In this document: positions 1 through 50,546 of the stretch, piece by piece | How the letters are laid out: the number at the start of each line of letters is the position of its first letter | Position numbering within the stretch: position 1 is the stretch's first letter | Source of the DNA: Ignavibacteria bacterium | GTDB taxonomy: Bacteria; Elusimicrobiota; Endomicrobiia; PHAN01 | Direction of reading: 5' to 3' | DNA: 50,546 nt | NCBI GenBank assembly: GCA_041694835.1 | Contig: JBGFRZ010000048.1 | Span: 1-50,546, forward strand | The notes under the pieces: model-generated | What the model was told of the DNA's origin: nothing | Seen by the model: the letters and a program-made list of their open reading frames with translations, nothing else | The model's database searches: none | Made by a program: the position numbers and the translations under genes

Positions 1-1806
1 GAAATTAGAGCCGATCTGCTTAAAAAAGCAAAAGAGGAGCTTGTCCAAGAATTTCGCGACAACGCTAAATTCGTATTTGAGGAGTTGGAGTGCGTCATCA
101 ACGCTGATTTGGTTTCAAAATTAGATTACAAAGATATTTTGAAATATGTTTTGAACGCAAACACGTCGGGCAAGATTGAAGTTTTGAAAATCCCCGGCAA
201 TAGGCAAGAATTGATTTTTAGGTTAATGACGGCTGATAAACCCTTCGCTTTAATCAAGATCGGCGATATTTCCGGCTGGCTAAAAGACAAACTTGAGGGA
301 TACGAGATAAATGAAAGTTTTGAGAACGAAAGTTATTTTCGGCGAATCAATCGCGATGATTCCGACATAAATGTTTTAATGGGTTCCCGCTCTTTTTACG
401 AGGGTTGGGATTCTAACCGACCAAACCTGCTTTTGTTTGTGAATATCGGAGTTGGAAGCGACGCTAAAAAATTTGTTTTACAATCGGTTGGGCGGGGTGT
501 AAGGATAGAGCCGCAGAAACACCAAAGGAAGCGGCTCCAAAATTTGCTAAATGCCAAAGTTGTAAAAGAGGGAATTTTTGAGAAAGTAAAAAATCTGATT
601 TTGCCGATTGAGAGTTTATTTGTTTTTGGCACGAACGCCGAAAACCTAAAAGAAATAATTGCAACACTGAAAGCAGAGAAGCAAGATAAAAACTTGGGCG
701 AAGCGTTTATTTTGAATCCTGAAGCGCAAAAGCATACTCTTTTGGTGCCGGTTTATAAAACAGCCGAAAGGATTTTTGCCGAGGAAAAAAACCCGCAAAA
801 ATATCCTGTCAGCCGTGAGGATTTTGATATAACTTCGCAATTCTATGGATTTTTAGGCGATAAAATTGCTTTGGCTAAATATGATTGCGAAGTGAAGGTT
901 TTGAAGAAAGCAAAGAAAAGTTTTGCGGAAAAAGAGCGATACTACGATTTTAGCGAGAGGAATTCGCTTTTTGATCCGGAGTTAATTCTTGACCGGATTT
1001 TTGATTATCTCAGAGTTAAAAGCAAAGAGTTTGAGAAGTTTAAGGAGTTGGAAGACGAAATCGTGCATTTCAAAAAGGTTAGGTTTAGCGATGGTGAAAA
1101 ATATAATAAAATATTAGAAGCAATTGGGAAGGTTAAGGATTATCCGCATAAAGAAATGAAAGAAAAAGAAATCGACGCGGCATTTGAAAAAACAAAAAAC
1201 AAGGAGGAGTATAAACGGTCAATAAGGCAATTAGAATTAGATTTTTCCAGAGAGATTAAATATGACAGATTGAAAATTAAATATATTCAAAACCATTACT
1301 ATCTTCCGGTGATAGTTTCTGAAAATGAAAAAATTGACTATCTCAATCATATTATCAATGTTGATAGCGAAGTAAAATTTGTTGAGCAACTGGAAGAATA
1401 TCTTGCCAAACCCAATAATGTATTTACGCAATTTGATTGGTGGATGTTTTCAAAACTTGACCAAACGCTGGACGAGGTTTTGATTCCTTATTACAACCCA
1501 AAGGAAAATAACATTGCCAATTTCAAACCCGATTTCATTTTTTGGGCGCAAAAAAGCAAACGATACTTGATTTTGTTTGTTGATCCTAAGGGAACTGAAC
1601 ACGCTGACGGATACAGAAAAATTGACGGCTTTTCAAGGATATTTGAAATTGGCGAACAAAAGCAAAGCAGGAATTTTTCATACAACGGATTTACAATAAA
1701 TACAAAACTATTGCTTAAACCGAGGCGAGGGATAGCGGAAGTTTTGGAAAATTACAAACGATATTGGTTTGACAACTTTGTTGATTTTGCGAGCAAAATC
1801 AGTTAA
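1..1806 (+). CDS. Type III restriction endonuclease Res subunit, C-terminal part (5' end outside window)
   Basis: Frame open from base 1. Helicase motifs FYEGWD and QSVGRGVR; C-terminal PD-(D/E)xK nuclease PDFIFW...FVDPKG. Confidence 0.85.
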   Translation, partial: EIRADLLKKAKEELVQEFRDNAKFVFEELECVINADLVSKLDYKDILKYVLNANTSGKIEVLKIPGNRQELIFRLMTADKPFALIKIGDISGWLKDKLEGYEINESFENESYFRRINRDDSDINVLMGSRSFYEGWDSNRPNLLLFVNIGVGSDAKKFVLQSVGRGVRIEPQKHQRKRLQNLLNAKVVKEGIFEKVKNLILPIESLFVFGTNAENLKEIIATLKAEKQDKNLGEAFILNPEAQKHTLLVPVYKTAERIFAEEKNPQKYPVSREDFDITSQFYGFLGDKIALAKYDCEVKVLKKAKKSFAEKERYYDFSERNSLFDPELILDRIFDYLRVKSKEFEKFKELEDEIVHFKKVRFSDGEKYNKILEAIGKVKDYPHKEMKEKEIDAAFEKTKNKEEYKRSIRQLELDFSREIKYDRLKIKYIQNHYYLPVIVSENEKIDYLNHIINVDSEVKFVEQLEEYLAKPNNVFTQFDWWMFSKLDQTLDEVLIPYYNPKENNIANFKPDFIFWAQKSKRYLILFVDPKGTEHADGYRKIDGFSRIFEIGEQKQSRNFSYNGFTINTKLLLKPRRGIAEVLENYKRYWFDNFVDFASKIS

Positions 1807-1988
1807 TTTAGAAACGGCGGCGAAGCGGAGTGTCGGTTCCGTTCAAAAAAGGTTTGCACTTTGTTCAGTAATTGCGAATGAAATGAGAAAGGGCGTCAGC
1901 CGACTTCGATTTTTATGAGGTCAAGGGCGGTTGCCCGCCCCGAGGTTGAAAAACAGATTTTTTAAGTATAGTCACTAGATGGATAACA

Positions 1989-2651
1989 GTGAAACTTCTG
2001 CTGATACTCTTTTTTGTTGCACAAGTTTTATACGCCGTCGAGAATTACGAACTTTTCGGACAATTTCAGTCGCTTTACGGAACAACCGGCAACATTCTAA
2101 ATCCTTCAACGGAAGTTTTGGACAGAAAAAAAGTGTCGCTCGGTTTGAATAAGTTCAACGTCGGCGTAACTTATGGCTTGTTTAAAAACTTTGAATTGGG
2201 TGTGCATTTCAACCTTAAAGAGCTGACGCCCATAAAAGCTCTCGACTCGGAGAATTTAGAAAGAAAGCTCGACGAGCTCTCATTTCATTCAAAATTAAAA
2301 ATTTTAAGCGGCGACGGTTTGAATTTTGCCGTCGGTCACATGCGTTCAATCGTTTACTGCGTTTTCGGAAGATATTTTCCCGAATTCTATGATATCACAT
2401 TTGAGGGGGGTGTTAGAATAAAATACTGGACCGAGCCTGGCGAAAAGATAAAAATTTTTATGTCCCTCCTTCAGACCCAGTCGGGGCACAGATTCATTTA
2501 CGATTTTGAAGATACGAACGGTCTGAACAGTTTCGGATGGAGATTCCTGCTTTCACCAGAAGTCGCGCTCGATCTTTTTTTAAATGATTTTTTAAGATAT
2601 AGGACTTTTTTTGATAATTTCTATTTCGGAGTCAGCATAGTCTGGGAATGA
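1989..2651 (+). CDS. Exported hypothetical protein, probable small outer-membrane beta-barrel (YjbH-like)
   Basis: GTG start, signal peptide, amphipathic strands, aromatic C-terminal strand FYFGVSIVWE. Confidence 0.5.
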   Translation: MKLLLILFFVAQVLYAVENYELFGQFQSLYGTTGNILNPSTEVLDRKKVSLGLNKFNVGVTYGLFKNFELGVHFNLKELTPIKALDSENLERKLDELSFHSKLKILSGDGLNFAVGHMRSIVYCVFGRYFPEFYDITFEGGVRIKYWTEPGEKIKIFMSLLQTQSGHRFIYDFEDTNGLNSFGWRFLLSPEVALDLFLNDFLRYRTFFDNFYFGVSIVWE

Positions 2652-2920
2652 AGCGCCTTCACTTCAGAGTCTATGGCATGGTGCAGGGCATAGGATACAG
2701 GTTTTTTGTAGTCAGAGAGGCGGGTGTTTTGAAACTTAACGGGACAGTGAGAAATTTATCAGACGGAAGCGTGGAAGGCGAAGCGCAAGGCGATTTCGAA
2801 ACTTTGAAAAAATTCGCGGAAATTTTGAAAAAAAATCATCCATGGGCAATTGTCCGAAAAATAGAGACTAATTATCATGACGATATAAAGCCATACAGAG
2901 GTTTTGAAGTAGAATTATGA
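2648..2920 (+). CDS. acyP: Acylphosphatase
   Basis: Motifs VYGMVQGIGYR and GTVRNLSDGSVE; 90 aa. Confidence 0.93.
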   Translation: MKRLHFRVYGMVQGIGYRFFVVREAGVLKLNGTVRNLSDGSVEGEAQGDFETLKKFAEILKKNHPWAIVRKIETNYHDDIKPYRGFEVEL

Positions 2921-3735
2921 TAAATCCGTATCAGCTCTATCTTCAGCATTTGAGAAAAATCCCGACATTAGCCGCTGATGAAGAAAAGTCGCTGTGGAAG
3001 AGGGTGAGACAGGGTGACAAAAGGGCCAAAAAAAAAATAATCATAGCTTACCTGAAACTGGTTTTACCGATTGCAAAAAAATACGAACGTTCGGGCATGG
3101 ACATGCTGGATCTCATCGAAGAAGGCAATATAGGTCTTATTCACGCCGTGGATAAGTTTGACATAAGGAAGAAAGTAAAATTCACTACTTATTCGGCGTA
3201 TTGGATAGAGCAGACCATAAGGCGTGCTGTTGATGAGCAGAAAAGAACCATAAGGATACCTTCTCATCTTTGGGCGAAAATGAAGAAATGGTTTCAGTTC
3301 TGGGGGAGACTTCAGTTGCAGTATGGACGAGAGCCGACGATGAAGGAAATGGCGAAAAAGATGAAGATGAATTCGCGGGAGTTAAAAAAGATGCTCGACA
3401 TAATCGAGGTGAGCAGAACACATACATCCTTTGATGCGTTTATAGATGAAAACGAGAAAGTGCACGTCGGCGACCTCATTTCCGATCAATCGGACGAAAT
3501 GGGAAAGTTCATAGATTATATGAGAGTTAGCAACCATCTTGATAAAGCTATGGAAGTTTTAAGCGAAAGGGAGAAGGAGATAGTGCGATGGAGGTTCGGA
3601 TTGGTCGGCAGGAAAGCCCATACATTGGACCATCTTGCAAAGAAGATGAATCTTTCGAAAGAAAGAGTGAGGCAGTTGCTCGAGAGATCATGCAGATATA
3701 TAAAAGCCGCCATAGACAGGATGAAGTATAAATAA
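2917..3735 (+). CDS. Sigma-70 family factor (RpoD/RpoS-like, no region 1.1)
   Basis: DLIEEGNIGLIHAVDKFD, FTTYSAYWI, RTIRIP, region 4 SKERVRQL. Confidence 0.9.
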   Translation: MINPYQLYLQHLRKIPTLAADEEKSLWKRVRQGDKRAKKKIIIAYLKLVLPIAKKYERSGMDMLDLIEEGNIGLIHAVDKFDIRKKVKFTTYSAYWIEQTIRRAVDEQKRTIRIPSHLWAKMKKWFQFWGRLQLQYGREPTMKEMAKKMKMNSRELKKMLDIIEVSRTHTSFDAFIDENEKVHVGDLISDQSDEMGKFIDYMRVSNHLDKAMEVLSEREKEIVRWRFGLVGRKAHTLDHLAKKMNLSKERVRQLLERSCRYIKAAIDRMKYK

Positions 3736-3932
3736 TCCGGCGAATGAAACCAAGCAGTCCGCGATGTAAGAATGTTGAACATTCAGAAATCCGCAAGGAT
3801 TTCATAATGTAGGAATGAATTTGCGGGATCAATCGGGGTGTTTATGGAGTAAATTCAATCATTGATGTAGCCCCACAATTCATTGGGTGTTGAGTCTCCG
3901 CGAATAGATTTCATCGGAGATGATATATTAAA

Positions 3933-4014
3933 TGGAACGCAGATAAACGCAGAAATAACTTTGATAAACGCAGATTAAAGCAACTATAAACTCATCTGCG
4001 AAAATCTGCGTCCT
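3933..4014. repeat. ~80-bp ACGCAGAT/ATCTGCG hairpin repeat
   Basis: Near-identical reverse complement at ~22637-22718; partial copy at 50513-50546; related copy at ~38832-38905. Confidence 0.85.
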
Positions 4015-4037
4015 AAAATAATCATAGGAGATTAATT

Positions 4038-4562
4038 ATGTCTGAAAAAGAAAAGTTGAACAAATTTATAAGGGACATCCCGAATTTTCCGAAGCCCGGG
4101 ATAGTATTCAAGGACATCACCCCTCTTCTTGCCGACTTTCAAGCTTTTAAGTTAGCGATAGGCTCTCTGTCCGAGAAATATAGCGGGCAAAAAATAGACA
4201 AGATAGTTTCGATGGAATCACGCGGGTTCATCTTCGGTTCGGCTGTAGCTCTGAAACTTGGCTGTGGTTTTGTGCCCGTAAGAAAAAAAGGCAAACTCCC
4301 CTATAAAACCATAAAGGAGGAATATGAGCTTGAGTACGGCACGGACACCCTCGAAATTCATGAGGATGCGATACAAAAGGGGGAGAATATTCTGATAGTG
4401 GACGATGTTCTTGCGACGGGCGGCACCGCTAAGGCGGTATGCAGATTGGTTGAAAAAGTTGGTGGCAAAGTGGCCGGTCTTGCTTTTTTAATCGAGTTGA
4501 GTTTTTTAAATCCCAGGGAAAAACTTCCGGAATATGACGTTTTTTCATTGCTCAAATACTGA
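4038..4562 (+). CDS. apt: Adenine phosphoribosyltransferase
   Basis: [32 protein letters not shown] motif [10 protein letters not shown]. Confidence 0.97.
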
Positions 4563-4571
4563 ACTAAACAT

Positions 4572-4645
4572 GCCCCCGTAGCTCAACTGGATAGAGCTGC
4601 TCCGTCCTAAGGAGAGGGTTGGTGGTTCAAGTCCGCCCGGGGGCG
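4572..4645 (+). tRNA. tRNA-Arg (anticodon CCT), CCA not encoded
   Basis: Acceptor GCCCCCG/CGGGGGC, D arm GCTC/GAGC, anticodon loop GTCCTAA, T arm GGTGG-TTCAAGT-CCGCC. Confidence 0.9.
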
Positions 4646-4660
4646 GTCAGCGAATGATGT

Positions 4661-4767
4661 GAAGTTTAGAGAACTTAGTTTAGAGTTTAGAGACACTCGG
4701 CGACCTCTCTCAACTCTAAACTCTCAACTGATTCATCTCTAAACTCTACACTCTCAACTCTAAACTA
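4661..4767. repeat. Heptamer-repeat hairpin (GTTTAGA units then CTCTAAA/CTCTCAA units)
   Basis: Purine-rich 7-mers followed by complementary 7-mers ending just before the ATG at 4771. Confidence 0.8.
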
Positions 4768-4770
4768 TAT

Positions 4771-5427
4771 ATGTATATAGATTTGCACACGCATTCGTTT
4801 TTTTCCGACGGCGTTCTCATCCCGTCCGAGCTTGTTGTAAGGGCGAAGGCGGCCGGTTATTCTGTCATCGCCATAACCGACCACGTGGATTACACCAACA
4901 TGGATTTAGTTTTGCCACGCATTAAAAGGGTTGCTGCCGAATTGAGCCGTCATTACGAAATAAAAGTTATCGCCGGATGCGAGATAACATACGTCCCGCC
5001 CGCACTTATACAAAGGGCCGTAAGAGACGCAAGAAAACTTGGTGCAAGAATTGTTGTGATTCACGGCGAGACCCCGGTTGAACCCGTCCCTAAAGGAACG
5101 AATATCGCTGGTATAATTGCCGGAGCGGATATATTGGCGCATCCCGGCTTTATAACAGATAAAGAAGTTAAACTCGCCGCAAAAAACAATGTCAGGCTTG
5201 AAATAACCACGAGAGTGGGTCATCTCGGGGCAAATGTTCATGTCGCAAAACTATCCGGAAAATTCAACGCAAAGATGGTACTCAACACGGACGCTCATGC
5301 TCCCAACGAGCTGTTTACGGATGAGCTCATAGATAAAACGCTCAAAAAAGCGGGTATTGCCAGGCCGGACTATGAAGCGATGAAGAAAAATTCTATTGTT
5401 CTTGCGAATGCGGCGACGGCAAAATAA
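4771..5427 (+). CDS. PHP-family phosphoesterase (histidinol-phosphatase-like)
   Basis: DLHTHS, AITDH, AHPG, NTDAH metal-binding motifs. Confidence 0.9.
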   Translation: MYIDLHTHSFFSDGVLIPSELVVRAKAAGYSVIAITDHVDYTNMDLVLPRIKRVAAELSRHYEIKVIAGCEITYVPPALIQRAVRDARKLGARIVVIHGETPVEPVPKGTNIAGIIAGADILAHPGFITDKEVKLAAKNNVRLEITTRVGHLGANVHVAKLSGKFNAKMVLNTDAHAPNELFTDELIDKTLKKAGIARPDYEAMKKNSIVLANAATAK

Positions 5428-5445
5428 ATTATTTGGAAGGAAATT

Positions 5446-6090
5446 ATGGCTCAACATTACAAAAACGAGATTGAACTTGCAGTTGTAAAAGCGATAGAAT
5501 GGATTAAGAAAAACAGAGGAATTTTCTTTACGTCCGTCGCAGTGATATCGGTTCTTGTCGTGATGGGAGTTTACATATCAAGCAGGCTGAAATTGACCGT
5601 CGAGCGGTCTGGCGAGAAGTTTGCAATGGCTCAGGGGATGTATTCACAGGGGTTGGCGGAACAGTCCGCTACCATTCTCAACGAAGTTGTGACCCAGTAT
5701 CCAAAAACCACTGCGGCCGACCAGTCGAGACTCATTCTCGCGGAGATAAATCTTAATAACAAGAAATATGACGAAGCGATAGCCCTTTCCAGATATGTTT
5801 ATGAGAAGGGAAATCCGAAATCAATCAGGCCTTTTGCCATTGAAGTTATGATATCTGCGATGATTGAGAAAGGGGTGTTTGAAGAAGCGGTCTTAAACTG
5901 CAATCTTTTTCTTGAAAAATACTCCGACCATTATCTCGCCCCCCGGGCATACGAGCTTTTGGCTTTTTCATATCGGATATCGGGGATGGATGCGGAAGCC
6001 AGACGGATTTACGAGAAGATAGTTACACTTTATCCTTCCTCCCCCTGGTCCGAAAAATCGAGGGCGAGACTTGAAGGGATGGGCAAATAA
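5446..6090 (+). CDS. Membrane-anchored TPR protein (YfgM-like)
   Basis: One N-terminal TM helix; TPR-like helices with YPKT/YPSS turns. Confidence 0.75.
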   Translation: MAQHYKNEIELAVVKAIEWIKKNRGIFFTSVAVISVLVVMGVYISSRLKLTVERSGEKFAMAQGMYSQGLAEQSATILNEVVTQYPKTTAADQSRLILAEINLNNKKYDEAIALSRYVYEKGNPKSIRPFAIEVMISAMIEKGVFEEAVLNCNLFLEKYSDHYLAPRAYELLAFSYRISGMDAEARRIYEKIVTLYPSSPWSEKSRARLEGMGK

Positions 6091-6092
6091 AT

Positions 6093-7436
6093 ATGAAAAA
6101 AATTCAAACTATCGCATCGCTTTTTTTAATCGTTTTTATCATTACACCTTGCGTTTTCCCGGCTTCTCTATTGATAGACACGGATTTTAAGATCTCCGGC
6201 GTAAGTTATTCAAATTTTGATTACGACTCAAAGACGTCGACAGATGCTATCTCTTACTACACCCAACGTCTTAGACTCGGAATCGGCGGGAAGTTTTCTC
6301 CGGGAATTAAAATACAGACAGTTCTGCAGTCTCTTTCAGTGGCGGGCTCAAGCGCTCCGTTTCCTTCGGAAGTTGTGTGGCAAAGAGACCTGCCTTATCC
6401 ATTTATAGATGGAACGCCTTTCATAGAGAATCTATATTTCAGGATAGACAACGCATTTGACCAGCCCTTCGACATTGTTTTTGGAAGGCAACCTCTGGAT
6501 TACGGCGACGGTCTTTTTTCCGATAACACATCAGGTCTTATGGCGACGAGATTCATCATTAAGTATCCGGAAAACTTCACAGGGGATTTATTTATGGCAA
6601 AGGTTTCGGAAAATTTCAGGGGAGCATCCGATTTCGATGTATACGGAATTGCCGGCTCCTACAAACACGGGAACGACATTTTCAAGGCGATCTATCTTTA
6701 CGAGAGCGATCGTTCCGGAAGGGTTTATACTCAAGGAGCGACAAGCAAAAAGACTTCGAAGATAATAAAAAATTTTTACGGCGGAAGACTTTTAAGGATT
6801 GACGACTTCGGCGAATACAAGATTGGAATCGCGAAACAGACGGGAGAGCTTAAAAAAGAAAGTGGAAGCAACATTTCTCTGGATGGGTTCGCATGGGACG
6901 TGTCCGGGATTTTAAGAGCGAAAAAGACGAAGGTAGGCGATGTCTCGGCGGGGCTTTTGCTTTCAATGTTTTCGGGCGACGACGACGCCACCTCAATAAA
7001 TGACAAGGACGAGGCATTCAGACCCACCCTTGCGAAAAGGTTTGACGGGCTTGAACCTATAGGCTACGGAAAGCTGTTCGCCGCCAACATGAACACCTCC
7101 GCGATTGATATTCACGAAGGATATTCGGGTATAAACACGATAGGGCTCATTTTCGAGTTCTCTCCTTTTTTCAGATGGACTTTTGGCATAAACTACTTCC
7201 TTTTCTCGGCATCCGAACATCCTCTTAAGCTGTCGGTGTCTGCGTCTGGGTTTGAAAAGCTTCTTGGCGCCAAATACTCGCTTGGCGTGGAGATGGATCT
7301 TTATATGAAGTTCATTCATTCTAAATACATAGACGCTTACTTCGGATATTTCAGATACACGCCGCCGCCCGAAGTCTTCTGGGAAAAAAGAGAGCCTCTT
7401 TCAAAATATCAGGTAGATATAAATGTGAAGTTTTAA
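6093..7436 (+). CDS. Outer-membrane beta-barrel, alginate-export-like
   Basis: Signal peptide, QRLRLG, GRQPLDYGDG, SGDD, LGVEMDL, C-terminal Phe. Confidence 0.65.
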   Translation: MKKIQTIASLFLIVFIITPCVFPASLLIDTDFKISGVSYSNFDYDSKTSTDAISYYTQRLRLGIGGKFSPGIKIQTVLQSLSVAGSSAPFPSEVVWQRDLPYPFIDGTPFIENLYFRIDNAFDQPFDIVFGRQPLDYGDGLFSDNTSGLMATRFIIKYPENFTGDLFMAKVSENFRGASDFDVYGIAGSYKHGNDIFKAIYLYESDRSGRVYTQGATSKKTSKIIKNFYGGRLLRIDDFGEYKIGIAKQTGELKKESGSNISLDGFAWDVSGILRAKKTKVGDVSAGLLLSMFSGDDDATSINDKDEAFRPTLAKRFDGLEPIGYGKLFAANMNTSAIDIHEGYSGINTIGLIFEFSPFFRWTFGINYFLFSASEHPLKLSVSASGFEKLLGAKYSLGVEMDLYMKFIHSKYIDAYFGYFRYTPPPEVFWEKREPLSKYQVDINVKF

Positions 7437-7503
7437 GTCCAGTCAAAAATTATTGGGCTCAAAAAATGTTTCGTCAATTTTCATATTTCTAAAGGTCTCT
7501 ATC

Positions 7504-9681
7504 ATGTCGAAGATACATATCGCATTTCTCTGGCATCAACACCAACCTCTCTACAAAAATCCGTCAACAGGCATTTATGACATGCCGTGGGTCAGACTTC
7601 ATGCCACCAAGGATTACTACGATCTGGCGGCTATTCTAGACGATTTTCCTGAAATAAAATTCAATATAAATCTCGTCCCTTCGCTTATGATGCAGCTCGA
7701 CGACTACGCAACAAGCGGAGCAAGAGACAAGTTTATGGATTTGACGCTTATCCCCGCCGACTCACTTTCTCAGGAAGACCTCAGTTTCATTTTGTACAAC
7801 TTTTTCATGGCAAATTGGGAGACGATGATAGATCCTTATCCGAGGTACAGAGAGCTTCTCGAAAAAAGGGGGAGATACATCTCTACGGATGAATTAAAAA
7901 GAGTGAACACATACTTTAAGAAGCAAGACATTCTGGATCTTCAGATGTGGTTTAATCTTACATGGGTAGACCCCTATTGGAGAAAAAAAGACCCCTTTAT
8001 ATCACAGCTTTTTGAGAAGGGGAAAAACTTCACAGAGGAAGAAAAAAAACTTCTCATAGAAAAACACATACAGATTTGCGGCGCAATCATACCTAAACAC
8101 AAAGAGCTTCAGGATAGAAACCAGCTCGAAATATCGACGACGCCGTTTTATCATCCCATCCTACCCCTTCTGTGCGACACGAACTCAGCAAAGATTGCCA
8201 CCCCTTTGATACAACTTCCCAAAAACAGATTCAGTCATCCTGAAGACGCAAGACATCAGATAAAAAAGGCTCTCGAGTTTTACGAGATGAAATTCAAAAG
8301 AAAACCCGAGGGATTCTGGCCATCGGAGGGGAGCGTAAGCGAGGAGGTAGCCTCAATATTCAGCGACTTCGGTATAAACTGGCTCGCCACCGACGAGGAA
8401 GTGCTTTTCAGGACGGACCCGGCTCTCAATCATGTTTCAAAACAAAACCTTTACGAACCTTACAGATTAGAACTTACACAAGGTGGGATAAACATAGTCT
8501 TCAGGGATCACGCCCTTTCGGATTCCATAGGATTCGTCTATTCGAAATGGAATCACAGGGACGCCGTCGACGACTTCATGGAAAAAATTTATGACATAAA
8601 GTCATCGTTGCCTCAAGGCGGGAACCATCTTATAAGCGTTATTCTCGACGGAGAAAACTGTTGGGAGTACTATCCTTCCGACGGCCGCTATTTTCTGAGC
8701 GAGCTTTTCAAAAGAATATCTGAAAGCCGCGATATAACATCAACAACTATCTCGGATTATCTGAAGAAACATCCCCCGAAAAGAAAACTTAAAAAACTCC
8801 ATGCCGGCTCATGGATAGGTGCGAACTTTGGAATATGGATAGGACATCCCGAAGACAACCTCTCATGGGATTACCTCTGCGAGGCAAGAAAATTTATATC
8901 CGAATATGAGAAGAATAACCCCGACAAGAAAGATTCGACGGAACTTAAAAAAGCGAAGGAGCTTTTATACATAGCGGAAGGTTCCGATTGGAACTGGTGG
9001 TATGGCGATGACCACAGCTCATCGCAGGACATGATGTTCGACGCTCTTTACAGGTCAAACCTACGGAAAATATACGAAACACTTGGAGAAAAAGCCCCCG
9101 ACGGGCTTTATATAGCGATAAAAGGCAAGTATAAAAAGCCGCCCGTATTGGAGCCTATATCGTTTATAACCCCGAAAATCGACGGTGTTGTCTCTAACTA
9201 TTACGAGTGGCTCCATGCTGGATACTATCACACCGGCCATTCCGGCGGCTCTATGCACCAGGTTGAAAGTGTAATCAGAGCGATTTATTATGGTTTTGAC
9301 CTTGAAAACATATATTTAAGATTTGATACCGATATTTTGAAATTGCCAGAAAAGATATCGGATATAACATTTAAGGTGATTTTTTTAACTCCCGAAGGCG
9401 TGGATGTCGTGTTTTCACTTGAAAAGGACCTAAAAATAAAAGATTTTTCGATAAAAGATTCAAAAAAAGACAAATCTGAACAGTTGAATCGCCTTTCCGC
9501 CGGCAAAATAATAGAGTTTGCCATACCTTTCGGCATTCTCGGAACAAAACATGGTGAAAAGATAGAGTTTGTTGTCGTTCTTGAGAGACATAATTGCGAG
9601 GTTGAAAGATGGCCGTTCCAAAACACCATATCTCTTATACATCCTTCTGGGGACTACTTCGCTGGGGTTTGGTCGGTTTAA
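7504..9681 (+). CDS. Glycoside hydrolase family 57 (amylopullulanase-like)
   Basis: WHQHQP, HPILP, WPSEG (nucleophile), LDGENCW (acid/base), AEGSDWNWW. ATG 7504 preferred over TTG 7453. Confidence 0.92.
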   Translation: MSKIHIAFLWHQHQPLYKNPSTGIYDMPWVRLHATKDYYDLAAILDDFPEIKFNINLVPSLMMQLDDYATSGARDKFMDLTLIPADSLSQEDLSFILYNFFMANWETMIDPYPRYRELLEKRGRYISTDELKRVNTYFKKQDILDLQMWFNLTWVDPYWRKKDPFISQLFEKGKNFTEEEKKLLIEKHIQICGAIIPKHKELQDRNQLEISTTPFYHPILPLLCDTNSAKIATPLIQLPKNRFSHPEDARHQIKKALEFYEMKFKRKPEGFWPSEGSVSEEVASIFSDFGINWLATDEEVLFRTDPALNHVSKQNLYEPYRLELTQGGINIVFRDHALSDSIGFVYSKWNHRDAVDDFMEKIYDIKSSLPQGGNHLISVILDGENCWEYYPSDGRYFLSELFKRISESRDITSTTISDYLKKHPPKRKLKKLHAGSWIGANFGIWIGHPEDNLSWDYLCEARKFISEYEKNNPDKKDSTELKKAKELLYIAEGSDWNWWYGDDHSSSQDMMFDALYRSNLRKIYETLGEKAPDGLYIAIKGKYKKPPVLEPISFITPKIDGVVSNYYEWLHAGYYHTGHSGGSMHQVESVIRAIYYGFDLENIYLRFDTDILKLPEKISDITFKVIFLTPEGVDVVFSLEKDLKIKDFSIKDSKKDKSEQLNRLSAGKIIEFAIPFGILGTKHGEKIEFVVVLERHNCEVERWPFQNTISLIHPSGDYFAGVWSV

Positions 9682-9777
9682 CCATTATGCCTATATCACC
9701 TCTTGGCTTTAAAGCCACTTGAAGACATCAAAACATCTGTGCCGGCCCCTTTTTTGCGTTTAGCGTACAAATATGTA

Positions 9778-10147
9778 GGGTCTGCTGACGCTACACTAAA
9801 ATGCTAATTACCACAGAGACGCGGAGAAAAATGAGGTAATTCAAGAACTACCCCGATTGTCATCGGGACAGGCTCCGAAATTACCGACGGAGATGTGAGT
9901 TCTGTGTTATTAAAACTCCGAACCACGAAGACACGAAAACGCGAAAAATATCGTTCTCTTTTTGTAAATCCCCCTGCTTCGCTTCCCCCTTTACAAAAGG
10001 GGGATAGAGGGGGATTTTCCGTGATTTCTAACTTTCGTGTTTTCGTGGTAAAGTTTTTTCTCTGTTCTCTCCTTACCCCGTTAGAAAAATCCTTTCTAAC
10101 GGGGTGAATGTCTCTGTGGTGAATTTTAGCGAAGCGTCAGTGAACCC
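9778..10147. mobile_element. MITE-like element with ~24-bp imperfect terminal inverted repeats and nested smaller elements
   Basis: GGGTCTGCTGACGCTACACTAAAA...TTTTAGCGAAGCGTCAGTGAACCC, TA on both sides; second copy at 15534-15678. Confidence 0.75.
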
Positions 10148-10387
10148 TAATATAGACAACGGGCGGAAATCTGAAAGAAACCATGGGTGGAAACACTAAT
10201 AATATCAGTAAAAATGTGAAACGTCCCCATTTTCCACCATTTTCACATTTTTCATTTTTACATTTTTAACATTCGTTTATGACGGCCCGATTTTTGAAAG
10301 TCCTGTAGATTTTATCGTCGGCGGGAAAATATTAAAAACCAAACATTGGTTTGTCGCACTAAAACTTCCGCCGAAATGAAACAAACA

Positions 10388-11257
10388 ATGATGAATAAAC
10401 ATTTCTTTTGGGCGATTTTGATTGCCGTCTGCACGGCGGCTTTTTATATCCTGTTAAATCTGTCGGGGAGTTATCAGAAGAAAGTAGAATTCTCTAATCA
10501 CCCCCGGAGAATAGTTTCACTGGCGCCATCAGTTACTGAGAATCTATTTCTTTTAAGCGCTGCAGATAAAATTGTAGCGGTTACATTCTACTGTCCGCCG
10601 GATGTAAAAAACAAAACAAAAATCGGAACCATTGTATCTCCAAACATTGAAAAAATCGTGTCTTTAAAACCCGATTTGGTTTTAGCAACTGATATAAACA
10701 GACCACAGACAATAAATAAACTTTCAGAACTTGGAATGAAAGTGCATGTCTTCCCGACTGAAAAAAGATTTGCGGACATAGAAAAAAATTTTATTGTTTT
10801 GGCAAAACTTGTAGATAAAAAAAGGGAAGCGATTGAAATTATGCATAAAGTCAGGAAGGAGATAGATGGCATAAGAAAAAAAAATCGCGGGTTAATCAAA
10901 CCAAAGATTTTTTGTCAAATTGGCGCAAATCCGTTAGTTAGTTTAGGTAAAGAAACATTTATAGACGAAATGATTGAAATTGCCGGCGGGTTCAATATCG
11001 CAAAAGGCATAGGATATTTCAGATATAGTCGCGAAGATGTCATTAAACAAAATCCGGACGCCATTATTCTTGTGACAATGGGCGAATACACGGAGAGCGA
11101 ATTAGCTCTCTGGCAAAAATATAAGAATATATTGGCTGTCAAAAAAAACCGGATTTATATCGTCCCCGCCGACGATGTTTGTCGTCCTGCGCCGACGGCA
11201 TTTCTTGTGGGATTGAAAAAAATAAGTGAAATTGTTGCTCAAATAAATCATGAATAA
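10388..11257 (+). CDS. btuF: Cobalamin ABC transporter substrate-binding protein
   Basis: PRRIVSLAPSVTE, PNIEKIVSLKPDLV; context. Start uncertain (10346-10391). Confidence 0.8.
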   Translation: MMNKHFFWAILIAVCTAAFYILLNLSGSYQKKVEFSNHPRRIVSLAPSVTENLFLLSAADKIVAVTFYCPPDVKNKTKIGTIVSPNIEKIVSLKPDLVLATDINRPQTINKLSELGMKVHVFPTEKRFADIEKNFIVLAKLVDKKREAIEIMHKVRKEIDGIRKKNRGLIKPKIFCQIGANPLVSLGKETFIDEMIEIAGGFNIAKGIGYFRYSREDVIKQNPDAIILVTMGEYTESELALWQKYKNILAVKKNRIYIVPADDVCRPAPTAFLVGLKKISEIVAQINHE

Positions 11258-12245
11258 GAAAAAAAAATTATTACTCTTTTCATCGCTCTTTATGCTCATA
11301 GCGAGTTTTTTTGTTTCGCTTATGTTTGGCGGAGTTCAAATATCCATCGGTGAGATATTCCGTTCACTGTTAAATCCCGGCGAAGAACGAGTTGTATCAA
11401 CTATTATCTATAATATACGACTGCCAAGAATTATTGCAGGTATGTTTATAGGAGCGGGTCTTGCTGTCTGTGGTTGTGTATTACAGGCAATTTTGAGAAA
11501 TCCGCTGGCGGAACCATACACACTCGGCATTTCCGGCGGCTCGGCATTGGGCGCTGCTGTTGCTATCATTTTTAATTTCGCCAGACACTTTGGAATTTTT
11601 TGGCTGCCTATTGCAACGCTCACTGGCGCCTTTATCTCGGTTTCAACGGTATATCTTGTGGCAATTAAAAAACGATTTCTCACTCACACTTTAATTTTAA
11701 CAGGAGTAATTTTAAGTTTTGTTTTTTCTTCCGTGGTTATGTTTATATTCGCCATTGCAAAATCGGAAGAAATTCACAATATAATATTCTGGCTAATGGG
11801 TGACATATCGTCGACAGAGCCATTATTGCTTAAAATTGTAATTCCACTCATAACTATCGGGCTCGTTCTTATTTTTCTTTTCAACCGCGAACTCAATGTC
11901 ATTACTCTCGGTGAAGAGAAGGCGTTATATTTGGGAATGAGTGTTGAGGAGACAAAAAAGTTTTTGTTTATTGTTGTTTCTTTAATCACAGCCGTCTGTG
12001 TTTCCGTCGGAGGCATTATTGGTTTTGTGGGTTTGCTCGTTCCGCATTTCATACGGTATTTTGTTACAGGCCCCGAGCATGGTTTTTTAATTCCGATAAG
12101 CGCTTTATCAGGAGCAATTTTTTTAATCCTTTGCGATACATTGGCGCGAACGCTCATCGCTCCGATAGAACTTCCTGTGGGCGTAATTACGGGAATATTC
12201 GGTGGATTATTTTTTTTAATTTTTATTTTGCGTCGTAAACCCTGA
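11250..12245 (+). CDS. btuC: FecCD/BtuC-family ABC permease
   Basis: IRLPRI, RNPLAEPYTLGISGG, IGFVGLLVPH, ELPVGVIT. Confidence 0.88.
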   Translation: MNKKKKLLLFSSLFMLIASFFVSLMFGGVQISIGEIFRSLLNPGEERVVSTIIYNIRLPRIIAGMFIGAGLAVCGCVLQAILRNPLAEPYTLGISGGSALGAAVAIIFNFARHFGIFWLPIATLTGAFISVSTVYLVAIKKRFLTHTLILTGVILSFVFSSVVMFIFAIAKSEEIHNIIFWLMGDISSTEPLLLKIVIPLITIGLVLIFLFNRELNVITLGEEKALYLGMSVEETKKFLFIVVSLITAVCVSVGGIIGFVGLLVPHFIRYFVTGPEHGFLIPISALSGAIFLILCDTLARTLIAPIELPVGVITGIFGGLFFLIFILRRKP

Positions 12246-12249
12246 AAGG

Positions 12250-12422
12250 AGTAACGAGTAATAAGTCACGAATAATCAGTAACAAGTGACAAGCAACGAG
12301 CAACGAGTAGCGGGCGAATTGCCATTCGCCGTTTTTTGCGGGATACAATCCCGCCGCTACAACTGACCAATAACCAGTAACGAGCCACGATATTGTAGCC
12401 ACACCGCTTTGCGTCGCTACAC
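12250..12422. repeat. Heptamer tract (GTAACGA-like) plus GTAG-REP doublets
   Basis: Eight in-phase 7-mers, then GTAGCGGGCGAATTGCCATTCGCC...GCGGGATACAATCCCGCCGCTAC and GTAGCCAC...CGCTAC. Confidence 0.75.
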
Positions 12423-12443
12423 GGACTTTATGTTACAAAACTT

Positions 12444-13262
12444 ATGAATAATATTTTAGAAGTCCAAAAAGTTACAACGGGTTATAACGGCATTGAAGTG
12501 CTCCGTGACATATCTTTTCAGGTAAAAAGAGGAGAAATTCTCGGAATTATAGGGCCCAACGGAGCGGGAAAGACGACATTGTTTAAGATAATCGCTCGTT
12601 CTCTTTTGCCATGGCGTGGGAGTATTTATTACAATGACAATAATATTTTGCGAATATCTGTGAAAAATTTATTTCAAGAAATCACTATTTTGCCGCAAAT
12701 TATCGAAACGCCTTTTTCTTTTAATGTCTTTGATTTTGTTTCAATGGGAAGATATCCTCATTTAAAAAGAATGGAGGAATTGAAAAAATTAGATTTTGAA
12801 ATAATAGAACATTCGATGTCACTCACAGACATCTTGCGACTGAAAGACAGACCTATAAATCATCTTAGCGGCGGCGAACGACAGAGGGTTTTTCTTGCTC
12901 AGGCACTGACGCAGACCCCTAAACTTTTATTGCTTGATGAGCCAATTACCCATCTGGACATAGGACATCAGGTTGGGATTTTAGATATCATTAAACGTCT
13001 GAATAAAGAACACACGCTGACTGTAATTATGATATTGCACGATTTGAATTTAGCGGCTGAATACTGCGACCGACTGATTTTGATGGATAGGGGGGGAATC
13101 TACAAAATGGGAATTCCCGACGAGGTTTTAACTTATCAAAATATCGAGGATGTTTATAAGACAATAGTTGTTGTAAAAGAAAATCCCATGTCAGGAAAAC
13201 CGTATGTCGTTTTAATTTCACAGAGCAATTATGGGCGAAAAGGAGGTGAAAATAGTAGATAG
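12444..13262 (+). CDS. btuD: Cobalamin/Fe-siderophore ABC ATPase
   Basis: GPNGAGKT, LSGGERQR, LLLLDEP, LHDLNLA. Confidence 0.88.
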   Translation: MNNILEVQKVTTGYNGIEVLRDISFQVKRGEILGIIGPNGAGKTTLFKIIARSLLPWRGSIYYNDNNILRISVKNLFQEITILPQIIETPFSFNVFDFVSMGRYPHLKRMEELKKLDFEIIEHSMSLTDILRLKDRPINHLSGGERQRVFLAQALTQTPKLLLLDEPITHLDIGHQVGILDIIKRLNKEHTLTVIMILHDLNLAAEYCDRLILMDRGGIYKMGIPDEVLTYQNIEDVYKTIVVVKENPMSGKPYVVLISQSNYGRKGGENSR

Positions 13263-13359
13263 TAGACGGGGGATAGGGAAAAGGATTTTGCCAATCACCG
13301 TCTTTACGAGAAGATAAGAATTCAAAATTGCCCGAGTTCTGTTTAATATATAAAAGAAA

Positions 13360-13525
13360 CAACCAGGAGAGATAAAGGAAATCCCCGTGAAATTCGTGGT
13401 GCTGCCCCGCAACGGTAATGTAAATCAGTAGATAGTAGATAGTATGTAGTAGATAGGGAAGAAGGATTTTTACTAATCCACTAATAACTATCACTAATCA
13501 CTGCCTTTACGAGCCCGGTCTATTA
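13360..13525 (+). promoter_or_regulatory. Cobalamin riboswitch, degenerate, with repeat-derived extension
   Basis: AAGGAAATCCCCGTGAAATTC...GCTGCCCCGCAACGGTAA core and GAGCCCGG B12-box-like tail directly upstream of btuB. Boundaries approximate. Confidence 0.7.
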
Positions 13526-13560
13526 TTTCTCTTGGAAAGTATTCTCGAATGGAGGAGAAA

Positions 13561-15486
13561 ATGTTTAAGAAATATTTGTCAAAATTGTCTCTTTTGTTGT
13601 TAATGTCAATCTGTGTCAATCTGTGTTCATCTGTGGTTGCTTTGTCTGAAGAAGAAATCAAATTTGTAGATGAAACCGCTTTTATAACTTTTACCCGAAG
13701 ACAAGAACAGAGAAAAGAACTGCCGACAAATGTCTCTGTAATCACTTCAAAAGAAATTGAGCAACTCGGTGCACGAAACGTCGGCGAAGCAATTGCTCAT
13801 CTCACAAGTATAGATATCGGTCGCTATGGCACATTGGGTTCACTAAGTTCTGCAAGAATTCGCAATTCAACTTCTGAGCAAGTCCAAATTCTAATCAACG
13901 GAACTCCGCTTACTGGTGTTTCTTTTGGCTCAGCAAACTTATCACAAATACCGCTTGACAACATTGAAAGGATAGAAATCGTCCGCGGTCCATCGTCGGT
14001 ACTTTATGGCGCAAATGCAGTCAGCGGTGTCATCAATATCATTACAAGAAAACCAAGAACACCTGTTCCGATGATACAATTTGACGCCGGTTATGGAAGT
14101 TTTGATACTCAAATTTACAAAATAAGTGCAGAGTTGCAGAGAGAAAAACTTGGAGTATTTGCTTCTGGAAGCAGACAGAGCTCCGCTGGATTTAGAGAAA
14201 ACTCAAAATATGATAACGATAATTTTGCATTATCGCTTGGATATGATTTTCCTAAATTTGGCAAATTATCTTTCGAACACCAGTATTTTCGCGGAGACCT
14301 CGGTGTCCCGGGTTCTAATTCTACGCCAATAAATATGTATAACGGCGAGAAAGAACTCAAAGCAACAACACCAAATGCCAAACAATCAAACACTATACAT
14401 AACTTGCAACTTTCTTATGAAAATAAATTTTCGTCGGATTTTGGCATAAACACAAAACTTTATAGCAGAACAAATAACCACAGTTATGCAGACCCCCCAG
14501 CAGAATCGACAAAAATGGATAACTATATTATTGGTGCTGATATTCAACTGAATCTACCAAATAATTTAATTCTCGGATATGTCCACAACAGAGATTCTTA
14601 TGATACAAAGCAGTTAGTAACAGGTGCTTATGTAAATACAAAAAAGCAGCTGGACAACCGGGCAATATATGTTCAGCAATCAATAAGTCTAATCCCAAAG
14701 TTAAGAATAATCCCGGCGGCACGGTTTGATTTACATCAACTTTTTGGTAATTATCTTAGTCCGGGATTATCAGCGGTGTTTTTGCCAACTAAAAATCTTA
14801 AATTCAGCGGCAGTATTGGTAAGGCATTTCGCGCCCCGACTTTTTCCGACCTTTACTGGCCACGGACAGATTGGGCAGGTGGCAATCCAGAACTTAAACC
14901 CGAAGAATCTGTTGGATACGAGTTGGGAACAGAATTGTCAGATGGTGTAAATGCAGCCAGAATTAGTTATTTCAACAGAGAAGTAAATGAACAGATTAGA
15001 TGGTGTCCATCCGACCCGGCAAATCCATTTTCTCCGTGGACGCCATCAAATGTTGATAATGCACTTGCCTCTGGTGTCGAAACAGAATTTGAATTTACAT
15101 TAACTGAAAACTTAACCAATAAACTGAACTGGTCGTTTGTCAATAATACAATCAAAAAGAAAGGTGAAGAGCAAAAAGGATTTCAAAAACCAGCATACAG
15201 CCCGGAACACACTGTTTCTTATATGTTGAGATATATTTTCCCAATGAATATCTTCATCACAGCAACTATAGAATATGTTGCTCAACAATATTCACAAGAC
15301 GACAAAAAAGGGGTAGAATTGCCATCTTATACTCTGGCTAATTTGCGTCTATCTCAAAAAATCGGTTTGCTTGAATATTTCGTTGCAGTTGAAAATATCT
15401 CAAACAAAAGATATATTACAAGAGACGGATATCCGCTGCCAGGTATAACATATTCATTGGGAGTTAATTTACGCTTCCTCATTTAA
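13561..15486 (+). CDS. btuB: TonB-dependent receptor, probably vitamin B12
   Basis: Plug motif IERIEIVRGPSSVLYGANAVSGVINIIT, FRAPTF, GNPELKPE; GGAGGA RBS before 13561; riboswitch context. Confidence 0.88.
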   Translation: MFKKYLSKLSLLLLMSICVNLCSSVVALSEEEIKFVDETAFITFTRRQEQRKELPTNVSVITSKEIEQLGARNVGEAIAHLTSIDIGRYGTLGSLSSARIRNSTSEQVQILINGTPLTGVSFGSANLSQIPLDNIERIEIVRGPSSVLYGANAVSGVINIITRKPRTPVPMIQFDAGYGSFDTQIYKISAELQREKLGVFASGSRQSSAGFRENSKYDNDNFALSLGYDFPKFGKLSFEHQYFRGDLGVPGSNSTPINMYNGEKELKATTPNAKQSNTIHNLQLSYENKFSSDFGINTKLYSRTNNHSYADPPAESTKMDNYIIGADIQLNLPNNLILGYVHNRDSYDTKQLVTGAYVNTKKQLDNRAIYVQQSISLIPKLRIIPAARFDLHQLFGNYLSPGLSAVFLPTKNLKFSGSIGKAFRAPTFSDLYWPRTDWAGGNPELKPEESVGYELGTELSDGVNAARISYFNREVNEQIRWCPSDPANPFSPWTPSNVDNALASGVETEFEFTLTENLTNKLNWSFVNNTIKKKGEEQKGFQKPAYSPEHTVSYMLRYIFPMNIFITATIEYVAQQYSQDDKKGVELPSYTLANLRLSQKIGLLEYFVAVENISNKRYITRDGYPLPGITYSLGVNLRFLI

Positions 15487-15533
15487 CAAATAGCGAATAG
15501 CAAAAAGTAGATAGTAGATGGTAGCGAGTAGAT

Positions 15534-15678
15534 GGGGTCTGCTGACGCTACGCTAAAACGCTAAAAATTCAAGCACTACGACGGGAATTAAACAACTGAA
15601 ATTTACCCCGTTAGATAGCAATCATCTAACGGGGTGAATGCCTCTGTGGTGAGGTTTTAGCAAAGCGTCAGTGGTCTC
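15534..15678. mobile_element. Short copy of the 9778 MITE
   Basis: GGGGTCTGCTGACGCTACGCTAAAA...TTTTAGCAAAGCGTCAGTGGTCTC; same nested ACCCCGTTAGA hairpin before CTCTGTGGTGA. Confidence 0.75.
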
Positions 15679-15730
15679 ATGACCATCGGGGCAGGTCAGC
15701 ATTCATAAAGGAAAATTGTGGCGACCTGTT

Positions 15731-16300
15731 TTATACAGGACGAAATTGTTCACTCTTTCTCGTCTTTTCAATCTTCAAAACAGTAATGCTTACAACAACG
15801 CCAATAATAGAGCCCACAATTATGTCACTCGGATAGTGCACAGCAAGATAAACCCTCGACACCGCTACGAGAGCCGCCAGACCGTAAAATACCACCCTAT
15901 AATTTTTGATTCTGTTTGAGAGAAAAACTGCCGCCGCGAAACCCGCCGCGGAATGGCCTGACGGGAAAGATCTCCATCTGAGTATTTCATAGACAGCCCT
16001 CAGGTCTTTCAGATGTTCCAGCGGCCGTGGTCTGTCGACAAGCTCCTTAATCATCGTCACCACAAGTCCGCTCGATATCAACGCTATCGCCGCCATTGTG
16101 AGATTTCTACGCAAATTCTTTCCACCCGTCGATGGATTGAAATATATTATTAAAGCCATCAAGAAAGATAGAATCAGTCCATTACCGAGATTCGTTATGA
16201 AAATCATGCAATAATCCATGAGAGCGCTCGAACAATCTATGTTCAAAAATCGTGTAATAGCATTGTCTATCGCCTGAACGAAAGCAAAATAATTGTTCAC
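15731..16300 (-). CDS. PAP2-family phosphatase (lipid-carrier phosphatase-like)
   Basis: KELVDRPRP, SFPSGH, SRVYLAVHYPSD. Confidence 0.92.
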   Translation of the reverse strand: MNNYFAFVQAIDNAITRFLNIDCSSALMDYCMIFITNLGNGLILSFLMALIIYFNPSTGGKNLRRNLTMAAIALISSGLVVTMIKELVDRPRPLEHLKDLRAVYEILRWRSFPSGHSAAGFAAAVFLSNRIKNYRVVFYGLAALVAVSRVYLAVHYPSDIIVGSIIGVVVSITVLKIEKTRKSEQFRPV

Positions 16301-17019
16301 TTATATCTCCCCAGAATGAAATTGATGCGTACCCCCACCACTTCAAAAAACATTTTCAGGGAATCTGACAATGCACTTACCCTTGTGTTTGGATTGTTGA
16401 ACCATTTCACGGGGACTTCTTTTATTTTGCAGTTATGCTTCTGTGCAAGAAACATCACTTCGGCGTCGAAAGCGAAACCGTTTATTTTTTGCAGTGAAAA
16501 TAGTTTTTTCGCCGTTTCGCGCCTGAAGAGTTTAAATCCGCACTGCGAGTCATAAATTTTCCTGAATGTAAAAACTCTCGCAATTTTGTTAAAAACCTTA
16601 CCCATGTATTCGCGATAAATCGGCTGTCTTAAAATTATGCGCGAATCCTTGAGCGATCGCGAACCTATGGCTATGTCATAATTTTCTGTGGTCAGAAAAT
16701 AAAGCAGGTTGTCCGCTTCTTCTATGGGCGTGGACAAATCAGCATCGGAAAACAGGATATACTCGCCTTTTGCCGCCTCCATGCCTTTCCGCACAGCGCA
16801 GCCCTTTCCGCGGTTTTTTTCATTCCTTATGATATTTATCGGATTTTTAGAGGCTAAATCAGATACCGATAAGACAGTTCCGTCGACACTCCCGTCGTCC
16901 ACTACGATAATTTCAGATTTGTATCCTTTTTTATTTAAAAAAGAAAGTATTTTCTCCAGTGAACTTTTCAGTCGGTTCTCTTCGTTGTAAGCCGGTATTA
17001 TTACGGACAAATATGTCAT
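16297..17019 (-). CDS. GT2 polyprenol-phosphate glycosyltransferase
   Basis: IIPAYNE, VDDGS, NRGKG, DADLS, DSQCGFK. Confidence 0.92.
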   Translation of the reverse strand: MTYLSVIIPAYNEENRLKSSLEKILSFLNKKGYKSEIIVVDDGSVDGTVLSVSDLASKNPINIIRNEKNRGKGCAVRKGMEAAKGEYILFSDADLSTPIEEADNLLYFLTTENYDIAIGSRSLKDSRIILRQPIYREYMGKVFNKIARVFTFRKIYDSQCGFKLFRRETAKKLFSLQKINGFAFDAEVMFLAQKHNCKIKEVPVKWFNNPNTRVSALSDSLKMFFEVVGVRINFILGRYK

Positions 17020-18644
17020 TTCACCAAAACGTATCCGCCCTCGTTTGAAATTATTTCGAATTTTTTTGCCAGATCTTCCCTGAAAACTTTGGTTTTCGTG
17101 ATAACCATCAGATTTTTGTTTGCCTCGCGCATCTTAAAGAGTTCCGATGCTTCCGAGCGTCCCATAAAAATCACCTTCCTTTTTATATGGAGAACGACCG
17201 ACGGGTTCATCGGCATGTCGTACACTACGATTTCCGTTTTTTTATCGGAAATCTTTTTTGCTTTTTCCGATAAGTCATATATGCTGCCCTGGACTATTCG
17301 CCAGATTGCAGGCATAAAGAATCCCGTAAGGGCGAAGTTGAAGAAAAACATAATAGCTGCTGTGGCGATTATATATGCTTTGATTTTCCTGAAACTAAAG
17401 CAGATATAGAAACAGACCGGGATGGCCGCTAATATCATCGCCATCAATTTTGACGAATTGCCGGTATGCACGGTGGCATGAAGAAAAGGTTGGGTTTGAA
17501 TAAATCCGGGACGCAAAATATTCGCGATAATGTCGAAAGCGCCAAAGAGCACGATAAGCGAAAGCGAGATAATCAGAACTATCGCAAAAGCTATTTTTGA
17601 CATGAAGTTCCATGCGTTTTTTCTAATAATTCCGTCCAGATAGGCGCCTATGAGCACTGCCATCGGTGGAAAAACCGGGAGTATATAATTTGGTAGTTTT
17701 GTTTTGGCTATGGAAAACAGAATTAGCGGCGTCGCTAACCAAATAATCAAAAATTTATTAATCGCCGCTTTATTTTTCGAAACGAACTCAGTTGCCGGTT
17801 TAGCGAAAACGCAAGGCAGAAATCCGCTCCACGGAAACAACCCGAAAAAAAGCACCGGGATGTAATAAAGTAGACCACCGGTATGTCCCTCAAACGATTT
17901 TCCTCCGAATCGCTGGAGGTTATGGACGAGAAAAAAATCCTTATAGAACTCTCCTCCGGTTTTTACTGTCACGACAACGAACCAGGGCAGAGCGACCAAA
18001 AGAAAAAGCAAGATGCCTGTGAAAGGTCGTATATCGACGAGTTTAAGTCGCCTCCTTTCGGTGATTGCGAAAATTCCGCACACCAAAAACGGTATAGCGG
18101 CGCCCACCGGACCCTTTGAGAGCACAGCCATCGCCGCCGAAACATAGGCAAGTAGAATGATTTTTTTATTTTCTGAAAGAAAACTTTTCGCGGCCGAAAA
18201 AATCGACAGCGTTAGAAAAAAAACGAAAACACCATCGGTAATGATTGATTTTGCCGCAATAATTCCTCCGAGAGAGCTGGCGAATACAACCGCCGAAATA
18301 ACCCCCGCGCGCTTGCCGGCGAAAAAAGCCGTAAAATAAAAAATCAAAAAAGCCGTGCCTGCCGAGGCAAGCGAGGAAATAATCCTTCCCGACATAGCAA
18401 CTTCTTTCAGTCCAAAAATTTTATGCACACCGGCGGTGAGCCAATAGAGCATAACGGGCTTTTCATAAAACTTTTTGTAGTTGAATCTCGGAACGATATA
18501 ATCGTTTGTCTCTATCATTTCACGGATGGTTTCGCAGTAAATCGCCTCGTCGTAGTCAAATGCACCGAATTTATCGACGCCGTATAAAAAAAACACCGCC
18601 GCCGCGAGCAATCCGGAAATAATAATCAAATTTCTTTTACTCAT
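17016..18644 (-). CDS. ArnT/PMT-like GT-C membrane glycosyltransferase
   Basis: DYDEAIY, EKP..YW, LSKGPVG, TKLPNYILP; many TM helices. Start 18644 inferred. Confidence 0.88.
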   Translation of the reverse strand: MSKRNLIIISGLLAAAVFFLYGVDKFGAFDYDEAIYCETIREMIETNDYIVPRFNYKKFYEKPVMLYWLTAGVHKIFGLKEVAMSGRIISSLASAGTAFLIFYFTAFFAGKRAGVISAVVFASSLGGIIAAKSIITDGVFVFFLTLSIFSAAKSFLSENKKIILLAYVSAAMAVLSKGPVGAAIPFLVCGIFAITERRRLKLVDIRPFTGILLFLLVALPWFVVVTVKTGGEFYKDFFLVHNLQRFGGKSFEGHTGGLLYYIPVLFFGLFPWSGFLPCVFAKPATEFVSKNKAAINKFLIIWLATPLILFSIAKTKLPNYILPVFPPMAVLIGAYLDGIIRKNAWNFMSKIAFAIVLIISLSLIVLFGAFDIIANILRPGFIQTQPFLHATVHTGNSSKLMAMILAAIPVCFYICFSFRKIKAYIIATAAIMFFFNFALTGFFMPAIWRIVQGSIYDLSEKAKKISDKKTEIVVYDMPMNPSVVLHIKRKVIFMGRSEASELFKMREANKNLMVITKTKVFREDLAKKFEIISNEGGYVLVK

Positions 18645-18738
18645 TGAATTTCGATTCCTTATGGCTTTCCAACCACATATTAACAATTTAAAAAGTTTTT
18701 TCAAATTTTGTATAATTATGTCGTTTTTTCTTTAAAAT

Positions 18739-19548
18739 ATGCGCAAATTAAAAAACCTGAGAAAATCGCTCAAACAACTGGGCCCGTCAGTAATCGCTTT
18801 TTCAGGCGGGTGCGACTCCACATTTTTGCTTAAAGTGGCCGCCGATACACTCGGGAAAGACAATGTTTTGGCTGTCATAGGGGATTCTGAAACTTACCCG
18901 GCCGGTGAGAAAAAATACGCCCTCGCCTCGGTTAAAAGTTTCGGCGTGCCGCATCTTATAATAAAAACCGAAGAGCTAAAAAATAAAAAATTTTCAGCTA
19001 ACACACCTGCAAGATGTTTTTACTGCAAAGATGAACTTTTTGGCAGAATTAGCGAGCTCGCTCGAAAAAAAAACATGAGACTCCTCGACGGCACAAACCT
19101 CTCCGATTTATCCGATTACCGTCCCGGTCGCGCCGCCTCCAAAAAATGGGGGGTGCTTTCACCTCTTGCTGAAGCGGGTATGACGAAAGATGATATAAGA
19201 CGATACAGCAAAATGCTCAATCTTGCAACCTGTGGAAAGCCTGCTCAGGCGTGTCTTGCGTCGCGTTTTTCATACGGGGAAAAAATTAATCAAAAAAAAC
19301 TTTCAATGGTCGGGAAAGCCGAAAGTTATCTGAAAAACTTCGGGTTTCACAATCTCCGCGTAAGATACCAGCCAAACAGCACGGCGAAGATAGAAGTTGA
19401 CGTCGGAGATCTGCCGAAAGTCGTTTCAGCGGGAAACAGAAAAAAGATAATTTCTTTTTTGAAAAAACTCGGTTTTATTTACGTGACTTTGGACATAGAA
19501 GGCTACAGAGTCGGCAGTCAAAATCTGACGTTCCGTCGGAAAACTTGA
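18739..19548 (+). CDS. larE: LarE-family ATP-dependent sulfur transferase (PP-loop)
   Basis: AFSGGCDS, RCFYCK, DYRPG, ACLASR, GYRVGS. Confidence 0.88.
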   Translation: MRKLKNLRKSLKQLGPSVIAFSGGCDSTFLLKVAADTLGKDNVLAVIGDSETYPAGEKKYALASVKSFGVPHLIIKTEELKNKKFSANTPARCFYCKDELFGRISELARKKNMRLLDGTNLSDLSDYRPGRAASKKWGVLSPLAEAGMTKDDIRRYSKMLNLATCGKPAQACLASRFSYGEKINQKKLSMVGKAESYLKNFGFHNLRVRYQPNSTAKIEVDVGDLPKVVSAGNRKKIISFLKKLGFIYVTLDIEGYRVGSQNLTFRRKT

Positions 19549-19573
19549 CCCGGTTAGAAATATTTTGTATACT
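19545..19573 (+). promoter_or_regulatory. Putative sigma-70 promoter of the polyamine operon
   Basis: TTGACC-17 nt-TATACT. Confidence 0.6.
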
Positions 19574-19667
19574 CTGCCATTTGATATTTGGCGAAGATTG
19601 CATATTGGTCAGGACTATGGATTTCTATCGTGGTTGACAGAAATTTCAAAAAATATAAATAATTACT

Positions 19668-20051
19668 ATGAGATCGCTTGGGAAACATCTCCTCATAGAA
19701 CTTTACGACTGCGACTCAAAAATTCTGAATGATGTCAGAAAAGTTGAAGAGGTGATGGCTGCCGCCGCAAAAAAAGCTAAAGCCCACATCGTCGACGTCG
19801 TCTTCCACGCATACAACCCGCAGGGAGTGTCCGGTGTCGTCGTGATAGCTGAATCGCATCTTGCCATCCACACGTGGCCCGAGTACGGATTTGCGTCGGT
19901 TGACGTCTATACATGCGGCGAGGATATAAATCCATGGATCGCTTACGACTACATAGAAAAAAAATTAAAATCAAAAAATGCAACCACTATAGAGATGCGG
20001 CGCGGGATGATAAAAAAGGAAGGTCTGCGCATAAAGCATAAAAATACTTAA
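19668..20051 (+). CDS. speD: S-adenosylmethionine decarboxylase proenzyme (SpeD/SpeH type)
   Basis: GVSGVVVIAESHLAIHTWPE cleavage motif, DVYTCG. Confidence 0.93.
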   Translation: MRSLGKHLLIELYDCDSKILNDVRKVEEVMAAAAKKAKAHIVDVVFHAYNPQGVSGVVVIAESHLAIHTWPEYGFASVDVYTCGEDINPWIAYDYIEKKLKSKNATTIEMRRGMIKKEGLRIKHKNT

Positions 20052-20968
20052 TGAAACAGAGATTAGAAAATAGGGACATCTGGCTCACCGAGTACTTTAC
20101 CCCGGAAGAAAAACACTCGCACAAGATAAAAAAATATCTCGTAGCGAAAAAAACGAAGTTCCAGGACATGATACTCGCTGACTCGATTTCTTTTGAAAGA
20201 TGCCTCGTTCTGGACGGAGAGATGCAGTCTGCCCAATTCGACGAATTCATATATCACGAATCGCTTGTCCACCCCGCCATGATGATAAACAGAAAACCGA
20301 AAGACATCCTCATAATGGGCGGAGGAGAGGGCGCAACAGCCAGGGAACTTTTAAGATATCCGTCGGTAAAAAAAATAGTAATGGTCGATATCGACGGAGA
20401 AGTCGTGGATTTCTGCAAAAAGTATCTCAAAGAATGGCATCGGGGGGCTTACGACAGTCCGAAAGTAAAACTTATTATCGACGATGCAAAAAGATATGTT
20501 GAAGAAACAAAAGAGAAATTCGATGTGATAATATCCGATCTCCCCACCCCGATAGAAGGCGGTCCAGCGTATCAACTCTATACCTCGGAGTTCTACAGAA
20601 CGCTCAAAGTAAAACTGAAAAGAGGGGGCATCTTCGCCCTCCAGGCGGGTTCGGGAAATCCTCTACAGATAAAATTTCACAAGCTCCTTTACGCCACCTT
20701 GAAAAAAATTTTCAAGAATGTCTCGGCTTATTACGCCTATGTGCCAAGCTTTGATGTTCCATGGGCGTTCATAATTGCTTCGGACGTCCCGCAGGATATA
20801 AAACCTGATTGTATAACCAAAAAAATCGGCAAACTGAAAGGCTGCTTGAAGTTTTACGATGCCTCCACCCATATAGGACTATTCAAAATACCGAAGTTCT
20901 ACAGAACAATCCTTGCCTCGGAAAAAGACATAATATCCACCCAAAAACCGGTCTACTTCTTCAAATGA
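20051..20968 (+). CDS. speE: Polyamine aminopropyltransferase (spermidine synthase)
   Basis: DEFIYHESLVHP, GGGEG, VDID, DVIISD. Confidence 0.93.
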   Translation: MKQRLENRDIWLTEYFTPEEKHSHKIKKYLVAKKTKFQDMILADSISFERCLVLDGEMQSAQFDEFIYHESLVHPAMMINRKPKDILIMGGGEGATARELLRYPSVKKIVMVDIDGEVVDFCKKYLKEWHRGAYDSPKVKLIIDDAKRYVEETKEKFDVIISDLPTPIEGGPAYQLYTSEFYRTLKVKLKRGGIFALQAGSGNPLQIKFHKLLYATLKKIFKNVSAYYAYVPSFDVPWAFIIASDVPQDIKPDCITKKIGKLKGCLKFYDASTHIGLFKIPKFYRTILASEKDIISTQKPVYFFK

Positions 20969-22419
20969 AACAGGACAAAACACCGCTTTTCGACACCCTT
21001 CTGAACCACGCTAAAAGGCGGGTGACTTCTTTCCACACACCTGGACACAAAAACGGTCAGAGTATAGAAAAAAAACTGAAAAGTTTTACCGGAAAAAACA
21101 TCTATTATTTCGACGTGACCGTTTTTCCCGAGGTGGATTCGCTTCATGATCCGACGGGGCCGATAAAAAAGGCGCAGGAACTGATGGCCGGCGCCTACGG
21201 TGTAGATCACTCATTTTTCCTCATAAATGGCTCCTCTTCCGGCAACATCGCTATGCTTCTTGCCACATTGAGGCCCGGCGAATCTGTGATTATCTCGAGA
21301 AATGCCCATAAATCTGTGCTCGCCGGCGTAATACTTTCAGGCGTCTGGCCAATATGGCTTCAGCCCAACATCGACGACAAACACAAAATAATATACAACT
21401 CCTCGCCTGAACAGATAGAAGATGCTCTTGATAAATTCCCGGAAGCGAAAGCCGTATTCGTAACATCGCCCACATACAATGGAGTAGTCACGGATCTTTT
21501 CAAAATCGCCGAGATTTGCCACAGAAGGGGAAAGCTCCTTCTTGTCGATGAAGCCCACGGTCCGCACTTGAAATTTCACAAGGACCTACCCGTTTCGGCG
21601 GTTGAAGCCGCGGCGGATATATGCGTCCAGTCGACCCACAAAATTCTTTCGGCGATATCGCAAGGCTCGGTTCTTCATGTGAACTCTCTGCTTGTCGATG
21701 TAAACGTGCTCAAAAAAGTCGTTTCGCTTCTGCAAACAACTTCTCCCAACTATCTTACGCTCGCATCTATTGATCTTGCGAGATTTCAGGCGGTGATAAA
21801 AGGTGAAAAGATGCTTGATAAAGTGATAAAGTTAGCCACCAGCGCGCGCGAACGAATAAACCGTCTCGGAACGTTTAGCTGTTTTACGAGAAAAGACATC
21901 CAGAAAGGCGGCTACGACCTTGATGTCACAAAACTTACAATTGACGTGTCAAAGACGCACATGAACGGCTATCAGATTGAAGAGCTCCTCGCAAAAGAGT
22001 ATAATGTGCAAGTGGACTGCGCCGACACTTTCAATTTGATAGCGATAATGGGGATAGGTTCTACAAGGAAGGACGTCAACGAACTGGTAAACGCCCTCGA
22101 CGACATTGAAAAAAAATACGCAAAAAAATCGGCGACGGAAGAAGAATCCATAAAAATTCCATCCCTGGCCACGGAACTTGTGATGACGCCGCGAGATGTG
22201 TTTTTCAGTGCGAAAACCAAAAGAATATCGCTTATGAACGCGACGGGACACATATCGGCGCAAACGCTTACTCCGTATCCGCCGGGGATACCGGTACTGA
22301 TTCCCGGCGAGCGCATAACCGTCGAGATATGCGAGTACATATCCGAACTTGTGCAGAAAAAAATAAGAATAAGCGGGCAGGAAACGGAGTCGCTTAAAAC
22401 CATAAAAGTCGTAGCATAA
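20965..22419 (+). CDS. PLP-dependent Arg/Lys/Orn decarboxylase (fold type I)
   Basis: FHTPGHK, RNAHKS, VDEAHG, QSTHK, PYPPGIP. ATG 20965 overlaps the speE stop. Confidence 0.92.
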   Translation: MKQDKTPLFDTLLNHAKRRVTSFHTPGHKNGQSIEKKLKSFTGKNIYYFDVTVFPEVDSLHDPTGPIKKAQELMAGAYGVDHSFFLINGSSSGNIAMLLATLRPGESVIISRNAHKSVLAGVILSGVWPIWLQPNIDDKHKIIYNSSPEQIEDALDKFPEAKAVFVTSPTYNGVVTDLFKIAEICHRRGKLLLVDEAHGPHLKFHKDLPVSAVEAAADICVQSTHKILSAISQGSVLHVNSLLVDVNVLKKVVSLLQTTSPNYLTLASIDLARFQAVIKGEKMLDKVIKLATSARERINRLGTFSCFTRKDIQKGGYDLDVTKLTIDVSKTHMNGYQIEELLAKEYNVQVDCADTFNLIAIMGIGSTRKDVNELVNALDDIEKKYAKKSATEEESIKIPSLATELVMTPRDVFFSAKTKRISLMNATGHISAQTLTPYPPGIPVLIPGERITVEICEYISELVQKKIRISGQETESLKTIKVVA

Positions 22420-22427
22420 TAAGAGCA

Positions 22428-22720
22428 TTGACGCTCCGCTAAAACCTTGCCACGGAGTAGGAATAGGACGCAGATTTACAGGATTGTCACAGATTAAAAA
22501 CTTTACCACGAAATCACGAAAATTGGAAATCACAAAATTCTTTACAAGTATTTTCGTGTTTTTGCGCTTTCGTGGTTCAAATCTTTTTTCATCTGCGTTT
22601 ATCTGCGTCCAAAAATAAAAAAGTGGTTGTAGAAATAGGACGCAGATTTTTGCAGATGAGTTTATAGTTGCTTTAATCCGCGTTTATCAAAGTTGTTTCT
22701 GCGTTCATCTGCGTTCAATT
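22428..22720. repeat. Composite of a MITE end and nested ACGCAGAT and CACGAA hairpin repeats
   Basis: 22437-22474 identical to 50485-50522; 22497-22580 is an inverted relative of 9920-10058; 22637-22718 is an inverted copy of 3933-4014. Confidence 0.8.
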
Positions 22721-22827
22721 ATTTTTTAGGGTGCGGACTTTTGCAGAATATAAAGCACAAGAAATAGCGCAGATTTTTACTTATGTGCTTATGTGCTTAA
22801 TGTGTACGCTAATAAAAAGGAGAAGAT

Positions 22828-23163
22828 ATGAAAAAATCGGAACTGCTAAAATTCCAAAAATCGCTGAAAGAAAAAAGGAAAAGGATTCTCGAATTTATAA
22901 TGAAGAAAAAGAGCAATGACATTATTGAGGCAGAAATATCCGATGACGACCGTGTTGAGTCCTCGATTGAAAAAGACTTGTTTTTCAACATATCAAACAA
23001 CGAGGAACTAATACTGGACGATATAGATCACGCACTAAAAAAAATAGAGAAGGGGGGATTCGGCGACTGCGAGAGCTGCGGCAATCCGGTATCTCAGAAG
23101 CGCCTCAAATCAATACCCTGGGTTAGATACTGCATAGCCTGCCAGCGCGCCGCCGAAAAGTAG
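22828..23163 (+). CDS. TraR/DksA-family C4 zinc-finger protein
   Basis: Coiled coil, then GFGDCESCGNPV..RL..IPW..YCIACQ. Confidence 0.88.
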   Translation: MKKSELLKFQKSLKEKRKRILEFIMKKKSNDIIEAEISDDDRVESSIEKDLFFNISNNEELILDDIDHALKKIEKGGFGDCESCGNPVSQKRLKSIPWVRYCIACQRAAEK

Positions 23164-23232
23164 TTTTGCCTCAAATGTAAAAGCTCGTAAAACTATCCTT
23201 TGGACCATCCTGCGTTTTTTAATAAAAAACAC

Positions 23233-23317
23233 TTGACTTTTCACAAAAAATCTGCTATAGATATCATATAAAACAAGAAGTATAATGTTTAATTGATATT
23301 TTTGACAATATACTTCG
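23233..23317 (+). promoter_or_regulatory. Putative sigma-70 promoter with downstream inverted repeat
   Basis: TTGACT-17-TATAGA with TGn; GAAGTATA...TATACTTC; paralogous to 37215-37293. Confidence 0.65.
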
Positions 23318-23349
23318 CGAACAAACTCAAATAACCACGGAGGTGCTGC

Positions 23350-23949
23350 GTGCCAAGAAAACTTTTAAAAATCTCTGAAGCGGCCAAAGTTGTAGGGGTC
23401 TTGCCATCGACGATAAGATATTACACCGACAGCGGTCTGTTGAAATTCAAGGGCGAGACGAAGGGCGGACACAGACTTTACGATGTTAACGATGTGACTG
23501 TTGTCGTCAATAAGATAAAGTTTTTATCTGCGAAAGGTCTTTTGATTGAGGAGATAAAAAAAGAACTCTCCGATTCGCTCCAAAGCAAAAAGATACTCGT
23601 AATAGACGACGAGCCCGAGGTGGGTAATCTCGTCAAAGACATCTGCGCCGAAAAATTTCACGATACCGAGGTGAAAATAGTATATGATGGATTTACCGCA
23701 GGAAGAATCCTTTCGGAATATCTGCCCGACTTGATAATACTTGACTTGATGCTGCCGGGAATAAACGGATTTGGAGTTTGCCGCCAGATAAGAACAAGCG
23801 AATACTTAAAAGGTGTTAAAATTCTGGCTGTAACGGGTTATGACACGACGGAAAATAGAGAGCGGATAATTTCCTCTGGCGCTGACGACTATCTGGCGAA
23901 ACCTCTTGAAGTGGCGACATTAACGGAGAAGATAAAGAAGATGATGTAG
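23350..23949 (+). CDS. MerR-type HTH plus receiver-domain regulator
   Basis: ISEAAKVVGVLPSTIRYY, GGHRLY; ILVIDDE, DLMLP, KP. GTG start after GGAGG. Confidence 0.9.
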   Translation: MPRKLLKISEAAKVVGVLPSTIRYYTDSGLLKFKGETKGGHRLYDVNDVTVVVNKIKFLSAKGLLIEEIKKELSDSLQSKKILVIDDEPEVGNLVKDICAEKFHDTEVKIVYDGFTAGRILSEYLPDLIILDLMLPGINGFGVCRQIRTSEYLKGVKILAVTGYDTTENRERIISSGADDYLAKPLEVATLTEKIKKMM

Positions 23950-23985
23950 AAAAATATCTTGCGATTTAAGCCGGTTTTTAATTAA

Positions 23986-26900
23986 ATGCCGCAAAAAAAA
24001 CTTTTGACTATCGCCGCGCTTGTTATGTTCGTTTTCTGTTGCCGACTCTCCTACGCCACGACGCCCAATACTATAGCAATAGACGCCGCTCTCGGCGACT
24101 GGCACAGCAACGAAGCGCTTGGAACTTCTTCCGGCAGGCAGGCATATTTTACATGGGATGCAAATAATTTTTATCTTGGCTTCAACAGAAACAGTACTTT
24201 TGAAAATACGGACATTGTTTGGATATACATAAGTACCGTTTCGCCAACATCTACATGGGGGACTTTTACTTCCGTTAACGCTGGCGGGACACATACTTTG
24301 CCGTTCAGAGCGGGTTGGGTCTATCTAAGAAAACCAAATGGGTCATACAATAACTTAAGAAGGTGGGATGGCACACAGTGGCTGTTGGACCAAACATGGA
24401 CAGGTACTGCAGCACAGGATTGGACTAATGGTAGAATAGAAGCAAGCATACCGCGCAGTAATATTGGCAATCCATCGTCAATAAGAATTGTTATTTTTAT
24501 TACAAATGATACAAACAACTGGGTTTTTGGGATTTCTCCGAGAGAAAACCCTGTGGATGCTGGAAGCGGAAGAGTTTTTGGACTTTCGTGGTATTATCCT
24601 AATGCCGCGGCAGGCGGGGTATTTCCAAACCTTGTCAGATATCGTTATCCGGGTGTGCTAATAGCCGATGTTTCTCCGGGTGCCGGCGCGGCCGGCAATG
24701 ACTACATATCGCTGTACAACCCGAATGATGAAAGTATTTTTTTGAGTAATTTGCAGGCGCATCATGGTTTACCAACCAATTTTTCTTTCAGATTACGAAC
24801 TTATAATGGCGCGACTGGAACCAATAAAACTTTGACAGTCGTATCAACAAACACTGTACTTTCAAGAGGGTTTACTTTATTGGCGTCCGGCACCCCGCCA
24901 AAAACGGCGGACATTACATTTTCTGCTGGATTGGATACGTCAGACGATGGGGTTGTTATAGCATATTCCACAACGACGACTTTCGGCAGTGATTTATGGA
25001 CATTGGTTGACCGTTTGGGATGGGGTGCGCAGGGTATAGCATTAGAGGGAACCGCGCTGGCAAATCCCGGGACAGCAGACAGTTTCCAACGAAAAGCATG
25101 GACGACCACTGCAAGTTCCGCTTCTATGAGAATGGATGGCGAGGACGCTTATGCCGGTCACTTCATGGATACTCACAACAATTCAAACGATTTTGTCACT
25201 CTAATCAGTTCATATATTTCATTTAATAGGTTAGATCCCCGCGAGGGCTTTCTGGGCCAGTCCTGGCATATACCCGACAATACTTCCGACCTCGGCGGCA
25301 CATCAATGCGCAACCCATTCGCCGCCGTCTATAAAAACACCGTTGTTAATGTGTATAATGGAAATCAGTTTCAAGGCAGTGGCAATCCCGGCGACCAAGG
25401 CGGGCTCACTCTTTATTACAAAAGCGTGACGGACGGCGCGTGGACGCAAATATCGGGTGTTTATGACTCAGTAAGCGGCAACAACAAATACTGGCGAGCC
25501 AATTTCACGAACACATGGACACGCGGGACGACGGTGCAGTATTATCTGAAAGTGGACTATGCCGACAGCCACGACCCGACTTATCTTTTCTGGATGAGTC
25601 CAAACGCAAGACGGTGTTATGAGATGTATGTCGCGTCCACAAGCCCTTACAGTTTTCTCGTTCTTAACACCACCCCGACAGTTCCGGGACTTACCTATCC
25701 CGTCGGCGGAGAAATTTTAATGATAAATAATCCCGTAAACATTTCTTGGAACAACTCCATCGACGCCGACGGGGATTCCATAAAATACATAGTAGAACTT
25801 TCCACCAACAATGGCTTAACATGGTCGGTTTTGACGGACACTCCGACGGCAAGTCCTTACGGATGGGTCCCGACCGAGGGACAAGCAAGCAATCAGTGCT
25901 TTATGAGAATACGTTCATCCGACACTTTTTCAGTTTCGGCTTCAAGTCAGAGCCAGGTGTTTATTATCAGTTCGGGCAATGAACCGCCCAACCCGCCGCC
26001 GGCTCTTGCTCAATTCGGTCCGGCGTGGCAGTCGTGGCCGGTCGGCGAGTGGAAGAATTTTCAACAAATCCGCGCCACCTTCACGCTTACCGACCCGAAC
26101 GGGGCGAATCAAGTAAGATTCAACATACAATTTAGCACCGCCCCCGATTTTTCTTACAATTTTGTGAGCGCGACATCGGCTTTTATGTCGCAGGGAACGA
26201 CGAATTATCTCACCGCGCTTTTGCCCGACGGAACATGGTATTGGCGGGTCCGATGTGGCGACGACTCCGGCGCTTCAAACGATTGGGGAACATACTCATC
26301 AATGACCGTCGTAAATAACCGCCATTTCGGTGTTGATAACTCTTCGCCGACACTGCCCGCCGCTCCGACGCTTTCCCGGGCGCACATTATGTCGGCTGGG
26401 TTGGACATTTCGTGGTCGGTCGCCGTGGACACATATTCGGGAGTGGCGAACTACAAAATATATCGCGCCACATACAATTTCGCCTCTGTAACCGGACCCA
26501 ATGTCACCCTTGTTGACACAATCTCCCATCCGACGACAACCAAACAAGACAGTGGTCTTTCGCCGAACACAACTTATTTTTACTGCCTAACAGCCACCGA
26601 CAATGTCGGCAACACCTCTATTAAAACCGCCAACGCGGAAATCCGCACGGCGCGCGTCGCGATAGACGGCGACGCCTCCGACTGGGCGACGGCGACGGAT
26701 GCCCCGCGGGTCGGTGAGTCCACGACAACACTCGTTTCCGTCGGCGGAAAAACGCCTTATTACGAATGGATCTGGCGCGACAAAGCGGGGGAACAGCGCA
26801 CTAATTCACCGCGCGACAGCCGCAATTTTGATTTGAGGTCTTTCAGGGTGACTGCCGACGAGGAATACATCTATTTTTATACGCGCTCTGACAATCTGAC

Positions 26901-29900
26901 CGACAAGGATTTTTACCACTTCTGCGTCGCTATAGATACAGGTGGAGCGACTGGACTCAACTGGCTCGGCGACGACTCCAACTCAAACACTAACAACGGC
27001 GCTGCTATGGGTCTCGGTAACGAATACGGCGGTGGGGCCATTAGAGCTGCGGCGATTCTTGCTTTTAGATTCATAAGTCCGGCGGGCACCGATTTCAGAA
27101 TACATATCTGGCGATATGGCGTCACAGGTTGGGACAATCCTGTAGTGGGTGGTGCGGGAAACACCGCCTGCTGGCTTACGACGCTTGCAGGCGGCTGGAT
27201 TGAGGCAAAAGTCAGACGCTCCGACATAGATGCTCTCGGAGAAAAAAGACTGAGGATTGCCGCTGCTGTTTTTGATAACAAACTTGGACTTATAGGTGAT
27301 GTGGATTCTTCAAGTAGCACAGCGCCTGGGATGCCGCCCGATGCACTTGACTCAATGAGCATTCCCAGTTTTGGAAGGAACGACGAAAGGTGGACGATGA
27401 ACTCATGGATGGAAGATATTTCTGACTCTGACATTGACTTCTGGGCTGAAATCAGATTGAGCTCTTCAGGGCTTAAAGGCAATACCCAGCCAGCTGCTCC
27501 AACGCTTTCTTCTCCTGAAAATGGTGCCACCGTTTATATCAGCACGCCGACGCTTCAATGGAGTGCTCCGAGCGACCCCGACAGCGCTGACGGAGATTTA
27601 GTCACTTCATATATGCTCGAAATCTCAACTGCATCGGATATGTCGGCGATGTATTGGAGAACCAATGTAAGCAGCACAGTCGGCGCCACACAATCATGGA
27701 CAGTCCACGAAGGCATTCTGTTGTTGGAAACGTATTACTGGCGGGTGGCTGCAAGAGACAAAAGTGGAGCCGTCTCGGACTTTTCATCTATTCGCTCTTT
27801 TACCGTCAATACAGCAAAACCCTCGTTTGATTACGTATGGCCCGTTAGATATTCAACAGTGCCTCATTCGGGAGCGGGAGGCGGTGTAAACAACAACTAC
27901 TACTTAACAGCCGGCAATACAATTCAGATTTATCTACGAAGTTACGGCATCTCACCGAAAACAATAACCGTAGATGGAGATATAAGCGATTGGACGGGAA
28001 CCCCTGCCCCATCCATTCACAGCAGAGTAATAAGTGATAACGAATGGATATATACCGGCGCAAAAGGGGATACAAGAACAGATGCAGCCGTTATTGCAGA
28101 TGTTCATAATGTTGATATTACAGAAGTCAGAGTCGCAAAAGATGCCAACAACCTATATCTGTTAATCAAATCAAGCGATATAACGGACACTACCAGAGTC
28201 CACTATGCCGTAGGGTTTGATACGGACGGCGATTTAACGAACGGATTAACATGGATTGGCGACAACTCCGCCTCGCCGACTGCCGTGCAAGACAACACGC
28301 ATGGCGGTATATCTCTTACAACGGGCAGAGCAAGAGTTGATAGGCAATATTTATTGCATAACGCTGGCGGCGTTTTTCGGGTAGAACGGTGGGGCGGTAG
28401 CAACTGGCTAAATGACCCTGCCAACGAATCCGGATTATATGGAACAAGAATATCCGCCGCGAATGACGTCGTTGAATCAAGTTTTTCTTTGAGCGGTTTG
28501 GGGATTACTTCTACAAGCACACTCCGGATTGTAATTATGAGTTTTGTTGATAATCCAGGGTGGGCTAACGATATTGACACTACAAAGAGCATTGGTTCTA
28601 CTCCACCTTCCGACGCTGTTGATGGTGCATGGGGAAGATACGGCGAAGCAGTTACTTTCTGGGACAGGGAGATGAGCGATGGTTCAATAGATAACTGCAT
28701 GGAAGTCCGTCTAGGTGGGGAATTAGCAAGTACTATCGCCGATTTCAGTTTTACTATCAATAACAGCACAAGTTGGATAAACATAGCAAGTAATGTTTCA
28801 ACCCCATATGAAACCAAATGGGGCAATACCCCCGGTCCATTATTTACTAATGCTCCTGATTCATCAACGGGCTGTGTCGTCGGAATACGAGCAGTAGATA
28901 GTGGGGGCAACGCAGTGACGCATCTTGTCGCATTTCACTACTGGAAAGGCGGCCCACCAGACAGAATCACGAATTTATCATCGCTCACAGGCACGCTGCC
29001 TGGTGAAATACGGCTTTCATGGACCGCCCCCGGCGATGATGGTTATATCGGTAATATCACAGGCGGGTTCTACAGAATCAAATGGGCAACGATGACAGTT
29101 TCCGACTGGGACGCTGGAACCTGGACGGACTGGGCAAATAGATTTTCTCTTGAATTTTCGACAGATGCCGTTGTTTCATCCACACACGCAAGAATTGTAA
29201 CAGAACTAACAGAAGGAGTTACTTATTTTTTCAGAATTTGGACGCGCGACGAAAACCCGAACAACTGGTCGACGATATCTATTCCCGGGGCAACGACCTG
29301 GGTGCGCATAGATGATATGGCGCCTGCGGCAATAACCAATCTTTCGGCGCTTCACGCAATGGACGGAACGGGTATAGTAACTCTGACCTGGACCGCTCCA
29401 AGTGAAGATGGTGCTTTTGGCGGTGCGGCCACTTCTTACACCATCAAATACGCCACCTGGAACTTTACTAATTTCTGGGACCATCCGAATGTCTCAACCT
29501 GGACAATCCGAGTTCCTGTCCCTGCCGCGCCGGGCACAACTCAGACGCTCAGAATAATATCGTTAAACAACAACACGACTTACTTTTTCCATATAAGAAC
29601 AACCGACGACAAAGGCAATGTTTCGCCGATTGATATGGGCCCTGTCGCCAACTGCTATGTTCAGCATATAGTCATCAGCGAGATTCAAATTGACGGAGCC
29701 ACCGCTCTGGATGAGTTCGTTGAGTTGTATAATCCTCTTGGAACTGCAATTGATTTAAGTACCTGGCTAACAAGATTATTCCGCAGGAATTCCGCCGGGA
29801 CAGATGCCAGTATGGCGATAACATGGCTCAATTCCACTATACCGGCGAAAGGATACTTATTGCTGGTCGCAACCAGCACCGCGGGTTCTTACATGGGAAG

Positions 29901-32900
29901 TGTTGCTCCCGATGCCACATACACAGTAGCAACAAATAATATGGTCCCAGATGGCGCAATTTATATAAGCACCCAAACCACGGCCACACCTGTTTGGTCG
30001 GGTACGCCGGGCCCCTGGGGATATGTCGCCGTTGACCTCGTCGGATATGGCGCTCAACCCGCCGGCGGTTTTGAGGGCACAGCTCATCCGCAAGGGACAA
30101 TAGCCGCCAATCGCTCGTTAGAAAGACGGGCATTAGCAGGCGCAGACCCTACGACGCCGCCCGGTCTTGGGCAAGGAAATTCCTGGGACACCAATAACAA
30201 CGCTGCTGATTTCGTCTATACGACGGCATCCAATCCGCAGAACTCTGCATCCCCGAGAGAGCCGGACACAACACCACCTAATGCCGTCACCAATCTGAGC
30301 GCTTTAACAGGCGCCGCTAACGGTCATATCTGGCTTAACTGGACTGCCCCTTCTGACAACAACGCAAACAACGACGCATCAGGCATTTGGTCGTATGACA
30401 TACGATACCGCACCGACGGGGAAGTTACCGACGGAAACTGGTCGACGGCAACACAGATTGCTAACGAACCCTCGCCTGCCACGCCAGGCGCCCAACAGTG
30501 GCTGCTTGTCACGGGACTTGTTCAAGATGTGACTTATTATTTCAAAATAAGAGTCGCCGACAACGCGGACAATAACTCCACGCTTTCAAACTCGGCATTT
30601 ACCTATGCGCAATCAAGTGGCGCTATTTTAATCAACGAAGTCGCCCCGGCGTCAAGTCCCAATTTCGTTGAATTTCTTGTCACAAAACCCGGCTGTTTCA
30701 GAGGTCTCCAGTTTTATGGCTTGAGCACTGCCGCTGGTGGTATTATAGAACTGAAAACTTTTCCTACGAGCGGTGTCTGGAATATACCCCTCCCCGCGGG
30801 CACATACATAGTTTTCAATCTGACCACAGGTACCGACGAAACATCTATCAGCGCAGGTCGGATAAATCTCTTCCATCCGACAGCCACATCAATTGTTGCC
30901 AGCGACAATAATTTTATTATCTCTGACTCTTTCGGATTATCTATCAGCGGAACCGGGGAGGCAAGAGCTTATGCTTCGGGCGCAGTTATAGATTATGTCG
31001 TTTATGAAGACCAAAACACTACAAGAGCAACGGGCATAATATCTACTAAAGGAACGATGATCGCTCAGGGGCAATGGTCAAGCATAGTTGACACTGCAGT
31101 CCACGAGCCACTGGCGTTTGATGCACAGACATCCCGTGGAATAACTGGCGCAAACTCGGTTGCAAGAAGCACTCCGACGGCAGACACCAACTCCAAAGCC
31201 GACTGGTCATATCAACCGGTTTCAACAGGCGCAGCCAACTTGGCTTCAACGGCATATGCTGGTTTTGGAGTTTGCACAGCACTGCCCGTAGTCGCTCTGC
31301 CCAACACGAGCATAATTGCCACATTCACTTACACCGATACTACCGGCGCAGGTTCTTTCGCAGGCGACAATGTCAGGCACACTTATACAATAGACATATC
31401 TACCCACTGGCCAATTCCTCAGACGCATAGCCCTGGATTACTTGGTTTTACGACAAATACTTTTTCATTGCCAAGCGGCTATTTGATTTCTATAGCGACG
31501 CTTCCGGCAGGAGGATGGAGAATCATCGTGCCGCCCGGAGATATTGCCGGGGGCGCGACTCGTCTAATCACTTATCGGGGTCAAACGCCCACACTTGAGC
31601 AGACATATACATTTACCACCCGCACTGATTACAGAGGTGTCAATGTCGCAGAAGTCGGGGCCTCCTCACAGCCGGTGATAATCGTTGACGGCACCCCGCC
31701 GGGACCTGTCACCAATCTTTCGGCACTTCTGACGGGAGACCTTGAAATACGACTCTACTGGACGGCCCCGGGCAACAATAATTACATCGGACTACTGGAC
31801 GAAGGTTCCAGATTTCACATCGCATCAACTACTGTGTTAATTGACGCCCAAAATCCCGCATTCTGGGATGGCAGACGCGAGAACGCTGAAATTCAAATTT
31901 CAACTTCAGGCATAAATCCGGGGGTTTCTTTATCAACAGGACCTTATCTTTTAACCGACGGCACAACTTATTACTTCAGAATCTGGACAAGAGACAGGGC
32001 TGGCAACTGGTCGACTCTTTCAAACGGAGCGACAATTTTTGTCCGCGCCATACCGCCCGACCCGGTTAGTGTTTTTTCGGCGGCAAGCACAAATGTCGGA
32101 ACTATTGATTTATCATGGAATGCGACGGGCTCCGACGGCTCCGTCGGAGATATCACAGACGGCCGATTCGCCATCCAACGCTCCACCTGGGTCGGCGTTC
32201 TGTGGGATATTGCAAACGCGCAAATCAATTTTTCTACAAACATGGTGGCCGGCTCTGCCCAGATTTTTCGTGATTTTGGACTTGAGCCAGGCGCCACATA
32301 TTTCTACCGAATCTGGCTCAGAGATAGACACGTTACCGGTTGGTCGTCTCTTTCGGTCGGAGCAACTGCGGTAGTGTTGAGAAGTGTTGACGCCACGGGG
32401 GCATTTGTGGTCTATTACGATTCTTCAACTGCAACTTACCGACAAACACCAATGCTCCGCGGCTGGATGAACAACTATTTCTCAAGCGAGTATGCTATGG
32501 ATTTACTTGATGGTTCTGAACCCTTTGGAGACGGGCACTGGCGTTTTGTTTCTTGTCCGACAAGAAACGAAATGCTCGCTCTTGTCAACACACAAAAGGG
32601 TGCATCCAGGGCATTAAATGCTTTCGTTCACAATGGTTCAACCTGGACAAGAACACTTGTTACAGCTGCACTTGGAAGTGGAGCAGATTTTGCGTCTTAT
32701 GATATAGCGTATGAGCAGCTTAGCGGACGGGCAATCGTTGCTTACAGGCGAGATGCCACATCTGAAGGCAGACAGGTTGTTTATCAAATATGGAACGGTT
32801 CATCGTGGTCATCATTTCTAACTGCTACGGCGGACTTTGGAACGGGAAATACTATACAGTGGCTCAAACTTTATCCAAAATCTCAGACGAACGAAATAAT

Positions 32901-34830
32901 AATGATTGTTCAAGACGGTGGTAGTAATATCCGCACTTTTGTCTGGGACGGAAGCGCATGGTCGACGGGCATAACCCTGCCTTTCGCCACAGAGGGCGCA
33001 GAACAGCGGTGTTTCGACGCTGTTTATGACACGCTTTGGAAAAGATTCATACTGGTTGCTTCCTCCCGCCAAGTGAACGGTGCAGTGCAATGGACAGTCT
33101 GGGATTCCACCTCGTGGGCGACTCCTCAACAATTTACCTTCGGCACCGGTGGCAATCCGCTTACAGCAAACACTGTCCGATGGATACGACTGGCCGCCCA
33201 TCCTTCGACGAACGAGATTTTGCTCGCAGTTGCCGACGGTGATGGAACAGGTCCTAATATCGGAGCAGCCGTCTGGAACGGCGCCTCATGGTCTCAATTA
33301 GCGACTGCCCTGGCGGGAAACTCCGGCGTGGCCGTAGGAAACAGACCTTTTGATGTTGCGTATGAGCAATCATCGGGTAAAGGTGTTATCGCCTTTGGAA
33401 ACAATGATTTTCCTGGAACACCGCGTTATATAACTTATACAACCGCCGGCGGTTGGGGAACTCCCGCATCAGCAAACAGTATAGGTGCAACAAATATTCG
33501 GTGGCTTTCACTGGTGGCTTTAAGTAACGCCAATGATATATTGATGGCCTGTTCTGATTCCGAGACAACACCGGATTTAAATTTGCAAAAATGGAATGCT
33601 TCATCTTGGGATGCAGTTACAGAAATAGAAACAAACACATCAGCGAGAGAAAGTTTTGCTGCTTCTTACAGATGGGACACACATGCCACTTTTGATACAG
33701 TTGCGCCCGGCGCGGTTAGCACCCTTACAGGGATTGTCCTCGGAGATGGCGCCGTGCGACTCACCTGGACAGCACCCGGCGACGACGGATTTAGCGGGGT
33801 CTTAAAATGCGGCTCCCGGTATCTTTTTGTCTATTCTACGGCAACTCCGACCGACTCGGAACTTACATGGCCGTCCACTTATTCCACTCTCATATCCACC
33901 TACGCCGTAAACCCGTCCGACATACAGCAAAGAATAATATCAGGACTCCCCTTTGAAACGACATGGTATTTCCGTCTAAGAACCAGAGACGAAGCGGGCA
34001 ACTGGTCTGCTCTTTCAAACGCCGCAACCGAATTCGTTCTCGTTGCCCCCGGGATGGTTACCGACCTTTCTGCGTCGACCGGATTGCGCGGCCGCACGAT
34101 AGACCTTAATTGGACAGCCCCCGGCGACGACGGTTATATCGGAATGCTTATCGCCGGCGCGAAATTCGCGATACAACGCTCCACCTGGTCTGATGTCGTC
34201 TGGTCAACTTTTTCCGCTGACACCGTTTTAATTTCCACCTCAGGCGTCAATCCCGGCGAAAGACAGTACCACACCCTGACCGCTCTTATTCCCGGCACGA
34301 CATATTTTGTCGCAATCTGGACTTCCGACGAAATCGGCAACTGGTCTATAAGGTCGTCTATAACGCAAGCATGGGCTCAGGTCGTGATTTTGAGTGTTAC
34401 GCTCACTCCCACAACCTACTACGACTTCGGTCTCCAACCAACAGCCATATCCACTAACTCGGCAACTGTTATTACCGTTGAAAACACGGGGAATGTAAAT
34501 GAAATCTATAAAATGCGTTCCACAAATTCCGCCAACTGGTTACTCGGCTCTTCAATCGGCTACGACATATTCGTTCTTCATGCGGCTTATCACGGCAGTC
34601 GTCCCACGGTTGACAATTTCGGCGCAAACGACAACAAAATGACGCTTACAGACAGAACTTCTTCGGCCACGGTCTTTACCATAGACGGTTCTCATACGGC
34701 TTCAAACATAGACCCTTTTGTCAACGACATCCGGAATCTATGGTTCAGGTTTGATACGCCCCTTGCGACATCAACATCTGTTCAGCAGACGATAAACGTA
34801 GTCATAACCGCCGAAGAAGCGTTTCCGTAG
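23986..34830 (+). CDS. Giant (3614 aa) secreted multidomain adhesin-like protein
   Basis: Signal peptide; three IDG..DW (DOMON/CBM9-like) starts; three lamin-tail-like domains (LIADV, VISEI, LINEV); FN3 repeats WTAPGDDG; WNG/WDG propeller-like region; pilin-like C-terminus. Confidence 0.85.
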   Translation: MPQKKLLTIAALVMFVFCCRLSYATTPNTIAIDAALGDWHSNEALGTSSGRQAYFTWDANNFYLGFNRNSTFENTDIVWIYISTVSPTSTWGTFTSVNAGGTHTLPFRAGWVYLRKPNGSYNNLRRWDGTQWLLDQTWTGTAAQDWTNGRIEASIPRSNIGNPSSIRIVIFITNDTNNWVFGISPRENPVDAGSGRVFGLSWYYPNAAAGGVFPNLVRYRYPGVLIADVSPGAGAAGNDYISLYNPNDESIFLSNLQAHHGLPTNFSFRLRTYNGATGTNKTLTVVSTNTVLSRGFTLLASGTPPKTADITFSAGLDTSDDGVVIAYSTTTTFGSDLWTLVDRLGWGAQGIALEGTALANPGTADSFQRKAWTTTASSASMRMDGEDAYAGHFMDTHNNSNDFVTLISSYISFNRLDPREGFLGQSWHIPDNTSDLGGTSMRNPFAAVYKNTVVNVYNGNQFQGSGNPGDQGGLTLYYKSVTDGAWTQISGVYDSVSGNNKYWRANFTNTWTRGTTVQYYLKVDYADSHDPTYLFWMSPNARRCYEMYVASTSPYSFLVLNTTPTVPGLTYPVGGEILMINNPVNISWNNSIDADGDSIKYIVELSTNNGLTWSVLTDTPTASPYGWVPTEGQASNQCFMRIRSSDTFSVSASSQSQVFIISSGNEPPNPPPALAQFGPAWQSWPVGEWKNFQQIRATFTLTDPNGANQVRFNIQFSTAPDFSYNFVSATSAFMSQGTTNYLTALLPDGTWYWRVRCGDDSGASNDWGTYSSMTVVNNRHFGVDNSSPTLPAAPTLSRAHIMSAGLDISWSVAVDTYSGVANYKIYRATYNFASVTGPNVTLVDTISHPTTTKQDSGLSPNTTYFYCLTATDNVGNTSIKTANAEIRTARVAIDGDASDWATATDAPRVGESTTTLVSVGGKTPYYEWIWRDKAGEQRTNSPRDSRNFDLRSFRVTADEEYIYFYTRSDNLTDKDFYHFCVAIDTGGATGLNWLGDDSNSNTNNGAAMGLGNEYGGGAIRAAAILAFRFISPAGTDFRIHIWRYGVTGWDNPVVGGAGNTACWLTTLAGGWIEAKVRRSDIDALGEKRLRIAAAVFDNKLGLIGDVDSSSSTAPGMPPDALDSMSIPSFGRNDERWTMNSWMEDISDSDIDFWAEIRLSSSGLKGNTQPAAPTLSSPENGATVYISTPTLQWSAPSDPDSADGDLVTSYMLEISTASDMSAMYWRTNVSSTVGATQSWTVHEGILLLETYYWRVAARDKSGAVSDFSSIRSFTVNTAKPSFDYVWPVRYSTVPHSGAGGGVNNNYYLTAGNTIQIYLRSYGISPKTITVDGDISDWTGTPAPSIHSRVISDNEWIYTGAKGDTRTDAAVIADVHNVDITEVRVAKDANNLYLLIKSSDITDTTRVHYAVGFDTDGDLTNGLTWIGDNSASPTAVQDNTHGGISLTTGRARVDRQYLLHNAGGVFRVERWGGSNWLNDPANESGLYGTRISAANDVVESSFSLSGLGITSTSTLRIVIMSFVDNPGWANDIDTTKSIGSTPPSDAVDGAWGRYGEAVTFWDREMSDGSIDNCMEVRLGGELASTIADFSFTINNSTSWINIASNVSTPYETKWGNTPGPLFTNAPDSSTGCVVGIRAVDSGGNAVTHLVAFHYWKGGPPDRITNLSSLTGTLPGEIRLSWTAPGDDGYIGNITGGFYRIKWATMTVSDWDAGTWTDWANRFSLEFSTDAVVSSTHARIVTELTEGVTYFFRIWTRDENPNNWSTISIPGATTWVRIDDMAPAAITNLSALHAMDGTGIVTLTWTAPSEDGAFGGAATSYTIKYATWNFTNFWDHPNVSTWTIRVPVPAAPGTTQTLRIISLNNNTTYFFHIRTTDDKGNVSPIDMGPVANCYVQHIVISEIQIDGATALDEFVELYNPLGTAIDLSTWLTRLFRRNSAGTDASMAITWLNSTIPAKGYLLLVATSTAGSYMGSVAPDATYTVATNNMVPDGAIYISTQTTATPVWSGTPGPWGYVAVDLVGYGAQPAGGFEGTAHPQGTIAANRSLERRALAGADPTTPPGLGQGNSWDTNNNAADFVYTTASNPQNSASPREPDTTPPNAVTNLSALTGAANGHIWLNWTAPSDNNANNDASGIWSYDIRYRTDGEVTDGNWSTATQIANEPSPATPGAQQWLLVTGLVQDVTYYFKIRVADNADNNSTLSNSAFTYAQSSGAILINEVAPASSPNFVEFLVTKPGCFRGLQFYGLSTAAGGIIELKTFPTSGVWNIPLPAGTYIVFNLTTGTDETSISAGRINLFHPTATSIVASDNNFIISDSFGLSISGTGEARAYASGAVIDYVVYEDQNTTRATGIISTKGTMIAQGQWSSIVDTAVHEPLAFDAQTSRGITGANSVARSTPTADTNSKADWSYQPVSTGAANLASTAYAGFGVCTALPVVALPNTSIIATFTYTDTTGAGSFAGDNVRHTYTIDISTHWPIPQTHSPGLLGFTTNTFSLPSGYLISIATLPAGGWRIIVPPGDIAGGATRLITYRGQTPTLEQTYTFTTRTDYRGVNVAEVGASSQPVIIVDGTPPGPVTNLSALLTGDLEIRLYWTAPGNNNYIGLLDEGSRFHIASTTVLIDAQNPAFWDGRRENAEIQISTSGINPGVSLSTGPYLLTDGTTYYFRIWTRDRAGNWSTLSNGATIFVRAIPPDPVSVFSAASTNVGTIDLSWNATGSDGSVGDITDGRFAIQRSTWVGVLWDIANAQINFSTNMVAGSAQIFRDFGLEPGATYFYRIWLRDRHVTGWSSLSVGATAVVLRSVDATGAFVVYYDSSTATYRQTPMLRGWMNNYFSSEYAMDLLDGSEPFGDGHWRFVSCPTRNEMLALVNTQKGASRALNAFVHNGSTWTRTLVTAALGSGADFASYDIAYEQLSGRAIVAYRRDATSEGRQVVYQIWNGSSWSSFLTATADFGTGNTIQWLKLYPKSQTNEIIMIVQDGGSNIRTFVWDGSAWSTGITLPFATEGAEQRCFDAVYDTLWKRFILVASSRQVNGAVQWTVWDSTSWATPQQFTFGTGGNPLTANTVRWIRLAAHPSTNEILLAVADGDGTGPNIGAAVWNGASWSQLATALAGNSGVAVGNRPFDVAYEQSSGKGVIAFGNNDFPGTPRYITYTTAGGWGTPASANSIGATNIRWLSLVALSNANDILMACSDSETTPDLNLQKWNASSWDAVTEIETNTSARESFAASYRWDTHATFDTVAPGAVSTLTGIVLGDGAVRLTWTAPGDDGFSGVLKCGSRYLFVYSTATPTDSELTWPSTYSTLISTYAVNPSDIQQRIISGLPFETTWYFRLRTRDEAGNWSALSNAATEFVLVAPGMVTDLSASTGLRGRTIDLNWTAPGDDGYIGMLIAGAKFAIQRSTWSDVVWSTFSADTVLISTSGVNPGERQYHTLTALIPGTTYFVAIWTSDEIGNWSIRSSITQAWAQVVILSVTLTPTTYYDFGLQPTAISTNSATVITVENTGNVNEIYKMRSTNSANWLLGSSIGYDIFVLHAAYHGSRPTVDNFGANDNKMTLTDRTSSATVFTIDGSHTASNIDPFVNDIRNLWFRFDTPLATSTSVQQTINVVITAEEAFP

Positions 34831-35050
34831 TAGCAAGTAGGTAGTATGTAGTAGATAGGGGATTGTAGCTGCCGAGCTTGCTCGGCTATGTAGTCGCTGA
34901 TTTATCAGCGTGGTTGTAGCGGCGAGTATTAAAAGGAAAATTGAAGTTGCAGACCTTGGTCTGCTAACAAATAATTGTAGCTGTACCATTTTACGGTGCA
35001 ATCTAGCGGTGGGATTGCTATCCCGCAAAACTCGGGGACTCGGGGATGGG
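34828..35050 (+). repeat. TAG heptamers followed by a tandem array of different GTAG-REP hairpins
   Basis: TGTAGCTGCCGAGCTTGCTCGGC, TGTAGTCGCTGATTTATCAGCG, TGAAGTTGCAGACCTTGGTCTGC, TGTAGCTGTACC..GGTGC, CTAGCGGTGGGATTGCTATCCCGC. Confidence 0.8.
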
Positions 35051-35076
35051 TCGTTATGAGAAGGTGAGAAAATGAA

Positions 35077-35358
35077 TTATCTTTTGAAAAATAAAAACAA
35101 TACCGTTGTAATTGAAGCAAACTGCCCAATCCAAAATATGAACATCCATTTTATCAATTCGGATTTCATTTGTTCAATCTTGACTTCTAATCGATTTACT
35201 TCTTTTGCCAGATCAGCTTTTGTTGCCACTTTATCAAGTAGAGCGGTATTATTTGTTTCCAGAGCAATCTCTACAGCCGAGGCAATAGTTTTTGCTTCAG
35301 GCTCATCAAACTTCTGTCGGAGCACTTCAAAAATTTTCAGTGTGTCGACGTATGCCAT
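35077..35358 (-). CDS. DUF1640/CCDC90-like coiled-coil membrane protein (93 aa)
   Basis: MAYVDTLKIF..., VATKADL, KSELIKWMFIFWIGQ, C-terminal TM; GGAG RBS. Confidence 0.8.
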   Translation of the reverse strand: MAYVDTLKIFEVLRQKFDEPEAKTIASAVEIALETNNTALLDKVATKADLAKEVNRLEVKIEQMKSELIKWMFIFWIGQFASITTVLFLFFKR

Positions 35359-35383
35359 AAAAAATCTCCAATTGTCCAATGTG

Positions 35384-35412
35384 ATTATACAAAAAATTTT
35401 GAAGTTTGTCAA
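35384..35412 (-). promoter_or_regulatory. Perfect-consensus sigma-70 promoter for the DUF1640-like gene
   Basis: Minus strand reads TTGACA-17 nt-TATAAT. Confidence 0.8.
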
Positions 35413-35815
35413 ATAGAAAATAGTATGTAGTAGGTAGTATGTAGGGAACAGCGAATAGCAAATAGTGGATAGGCAGTAGGCAGTAGGCAATAGTAGCCGC
35501 ACCGCGACATCGTTCTCAATCGGAGTAGAGCCTTCATGCTTGTAAAGGAGAGCATCAAATAGCGGATAGAGATGAGAGATGAGGGGTGAGAGAATAGCGA
35601 ATAGTGGATGGTGGCTGGTGATTGGTGACTGGAGGAAACGAGCCACGAGCCACGAGACACCGCTGCTCTGCTGCCCTGACTTGTGTTCTTGTGCCCTTGT
35701 GCTCCTGCATCCTGTATCGGTTCTGAACTCGTCTCTGTCCTCTGACTTGTGCCTTGTGCTTTGTTGTTCTGATGCTCTGCTGCTCTGACTTGTGCCCTTG
35801 TGCACTTGTGCTCTA
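35413..35815 (-). repeat. Mosaic heptamer element, copy A (inverted)
   Basis: Largely the reverse complement of ~39816-40110. Confidence 0.88.
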
Positions 35816-35833
35816 ATATAAGGAGGAATACTG

Positions 35834-36787
35834 ATGGACACATCTTGCCTTGAATTTCTCAGACGGAAAATTCGAACATTTGTTCGAATTTTTGCTGCGG
35901 TTGTTTTTTTTGCGTTTGCGCCTGAACTTTTTGCCGGCATAAGCACTCCGACCGCTGACATCGTTGTAACAAATCTCAGAATCGGCCAAACGTATAACCT
36001 CACCGAGATAGCCAACATGCCATTTCAAGTGAGAGCAATGGGGATTGAAAGACGCATCAAAATTGAGTTGTTAAAACCGGCGACAAATCAGACAAGACCC
36101 GGCTTTGAACCGATTCCCGATACAATGTGGCTCAATCTTCCGCGAACCGACTTTTTATTGCTTCCGGGCGAAACGGGAACAACCGACATAATACTCCAAA
36201 TCCCGAGTGACGAGTCGCTTCTTGGCAAAAAATTCGAAGTATTTATATGGGCCCGCACCGTGCCTAAAGACCCAACCGAAGCCGGAGCCATAGGTTTTGG
36301 CCTTGGCGTGCGGGGTTCGCTTCGTTTCACCATAGCTCCAAGACCGCCCACAAAAGAAGAACTTGAAAAATTCGCCAAATCAAGGTTTAAGGCAATCAAT
36401 CTCAGTTTGCTACCCAACGACCTTTTTGTTGATGACATCCCGCTCGGAAGAAGAGTGGATGTTGAAAGACAGACCGGCAAGTTTCTGCGCATCGTAAATG
36501 TCGCCGAAGAGCCCATCAAAATAAAATTAAAATGCGTGCCATCCACCGAGACAGGTCTTGTAATTCCTGAAGGATGGGAAGCTGAGCCGAACACGACGTA
36601 TCTGCGATTCCCGCAGGAAACGCTCACAATCAGACCGCTTGAAGTTAGAAAAATAAATTTCTCTCTGAATTTTCCAGGAGACGAAAAATACAGAAACAAA
36701 AAATATCTATTTATAGTCGAAGCCGCCATAGAGGGAGAACTCGTAAGAACCACGTACAGGTCAAAGGTTTGGGCAACTATTAAGTAG
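35834..36787 (+). CDS. Exported two-domain beta-sandwich protein, chaperone-like (DUF916/PapD-like); paralog of 39702
   Basis: Signal peptide; YNLTEIAN, EPIPDT.W, LLPGE, IP.DE..LGKK shared with 39702. Function inferred. Confidence 0.6.
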   Translation: MDTSCLEFLRRKIRTFVRIFAAVVFFAFAPELFAGISTPTADIVVTNLRIGQTYNLTEIANMPFQVRAMGIERRIKIELLKPATNQTRPGFEPIPDTMWLNLPRTDFLLLPGETGTTDIILQIPSDESLLGKKFEVFIWARTVPKDPTEAGAIGFGLGVRGSLRFTIAPRPPTKEELEKFAKSRFKAINLSLLPNDLFVDDIPLGRRVDVERQTGKFLRIVNVAEEPIKIKLKCVPSTETGLVIPEGWEAEPNTTYLRFPQETLTIRPLEVRKINFSLNFPGDEKYRNKKYLFIVEAAIEGELVRTTYRSKVWATIK

Positions 36788-36806
36788 AGCACAAGAGCAC
36801 AAGGTT

Positions 36807-37160
36807 ATGGAAGGGAAAGGGTATAGAAAATTACTTGTTTGGCAAAAGGCAGATGAGTTGGCAGTGGAAGTTTACATCATTACGAAAAAATTTCCGAGGG
36901 ATGAAATATATGGCATAACATCGCAATTGAGAAGAGCAACATTGTCAATTCCCACAAACATTGTGGAAGGTTACGGTAGACAGAGTAGAAACGAGTTAAG
37001 ACAGTTCATCAATATCGCCTTGGGTTCATTAGCGGAGACGGAATATCTTTTGGATTTTTCTTTAAGATTAAAGTACCTTACGATTGGGGAACATGCTAAA
37101 TTGTATAGTTTACATACGGAAGTCGGAAAAATATTATGGAAGTTCTACAAATCCTTATGA
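36807..37160 (+). CDS. Four-helix-bundle protein (23S rRNA IVP/Avd-like)
   Basis: LLVWQKA, FPRDEIYGITSQLRRA..SIPTNIVEG, IALGSLAE. Confidence 0.92.
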   Translation: MEGKGYRKLLVWQKADELAVEVYIITKKFPRDEIYGITSQLRRATLSIPTNIVEGYGRQSRNELRQFINIALGSLAETEYLLDFSLRLKYLTIGEHAKLYSLHTEVGKILWKFYKSL

Positions 37161-37214
37161 CTTATGCACTTAAGCACTTGCGTTCTTGTGCTCTTGTGCT
37201 CTATTAAAAAACCC

Positions 37215-37293
37215 TTGACTTTTGATTAAAAATTTGCTATATATGTAGTAGAAATAAGAAGTATACAGCATAATTTAACATCTTAATACTTCT
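37215..37293 (+). promoter_or_regulatory. Putative sigma-70 promoter with downstream inverted repeat
   Basis: TTGACT-17-TATATA with TGn; AGAAGTAT...ATACTTCT. Confidence 0.65.
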
Positions 37294-37458
37294 CAAAAAA
37301 CGATGTCGGTGGCCCGCCGAAAAGGGCAGGAGGTGAGAAAAGTTATGAACAAAAAAATAGAGAAAGAAACAAGAGCACAAGGCACAAGGCACAAGAGCGC
37401 AGGTTTTAACTTGTGCACTTACGCACTTACATCTTGTGCACTAATAAAAGGAGGTTTT

Positions 37459-38115
37459 ATGAAAAAGTTAGTTGGTTTGTTTCTATCCGTCGCATTAGCG
37501 ACGGTTTTGTTTGTCGGGGTGTCTGAGGCAGCAAACCCTGACACTTTTGTCATTAATGTTACCTGCCAAAGAGAATTGTCAGTCAATGTTACAACAGGCA
37601 CCGCAGCAGGTGAGATGAATAACTTTTATACGGCGACAATCTCGTCTTCTAACATCGCAACCAACGCAAGCATAGTCATCTCTACACCGCTCGCCGTCTG
37701 GAACAACTCTCCGATATCCGCCGCGTCGATTCAGAATTACTCGTTGCAGGCAACCGCCGGAAACACAGGGCTTATTGACGACGCCATCGCGTGGAACGCG
37801 ACGACCGGCTCGGGCCAGGCGGACAGGTGGGTCCTCGCCGCCGTTTTTACCAATAATACGACATGGAATCCGCCGACCTCGGAGTTTTCGGCCGACACCA
37901 CCGACGTGATAACAAAGGGCTCAGCAAAGAGCTGGGTCGCTGCTGGAGGGGCACACAGCCCCGCCACAGCTGGCAACAGGCATGCTAACGAAACGGCTCA
38001 TCGGAGGAACACCGCCGCGGCGGACTTGCTTCTCTGGATAGGCGTCGGCTCACCGTCGGCAACGTCGTTGACTGGGCAGAGCGCGACCTTCACGATTACG
38101 GTGACCGCGATATAA
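37459..38115 (+). CDS. Exported pilin-like protein (candidate major subunit)
   Basis: AAAGGAGG RBS, signal peptide, Thr/Ala/Ser/Asn-rich beta protein ending LWIGVGSP...FTITVTAI. Confidence 0.65.
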   Translation: MKKLVGLFLSVALATVLFVGVSEAANPDTFVINVTCQRELSVNVTTGTAAGEMNNFYTATISSSNIATNASIVISTPLAVWNNSPISAASIQNYSLQATAGNTGLIDDAIAWNATTGSGQADRWVLAAVFTNNTTWNPPTSEFSADTTDVITKGSAKSWVAAGGAHSPATAGNRHANETAHRRNTAAADLLLWIGVGSPSATSLTGQSATFTITVTAI

Positions 38116-38137
38116 TTGGCACACAAAAGCACAACAT

Positions 38138-38292
38138 TGTAGCGCCCCGTTTTACAGGGGACTTTCCGCTTTAATGTAGCGGCGAAATTGCATTTCGCAA
38201 ATCTTTAATGTAGCGGTGCGATTGCCATCGCACAAATCGTCGCATAGCAATGCGACCGCAACAATGTCGCATAGCAATGCAACCGCAACAAT
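38138..38292. repeat. GTAG-REP cluster
   Basis: Three TGTAGCG-hairpins followed by two inverted units; part repeated at ~39497-39580. Confidence 0.8.
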
Positions 38293-38519
38293 CTGATAAC
38301 CACTAATCGGTGAACGATAAACGATGAACGATTGTTGGTCTTTCCTATCCCGATTTTATGTCGGGAGTGGATGGTCTAATAGTTCCGCCGTCGTTAAGTA
38401 TAGTTTTAATAAACGCGGCTATTCGCCGCATTAAAACTATAACTTCGGTGGACAGGCCGAAATTTTGAAGTAAAATTATCCCCGTAGAGGTAGACTTCTG
38501 TGTCCGCCAAAATAGGCGA

Positions 38520-38675
38520 GAAGTCAGGGGTCAGAAGTCAGAAGACAGAGGACAGAGGACAGAGGTTAGAGGTTAGAGGCGAGGGACGAGAGGTTAGGGA
38601 ATGGAAATTTTTATTCAATTCCTTGTCCCCTATCCTCTATTCTCTATACGCTATTCTCTCATCTCTCATCTCTGA
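38520..38675. repeat. Heptamer-repeat hairpin
   Basis: CAGAGGA/TAGAGGT units, a spacer, then CTATTCT/CTCATCT units. Confidence 0.8.
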
Positions 38676-38784
38676 CCAAAGACGGCTGATTTCCGCGGAA
38701 AAATTATTGGCGCTCCGACGGAAGTTGGAGCTTTCTTTTACAACACCTGCCGCTCAATCGGCGACTACATCTTATATAAATTAT

Positions 38785-38815
38785 GCCCCTAACACAATAG
38801 GGGCTTTTTTGTTTT
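38785..38815 (+). terminator. Putative intrinsic terminator
   Basis: GCCCCTA-ACACAA-TAGGGGC followed by TTTTTTGTTTT. Confidence 0.65.
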
Positions 38816-38967
38816 ATAGAGATAAACAATTTGGACGCAGATTTTCGCAGATAGGTATAGATAAAATGTTAAAGAATCTGCGTACATCGGCCTTTATCTG
38901 CGTTCGATTATTTAATATATCCATGAGCGGCATGTCGCCGTTCGGGGATTTTTTATTTTATGCATTA

Positions 38968-39111
38968 GAGCACAAGGGCACAAGAACACAAGTCAGGGCA
39001 GCAGAGCAGCGGTGTCTCGTGGCTCGTGGCTCGTTTCCTCCAGTCACCAGTCACCAGCCACCATCCACTATTCGCTATTCTCTCACCTCTCACCCCTCAT
39101 CTCTCATCTCT
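38968..39111 (+). repeat. Mosaic heptamer element, copy B (partial)
   Basis: Matches the core of copies A, C and D. Confidence 0.88.
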
Positions 39112-39129
39112 GAATTAAACAATTCTGCC

Positions 39130-39441
39130 GGCGGGCACAACTGTCTATACTCTACGGGGAGTTATGGAGTTTGTTCGCCGGCTTTTGATTTCGCCCCGTT
39201 AGAAGTAATCCCGACTGGTCGTGATGCCGATGCCTTTGGTATCGGACCTCTAACGGGGTTTAGGGCAGACACGTTGTTTACCTCTACGGGGAGTGTCAAA
39301 CAAAACGGTCTGCCCAAATTTTTTGGCAGGACGCAGAATATACCTCTACGGGGAGCGTATTTCATAAGTCGTCCTGCCTTTCAATTTTATGGGGCGGATA
39401 CGGAAGTCGACCTCTACGGGGAGTGTTGTGCCTGTCCGCCC
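39130..39441 (+). repeat. Four tandem hairpins centred on CTCTACGGGGAG
   Basis: Core at 39150, 39282, 39344, 39412; fifth copy near 47213; partial inverted copy ~38480-38507. Confidence 0.85.
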
Positions 39442-39579
39442 TATAATAATGTAGTCGCACCGCCTTGCGGTGATTGTAGTTGCCAATTGAGCGGCGATGT
39501 AGCGGTGCGATTGCCATCGCACAAATCGTCGCATAGCAATGCGATCGCAACAATGTCGCATAGCGATGCGACCGCTACA

Positions 39580-39705
39580 ATTTGGCAATGGAATTATTAC
39601 GAACACGTAATCCGCAATGAAAAGGCATTGTCAAAAATTAGAAATTACATTCAAAACACTCCGGAAAAAGAAAAGTATGATTGGAATAAATTGGAGGCAT
39701 TATGA
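39580..39705 (+). pseudogene. C-terminal remnant of a REP-associated tyrosine transposase (RAYT, Y1/IS200-like)
   Basis: IWQWNYYEHVIRNEKALSKIRNYIQNTP matches the WQ.NYYEH.IR...YI..NP motif; no HUH N-terminus; abuts REPs. Confidence 0.8.
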
Positions 39706-40973
39706 GTTTGAGGGTTAAAGAGTTTAAGAATTTAAGAGTTGGGGAACGGCGGGACAGAGCACAGGAGCACAAGAGTACAAGGGGAGTAGCCGCACCGCCT
39801 TGCGGTGCTGATTGTAGAGCACAAGAGCAGCAGAGCACAAGTGCACAAGGGCACAAGTCAGAGGACGGAGACGAGTTCAGAACCGATACAGGATGCAGGA
39901 TGCAGGAGCACAAGGGCACAAGAACACAAGTCAGGGCAGCAGAGCAGCGGTGGCTCGTGGCTCGTGGCTCGTTTCCTCCAGTCACCAGTCACCAGCCACT
40001 ATCCACTATTCGCTATTCTCTCATCTCTCACCTCTCATCTCTATGCTCTATCCTCTATTCTCTCTTCTCTATCCGCTATTCACTATTTGCTATTTGCTGT
40101 TTGCTATTTACCGCTTCTGTTTTTGCTTCTACTTTGTCAACCAACTTCGCCGAGGTTTTCGTTGACAACCTTAAAATCGGCGGTGCATACAATTTGACGG
40201 AAGTCGCAAATTTTCCTATGTGGATAGGATATCGCGGTGACGCTCCCACGGATTTAAAGATAGATATCGTTACGCCCTCGTCCACCGAACTCAAAAGCGG
40301 GTACGAGCCGATACCCGACACGTCATGGATAACCGTTTCGAAAAACATAATTTCGCTGCTTCCGGATGAAAGCGCCAATTTGGATGTGACGATAAACATT
40401 CCCAACGACGAGAAGTATCTCGGAAAAAAGTATCAGGCATACGTTCACGTGGTCACCGTTCCATCAAAGGACGCTAAAGGAATCGCAATCTCTTTGGCGC
40501 TGAAGGGTAGGGTGATTTTCGGCATAGCCAAGACACCTCCTACGGAGGCAGAACTGAGGGAGTTGAAGAAAAAAAAGATGATGGCTTCGCAGGGAGTGAT
40601 TATAACTCCGGAGAAATTTGAGGTATCAGTGGCTTCTTTCGAGAAGCGAATAAACGTTACTGAGGACGTTCCTTTGAAAATAATAAATTCGTCGAGGGAA
40701 AACGTGGCAATATTTGTGGAAATCGTAGAGCCGGACGCAAGTGGTGTGTCACTTCCACGGAATTACAAGAAAGGGGGGTTGTCTGACATTGTTTTGAGCA
40801 GGAAAAAATTCAATTTAAAACCCGATGGAATAGTAAACGTGGCGATTGCTTTAAATCCGCTGGAAAAGGAGGTGATAAAAGATGAAAAAATCAGGTTGTT
40901 CTACGTGGTTCGACTGAACATTAAATCGCCGACTATTGAGATTGTTAGATTTGTGAAAATTTATATTAATTAG
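39702..40973 (+). CDS. Chaperone-like exported protein, paralog of 35834, with repeat-encoded N-terminus (copy C, ~39816-40110)
   Basis: Mature part from ~40128 aligns with 35834; GGAGG before ATG 39702. Alternative start at 39900. Confidence 0.65.
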   Translation: MSLRVKEFKNLRVGERRDRAQEHKSTRGVAAPPCGADCRAQEQQSTSAQGHKSEDGDEFRTDTGCRMQEHKGTRTQVRAAEQRWLVARGSFPPVTSHQPLSTIRYSLISHLSSLCSILYSLFSIRYSLFAICCLLFTASVFASTLSTNFAEVFVDNLKIGGAYNLTEVANFPMWIGYRGDAPTDLKIDIVTPSSTELKSGYEPIPDTSWITVSKNIISLLPDESANLDVTINIPNDEKYLGKKYQAYVHVVTVPSKDAKGIAISLALKGRVIFGIAKTPPTEAELRELKKKKMMASQGVIITPEKFEVSVASFEKRINVTEDVPLKIINSSRENVAIFVEIVEPDASGVSLPRNYKKGGLSDIVLSRKKFNLKPDGIVNVAIALNPLEKEVIKDEKIRLFYVVRLNIKSPTIEIVRFVKIYIN

Positions 40974-41122
40974 GAGGTTTTATGGGGACATCCATGTTTT
41001 TTGAAAAGCTTTTTCTGGTATTCGAACATTTGTTCGAATTTACCGTCGGAGAAATTGCGGGAAATCGCGGATCTCCGTACGAATATTTTAATTCATCTCT
41101 TTTGAAAGAGAAAGGAGGAGGT

Positions 41123-41734
41123 ATGTTGAAGAAGTTTTTGTTTTTACTATGCGTCCCGATTTTGGGACTGCTCTTGTTGACGGCAAAGCCGGCGGATGCG
41201 GCTACAAGCGTCAGCGCAAACATCGTGCTGAGGGCGACCGTTACCATAAGCGTGTCGTTGGTTACGCCAAACACATGGTACACCTTCGGAGAAGTGTCGG
41301 CTGCTTCAACCAACTACTCAAATACACCAATAGTGGTTCGCAACGATTCGCTCGGCGCCATCTGCAGGTGGGATTTGAACATCGATCCGACATCGTTAGC
41401 GGGATGGACGCTCGGAAGCGCTCCAGGACTTGACCAGGTGGCGTTGTTTGCTCGTTTTAGAAAAACGGACCAGCCGACTGATGCGATGTTTGTTGCAAGT
41501 AGCACCTTGAGCGCCACCGCAAAGGAGTACAACGCGATAAACTTCTATGACTCCGATTACGACACTGACGGTCATCTGAATGATGCGTCTAAAATTCTTC
41601 CACAGGCATACGCTATCACCGTTGGAAAAAGCGCCGACAGAAGACTCTGGCTTAAACTCCAGACGCCGACTCTTGTAACCGACCAGAACTGGAGAACGCT
41701 TCGTTTGGTTGTTACGGCGAAGATGGCGGGATAG
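41123..41734 (+). CDS. Exported pilin-like protein 2
   Basis: AGGAGG RBS, signal peptide ...ADA, ends RRLWLKLQTP...TLRLVVTAK; similar to the giant protein C-terminus. Confidence 0.65.
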   Translation: MLKKFLFLLCVPILGLLLLTAKPADAATSVSANIVLRATVTISVSLVTPNTWYTFGEVSAASTNYSNTPIVVRNDSLGAICRWDLNIDPTSLAGWTLGSAPGLDQVALFARFRKTDQPTDAMFVASSTLSATAKEYNAINFYDSDYDTDGHLNDASKILPQAYAITVGKSADRRLWLKLQTPTLVTDQNWRTLRLVVTAKMAG

Positions 41735-41740
41735 GCGGGG

Positions 41741-41896
41741 AAGTGAAAAGTTGAATGTGGAAAGATAGTATGTAGTAGGTAGGGAACAGCAGAAAGTGGA
41801 AGGTTAAATGTTGAATGTTGAAGAGTTCAAGAGTTGAATGGTTGGAGAGTTGAAGTGTTGAAAGTGAAAAGTTGAATGTGGAAAGCGAATAGCGAA
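41741..41896 (+). repeat. Purine-rich 7/8-mer tract with an internal direct repeat
   Basis: AAGTGAAAAGTTGAATGTGGAAAG at 41741 and 41862. Confidence 0.75.
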
Positions 41897-41920
41897 AATC
41901 TCAGACACTGATACTAAACT

Positions 41921-44914
41921 ATGAGAACACAGGTTTCACCGCTGACTATCTTTTTAAGATTGCTCCTGTCGATGTTTGTGGCAGGGCAGGGTCTCCCTCC
42001 GCCCGCTTGGGCTTCGGCGCTTGTTCAACTAAGGGTGTCTTCGCCTTATACGGGCAATCCATCCGCTGTTACGAACCTTCAGGCAGAGCCTGATTTTTCA
42101 CTACCCGAGGAACAGGGTAAAATCCGTCTTAACTGGTCTACTCCTTCGGATGCCGGCGGAAAGAGTGTGTTTTCTTACTTGATAAAATATGCAACTTTCA
42201 GCGTTGCCGAACTTTCAGGCGACACAACGACATGGTGGAATCATCCTTTGTCCATAACGGCAACCGAAAGTTCGATTCCTCCGAATTTTGGAAGAACGGC
42301 AAAAGCGGCTCCCGGCTCGACGGAGACATTTGTAATCAGCGGTCTTGTGTCCGGAGATTTTTATTACTTTGGCGTCAAAGTCATAGATAGATACAACAGA
42401 CTTTCTGACCGGGACGCTCAGTTTAGAGGAATAACTACACAGGGACGTGCATTCGCAACAACTCCGCCGTGGACGCCGTCAAAAGTGACAGATCTCGTCG
42501 GGGCGTCTTTAGAAATACCGGCAAGAGTTCGACTCACATGGACGATGCCATCGTTCTGGAATGAGAGCAATGAAGTCGTTCCGGGACACATAAAGCAACC
42601 CGGGTTATACTGCATACAATACTCGACGGCACTTCCGCCGACGAATTTAGACAAGCCGAATCAGCCTAACAACTGGACGGCATCAGTCCGTCATTATATT
42701 TCAACTCAAAATGTCCGCACGGGGGATTTGCAATCATATGTATTGACGGGACTCACTCAAAATACCACTTATTATATCCATATTTTCACTCGAAACGAAT
42801 GGCCGGACAAGTGGTCTTCTGAGTCAGCCCCTCTAACACTGGTCAGGCCTTACATATCCTTGAAAGCGGTGGAAAATCTTTTTGCTGTCGCTGGCGGTTC
42901 AACCACGGAAGGGCTTGGAAGTTTTGTAACGCTTTCATGGAAGAATCCTTCAGACGAGCAATTCTTCAGAGGCGCTCGCATAGTCTTTTCGACTACATCT
43001 TATCCCCCATCGCCAAATGAGTCGAATTTCATTGATGTAGAGCCGCTGGTTTTAGGCGATACCACTGATTATGTCCATATTCAGTTATTGCCAAGAACCA
43101 CACATTACTATTCTATTTTTGCTTATGACATAAACAGATTTTATTCATCGGCCACTTATACAAGCGTATACACCAACGTTGACCTACTTGCGCCCTCAGA
43201 GATTTCAAACATAACCTCGTTCATTTCTCTTGACAGAACCGGTGATTCAGACAAATACAACATAAACTTAAGTTGGACGAAGCCGACTACCCCCCTTCAC
43301 AGAAACATTGATTACGAAGGCGCAAGAATCTATTTCAGCACGTTGACGCCCGACGCGGTCCAACATACGTTTTTGGCGGCGGCGACAGGCAGAACATTTG
43401 TTCACGAAGTTTTGACGCCTTATACAACATACTTCTACTCATTTGCCAGTTACGACGCCGTCGGGAACAAACAACCAGTTTCTGAACGTTCGTCGCATTT
43501 GGTCTATATATCGGAAAAAGATGTTCCGCCATCTCCGCCGGTTTTAATATCGTCCATTTATTCGTCAAACAGAGAGTTCGCCGAAGGATGCAAACTCGCT
43601 TTGAGATGGAAGGCGCCCGCCGAAATTCAAGTTGAGAGAATCGTTATAAGAGCCGCTTACGATGATTTCCCGTCGGATATATCTAAAGGCGAACAATTTC
43701 TTGAATACTTCTCCGCCCCAGGCGAGGAGTCTTCAAGAGAGTTCAAACGTTTGCTTTCACTAACCACTCATTACATTTCTATTTTTGCTGTTTCCAAATA
43801 CGGTCTTGCTTCAATGCCCGTAAGGCATTCGTTCTATACCCATATTCCATGGACGGACACGGTCGCACCGTTTAAGCCGCTTGATTTAAGGATAGTCGGC
43901 AGACAAATGACCTGGAGCCCCGTGGCGTTCAACGCGGAACTAAAAGCCATACCAAACCCCTCAACACCCGATATATCCGATGTCTACTTCTATGAAATCC
44001 ACACAAGCACGTCAATAAGAGGAGGATGGGGCATCCTGACCCGGCTTTCGCCGACTGTCACGTCGTATAATCTTCCAATTTCCGACGGAGTTCGCTACTA
44101 CAAATGTCGCGCGCTCGACGCAAGCGGAAATTTTGCGGACTCATATGTGCTCGATTCAAATAAAAACATATATGCGCTTGCGTCCGACAAGAGTTTTGTT
44201 TTCGTGCCGGGCGAACTCTTCGAGACGGAAAAATCCGGCAAGGACAAATTTGTGCTCTCGCTTTCAAGAAACACTTCTGACGAGAAAGGAAGTATTTATA
44301 AATCGTTAAACGTTCGGGTTGACAGATTGCATGTTTCCACATCTTCGCTGACGCTTGAAAATATGCAGGGCTTTAATCTCGGAAGTTCAAAATGCAAAAT
44401 AGCCTTTAGTTACGAAGTTTCCGACGGCAAACTGAAATTCGGAGCGCCTTCTGTAAACGTTGCAGATGCCACCAATTCTCTCGGTATATTTTACTTTAAC
44501 GGTGTCGAGTGGACACGACTAAACACGGTCGTGGTTGATGCCGAAAATTCAGTCAAATCAAATATCCGATTTGCCGGCACTTATCATTTAAGATATTCTC
44601 CGACGACGGGCGAATTTGCCTTCTACGATGTTGTTCCTAAAATCATAACTCCGAATAACGATGAACTCAACGACCGGGCGCTCTTCAGGTTCTCAAATCC
44701 AAAATTACAGAGCGTCTCGCTTAAAATATTCGACATAAACTCCGCTCTTGTCAAAGACATAGGAGAGACTACAAAAACATCCGACATACCGGGCGAGTAT
44801 ATTTTCTGGGACGGCACCGATAAGGACAACAGAGTCGTTCAGCCCGGAGTTTATCTGTATCAGTTGGAAGTCGACGGAAAAGTCATAAATGGAACGATTG
44901 TTGTTGCAAGGTAA
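41921..44914 (+). CDS. Secreted FN3-repeat protein with FlgD-Ig/gliding-motility-type C-terminal domain
   Basis: Repeated L.W..P...T.YY modules; C-terminus ITPNND..ND, WDG, PGVYLYQ, NGTIVVAR. Confidence 0.8.
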   Translation: MRTQVSPLTIFLRLLLSMFVAGQGLPPPAWASALVQLRVSSPYTGNPSAVTNLQAEPDFSLPEEQGKIRLNWSTPSDAGGKSVFSYLIKYATFSVAELSGDTTTWWNHPLSITATESSIPPNFGRTAKAAPGSTETFVISGLVSGDFYYFGVKVIDRYNRLSDRDAQFRGITTQGRAFATTPPWTPSKVTDLVGASLEIPARVRLTWTMPSFWNESNEVVPGHIKQPGLYCIQYSTALPPTNLDKPNQPNNWTASVRHYISTQNVRTGDLQSYVLTGLTQNTTYYIHIFTRNEWPDKWSSESAPLTLVRPYISLKAVENLFAVAGGSTTEGLGSFVTLSWKNPSDEQFFRGARIVFSTTSYPPSPNESNFIDVEPLVLGDTTDYVHIQLLPRTTHYYSIFAYDINRFYSSATYTSVYTNVDLLAPSEISNITSFISLDRTGDSDKYNINLSWTKPTTPLHRNIDYEGARIYFSTLTPDAVQHTFLAAATGRTFVHEVLTPYTTYFYSFASYDAVGNKQPVSERSSHLVYISEKDVPPSPPVLISSIYSSNREFAEGCKLALRWKAPAEIQVERIVIRAAYDDFPSDISKGEQFLEYFSAPGEESSREFKRLLSLTTHYISIFAVSKYGLASMPVRHSFYTHIPWTDTVAPFKPLDLRIVGRQMTWSPVAFNAELKAIPNPSTPDISDVYFYEIHTSTSIRGGWGILTRLSPTVTSYNLPISDGVRYYKCRALDASGNFADSYVLDSNKNIYALASDKSFVFVPGELFETEKSGKDKFVLSLSRNTSDEKGSIYKSLNVRVDRLHVSTSSLTLENMQGFNLGSSKCKIAFSYEVSDGKLKFGAPSVNVADATNSLGIFYFNGVEWTRLNTVVVDAENSVKSNIRFAGTYHLRYSPTTGEFAFYDVVPKIITPNNDELNDRALFRFSNPKLQSVSLKIFDINSALVKDIGETTKTSDIPGEYIFWDGTDKDNRVVQPGVYLYQLEVDGKVINGTIVVAR

Positions 44915-44953
44915 AGACAGGGTATAGGGTGTAGGAGGGTGTAGGAGAGAGAT

Positions 44954-45325
44954 ATGTTGAAGAATTATAAAGGGTTAATCGTGTGGAAAAAGGCATATGG
45001 ATTATGTTTGAGCGTGTATAAAATAACAGAAAAGTTTCCATCGACAGAGAAATATGGATTAGTTTCGCAGATGAGAAGATGCTCCGTTTCTATTGTCTCA
45101 AATATTGCGGAGGGATATCAAAGACAGTACAGTGGTGAATACATCCAATTTTTATATATATCGTTTGGAGCGTGTGCCGAGTTGGAAACACAAATTATGT
45201 TGAGCAAGGATTTGAAATTCATTGCAAGTGAGGATTGCGAAGCGATTTTAAGTGTTTTAACTGAAATTGAAAAAATGTTGAGTTCTTTGTTGAGAAAAAT
45301 TAAAGAACGCGGAGGAAATTTATGA
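44954..45325 (+). CDS. Four-helix-bundle protein (23S rRNA IVP/Avd-like)
   Basis: LIVWKKA, FPSTEKYGLVSQMRRCSVSIVSNIAEG, ELETQ. Confidence 0.92.
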   Translation: MLKNYKGLIVWKKAYGLCLSVYKITEKFPSTEKYGLVSQMRRCSVSIVSNIAEGYQRQYSGEYIQFLYISFGACAELETQIMLSKDLKFIASEDCEAILSVLTEIEKMLSSLLRKIKERGGNL

Positions 45326-46941
45326 AAAAAACAGAGTTCAGAGTTCAGGGTTCAGGGTTCAGGGTTTTTGTTTTAGTCCTTTTCTATGCCCTATCCCCTA
45401 TACCCTGTCTTTACGCTGCTTTTGAAGAAATTACCGTCGGAGGACGCGCTGCAGGGCTCGGCGGAGCATATACGGCTCTTGGCGACGCTTACTCAATTTA
45501 TTACAACCCCGCCGGCATTTCGGCTATTGCGAGAGCGGAGTTTGGGGCACAGTACTCACGGCTTCATCTGGGGCTTGACGACGGCTCCGACCTTTCAAAC
45601 GCTTTCGTCGGCATAGCCCAGCCGCTAAAATTCAAAAACGACTACGGAACAATCGGTCTTGGGTGGCTGAGGTTTGCGCTTTCGGGTTTATATCAGGAAA
45701 ATACTATAATTTTATCCTACGGGAAAGATGCTGTTTTGGACCGTCTGATGGTCGGTTTAAATGCCAAATTCATCTTGTTGACTTACGGCGAAGATGCTTA
45801 CACAAAGAACGCGATGACAAATGAGGGACAGCCGAGCGGAATAAAAGACACGCTTTTTGAAAAGGGTAACTCAAAGTCGGCGTTTGATTTTGATTTTGGA
45901 CTCAAATATCCGCTTGCCGAAAATTACACAATTGGAGCGGTGGTTCAGAACATCGTCGGAGCAAATGTGTCTCTTGTCAACGCTCCCGATGTTACGCTTT
46001 CAAGAAGATTAAAACTCGGCATGTCGCATACGGGCAAAAATTATCTTCTAACTTGCGATATAGCGACCGACACAAGAACCAACGCAATAAGAGGGATGCT
46101 CGGCGGCGAGAAAAGTTTCGATTTCGGAGGCGTTTTAAGAGGAGGGCTTGGCATCGGCTCTGACGGTTGGGCGAATTTTACAGCTGGCATCGGATATAAA
46201 ACCGATGGGCTCAACTTTGATTACGGCCTTATATGGCCGATGGCCGGAATAAAAGACACTTACGGCAGTCATCGTGTTTCGCTGAACTTTAAATTCGGCC
46301 CGGTCATTCGTCTGCCCGAGAAAGAATCGGAACTTCAAATTCGTCTTGCAAAGGAAACTACGACAAGGAGGGAACTCGAAGAGAAATATAAAGTTTCGGA
46401 GATAGAACTCACAAAAGCGCGCGAAGAAATCAAGCAGTTGAGAAATCAGATAGAAGAACTTCTGAAGCGACCTGCGACCGCTCCTCCTCCCAGAGAAATT
46501 CCCGCCCCGAAAGTGAAAGATGTTCCGGCTGTCCCGTCCGTTCCTAAGAAACCTGCGGTAAAAGTTGAAGAAATAAAACCCGAGCCCCCGACGGACACGG
46601 AACAACTTAAAGCGACATACATAAAGGAATACAACCAGTATCAGAGGGATGCCGCGAAACTCGACATCAAAAAACGGCTCCATATAGTAGAGAACATTAT
46701 AGCGCGCTATTCGGGTAAAATAAAGATAACGGAAGCCCTCGACGAGCAAATGCTCCTCAGAAATGAATTCGCCGCCCAGACAAAGTTTTACAACGACGCG
46801 ATTGCTTATTATCGTCGTCTTGTTAGGCAGGGGATTTCTGCTGAAGAAAGACGAGACATCTTAAATCGCATGATGAAAAAATATGATGCCATGGGCGTGG
46901 ATGTTAGTGCTGCCAGAGAGGAGTTGAAACAAGTAAAATGA
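45322..46941 (+). CDS. PorV/UPF0164-like outer-membrane beta-barrel with coiled-coil, Pro-rich and helical tail
   Basis: GGRAAGLGGAYTAL...YYNPAG, barrel end HRVSLNFKFG, then PATAPPPREIPAP. Confidence 0.72.
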   Translation: MKKTEFRVQGSGFRVFVLVLFYALSPIPCLYAAFEEITVGGRAAGLGGAYTALGDAYSIYYNPAGISAIARAEFGAQYSRLHLGLDDGSDLSNAFVGIAQPLKFKNDYGTIGLGWLRFALSGLYQENTIILSYGKDAVLDRLMVGLNAKFILLTYGEDAYTKNAMTNEGQPSGIKDTLFEKGNSKSAFDFDFGLKYPLAENYTIGAVVQNIVGANVSLVNAPDVTLSRRLKLGMSHTGKNYLLTCDIATDTRTNAIRGMLGGEKSFDFGGVLRGGLGIGSDGWANFTAGIGYKTDGLNFDYGLIWPMAGIKDTYGSHRVSLNFKFGPVIRLPEKESELQIRLAKETTTRRELEEKYKVSEIELTKAREEIKQLRNQIEELLKRPATAPPPREIPAPKVKDVPAVPSVPKKPAVKVEEIKPEPPTDTEQLKATYIKEYNQYQRDAAKLDIKKRLHIVENIIARYSGKIKITEALDEQMLLRNEFAAQTKFYNDAIAYYRRLVRQGISAEERRDILNRMMKKYDAMGVDVSAAREELKQVK

Positions 46942-47280
46942 CGAATGATGAATAGTATGTAGTATGTGGTAGGTAGTATGTAGGGAACAGCGGATAGTAG
47001 CGGTGGGATTGAAAGGAAAATTGTCAAAGGAAAAAGGAAAATTGTAGTTGCTGATTTATCGGTAGTACAAAGGAAAATTGCCGAAGGAAAAATAAAAAAT
47101 TTCGGGGCGGACCCCGTTAGAAATCTCCAATAGGGGGATGCCGCCCATAAAAACTTTTAATTTTCTCTCTAACTCGACGACAACTTCTAACGGGGCGGAC
47201 ACAAAAGTCAACCTCTACGGGGAGTGTTGTACCTGTCCGCCCCTTATACACCCCCATCCCCTCTTGATAGAGGGGAATTT
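46939..47280. repeat. Composite intergenic repeats (stop-phased heptamers, REP remnants, CCCCGTTAGA element, UACG hairpin)
   Basis: Direct matches to the same motifs elsewhere in the window. Confidence 0.75.
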
Positions 47281-47310
47281 TTGAATTTTTAAATCAAAAG
47301 AGGTAAAATT

Positions 47311-47874
47311 ATGAAAAGACAAAAGACAGAGACGAGAGGTGAGAGGACAGAGGTGAGAAGACAGAGGTCAGAGGCCAGAGGCGAGTTCAGAACCGATACA
47401 GGATGCAGGATGCAGGAGCACAATGGCACAAGAACACAAGTCAGGGCAGCAGAGCAGCAGAGCAGCGGTGGCTTGTGGCTCGTGGCTCGTTTCCTCCAGT
47501 CACCAGTCACCAGCCACCATTCACTATTCGCTATTCTCACCCTATCTACTATCTACTACCTACTACCTGCTAAATTATATGCAGATTTTAAACTCAGCGA
47601 AGTCAGGCCCAGAATAATGACTATTGGCTCCTCAAGCATGAACGACAGAATATTTTTCAAGTTTGAACCATCGGAGGTATACAAATTGAAATTAACGGTA
47701 TTCAGTTTGGACGGAATAAGTGTGAGAGAAGTCTCATATAATAATGACGGCAGCGGGCGGATATTCTGGGAGGGGAAAAATAACGACGGAATTTTTGTTC
47801 TGCCCGGTGTTTACATATACCAGTTGGAAGCGGGCAAAAAGGTTGTCAATGGCGCGATTGTTGTTGCCAGATAG
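47311..47874 (+). CDS. Stand-alone FlgD-Ig/CTD-like protein with repeat-encoded N-terminus (copy D, ~47382-47570)
   Basis: C-terminal half resembles the 41921 C-terminus (FWEG, PGVYIYQLE, NGAIVVAR); GAGG RBS. Confidence 0.72.
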   Translation: MKRQKTETRGERTEVRRQRSEARGEFRTDTGCRMQEHNGTRTQVRAAEQQSSGGLWLVARFLQSPVTSHHSLFAILTLSTIYYLLPAKLYADFKLSEVRPRIMTIGSSSMNDRIFFKFEPSEVYKLKLTVFSLDGISVREVSYNNDGSGRIFWEGKNNDGIFVLPGVYIYQLEAGKKVVNGAIVVAR

Positions 47875-47892
47875 AGCACAAGGCACAAGGTT

Positions 47893-48246
47893 ATGGAAGG
47901 GAAAGGATATAGAAAACTACTCGTGTGGCAAAAGGCGGATGAGTTAGCAGTGGAAGTTTACATCATTACGAAAAAATTTCCGAGGGATGAAATATATGGC
48001 ATAACATCGCAACTGAGAAGAGCAACATTGTCAATTCCCACAAACATTGTGGAAGGATATGGCAGACAGAGTAGAAATGAGTTAAGACAGTTTATCAACA
48101 TTGCTTTGGGTTCGTTGGCAGAGACGGAATATCTTTTGGATTTTTCTTTAAGGTTGAAATATCTTACAATTGAAGAACACGCTAAATTGTATAGTTTGCA
48201 TACGGAGGTCGGAAAAATATTATGGAAGTTCTACAAATCCTTATGA
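47893..48246 (+). CDS. Four-helix-bundle protein, 116/117 aa identical to 36807
   Basis: Direct comparison of the two translations. Confidence 0.92.
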   Translation: MEGKGYRKLLVWQKADELAVEVYIITKKFPRDEIYGITSQLRRATLSIPTNIVEGYGRQSRNELRQFINIALGSLAETEYLLDFSLRLKYLTIEEHAKLYSLHTEVGKILWKFYKSL

Positions 48247-48292
48247 CTTATGCCTTGTGCTCTTATGCTCTTGTACTCTTGTGCTCTATGCT

Positions 48293-49741
48293 ATGAGAAT
48301 CAAAACTCGTCTGATTTTATCTTTCGGATTTTTTGTGCTCCTTATTTTGGTATGGGGGGGCATTTCGAGTTATCTGAATTTTAAACTTACTTCCCTGCTG
48401 ACAAAAAGCATCGCACTTTCCAGGTCGCTTTCCTTCTGGAGAGAGCTGGATTTCGCGTTTTCTCGTCAGAGCCGAACCATAGATTATTTTCTGCTATTCG
48501 GAACCTCATCTGAAAAAGAAAGTTTCAATACACAGAGTACCATGATAAACAAAAAGCTCGAAAATTTTCTCGAAAAAAAGCTCATCGCCGTCACAGATTA
48601 TTCAAAAGACACAATGTCGAACTGGCAGAAAAATTACTTCGAGTATACCGCCACCATCAACCGCCTTTTCGGTGTCATAGACGGTGTTGTGATAAAGTAT
48701 TTTGAAAAGAACATTGAACCGCTTCAGAAAAATTTGTTCGCGGAGATTTCATCGAATATAAAGTTATACGAAGAAGAAATTAACCTGGTCGAAAAGGAGA
48801 TAAAAAACATTTCAAATACGAGCATAATTTTTTCCATGTTAAGCGGAATTCTCGCTTTCGTCATAGCGGTTCTTTTGAGCATAGTTCTTTTCAGGTCTAT
48901 TTCGACTCCCCTGCGCGCACTTGAAATCGGAGCTAAAATAATCGGCGGAGGGGACATGAATTACAGAATTGCCATGAAGAACGCCCCTCCCGAGATTAAG
49001 ACGCTGTCCGACAACTTCAATGTAATGGTCGAAAATTTAAGCAAACTCCAGCTTCAGATAGTCCAAATGGATAGGATGTCTTCCATAGGCCAGCTTTCCG
49101 GCGGTGTTGCGCACGAAATAAACAACCCGCTCACGGGCGTTCTCGGTCAGGCGCAGCTTCTTCTTGAAAAGCTCCCCGAAAACTCCCCGTATAGGCCGCA
49201 TATACAAAAAATAGAGAGCGCTGCGCAGAGATGCAGGAAAATCGTCCGTTCGCTTCTTGATTTTTCGCGCGACAAGGATTACAACTTCGTTCACGCCGAT
49301 GTTATCGAGATACTGGATGAAACCATAGGTCTGCTTTCAAGCGAGATACAGCAGAAAAACATAATTATCCGAAGGGAAATAAATCCCATGCCTAAGATAA
49401 AAATTTCGCAGAGTCATATTCATCAGGTTTTTCTGAACATCATCACCAACTCGATTTATGCGATGAAAGGCGGTGGAACACTATCGATATCCACAAAGGT
49501 GAATAAAAATTTTGTAGAAATTTCCATAAGAGACACCGGGGTGGGCATAAAAAAGGAGTATCTGAACCACATATTCGATCCATTTTTCACCACGAAAAAC
49601 ATCGGAGAAGGCACGGGATTGGGTCTGACGGTATGCTACGGCATAATACAGCAACACAACGGAAGTATAGCGGCGGAAAGCCCGGGCGAAGGCAAGGGCA
49701 CGACGATTACAATTAAACTGCCATATTGCTCTGTGCCATAA
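48293..49741 (+). CDS. HAMP-domain sensor histidine kinase
   Basis: Two TM helices, HAMP, VAHEINNPL, DTGVG, FDPFFTTK, GTGLGL. Start 48293 preferred. Confidence 0.93.
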   Translation: MRIKTRLILSFGFFVLLILVWGGISSYLNFKLTSLLTKSIALSRSLSFWRELDFAFSRQSRTIDYFLLFGTSSEKESFNTQSTMINKKLENFLEKKLIAVTDYSKDTMSNWQKNYFEYTATINRLFGVIDGVVIKYFEKNIEPLQKNLFAEISSNIKLYEEEINLVEKEIKNISNTSIIFSMLSGILAFVIAVLLSIVLFRSISTPLRALEIGAKIIGGGDMNYRIAMKNAPPEIKTLSDNFNVMVENLSKLQLQIVQMDRMSSIGQLSGGVAHEINNPLTGVLGQAQLLLEKLPENSPYRPHIQKIESAAQRCRKIVRSLLDFSRDKDYNFVHADVIEILDETIGLLSSEIQQKNIIIRREINPMPKIKISQSHIHQVFLNIITNSIYAMKGGGTLSISTKVNKNFVEISIRDTGVGIKKEYLNHIFDPFFTTKNIGEGTGLGLTVCYGIIQQHNGSIAAESPGEGKGTTITIKLPYCSVP

Positions 49742-49749
49742 ATAATTGA

Positions 49750-50040
49750 CATTTTGCACAGGTGATTTTGGAGCGAAACAAAGAACGAGGAGCGAAGCAT
49801 ACCCTCTGCGGTATGTGAGCGACGAGTGATGAAGTTGTAGCCCAAAAGCGCCGTGCCCTTCGGGGTTCGTCATCTTTGGGGCATTCTTAAGTCACTCCTC
49901 GCTTATGTAGCACTGCGGCTACACCGCACTCGTCGTTCCTTTCACCCCGTTAGATATTCAAAGTCGAATGGAATGAACACTGTTAGGTATCAATTATCTA
50001 ACGGGGCGAACTGCCCTCAAATCTAACGAACCAAAATGCT
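49750..50040. mobile_element. MITE-like multi-hairpin element with nested CCCCGTTAGA element
   Basis: GAACGAGGAG.../...CTCGTCGTTC complementarity, internal hairpins, nested element at ~49944-50006. Confidence 0.55.
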
Positions 50041-50049
50041 CAACTATTT

Positions 50050-50442
50050 ATGGCACAGAGCAATATAACTATGAAAAGTATTTTTCTGATAGAAGACGAC
50101 ATCGATGTTACGGAAGTTATAAAATGTCTTGCCGAGAAACTTGATTTCGAGTTGTTTTGGTACTCAGATCCGTCGAAGGCGATGGCGGATATATTCGACA
50201 AAAAACCCGACATCGTTGTTATGGACATCATGATGCCGGGGTGCTTGAACGGATTTGAAGTCGCAAGGATACTCAAAGCCCATACCGACACGAAAAAAAT
50301 TCCCATACTTGCGATTTCCGGTTACGATTCGTCACAGACGCGTTTAAAAATATTCTCCGCCGGCGCAGATGATTATCTGGCTAAACCGTTCGACATAGCG
50401 GAGTTGGAGGAAAAAATAAAAAATCTTCTCGCGATTATTTGA
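50050..50442 (+). CDS. Single-domain response regulator
   Basis: IEDD, DIMMP, SGYD, KP. Confidence 0.92.
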   Translation: MAQSNITMKSIFLIEDDIDVTEVIKCLAEKLDFELFWYSDPSKAMADIFDKKPDIVVMDIMMPGCLNGFEVARILKAHTDTKKIPILAISGYDSSQTRLKIFSAGADDYLAKPFDIAELEEKIKNLLAII

Positions 50443-50546
50443 GTTTTAGCTGTGTAAAGTTGTATAATGAGACCGTTGATGCTTCGCTAAAACCTTGCCA
50501 CGGAGTAGGAATAGGACGCAGACTTTCGCAGATGAGTTTATAGTTG

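Follow-up and report, generated by a model that had tools for sequence, protein, structure and literature searches.

In an uncultured Elusimicrobiota bacterium, short repeat arrays with 7- or 8-base units are common where genes meet. Many genes for predicted exported proteins have taken such arrays into their 5' ends, where they appear to encode the export signals. The window, i.e., the whole stretch of 50,546 nt that was analysed, contains three such ORFs (Table 1). Repeat-encoded N-termini had been placed at 39702, 45322 and 47311 by the initial annotation and are found there, with presequences of 140, 32 and 91 aa; each ORF opens with an ATG and an SD-like motif, crosses degenerate 7-/8-nt arrays and reaches a cleavage-type site. 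The description of the units as 7-mers is correct in that heptamers are present, and incomplete in that 8-mers occur too, e.g., AGAGCACA and CAGAGCAG. TRF gave 46 period-7 and 23 period-8 rows in the window, compared with a mean of 1.4 each in twenty second-order Markov simulations, thus the arrays are not a product of chance.

Table 1. Coordinates of the ORFs, presequences, arrays, composite element copies and IVP cassette in the window
Feature	Position	Strand	Remarks
ORF1	39702..40973	+	Predicted exported protein, family unassigned, 423 aa (ORF list, homologues)
ORF1 presequence	39702-40121	+	140 aa; mature part from 40122
ORF1 presequence arrays (TRF)	39704-39740, 39756-39781, 39816-39857, 39885-39930, 39950-39999, 40006-40109		
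Pyrimidine-rich heptamer arrays CTATTCT, GCTATTT	40006..40109	+	Hydrophobic end of ORF1 presequence
ORF2	45322..46941	+	PorP/SprF/TraF_2-like outer-membrane barrel, 539 aa
ORF2 presequence	45322-45417		32 aa
ORF2 presequence arrays (TRF)	45332-45366, 45384-45406		
CAGGGTT x5 array	45332..45366	+	96% matches; codes putative ORF2 n-region
ORF3	47311..47874	+	Stand-alone CTD (FlgD_ig/CHU_C-like) mini-protein, 187 aa
ORF3 presequence	47311-47583		91 aa
ORF3 presequence arrays (TRF)	47335-47385, 47395-47417, 47442-47490, 47496-47572		
Composite element, copy A	35559..35820	-	Upstream of small minus-strand gene; one 7-nt unit fewer
Composite element, copy B	38968..39111	+	Outside any supported gene, untranslated; sense-frame stops 0, 0, 0
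Composite element, copy C	39852..40051	+	Central GTGGCTC/CCAGTCA hairpin; read as part of ORF1 presequence; sense-frame stops 0, 0, 0
Composite element, copy D	47358..47567, alternatively 47350-47600	+	Read in ORF3; sense-frame stops 0, 1, 0
23S-rRNA-IVP-type four-helix-bundle gene (PF05635)	44954..45325	+	Between Fn3/CTD gene and barrel gene
IVP cassette, left purine-rich arm	44911..44935	+	Begins at stop codon of 997-aa Fn3/CTD gene
IVP cassette, right pyrimidine-rich arm	45384..45414	+	ORF2 codons 23-31, putative h-region end and c-region

In the ORF translations, the purine-rich arrays read as R/E/K/Q/G/T-rich peptide and the pyrimidine-rich arrays as L/S/I/Y/F/C/P/H, much as had been reported. 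By inspection, ORF2 (MKKTEFRV) and ORF3 (MKRQK) have a K/R-rich start and ORF1 has R/K among residues 1-13. Hydrophobic stretches, judged by eye, precede SVFA, CLYA and KLYA; in ORF1 and ORF3 they are broken by S/T/Y/H/R. The longer presequences measure 91-140 aa, other loci of the genome reaching ~150 aa, and have Arg/His within the hydrophobic stretch, which sets them far apart from textbook signal peptides.

Comparison of orthologue N-termini indicates that the putative cleavage sites SVFA, CLYA and KLYA, which had been picked out from the window alone, coincide with the predicted signal-peptide ends of homologues. The homologues of ORF1 are ~300-320 aa long, with ordinary signal peptides of 20-30 aa that end just before STLSTNF-type sequence; the orthologue in the related genome G001, 48% identical, has an ordinary short one. 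The ORF2 presequence ends where the signal peptide ends in 19 homologues, just before AFE or a variant (SFE, AFG). Homologues of ORF2 carry precomputed PF13729/PF11751 and PorP/SprF names, and ORF2 itself matches TraF_2 with 19 bits vs a cut-off of 25, i.e., under the gathering score, therefore we name it PorP/TraF-like only. Signal peptides of ORF3 orthologues stop just before EFRLVDVKPR and similar sequence. A word-based protein search for small homologues of the ORF3 mature part returned no candidate; a six-frame genome search recovered syntenic orthologues, located after the barrel gene in open frames of 124-149 aa. The three examined at the DNA level have ordinary signal peptides, that of G001 being short, and the G001 orthologue is 52% identical to ORF3 over residues 1-96 of 96. 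The match of ORF3 to FlgD_ig (E 0.003) is under the Pfam cut-off.

True starts downstream of the repeats had been named among the findings that would refute the idea, and no canonical ATG, GTG or TTG lies between the arrays and the mature part in any of the three ORFs. The sole in-frame ATG/GTG/TTG of ORF2 is at 45322, with GGAGG 6 nt upstream, and shares bases with the TGA that ends the IVP gene. ATG 39702 of ORF1 is preceded by GGAGG, no ATG/GTG/TTG is found near the final hydrophobic stretch, and the first 150 nt contain no stop in the ORF frame and four in each other frame (Poisson P(0) at a mean of 4 is 0.018). In a genome census with crude gene calls (longest ORF with codon score), ATGA-type 4-nt start/stop overlaps were found at 16/106 array-bearing ORFs vs 135/1219 others, which is not different (Fisher p 0.20). 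An SD-like motif accompanies 31% of first starts in array-bearing ORFs (n=80) vs 31% in other ORFs (n=1382), the share at internal start codons being 11% (n=18994). Because the first starts of array-bearing ORFs resemble those of other ORFs in overlap and SD motif, they look like real starts. The frame test used 28 gene ends at which an array follows an ATGA. In 12 of them the ATG frame is open over 30 codons or more; ten of these 12 frames extend 100 codons or more, into the next gene, and the remaining two end at 31 and 89, the probability of at least 10/12 at p=1/3 being 5e-4. The start-codon context and the frame test suggest that the arrays are translated, and we infer array translation, protein export and the use of the upstream start in ORF1 and ORF3.

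The genome (G000) holds 1104 arrays in total, with a polarity fixed along transcription, i.e., purine-rich after the upstream stop and pyrimidine-rich ahead of the next gene. There are 125 purine-rich and 20 pyrimidine-rich arrays in the first third of co-directional spacers, and 23 and 56, respectively, in the last third (Fisher p 8e-18). The mature start could be placed in 19 PorP/TraF-like barrel paralogues of G000, all of which have an in-frame upstream start; at least 4 of the last 20 presequence codons are array-coded in 16/19 and at least 7 in 13/19. Barrels with at least 4 array-coded codons number 3/10 usable loci in G001, 2/7 in G002 and 0/6 in G009, counts that leave out seven minus-strand loci (L045, L051, L054, L057, L062, L056 and L059) and come from kin genomes that are few and not independent. 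A CCCTATN-type array occupies one and the same position, in frame, in the G000, G001 and G002 members of an orthologue group (that of G000 C53:5161; two genera), and arrays of the kind described are also in frame inside a Glu/Gln-tRNA synthetase catalytic domain. The proposal that repeats are a source of n-region plus h-region thus gains support from ORF2, with its single start and array-coded presequence ending at the conserved cleavage position of the family, from the 16 array-coded barrel paralogues, and from start context and frame statistics that fit translation.

The window contains four aligned copies, A-D, of a dispersed 180-nt composite element that is a mosaic of 7/8-nt arrays. As previously noticed, copy D has extra sequence relative to copy C, and ORF1 and ORF3 read the shared core in different frames; the extra sequence is one unit of 8 nt, by which D also differs from copies B and A. 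The further claim that a frame kept open is a sign of selection is not supported, since copy C, and even the untranslated copy B, have no stop in any sense frame. Owing to this openness in all three frames, long ORFs can be accidents, e.g., the spurious 313-aa minus-strand ORF at 35077-36018, which copy A keeps open; a CCDC90-like profile aligns from its position 1 at residue 5 of the short form at this locus. Intrinsic freedom from stops holds for the composite element only. As a general property of arrays it was rejected, intergenic arrays containing 1107 sense-strand stop triplets vs 765 in within-array shuffles. The element has 50 matches in G000, the long ones with 81-97% identity, whereas a search of 20 relatives gave no match. 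Of the 37 places that are 60 nt or longer, 14 are in sense orientation in ORF 5' parts, one is antisense and 22 are intergenic. Its copies are mosaics of modules, and one candidate terminal motif did not generalise. The reading of GTAAAGACAG and CTGTCTTTAC as general element termini giving a TAA stop and CLY codons was rejected, because the TAA is the stop of a called gene in only 4/57 TAAAG[AG]CAG sites and only 9/28 TGTCTTTAC sites are within the 5' part of a gene. In minimum-energy structures of the ORF1 and ORF3 presequence regions the central GTGGCTC/CCAGTCA hairpin alone stands out, and the folding of these regions does not surpass that of shuffles (z +0.9 and -1.2).

Intervening sequences of 23S rRNA carry a PF05635 protein gene. 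The gene ahead of ORF2 belongs to this family (E 9e-38, 129 bits vs a cut-off of 33.8) and, like those, is a four-helix-bundle gene between complementary arms, but the cassette here is located between protein genes and its right arm is formed by the predicted signal-peptide codons of the next gene. The 25 nt of 44911-44935 are complementary to 45390-45414, with a z of -3.6 vs shuffles for the long-range stem, and the orthologous junctions in G002 and G006 are without the IVP gene. Complementary arms are present at 11/12 IVP genes. In four cases the right arm falls among the presequence codons of the downstream ORF, whose N-terminus resembles a signal peptide, and three of these four ORFs are placed barrels; in the other armed cassettes it is before the start, or at codons 0-5 of an ORF judged over-extended by eye.

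We hypothesize, with a probability of about 0.7, that repeat arrays at gene junctions became codons of Sec-type signal peptides in exported-protein genes. The genome hosts a large family of short degenerate 7-/8-nt tandem arrays at gene junctions. Often they form complementary arms that flank a spacer or an IVP gene cassette, and some of them are combined into the dispersed composite element. Arrays may have entered, or grown within, the stretch from the start codon to the signal-peptidase site, their purine-rich codons giving a long K/R/E/Q/G n-region and their T/C-rich codons a hydrophobic core of L/F/I/S/Y/C/P, while the old c-region and mature N-terminus would be retained. Only in-frame, stop-free insertions would survive selection, and the outcome would be an ordinary Sec-type signal peptide, unusually long and written in repeat DNA. 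Presequences of G001 and G002 run from a purine-rich arm through a T-rich loop to a pyrimidine-rich arm. The array families of ORF2 are found also in G001 and G002 paralogues, the G001 orthologue of ORF2 itself has a different unit family, and one MRKPF-plus-array presequence is common to at least four G000 genes. This hints that such a repeat hairpin is a portable signal-peptide cassette, equipped with a functional export signal and moved or copied between outer-membrane protein genes, an idea that we consider quite unlikely; its hairpin might also link translation to mRNA structure where the genes of an operon meet.

It is possible, if doubtful, that translation of ORF1 and ORF3 begins inside the element (candidates are ATG 39900 and GTG 39957 in ORF1, and ATG 47410, TTG 47473 and GTG 47482 in ORF3), in which case the pyrimidine-rich arrays alone would be translated and the purine-rich arrays would form a 5' leader. 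Both element copies have an in-frame ATG after AGGA, and the presequences would shrink to 34-74 aa, nearer to known long signal peptides, such as those of autotransporters, which the available text of PMC2805444 describes as often exceptionally long. However, the upstream ATGs have the stronger SD motifs (GGAGG, GAGG) and neither the GTG nor the TTG candidates have one, ORF1 is open over its initial 150 nt in its own frame only, and equally long presequences elsewhere in the genome are anchored by ATGA-coupled starts. Alternatively, ORF1 and ORF3 may have been broken by insertion of the repeat element, their open frames being accidental and their proteins not made or not exported. The ordinary short signal peptides in the G001 orthologues, the freedom from stops and the accidental ORF through copy A agree with such damage, which we nonetheless regard as very unlikely, because the mature parts are intact and conserved at the identities given above, both ORFs have an in-frame ATG with SD motif, the same layout is the rule in the barrel family, and the frame test favours selection.

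The arrays could also act mainly as RNA/DNA hairpins at junctions, in mRNA processing, stability or translational coupling, with the peptide as a tolerated by-product. The strict array polarity, the prevalence of complementary arms at IVP genes, their better folding than shuffles and the arm-loop-arm presequences of G001 and G002 agree with this role, while the folding of the ORF1 and ORF3 presequence regions at the level of shuffles does not, and stem cleavage as in rRNA intervening sequences would cut the predicted signal-peptide codons of ORF2. As the principal function it is unlikely, but it is compatible with the signal-peptide explanation and not exclusive of it. Phase variation, in which slippage by one unit (7 or 8 nt) would be a contingency switch for surface-protein genes, had been deduced in the initial annotation and is now highly improbable. 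In its favour, array units within coding sequence are not multiples of 3, element copies differ by unit-sized indels (D gained 8 nt, A lost 7 nt), and the genes encode predicted surface or outer-membrane proteins. However, perfect runs do not exceed 3.4 units in the three presequences, and the longest in the whole genome has 6, whereas the heptanucleotide switch studied in Haemophilus influenzae was built with 13-24 units, according to the available text of PMC8262952. Also against slippage are the barrel paralogues, in frame in 19/19, the in-frame arrays of the same kind within the Glu/Gln-tRNA synthetase catalytic domain, and the CCCTATN-type array kept in frame across two genera.

The extension of autotransporter and two-partner-secretion signals is a conserved sequence domain of modest length, unlike the 60-110 aa, repeat-coded and non-conserved extension found here. 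TAACTGA-type heptamer repeats are presumably linked to the cyanobacterial STRR. In the long autotransporter and two-partner-secretion signals, as outlined in the available text of PMC2805444, the N-terminal extension likewise lies ahead of a normal h- and c-region. In Neisseria opa genes, the copy number of CTCTT pentamer repeats in the leader-peptide coding sequence shifts the frame at ~1e-3/cell/generation (PMC3745409, text available in part). Both systems have a tandem repeat that is not a multiple of 3 within signal-peptide codons of outer-membrane proteins, translated in opa and presumably here; in contrast to the single perfect unit of opa, our arrays have at most 3.4 perfect units, are degenerate with many unit types, and occur genome-wide, including one inside a housekeeping gene, with 19/19 placed paralogues in frame. 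Rickettsia palindromic elements are, in the accessible part of PMC10969869, ~150-bp units with a conserved peptide that lie in frame inside unrelated metabolic genes. They are similarly dispersed repeats inserted into ORFs and read as part of the host protein, whereas we describe 7/8-nt array mosaics at junctions, the presumably translated part of which replaces a functional module, the signal peptide. The TAACTGA heptamer direct repeats of Beggiatoaceae, Cyanobacteria and Bacteroidetes, intergenic and near start codons in the available text of PMC4679880, share the abundance of short heptamers close to starts and the 7-nt-step indels between relatives, but they have one unit, are mostly upstream of starts, and are discussed there as non-coding regulator binding sites. 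Literature searches, confined to non-subscription journals and main texts, turned up neither signal peptides coded by repeat arrays nor IVP cassettes with repeat arms.

Translation of the arrays would mean that the sequence of an export signal is so little constrained that repeat DNA from gene junctions can write it wholesale, as would have happened in most members of one outer-membrane protein family in this lineage, and that presequences of 90-150 aa are compatible with export. The genome would then be a natural experiment that shows how far signal peptides can go, and a warning to those who run gene callers and signal-peptide predictors on uncultured genomes. Intergenic repeat arrays and IVP cassettes would be tied to protein evolution, and a tempting but unsupported claim of phase variation for an environmental bacterium would be removed.

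Two observations on the beginning of ORF1 speak against the signal-peptide explanation: ATG 39702 shares bases with the stop codon of an upstream ORF, itself probably not a gene, and a REP-like palindrome is located within the first 150 nt.

The N-termini of three ORFs of the window are written by short degenerate tandem arrays, as the initial annotation had proposed, with the correction that the repeat units are 7-mers and 8-mers and not 7-mers alone. TRF gave 46 rows at period 7 and 23 at period 8 in the window, the mean in Markov simulation being 1.4 for each. The presequences, measured from the ATG to the cleavage-type site (SVFA, CLYA or KLYA), are 140 aa long in ORF1, 32 aa in ORF2 and 91 aa in ORF3 and are mostly covered by arrays. 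Purine-rich arrays translate as R/E/K/Q/G/T and pyrimidine-rich arrays as L/S/I/Y/F/C/P/H; hydrophobic and small residues are specified by T/C-rich codons in the standard genetic code. Homologues of ORF1 (~300-320 aa) have signal peptides of 20-30 aa ending directly before a STLSTNF-type sequence, and in homologues of ORF2 the signal peptide end directly precedes AFE or a variant thereof. The open frames of ORF3 orthologues span 124-149 aa, and the ordinary signal peptides of the three whose DNA was inspected end right before the start of the conserved domain. The cleavage sites proposed for ORF1-ORF3, ahead of STLS, AFEE and DFKL, respectively, match these ends and are more than look-alikes. 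The suggested role of the repeats as a source of n-region plus h-region is supported.

Neither ATG, GTG nor TTG occurs between the arrays and the cleavage points of the three ORFs. ORF2 has a sole candidate start, ATG 45322, with GGAGG upstream and an overlap with the TGA of the preceding PF05635 (23S_rRNA_IVP) gene. For ORF1 and ORF3 we favor the first upstream ATGs as starts, with a probability of about 0.6. Initiation inside the composite element, a ~180-nt repeat mosaic of which each of the two ORFs contains a copy, would be the alternative and seems less likely to us (candidate starts at 39702, 39900 and 39957 in ORF1 and at 47311, 47353, 47410, 47473 and 47482 in ORF3); the first 150 nt of ORF1 contain no stop in frame and four in each other frame (Poisson 0.018).

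The case for translation of the arrays, which is built on sequence comparisons and crude gene calls and to which the stop pattern of the first 150 nt of ORF1 belongs, is good but indirect. ATGA-type overlap with the upstream stop was not different between the first starts of array-bearing ORFs (16 of 106) and other ORFs (135 of 1219), and an SD-like motif was found for 31% of both groups and for 11% of internal start codons. At 16 of the 28 gene ends in which ATGA is followed by an array, a stop ends the ATG frame within 30 codons, which fits an accidental ATGA; at 10 the frame continues into the next gene for 100 codons or more, and at two it ends in between. Hence 10 of 12 were in frame past the arrays, compared with one third expected if the frame were free (P 5e-4). 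A ~65-aa in-frame insert in the catalytic domain of Glu/Gln-tRNA synthetase (L063, G000 C6:7683-9329, minus strand) consists of purine-rich and then pyrimidine-rich arrays, and two Pfam stretches result. Short in-frame arrays coding for an LSTLNSQ-type peptide lie mid-sequence in apparently cytoplasmic proteins on several contigs (Table).

The studied genome (G000; 1.9 Mb, 89 contigs, 42% G+C, the window being contig C52) yielded 800 TRF rows at period 7 and 403 at period 8, versus 48 at period 6 and 151 at period 9. By the names that its homologues carry, G000 falls in Elusimicrobiota/Endomicrobiia. Merging left 1104 arrays, i.e., 1.9% of the genome, 601 of which are intergenic by crude gene calls. 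The polarity of the arrays along transcription is strict: those across ORF 3' ends are purine-rich in 46 cases versus pyrimidine-rich in three, and in co-directional spacers, purine-rich arrays outnumber pyrimidine-rich ones by 125 to 20 in the first third, the counts being 23 and 56 in the last third (p 8e-18), thus the pyrimidine-rich arm adjoins the downstream start. A pyrimidine-rich array lies in the 5' part of 97 ORFs. The barrels, i.e., PorP/SprF/TraF_2-like outer-membrane protein paralogues including ORF2, were compared at 19 loci with the conserved mature start positioned by profile; at least four of the last 20 presequence codons are array-coded in 16, at least seven in 13 and none in three, and an upstream start in frame exists for each of the 19.

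The composite element occurs in four copies in the window, copy C in ORF1 and copy D in ORF3. Copy D has one extra 8-nt unit, while copy A has one 7-nt unit fewer; the shared core is therefore read in different frames by ORF1 and ORF3, as first described. The accompanying remark that the frame is kept open is explained away by the element itself. Sense-frame stops are absent from copies C and B and number one each in D and A, and antisense frames contain 1-9 stops each across the copies. Since the element is stop-free even in the untranslated copy B and a spurious ORF runs through copy A, openness is a property of the element and no indication of selection on ORF1 and ORF3. This 313-aa ORF (35077-36018, minus strand) overlaps a plus-strand gene (35834-36787) and is probably an artefact; the small minus-strand gene beyond copy A encodes a 94-aa CCDC90-like protein, and a match from profile position 1 puts its real start ~220 codons downstream, near 35361. 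Searching for the element gave 50 matches in G000 but not one in the 20 relatives searched; among these genomes it is specific to G000. It occupies 37 places of 60 nt or more: 22 between genes, 14 in sense in the 5' part of an ORF and one antisense. Phase variation by gain or loss of a 7-mer had also been proposed, and a one-unit array change would indeed shift the frame. In one study, a Haemophilus heptanucleotide tract was constructed with 13-24 units (PMC8262952), whereas perfect tandem runs reach at most 3.4 units in the three presequences and six anywhere in G000. The opa CTCTT switch rate is ~1e-3 per generation (PMC3745409). All 19 barrels are ON and arrays are present in a housekeeping enzyme, the above tRNA synthetase; phase variation is therefore not supported.

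In the relative G001, ORF1 and ORF3 have orthologues with ordinary signal peptides, therefore the array-coded presequences of both ORFs are derived. In another barrel group, a CCCTATN-type array is kept in frame in G000, G001 and G002, and the array families of ORF2 are common to G001/G002 paralogues rather than to its own G001 orthologue. At the usable barrel loci, presequences were array-coded in three of 10 cases in G001, two of seven in G002 and none of six in G009, counts that leave out seven further, mis-registered loci. One presequence build, a CAGGGTT-type purine arm followed by a T-rich loop (F/V/I), a CCCTATA-type pyrimidine arm and CLYA/CLYG, is common to several barrels of three genomes (L038, L044 of G001, L040 of G002 and window 45322-45417). 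Four G000 genes (Table) have a nearly identical presequence, MRKPF and then the same array-coded hydrophobic stretch, which suggests that an export signal was copied from gene to gene.

The region 39.7-47.9 kb is a co-directional gene set, and its order Fn3/CTD (C-terminal domain), barrel, mini-protein is kept in relatives. Upstream, a 3614-aa ORF (23986-34830) has an ordinary signal peptide and, by eye, many Fn3-like repeats, with stop-rich GTAGTAG-type arrays 3' of its stop codon.

Coordinates of the gene set and of related features (window positions unless a contig is named)
Feature	Position	Remark
ORF1	39702-40973	
Signal-peptide protein, 203 aa		between ORF1 and the 997-aa Fn3 gene
Fn3 protein with CHU_C-like C-terminal domain, 997 aa	41921-44914	
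PF05635 (23S_rRNA_IVP) gene	44954-45325	
ORF2	45322-46941	PorP/SprF/TraF_2-like barrel
ORF3	47311-47874	C-terminal-domain-only mini-protein
Second PF05635 gene		last member of the set, after ORF3
Palindrome/transposase-like region	39585-39705; 39391-39441; 47192-47242; 38470-38508	
MRKPF-presequence genes	C6:51-2414, 4134-5738, 6098-7033; C79:29999-30931	G000
Proteins with mid-protein LSTLNSQ-type arrays	C55:38358-39665; C84:23618-24556; C87:3846-5174; C9:16324-16902	G000

G000 has 12 full PF05635 genes, 11 of them in IVP cassettes, i.e., between complementary repeat arms. In the cassette preceding ORF2, the left arm begins at the Fn3/CTD stop codon, ORF2 codons 23-31 form the right arm and the stem has a folding z of -3.6. 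In four cassettes the right arm falls within presequence codons of the following ORF, and in the others with arms it precedes the start; all four ORFs have signal-peptide-like N-termini and three are profile-placed barrels. The orthologous junctions of G002 and G006 are without a cassette and at that of G009 the spacer contains REP-like hairpins, all three with an ordinary signal peptide, while in G001 the arms belong to another 7-mer family and the right arm again forms h-region codons. The outermost stem pairs (44911-44920 with 45405-45414) join the upstream TAA stop region to the C-L-Y cleavage-site codons of the next gene, a pairing noted also for the C55 cassette of G000. The outer motif is present on both sides of the G001 junction; as a general terminus it does not generalise. 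The PF05635 genes at 36797-37096 and 47883-48182 are 91% identical over 300 nt, each lying between AGCACAAG / CTTGTGCT arms.

The nearest known systems are opa leader-peptide repeats, in-frame Rickettsia palindromic elements (PMC10969869), intergenic heptamer repeats (PMC4679880) and long autotransporter signal sequences (PMC2805444); as described in the sources consulted, none of these unites dispersed mixed-unit arrays with a signal-peptide role. No description of dispersed mixed-unit arrays serving as signal peptide was found in the literature searched.

Other repeats adjoin the gene set. Repeated palindromes GGGCGGA...CTCTACGGGGAG...TCCGCCC lie near the 3' end of ORF 38500-39705, which had no Pfam match and whose 3' end presumably resembles the C-terminus of a REP-associated tyrosine transposase. 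In G001 and G009, spacers are filled with similar CTCTACGGGGAG hairpins. Tandem repeats of 27 nt at 38239-38292 (2.0 copies) and 39512-39581 (2.5 copies) are 94% alike between the sites and represent a repeat class distinct from the 7/8-mers.
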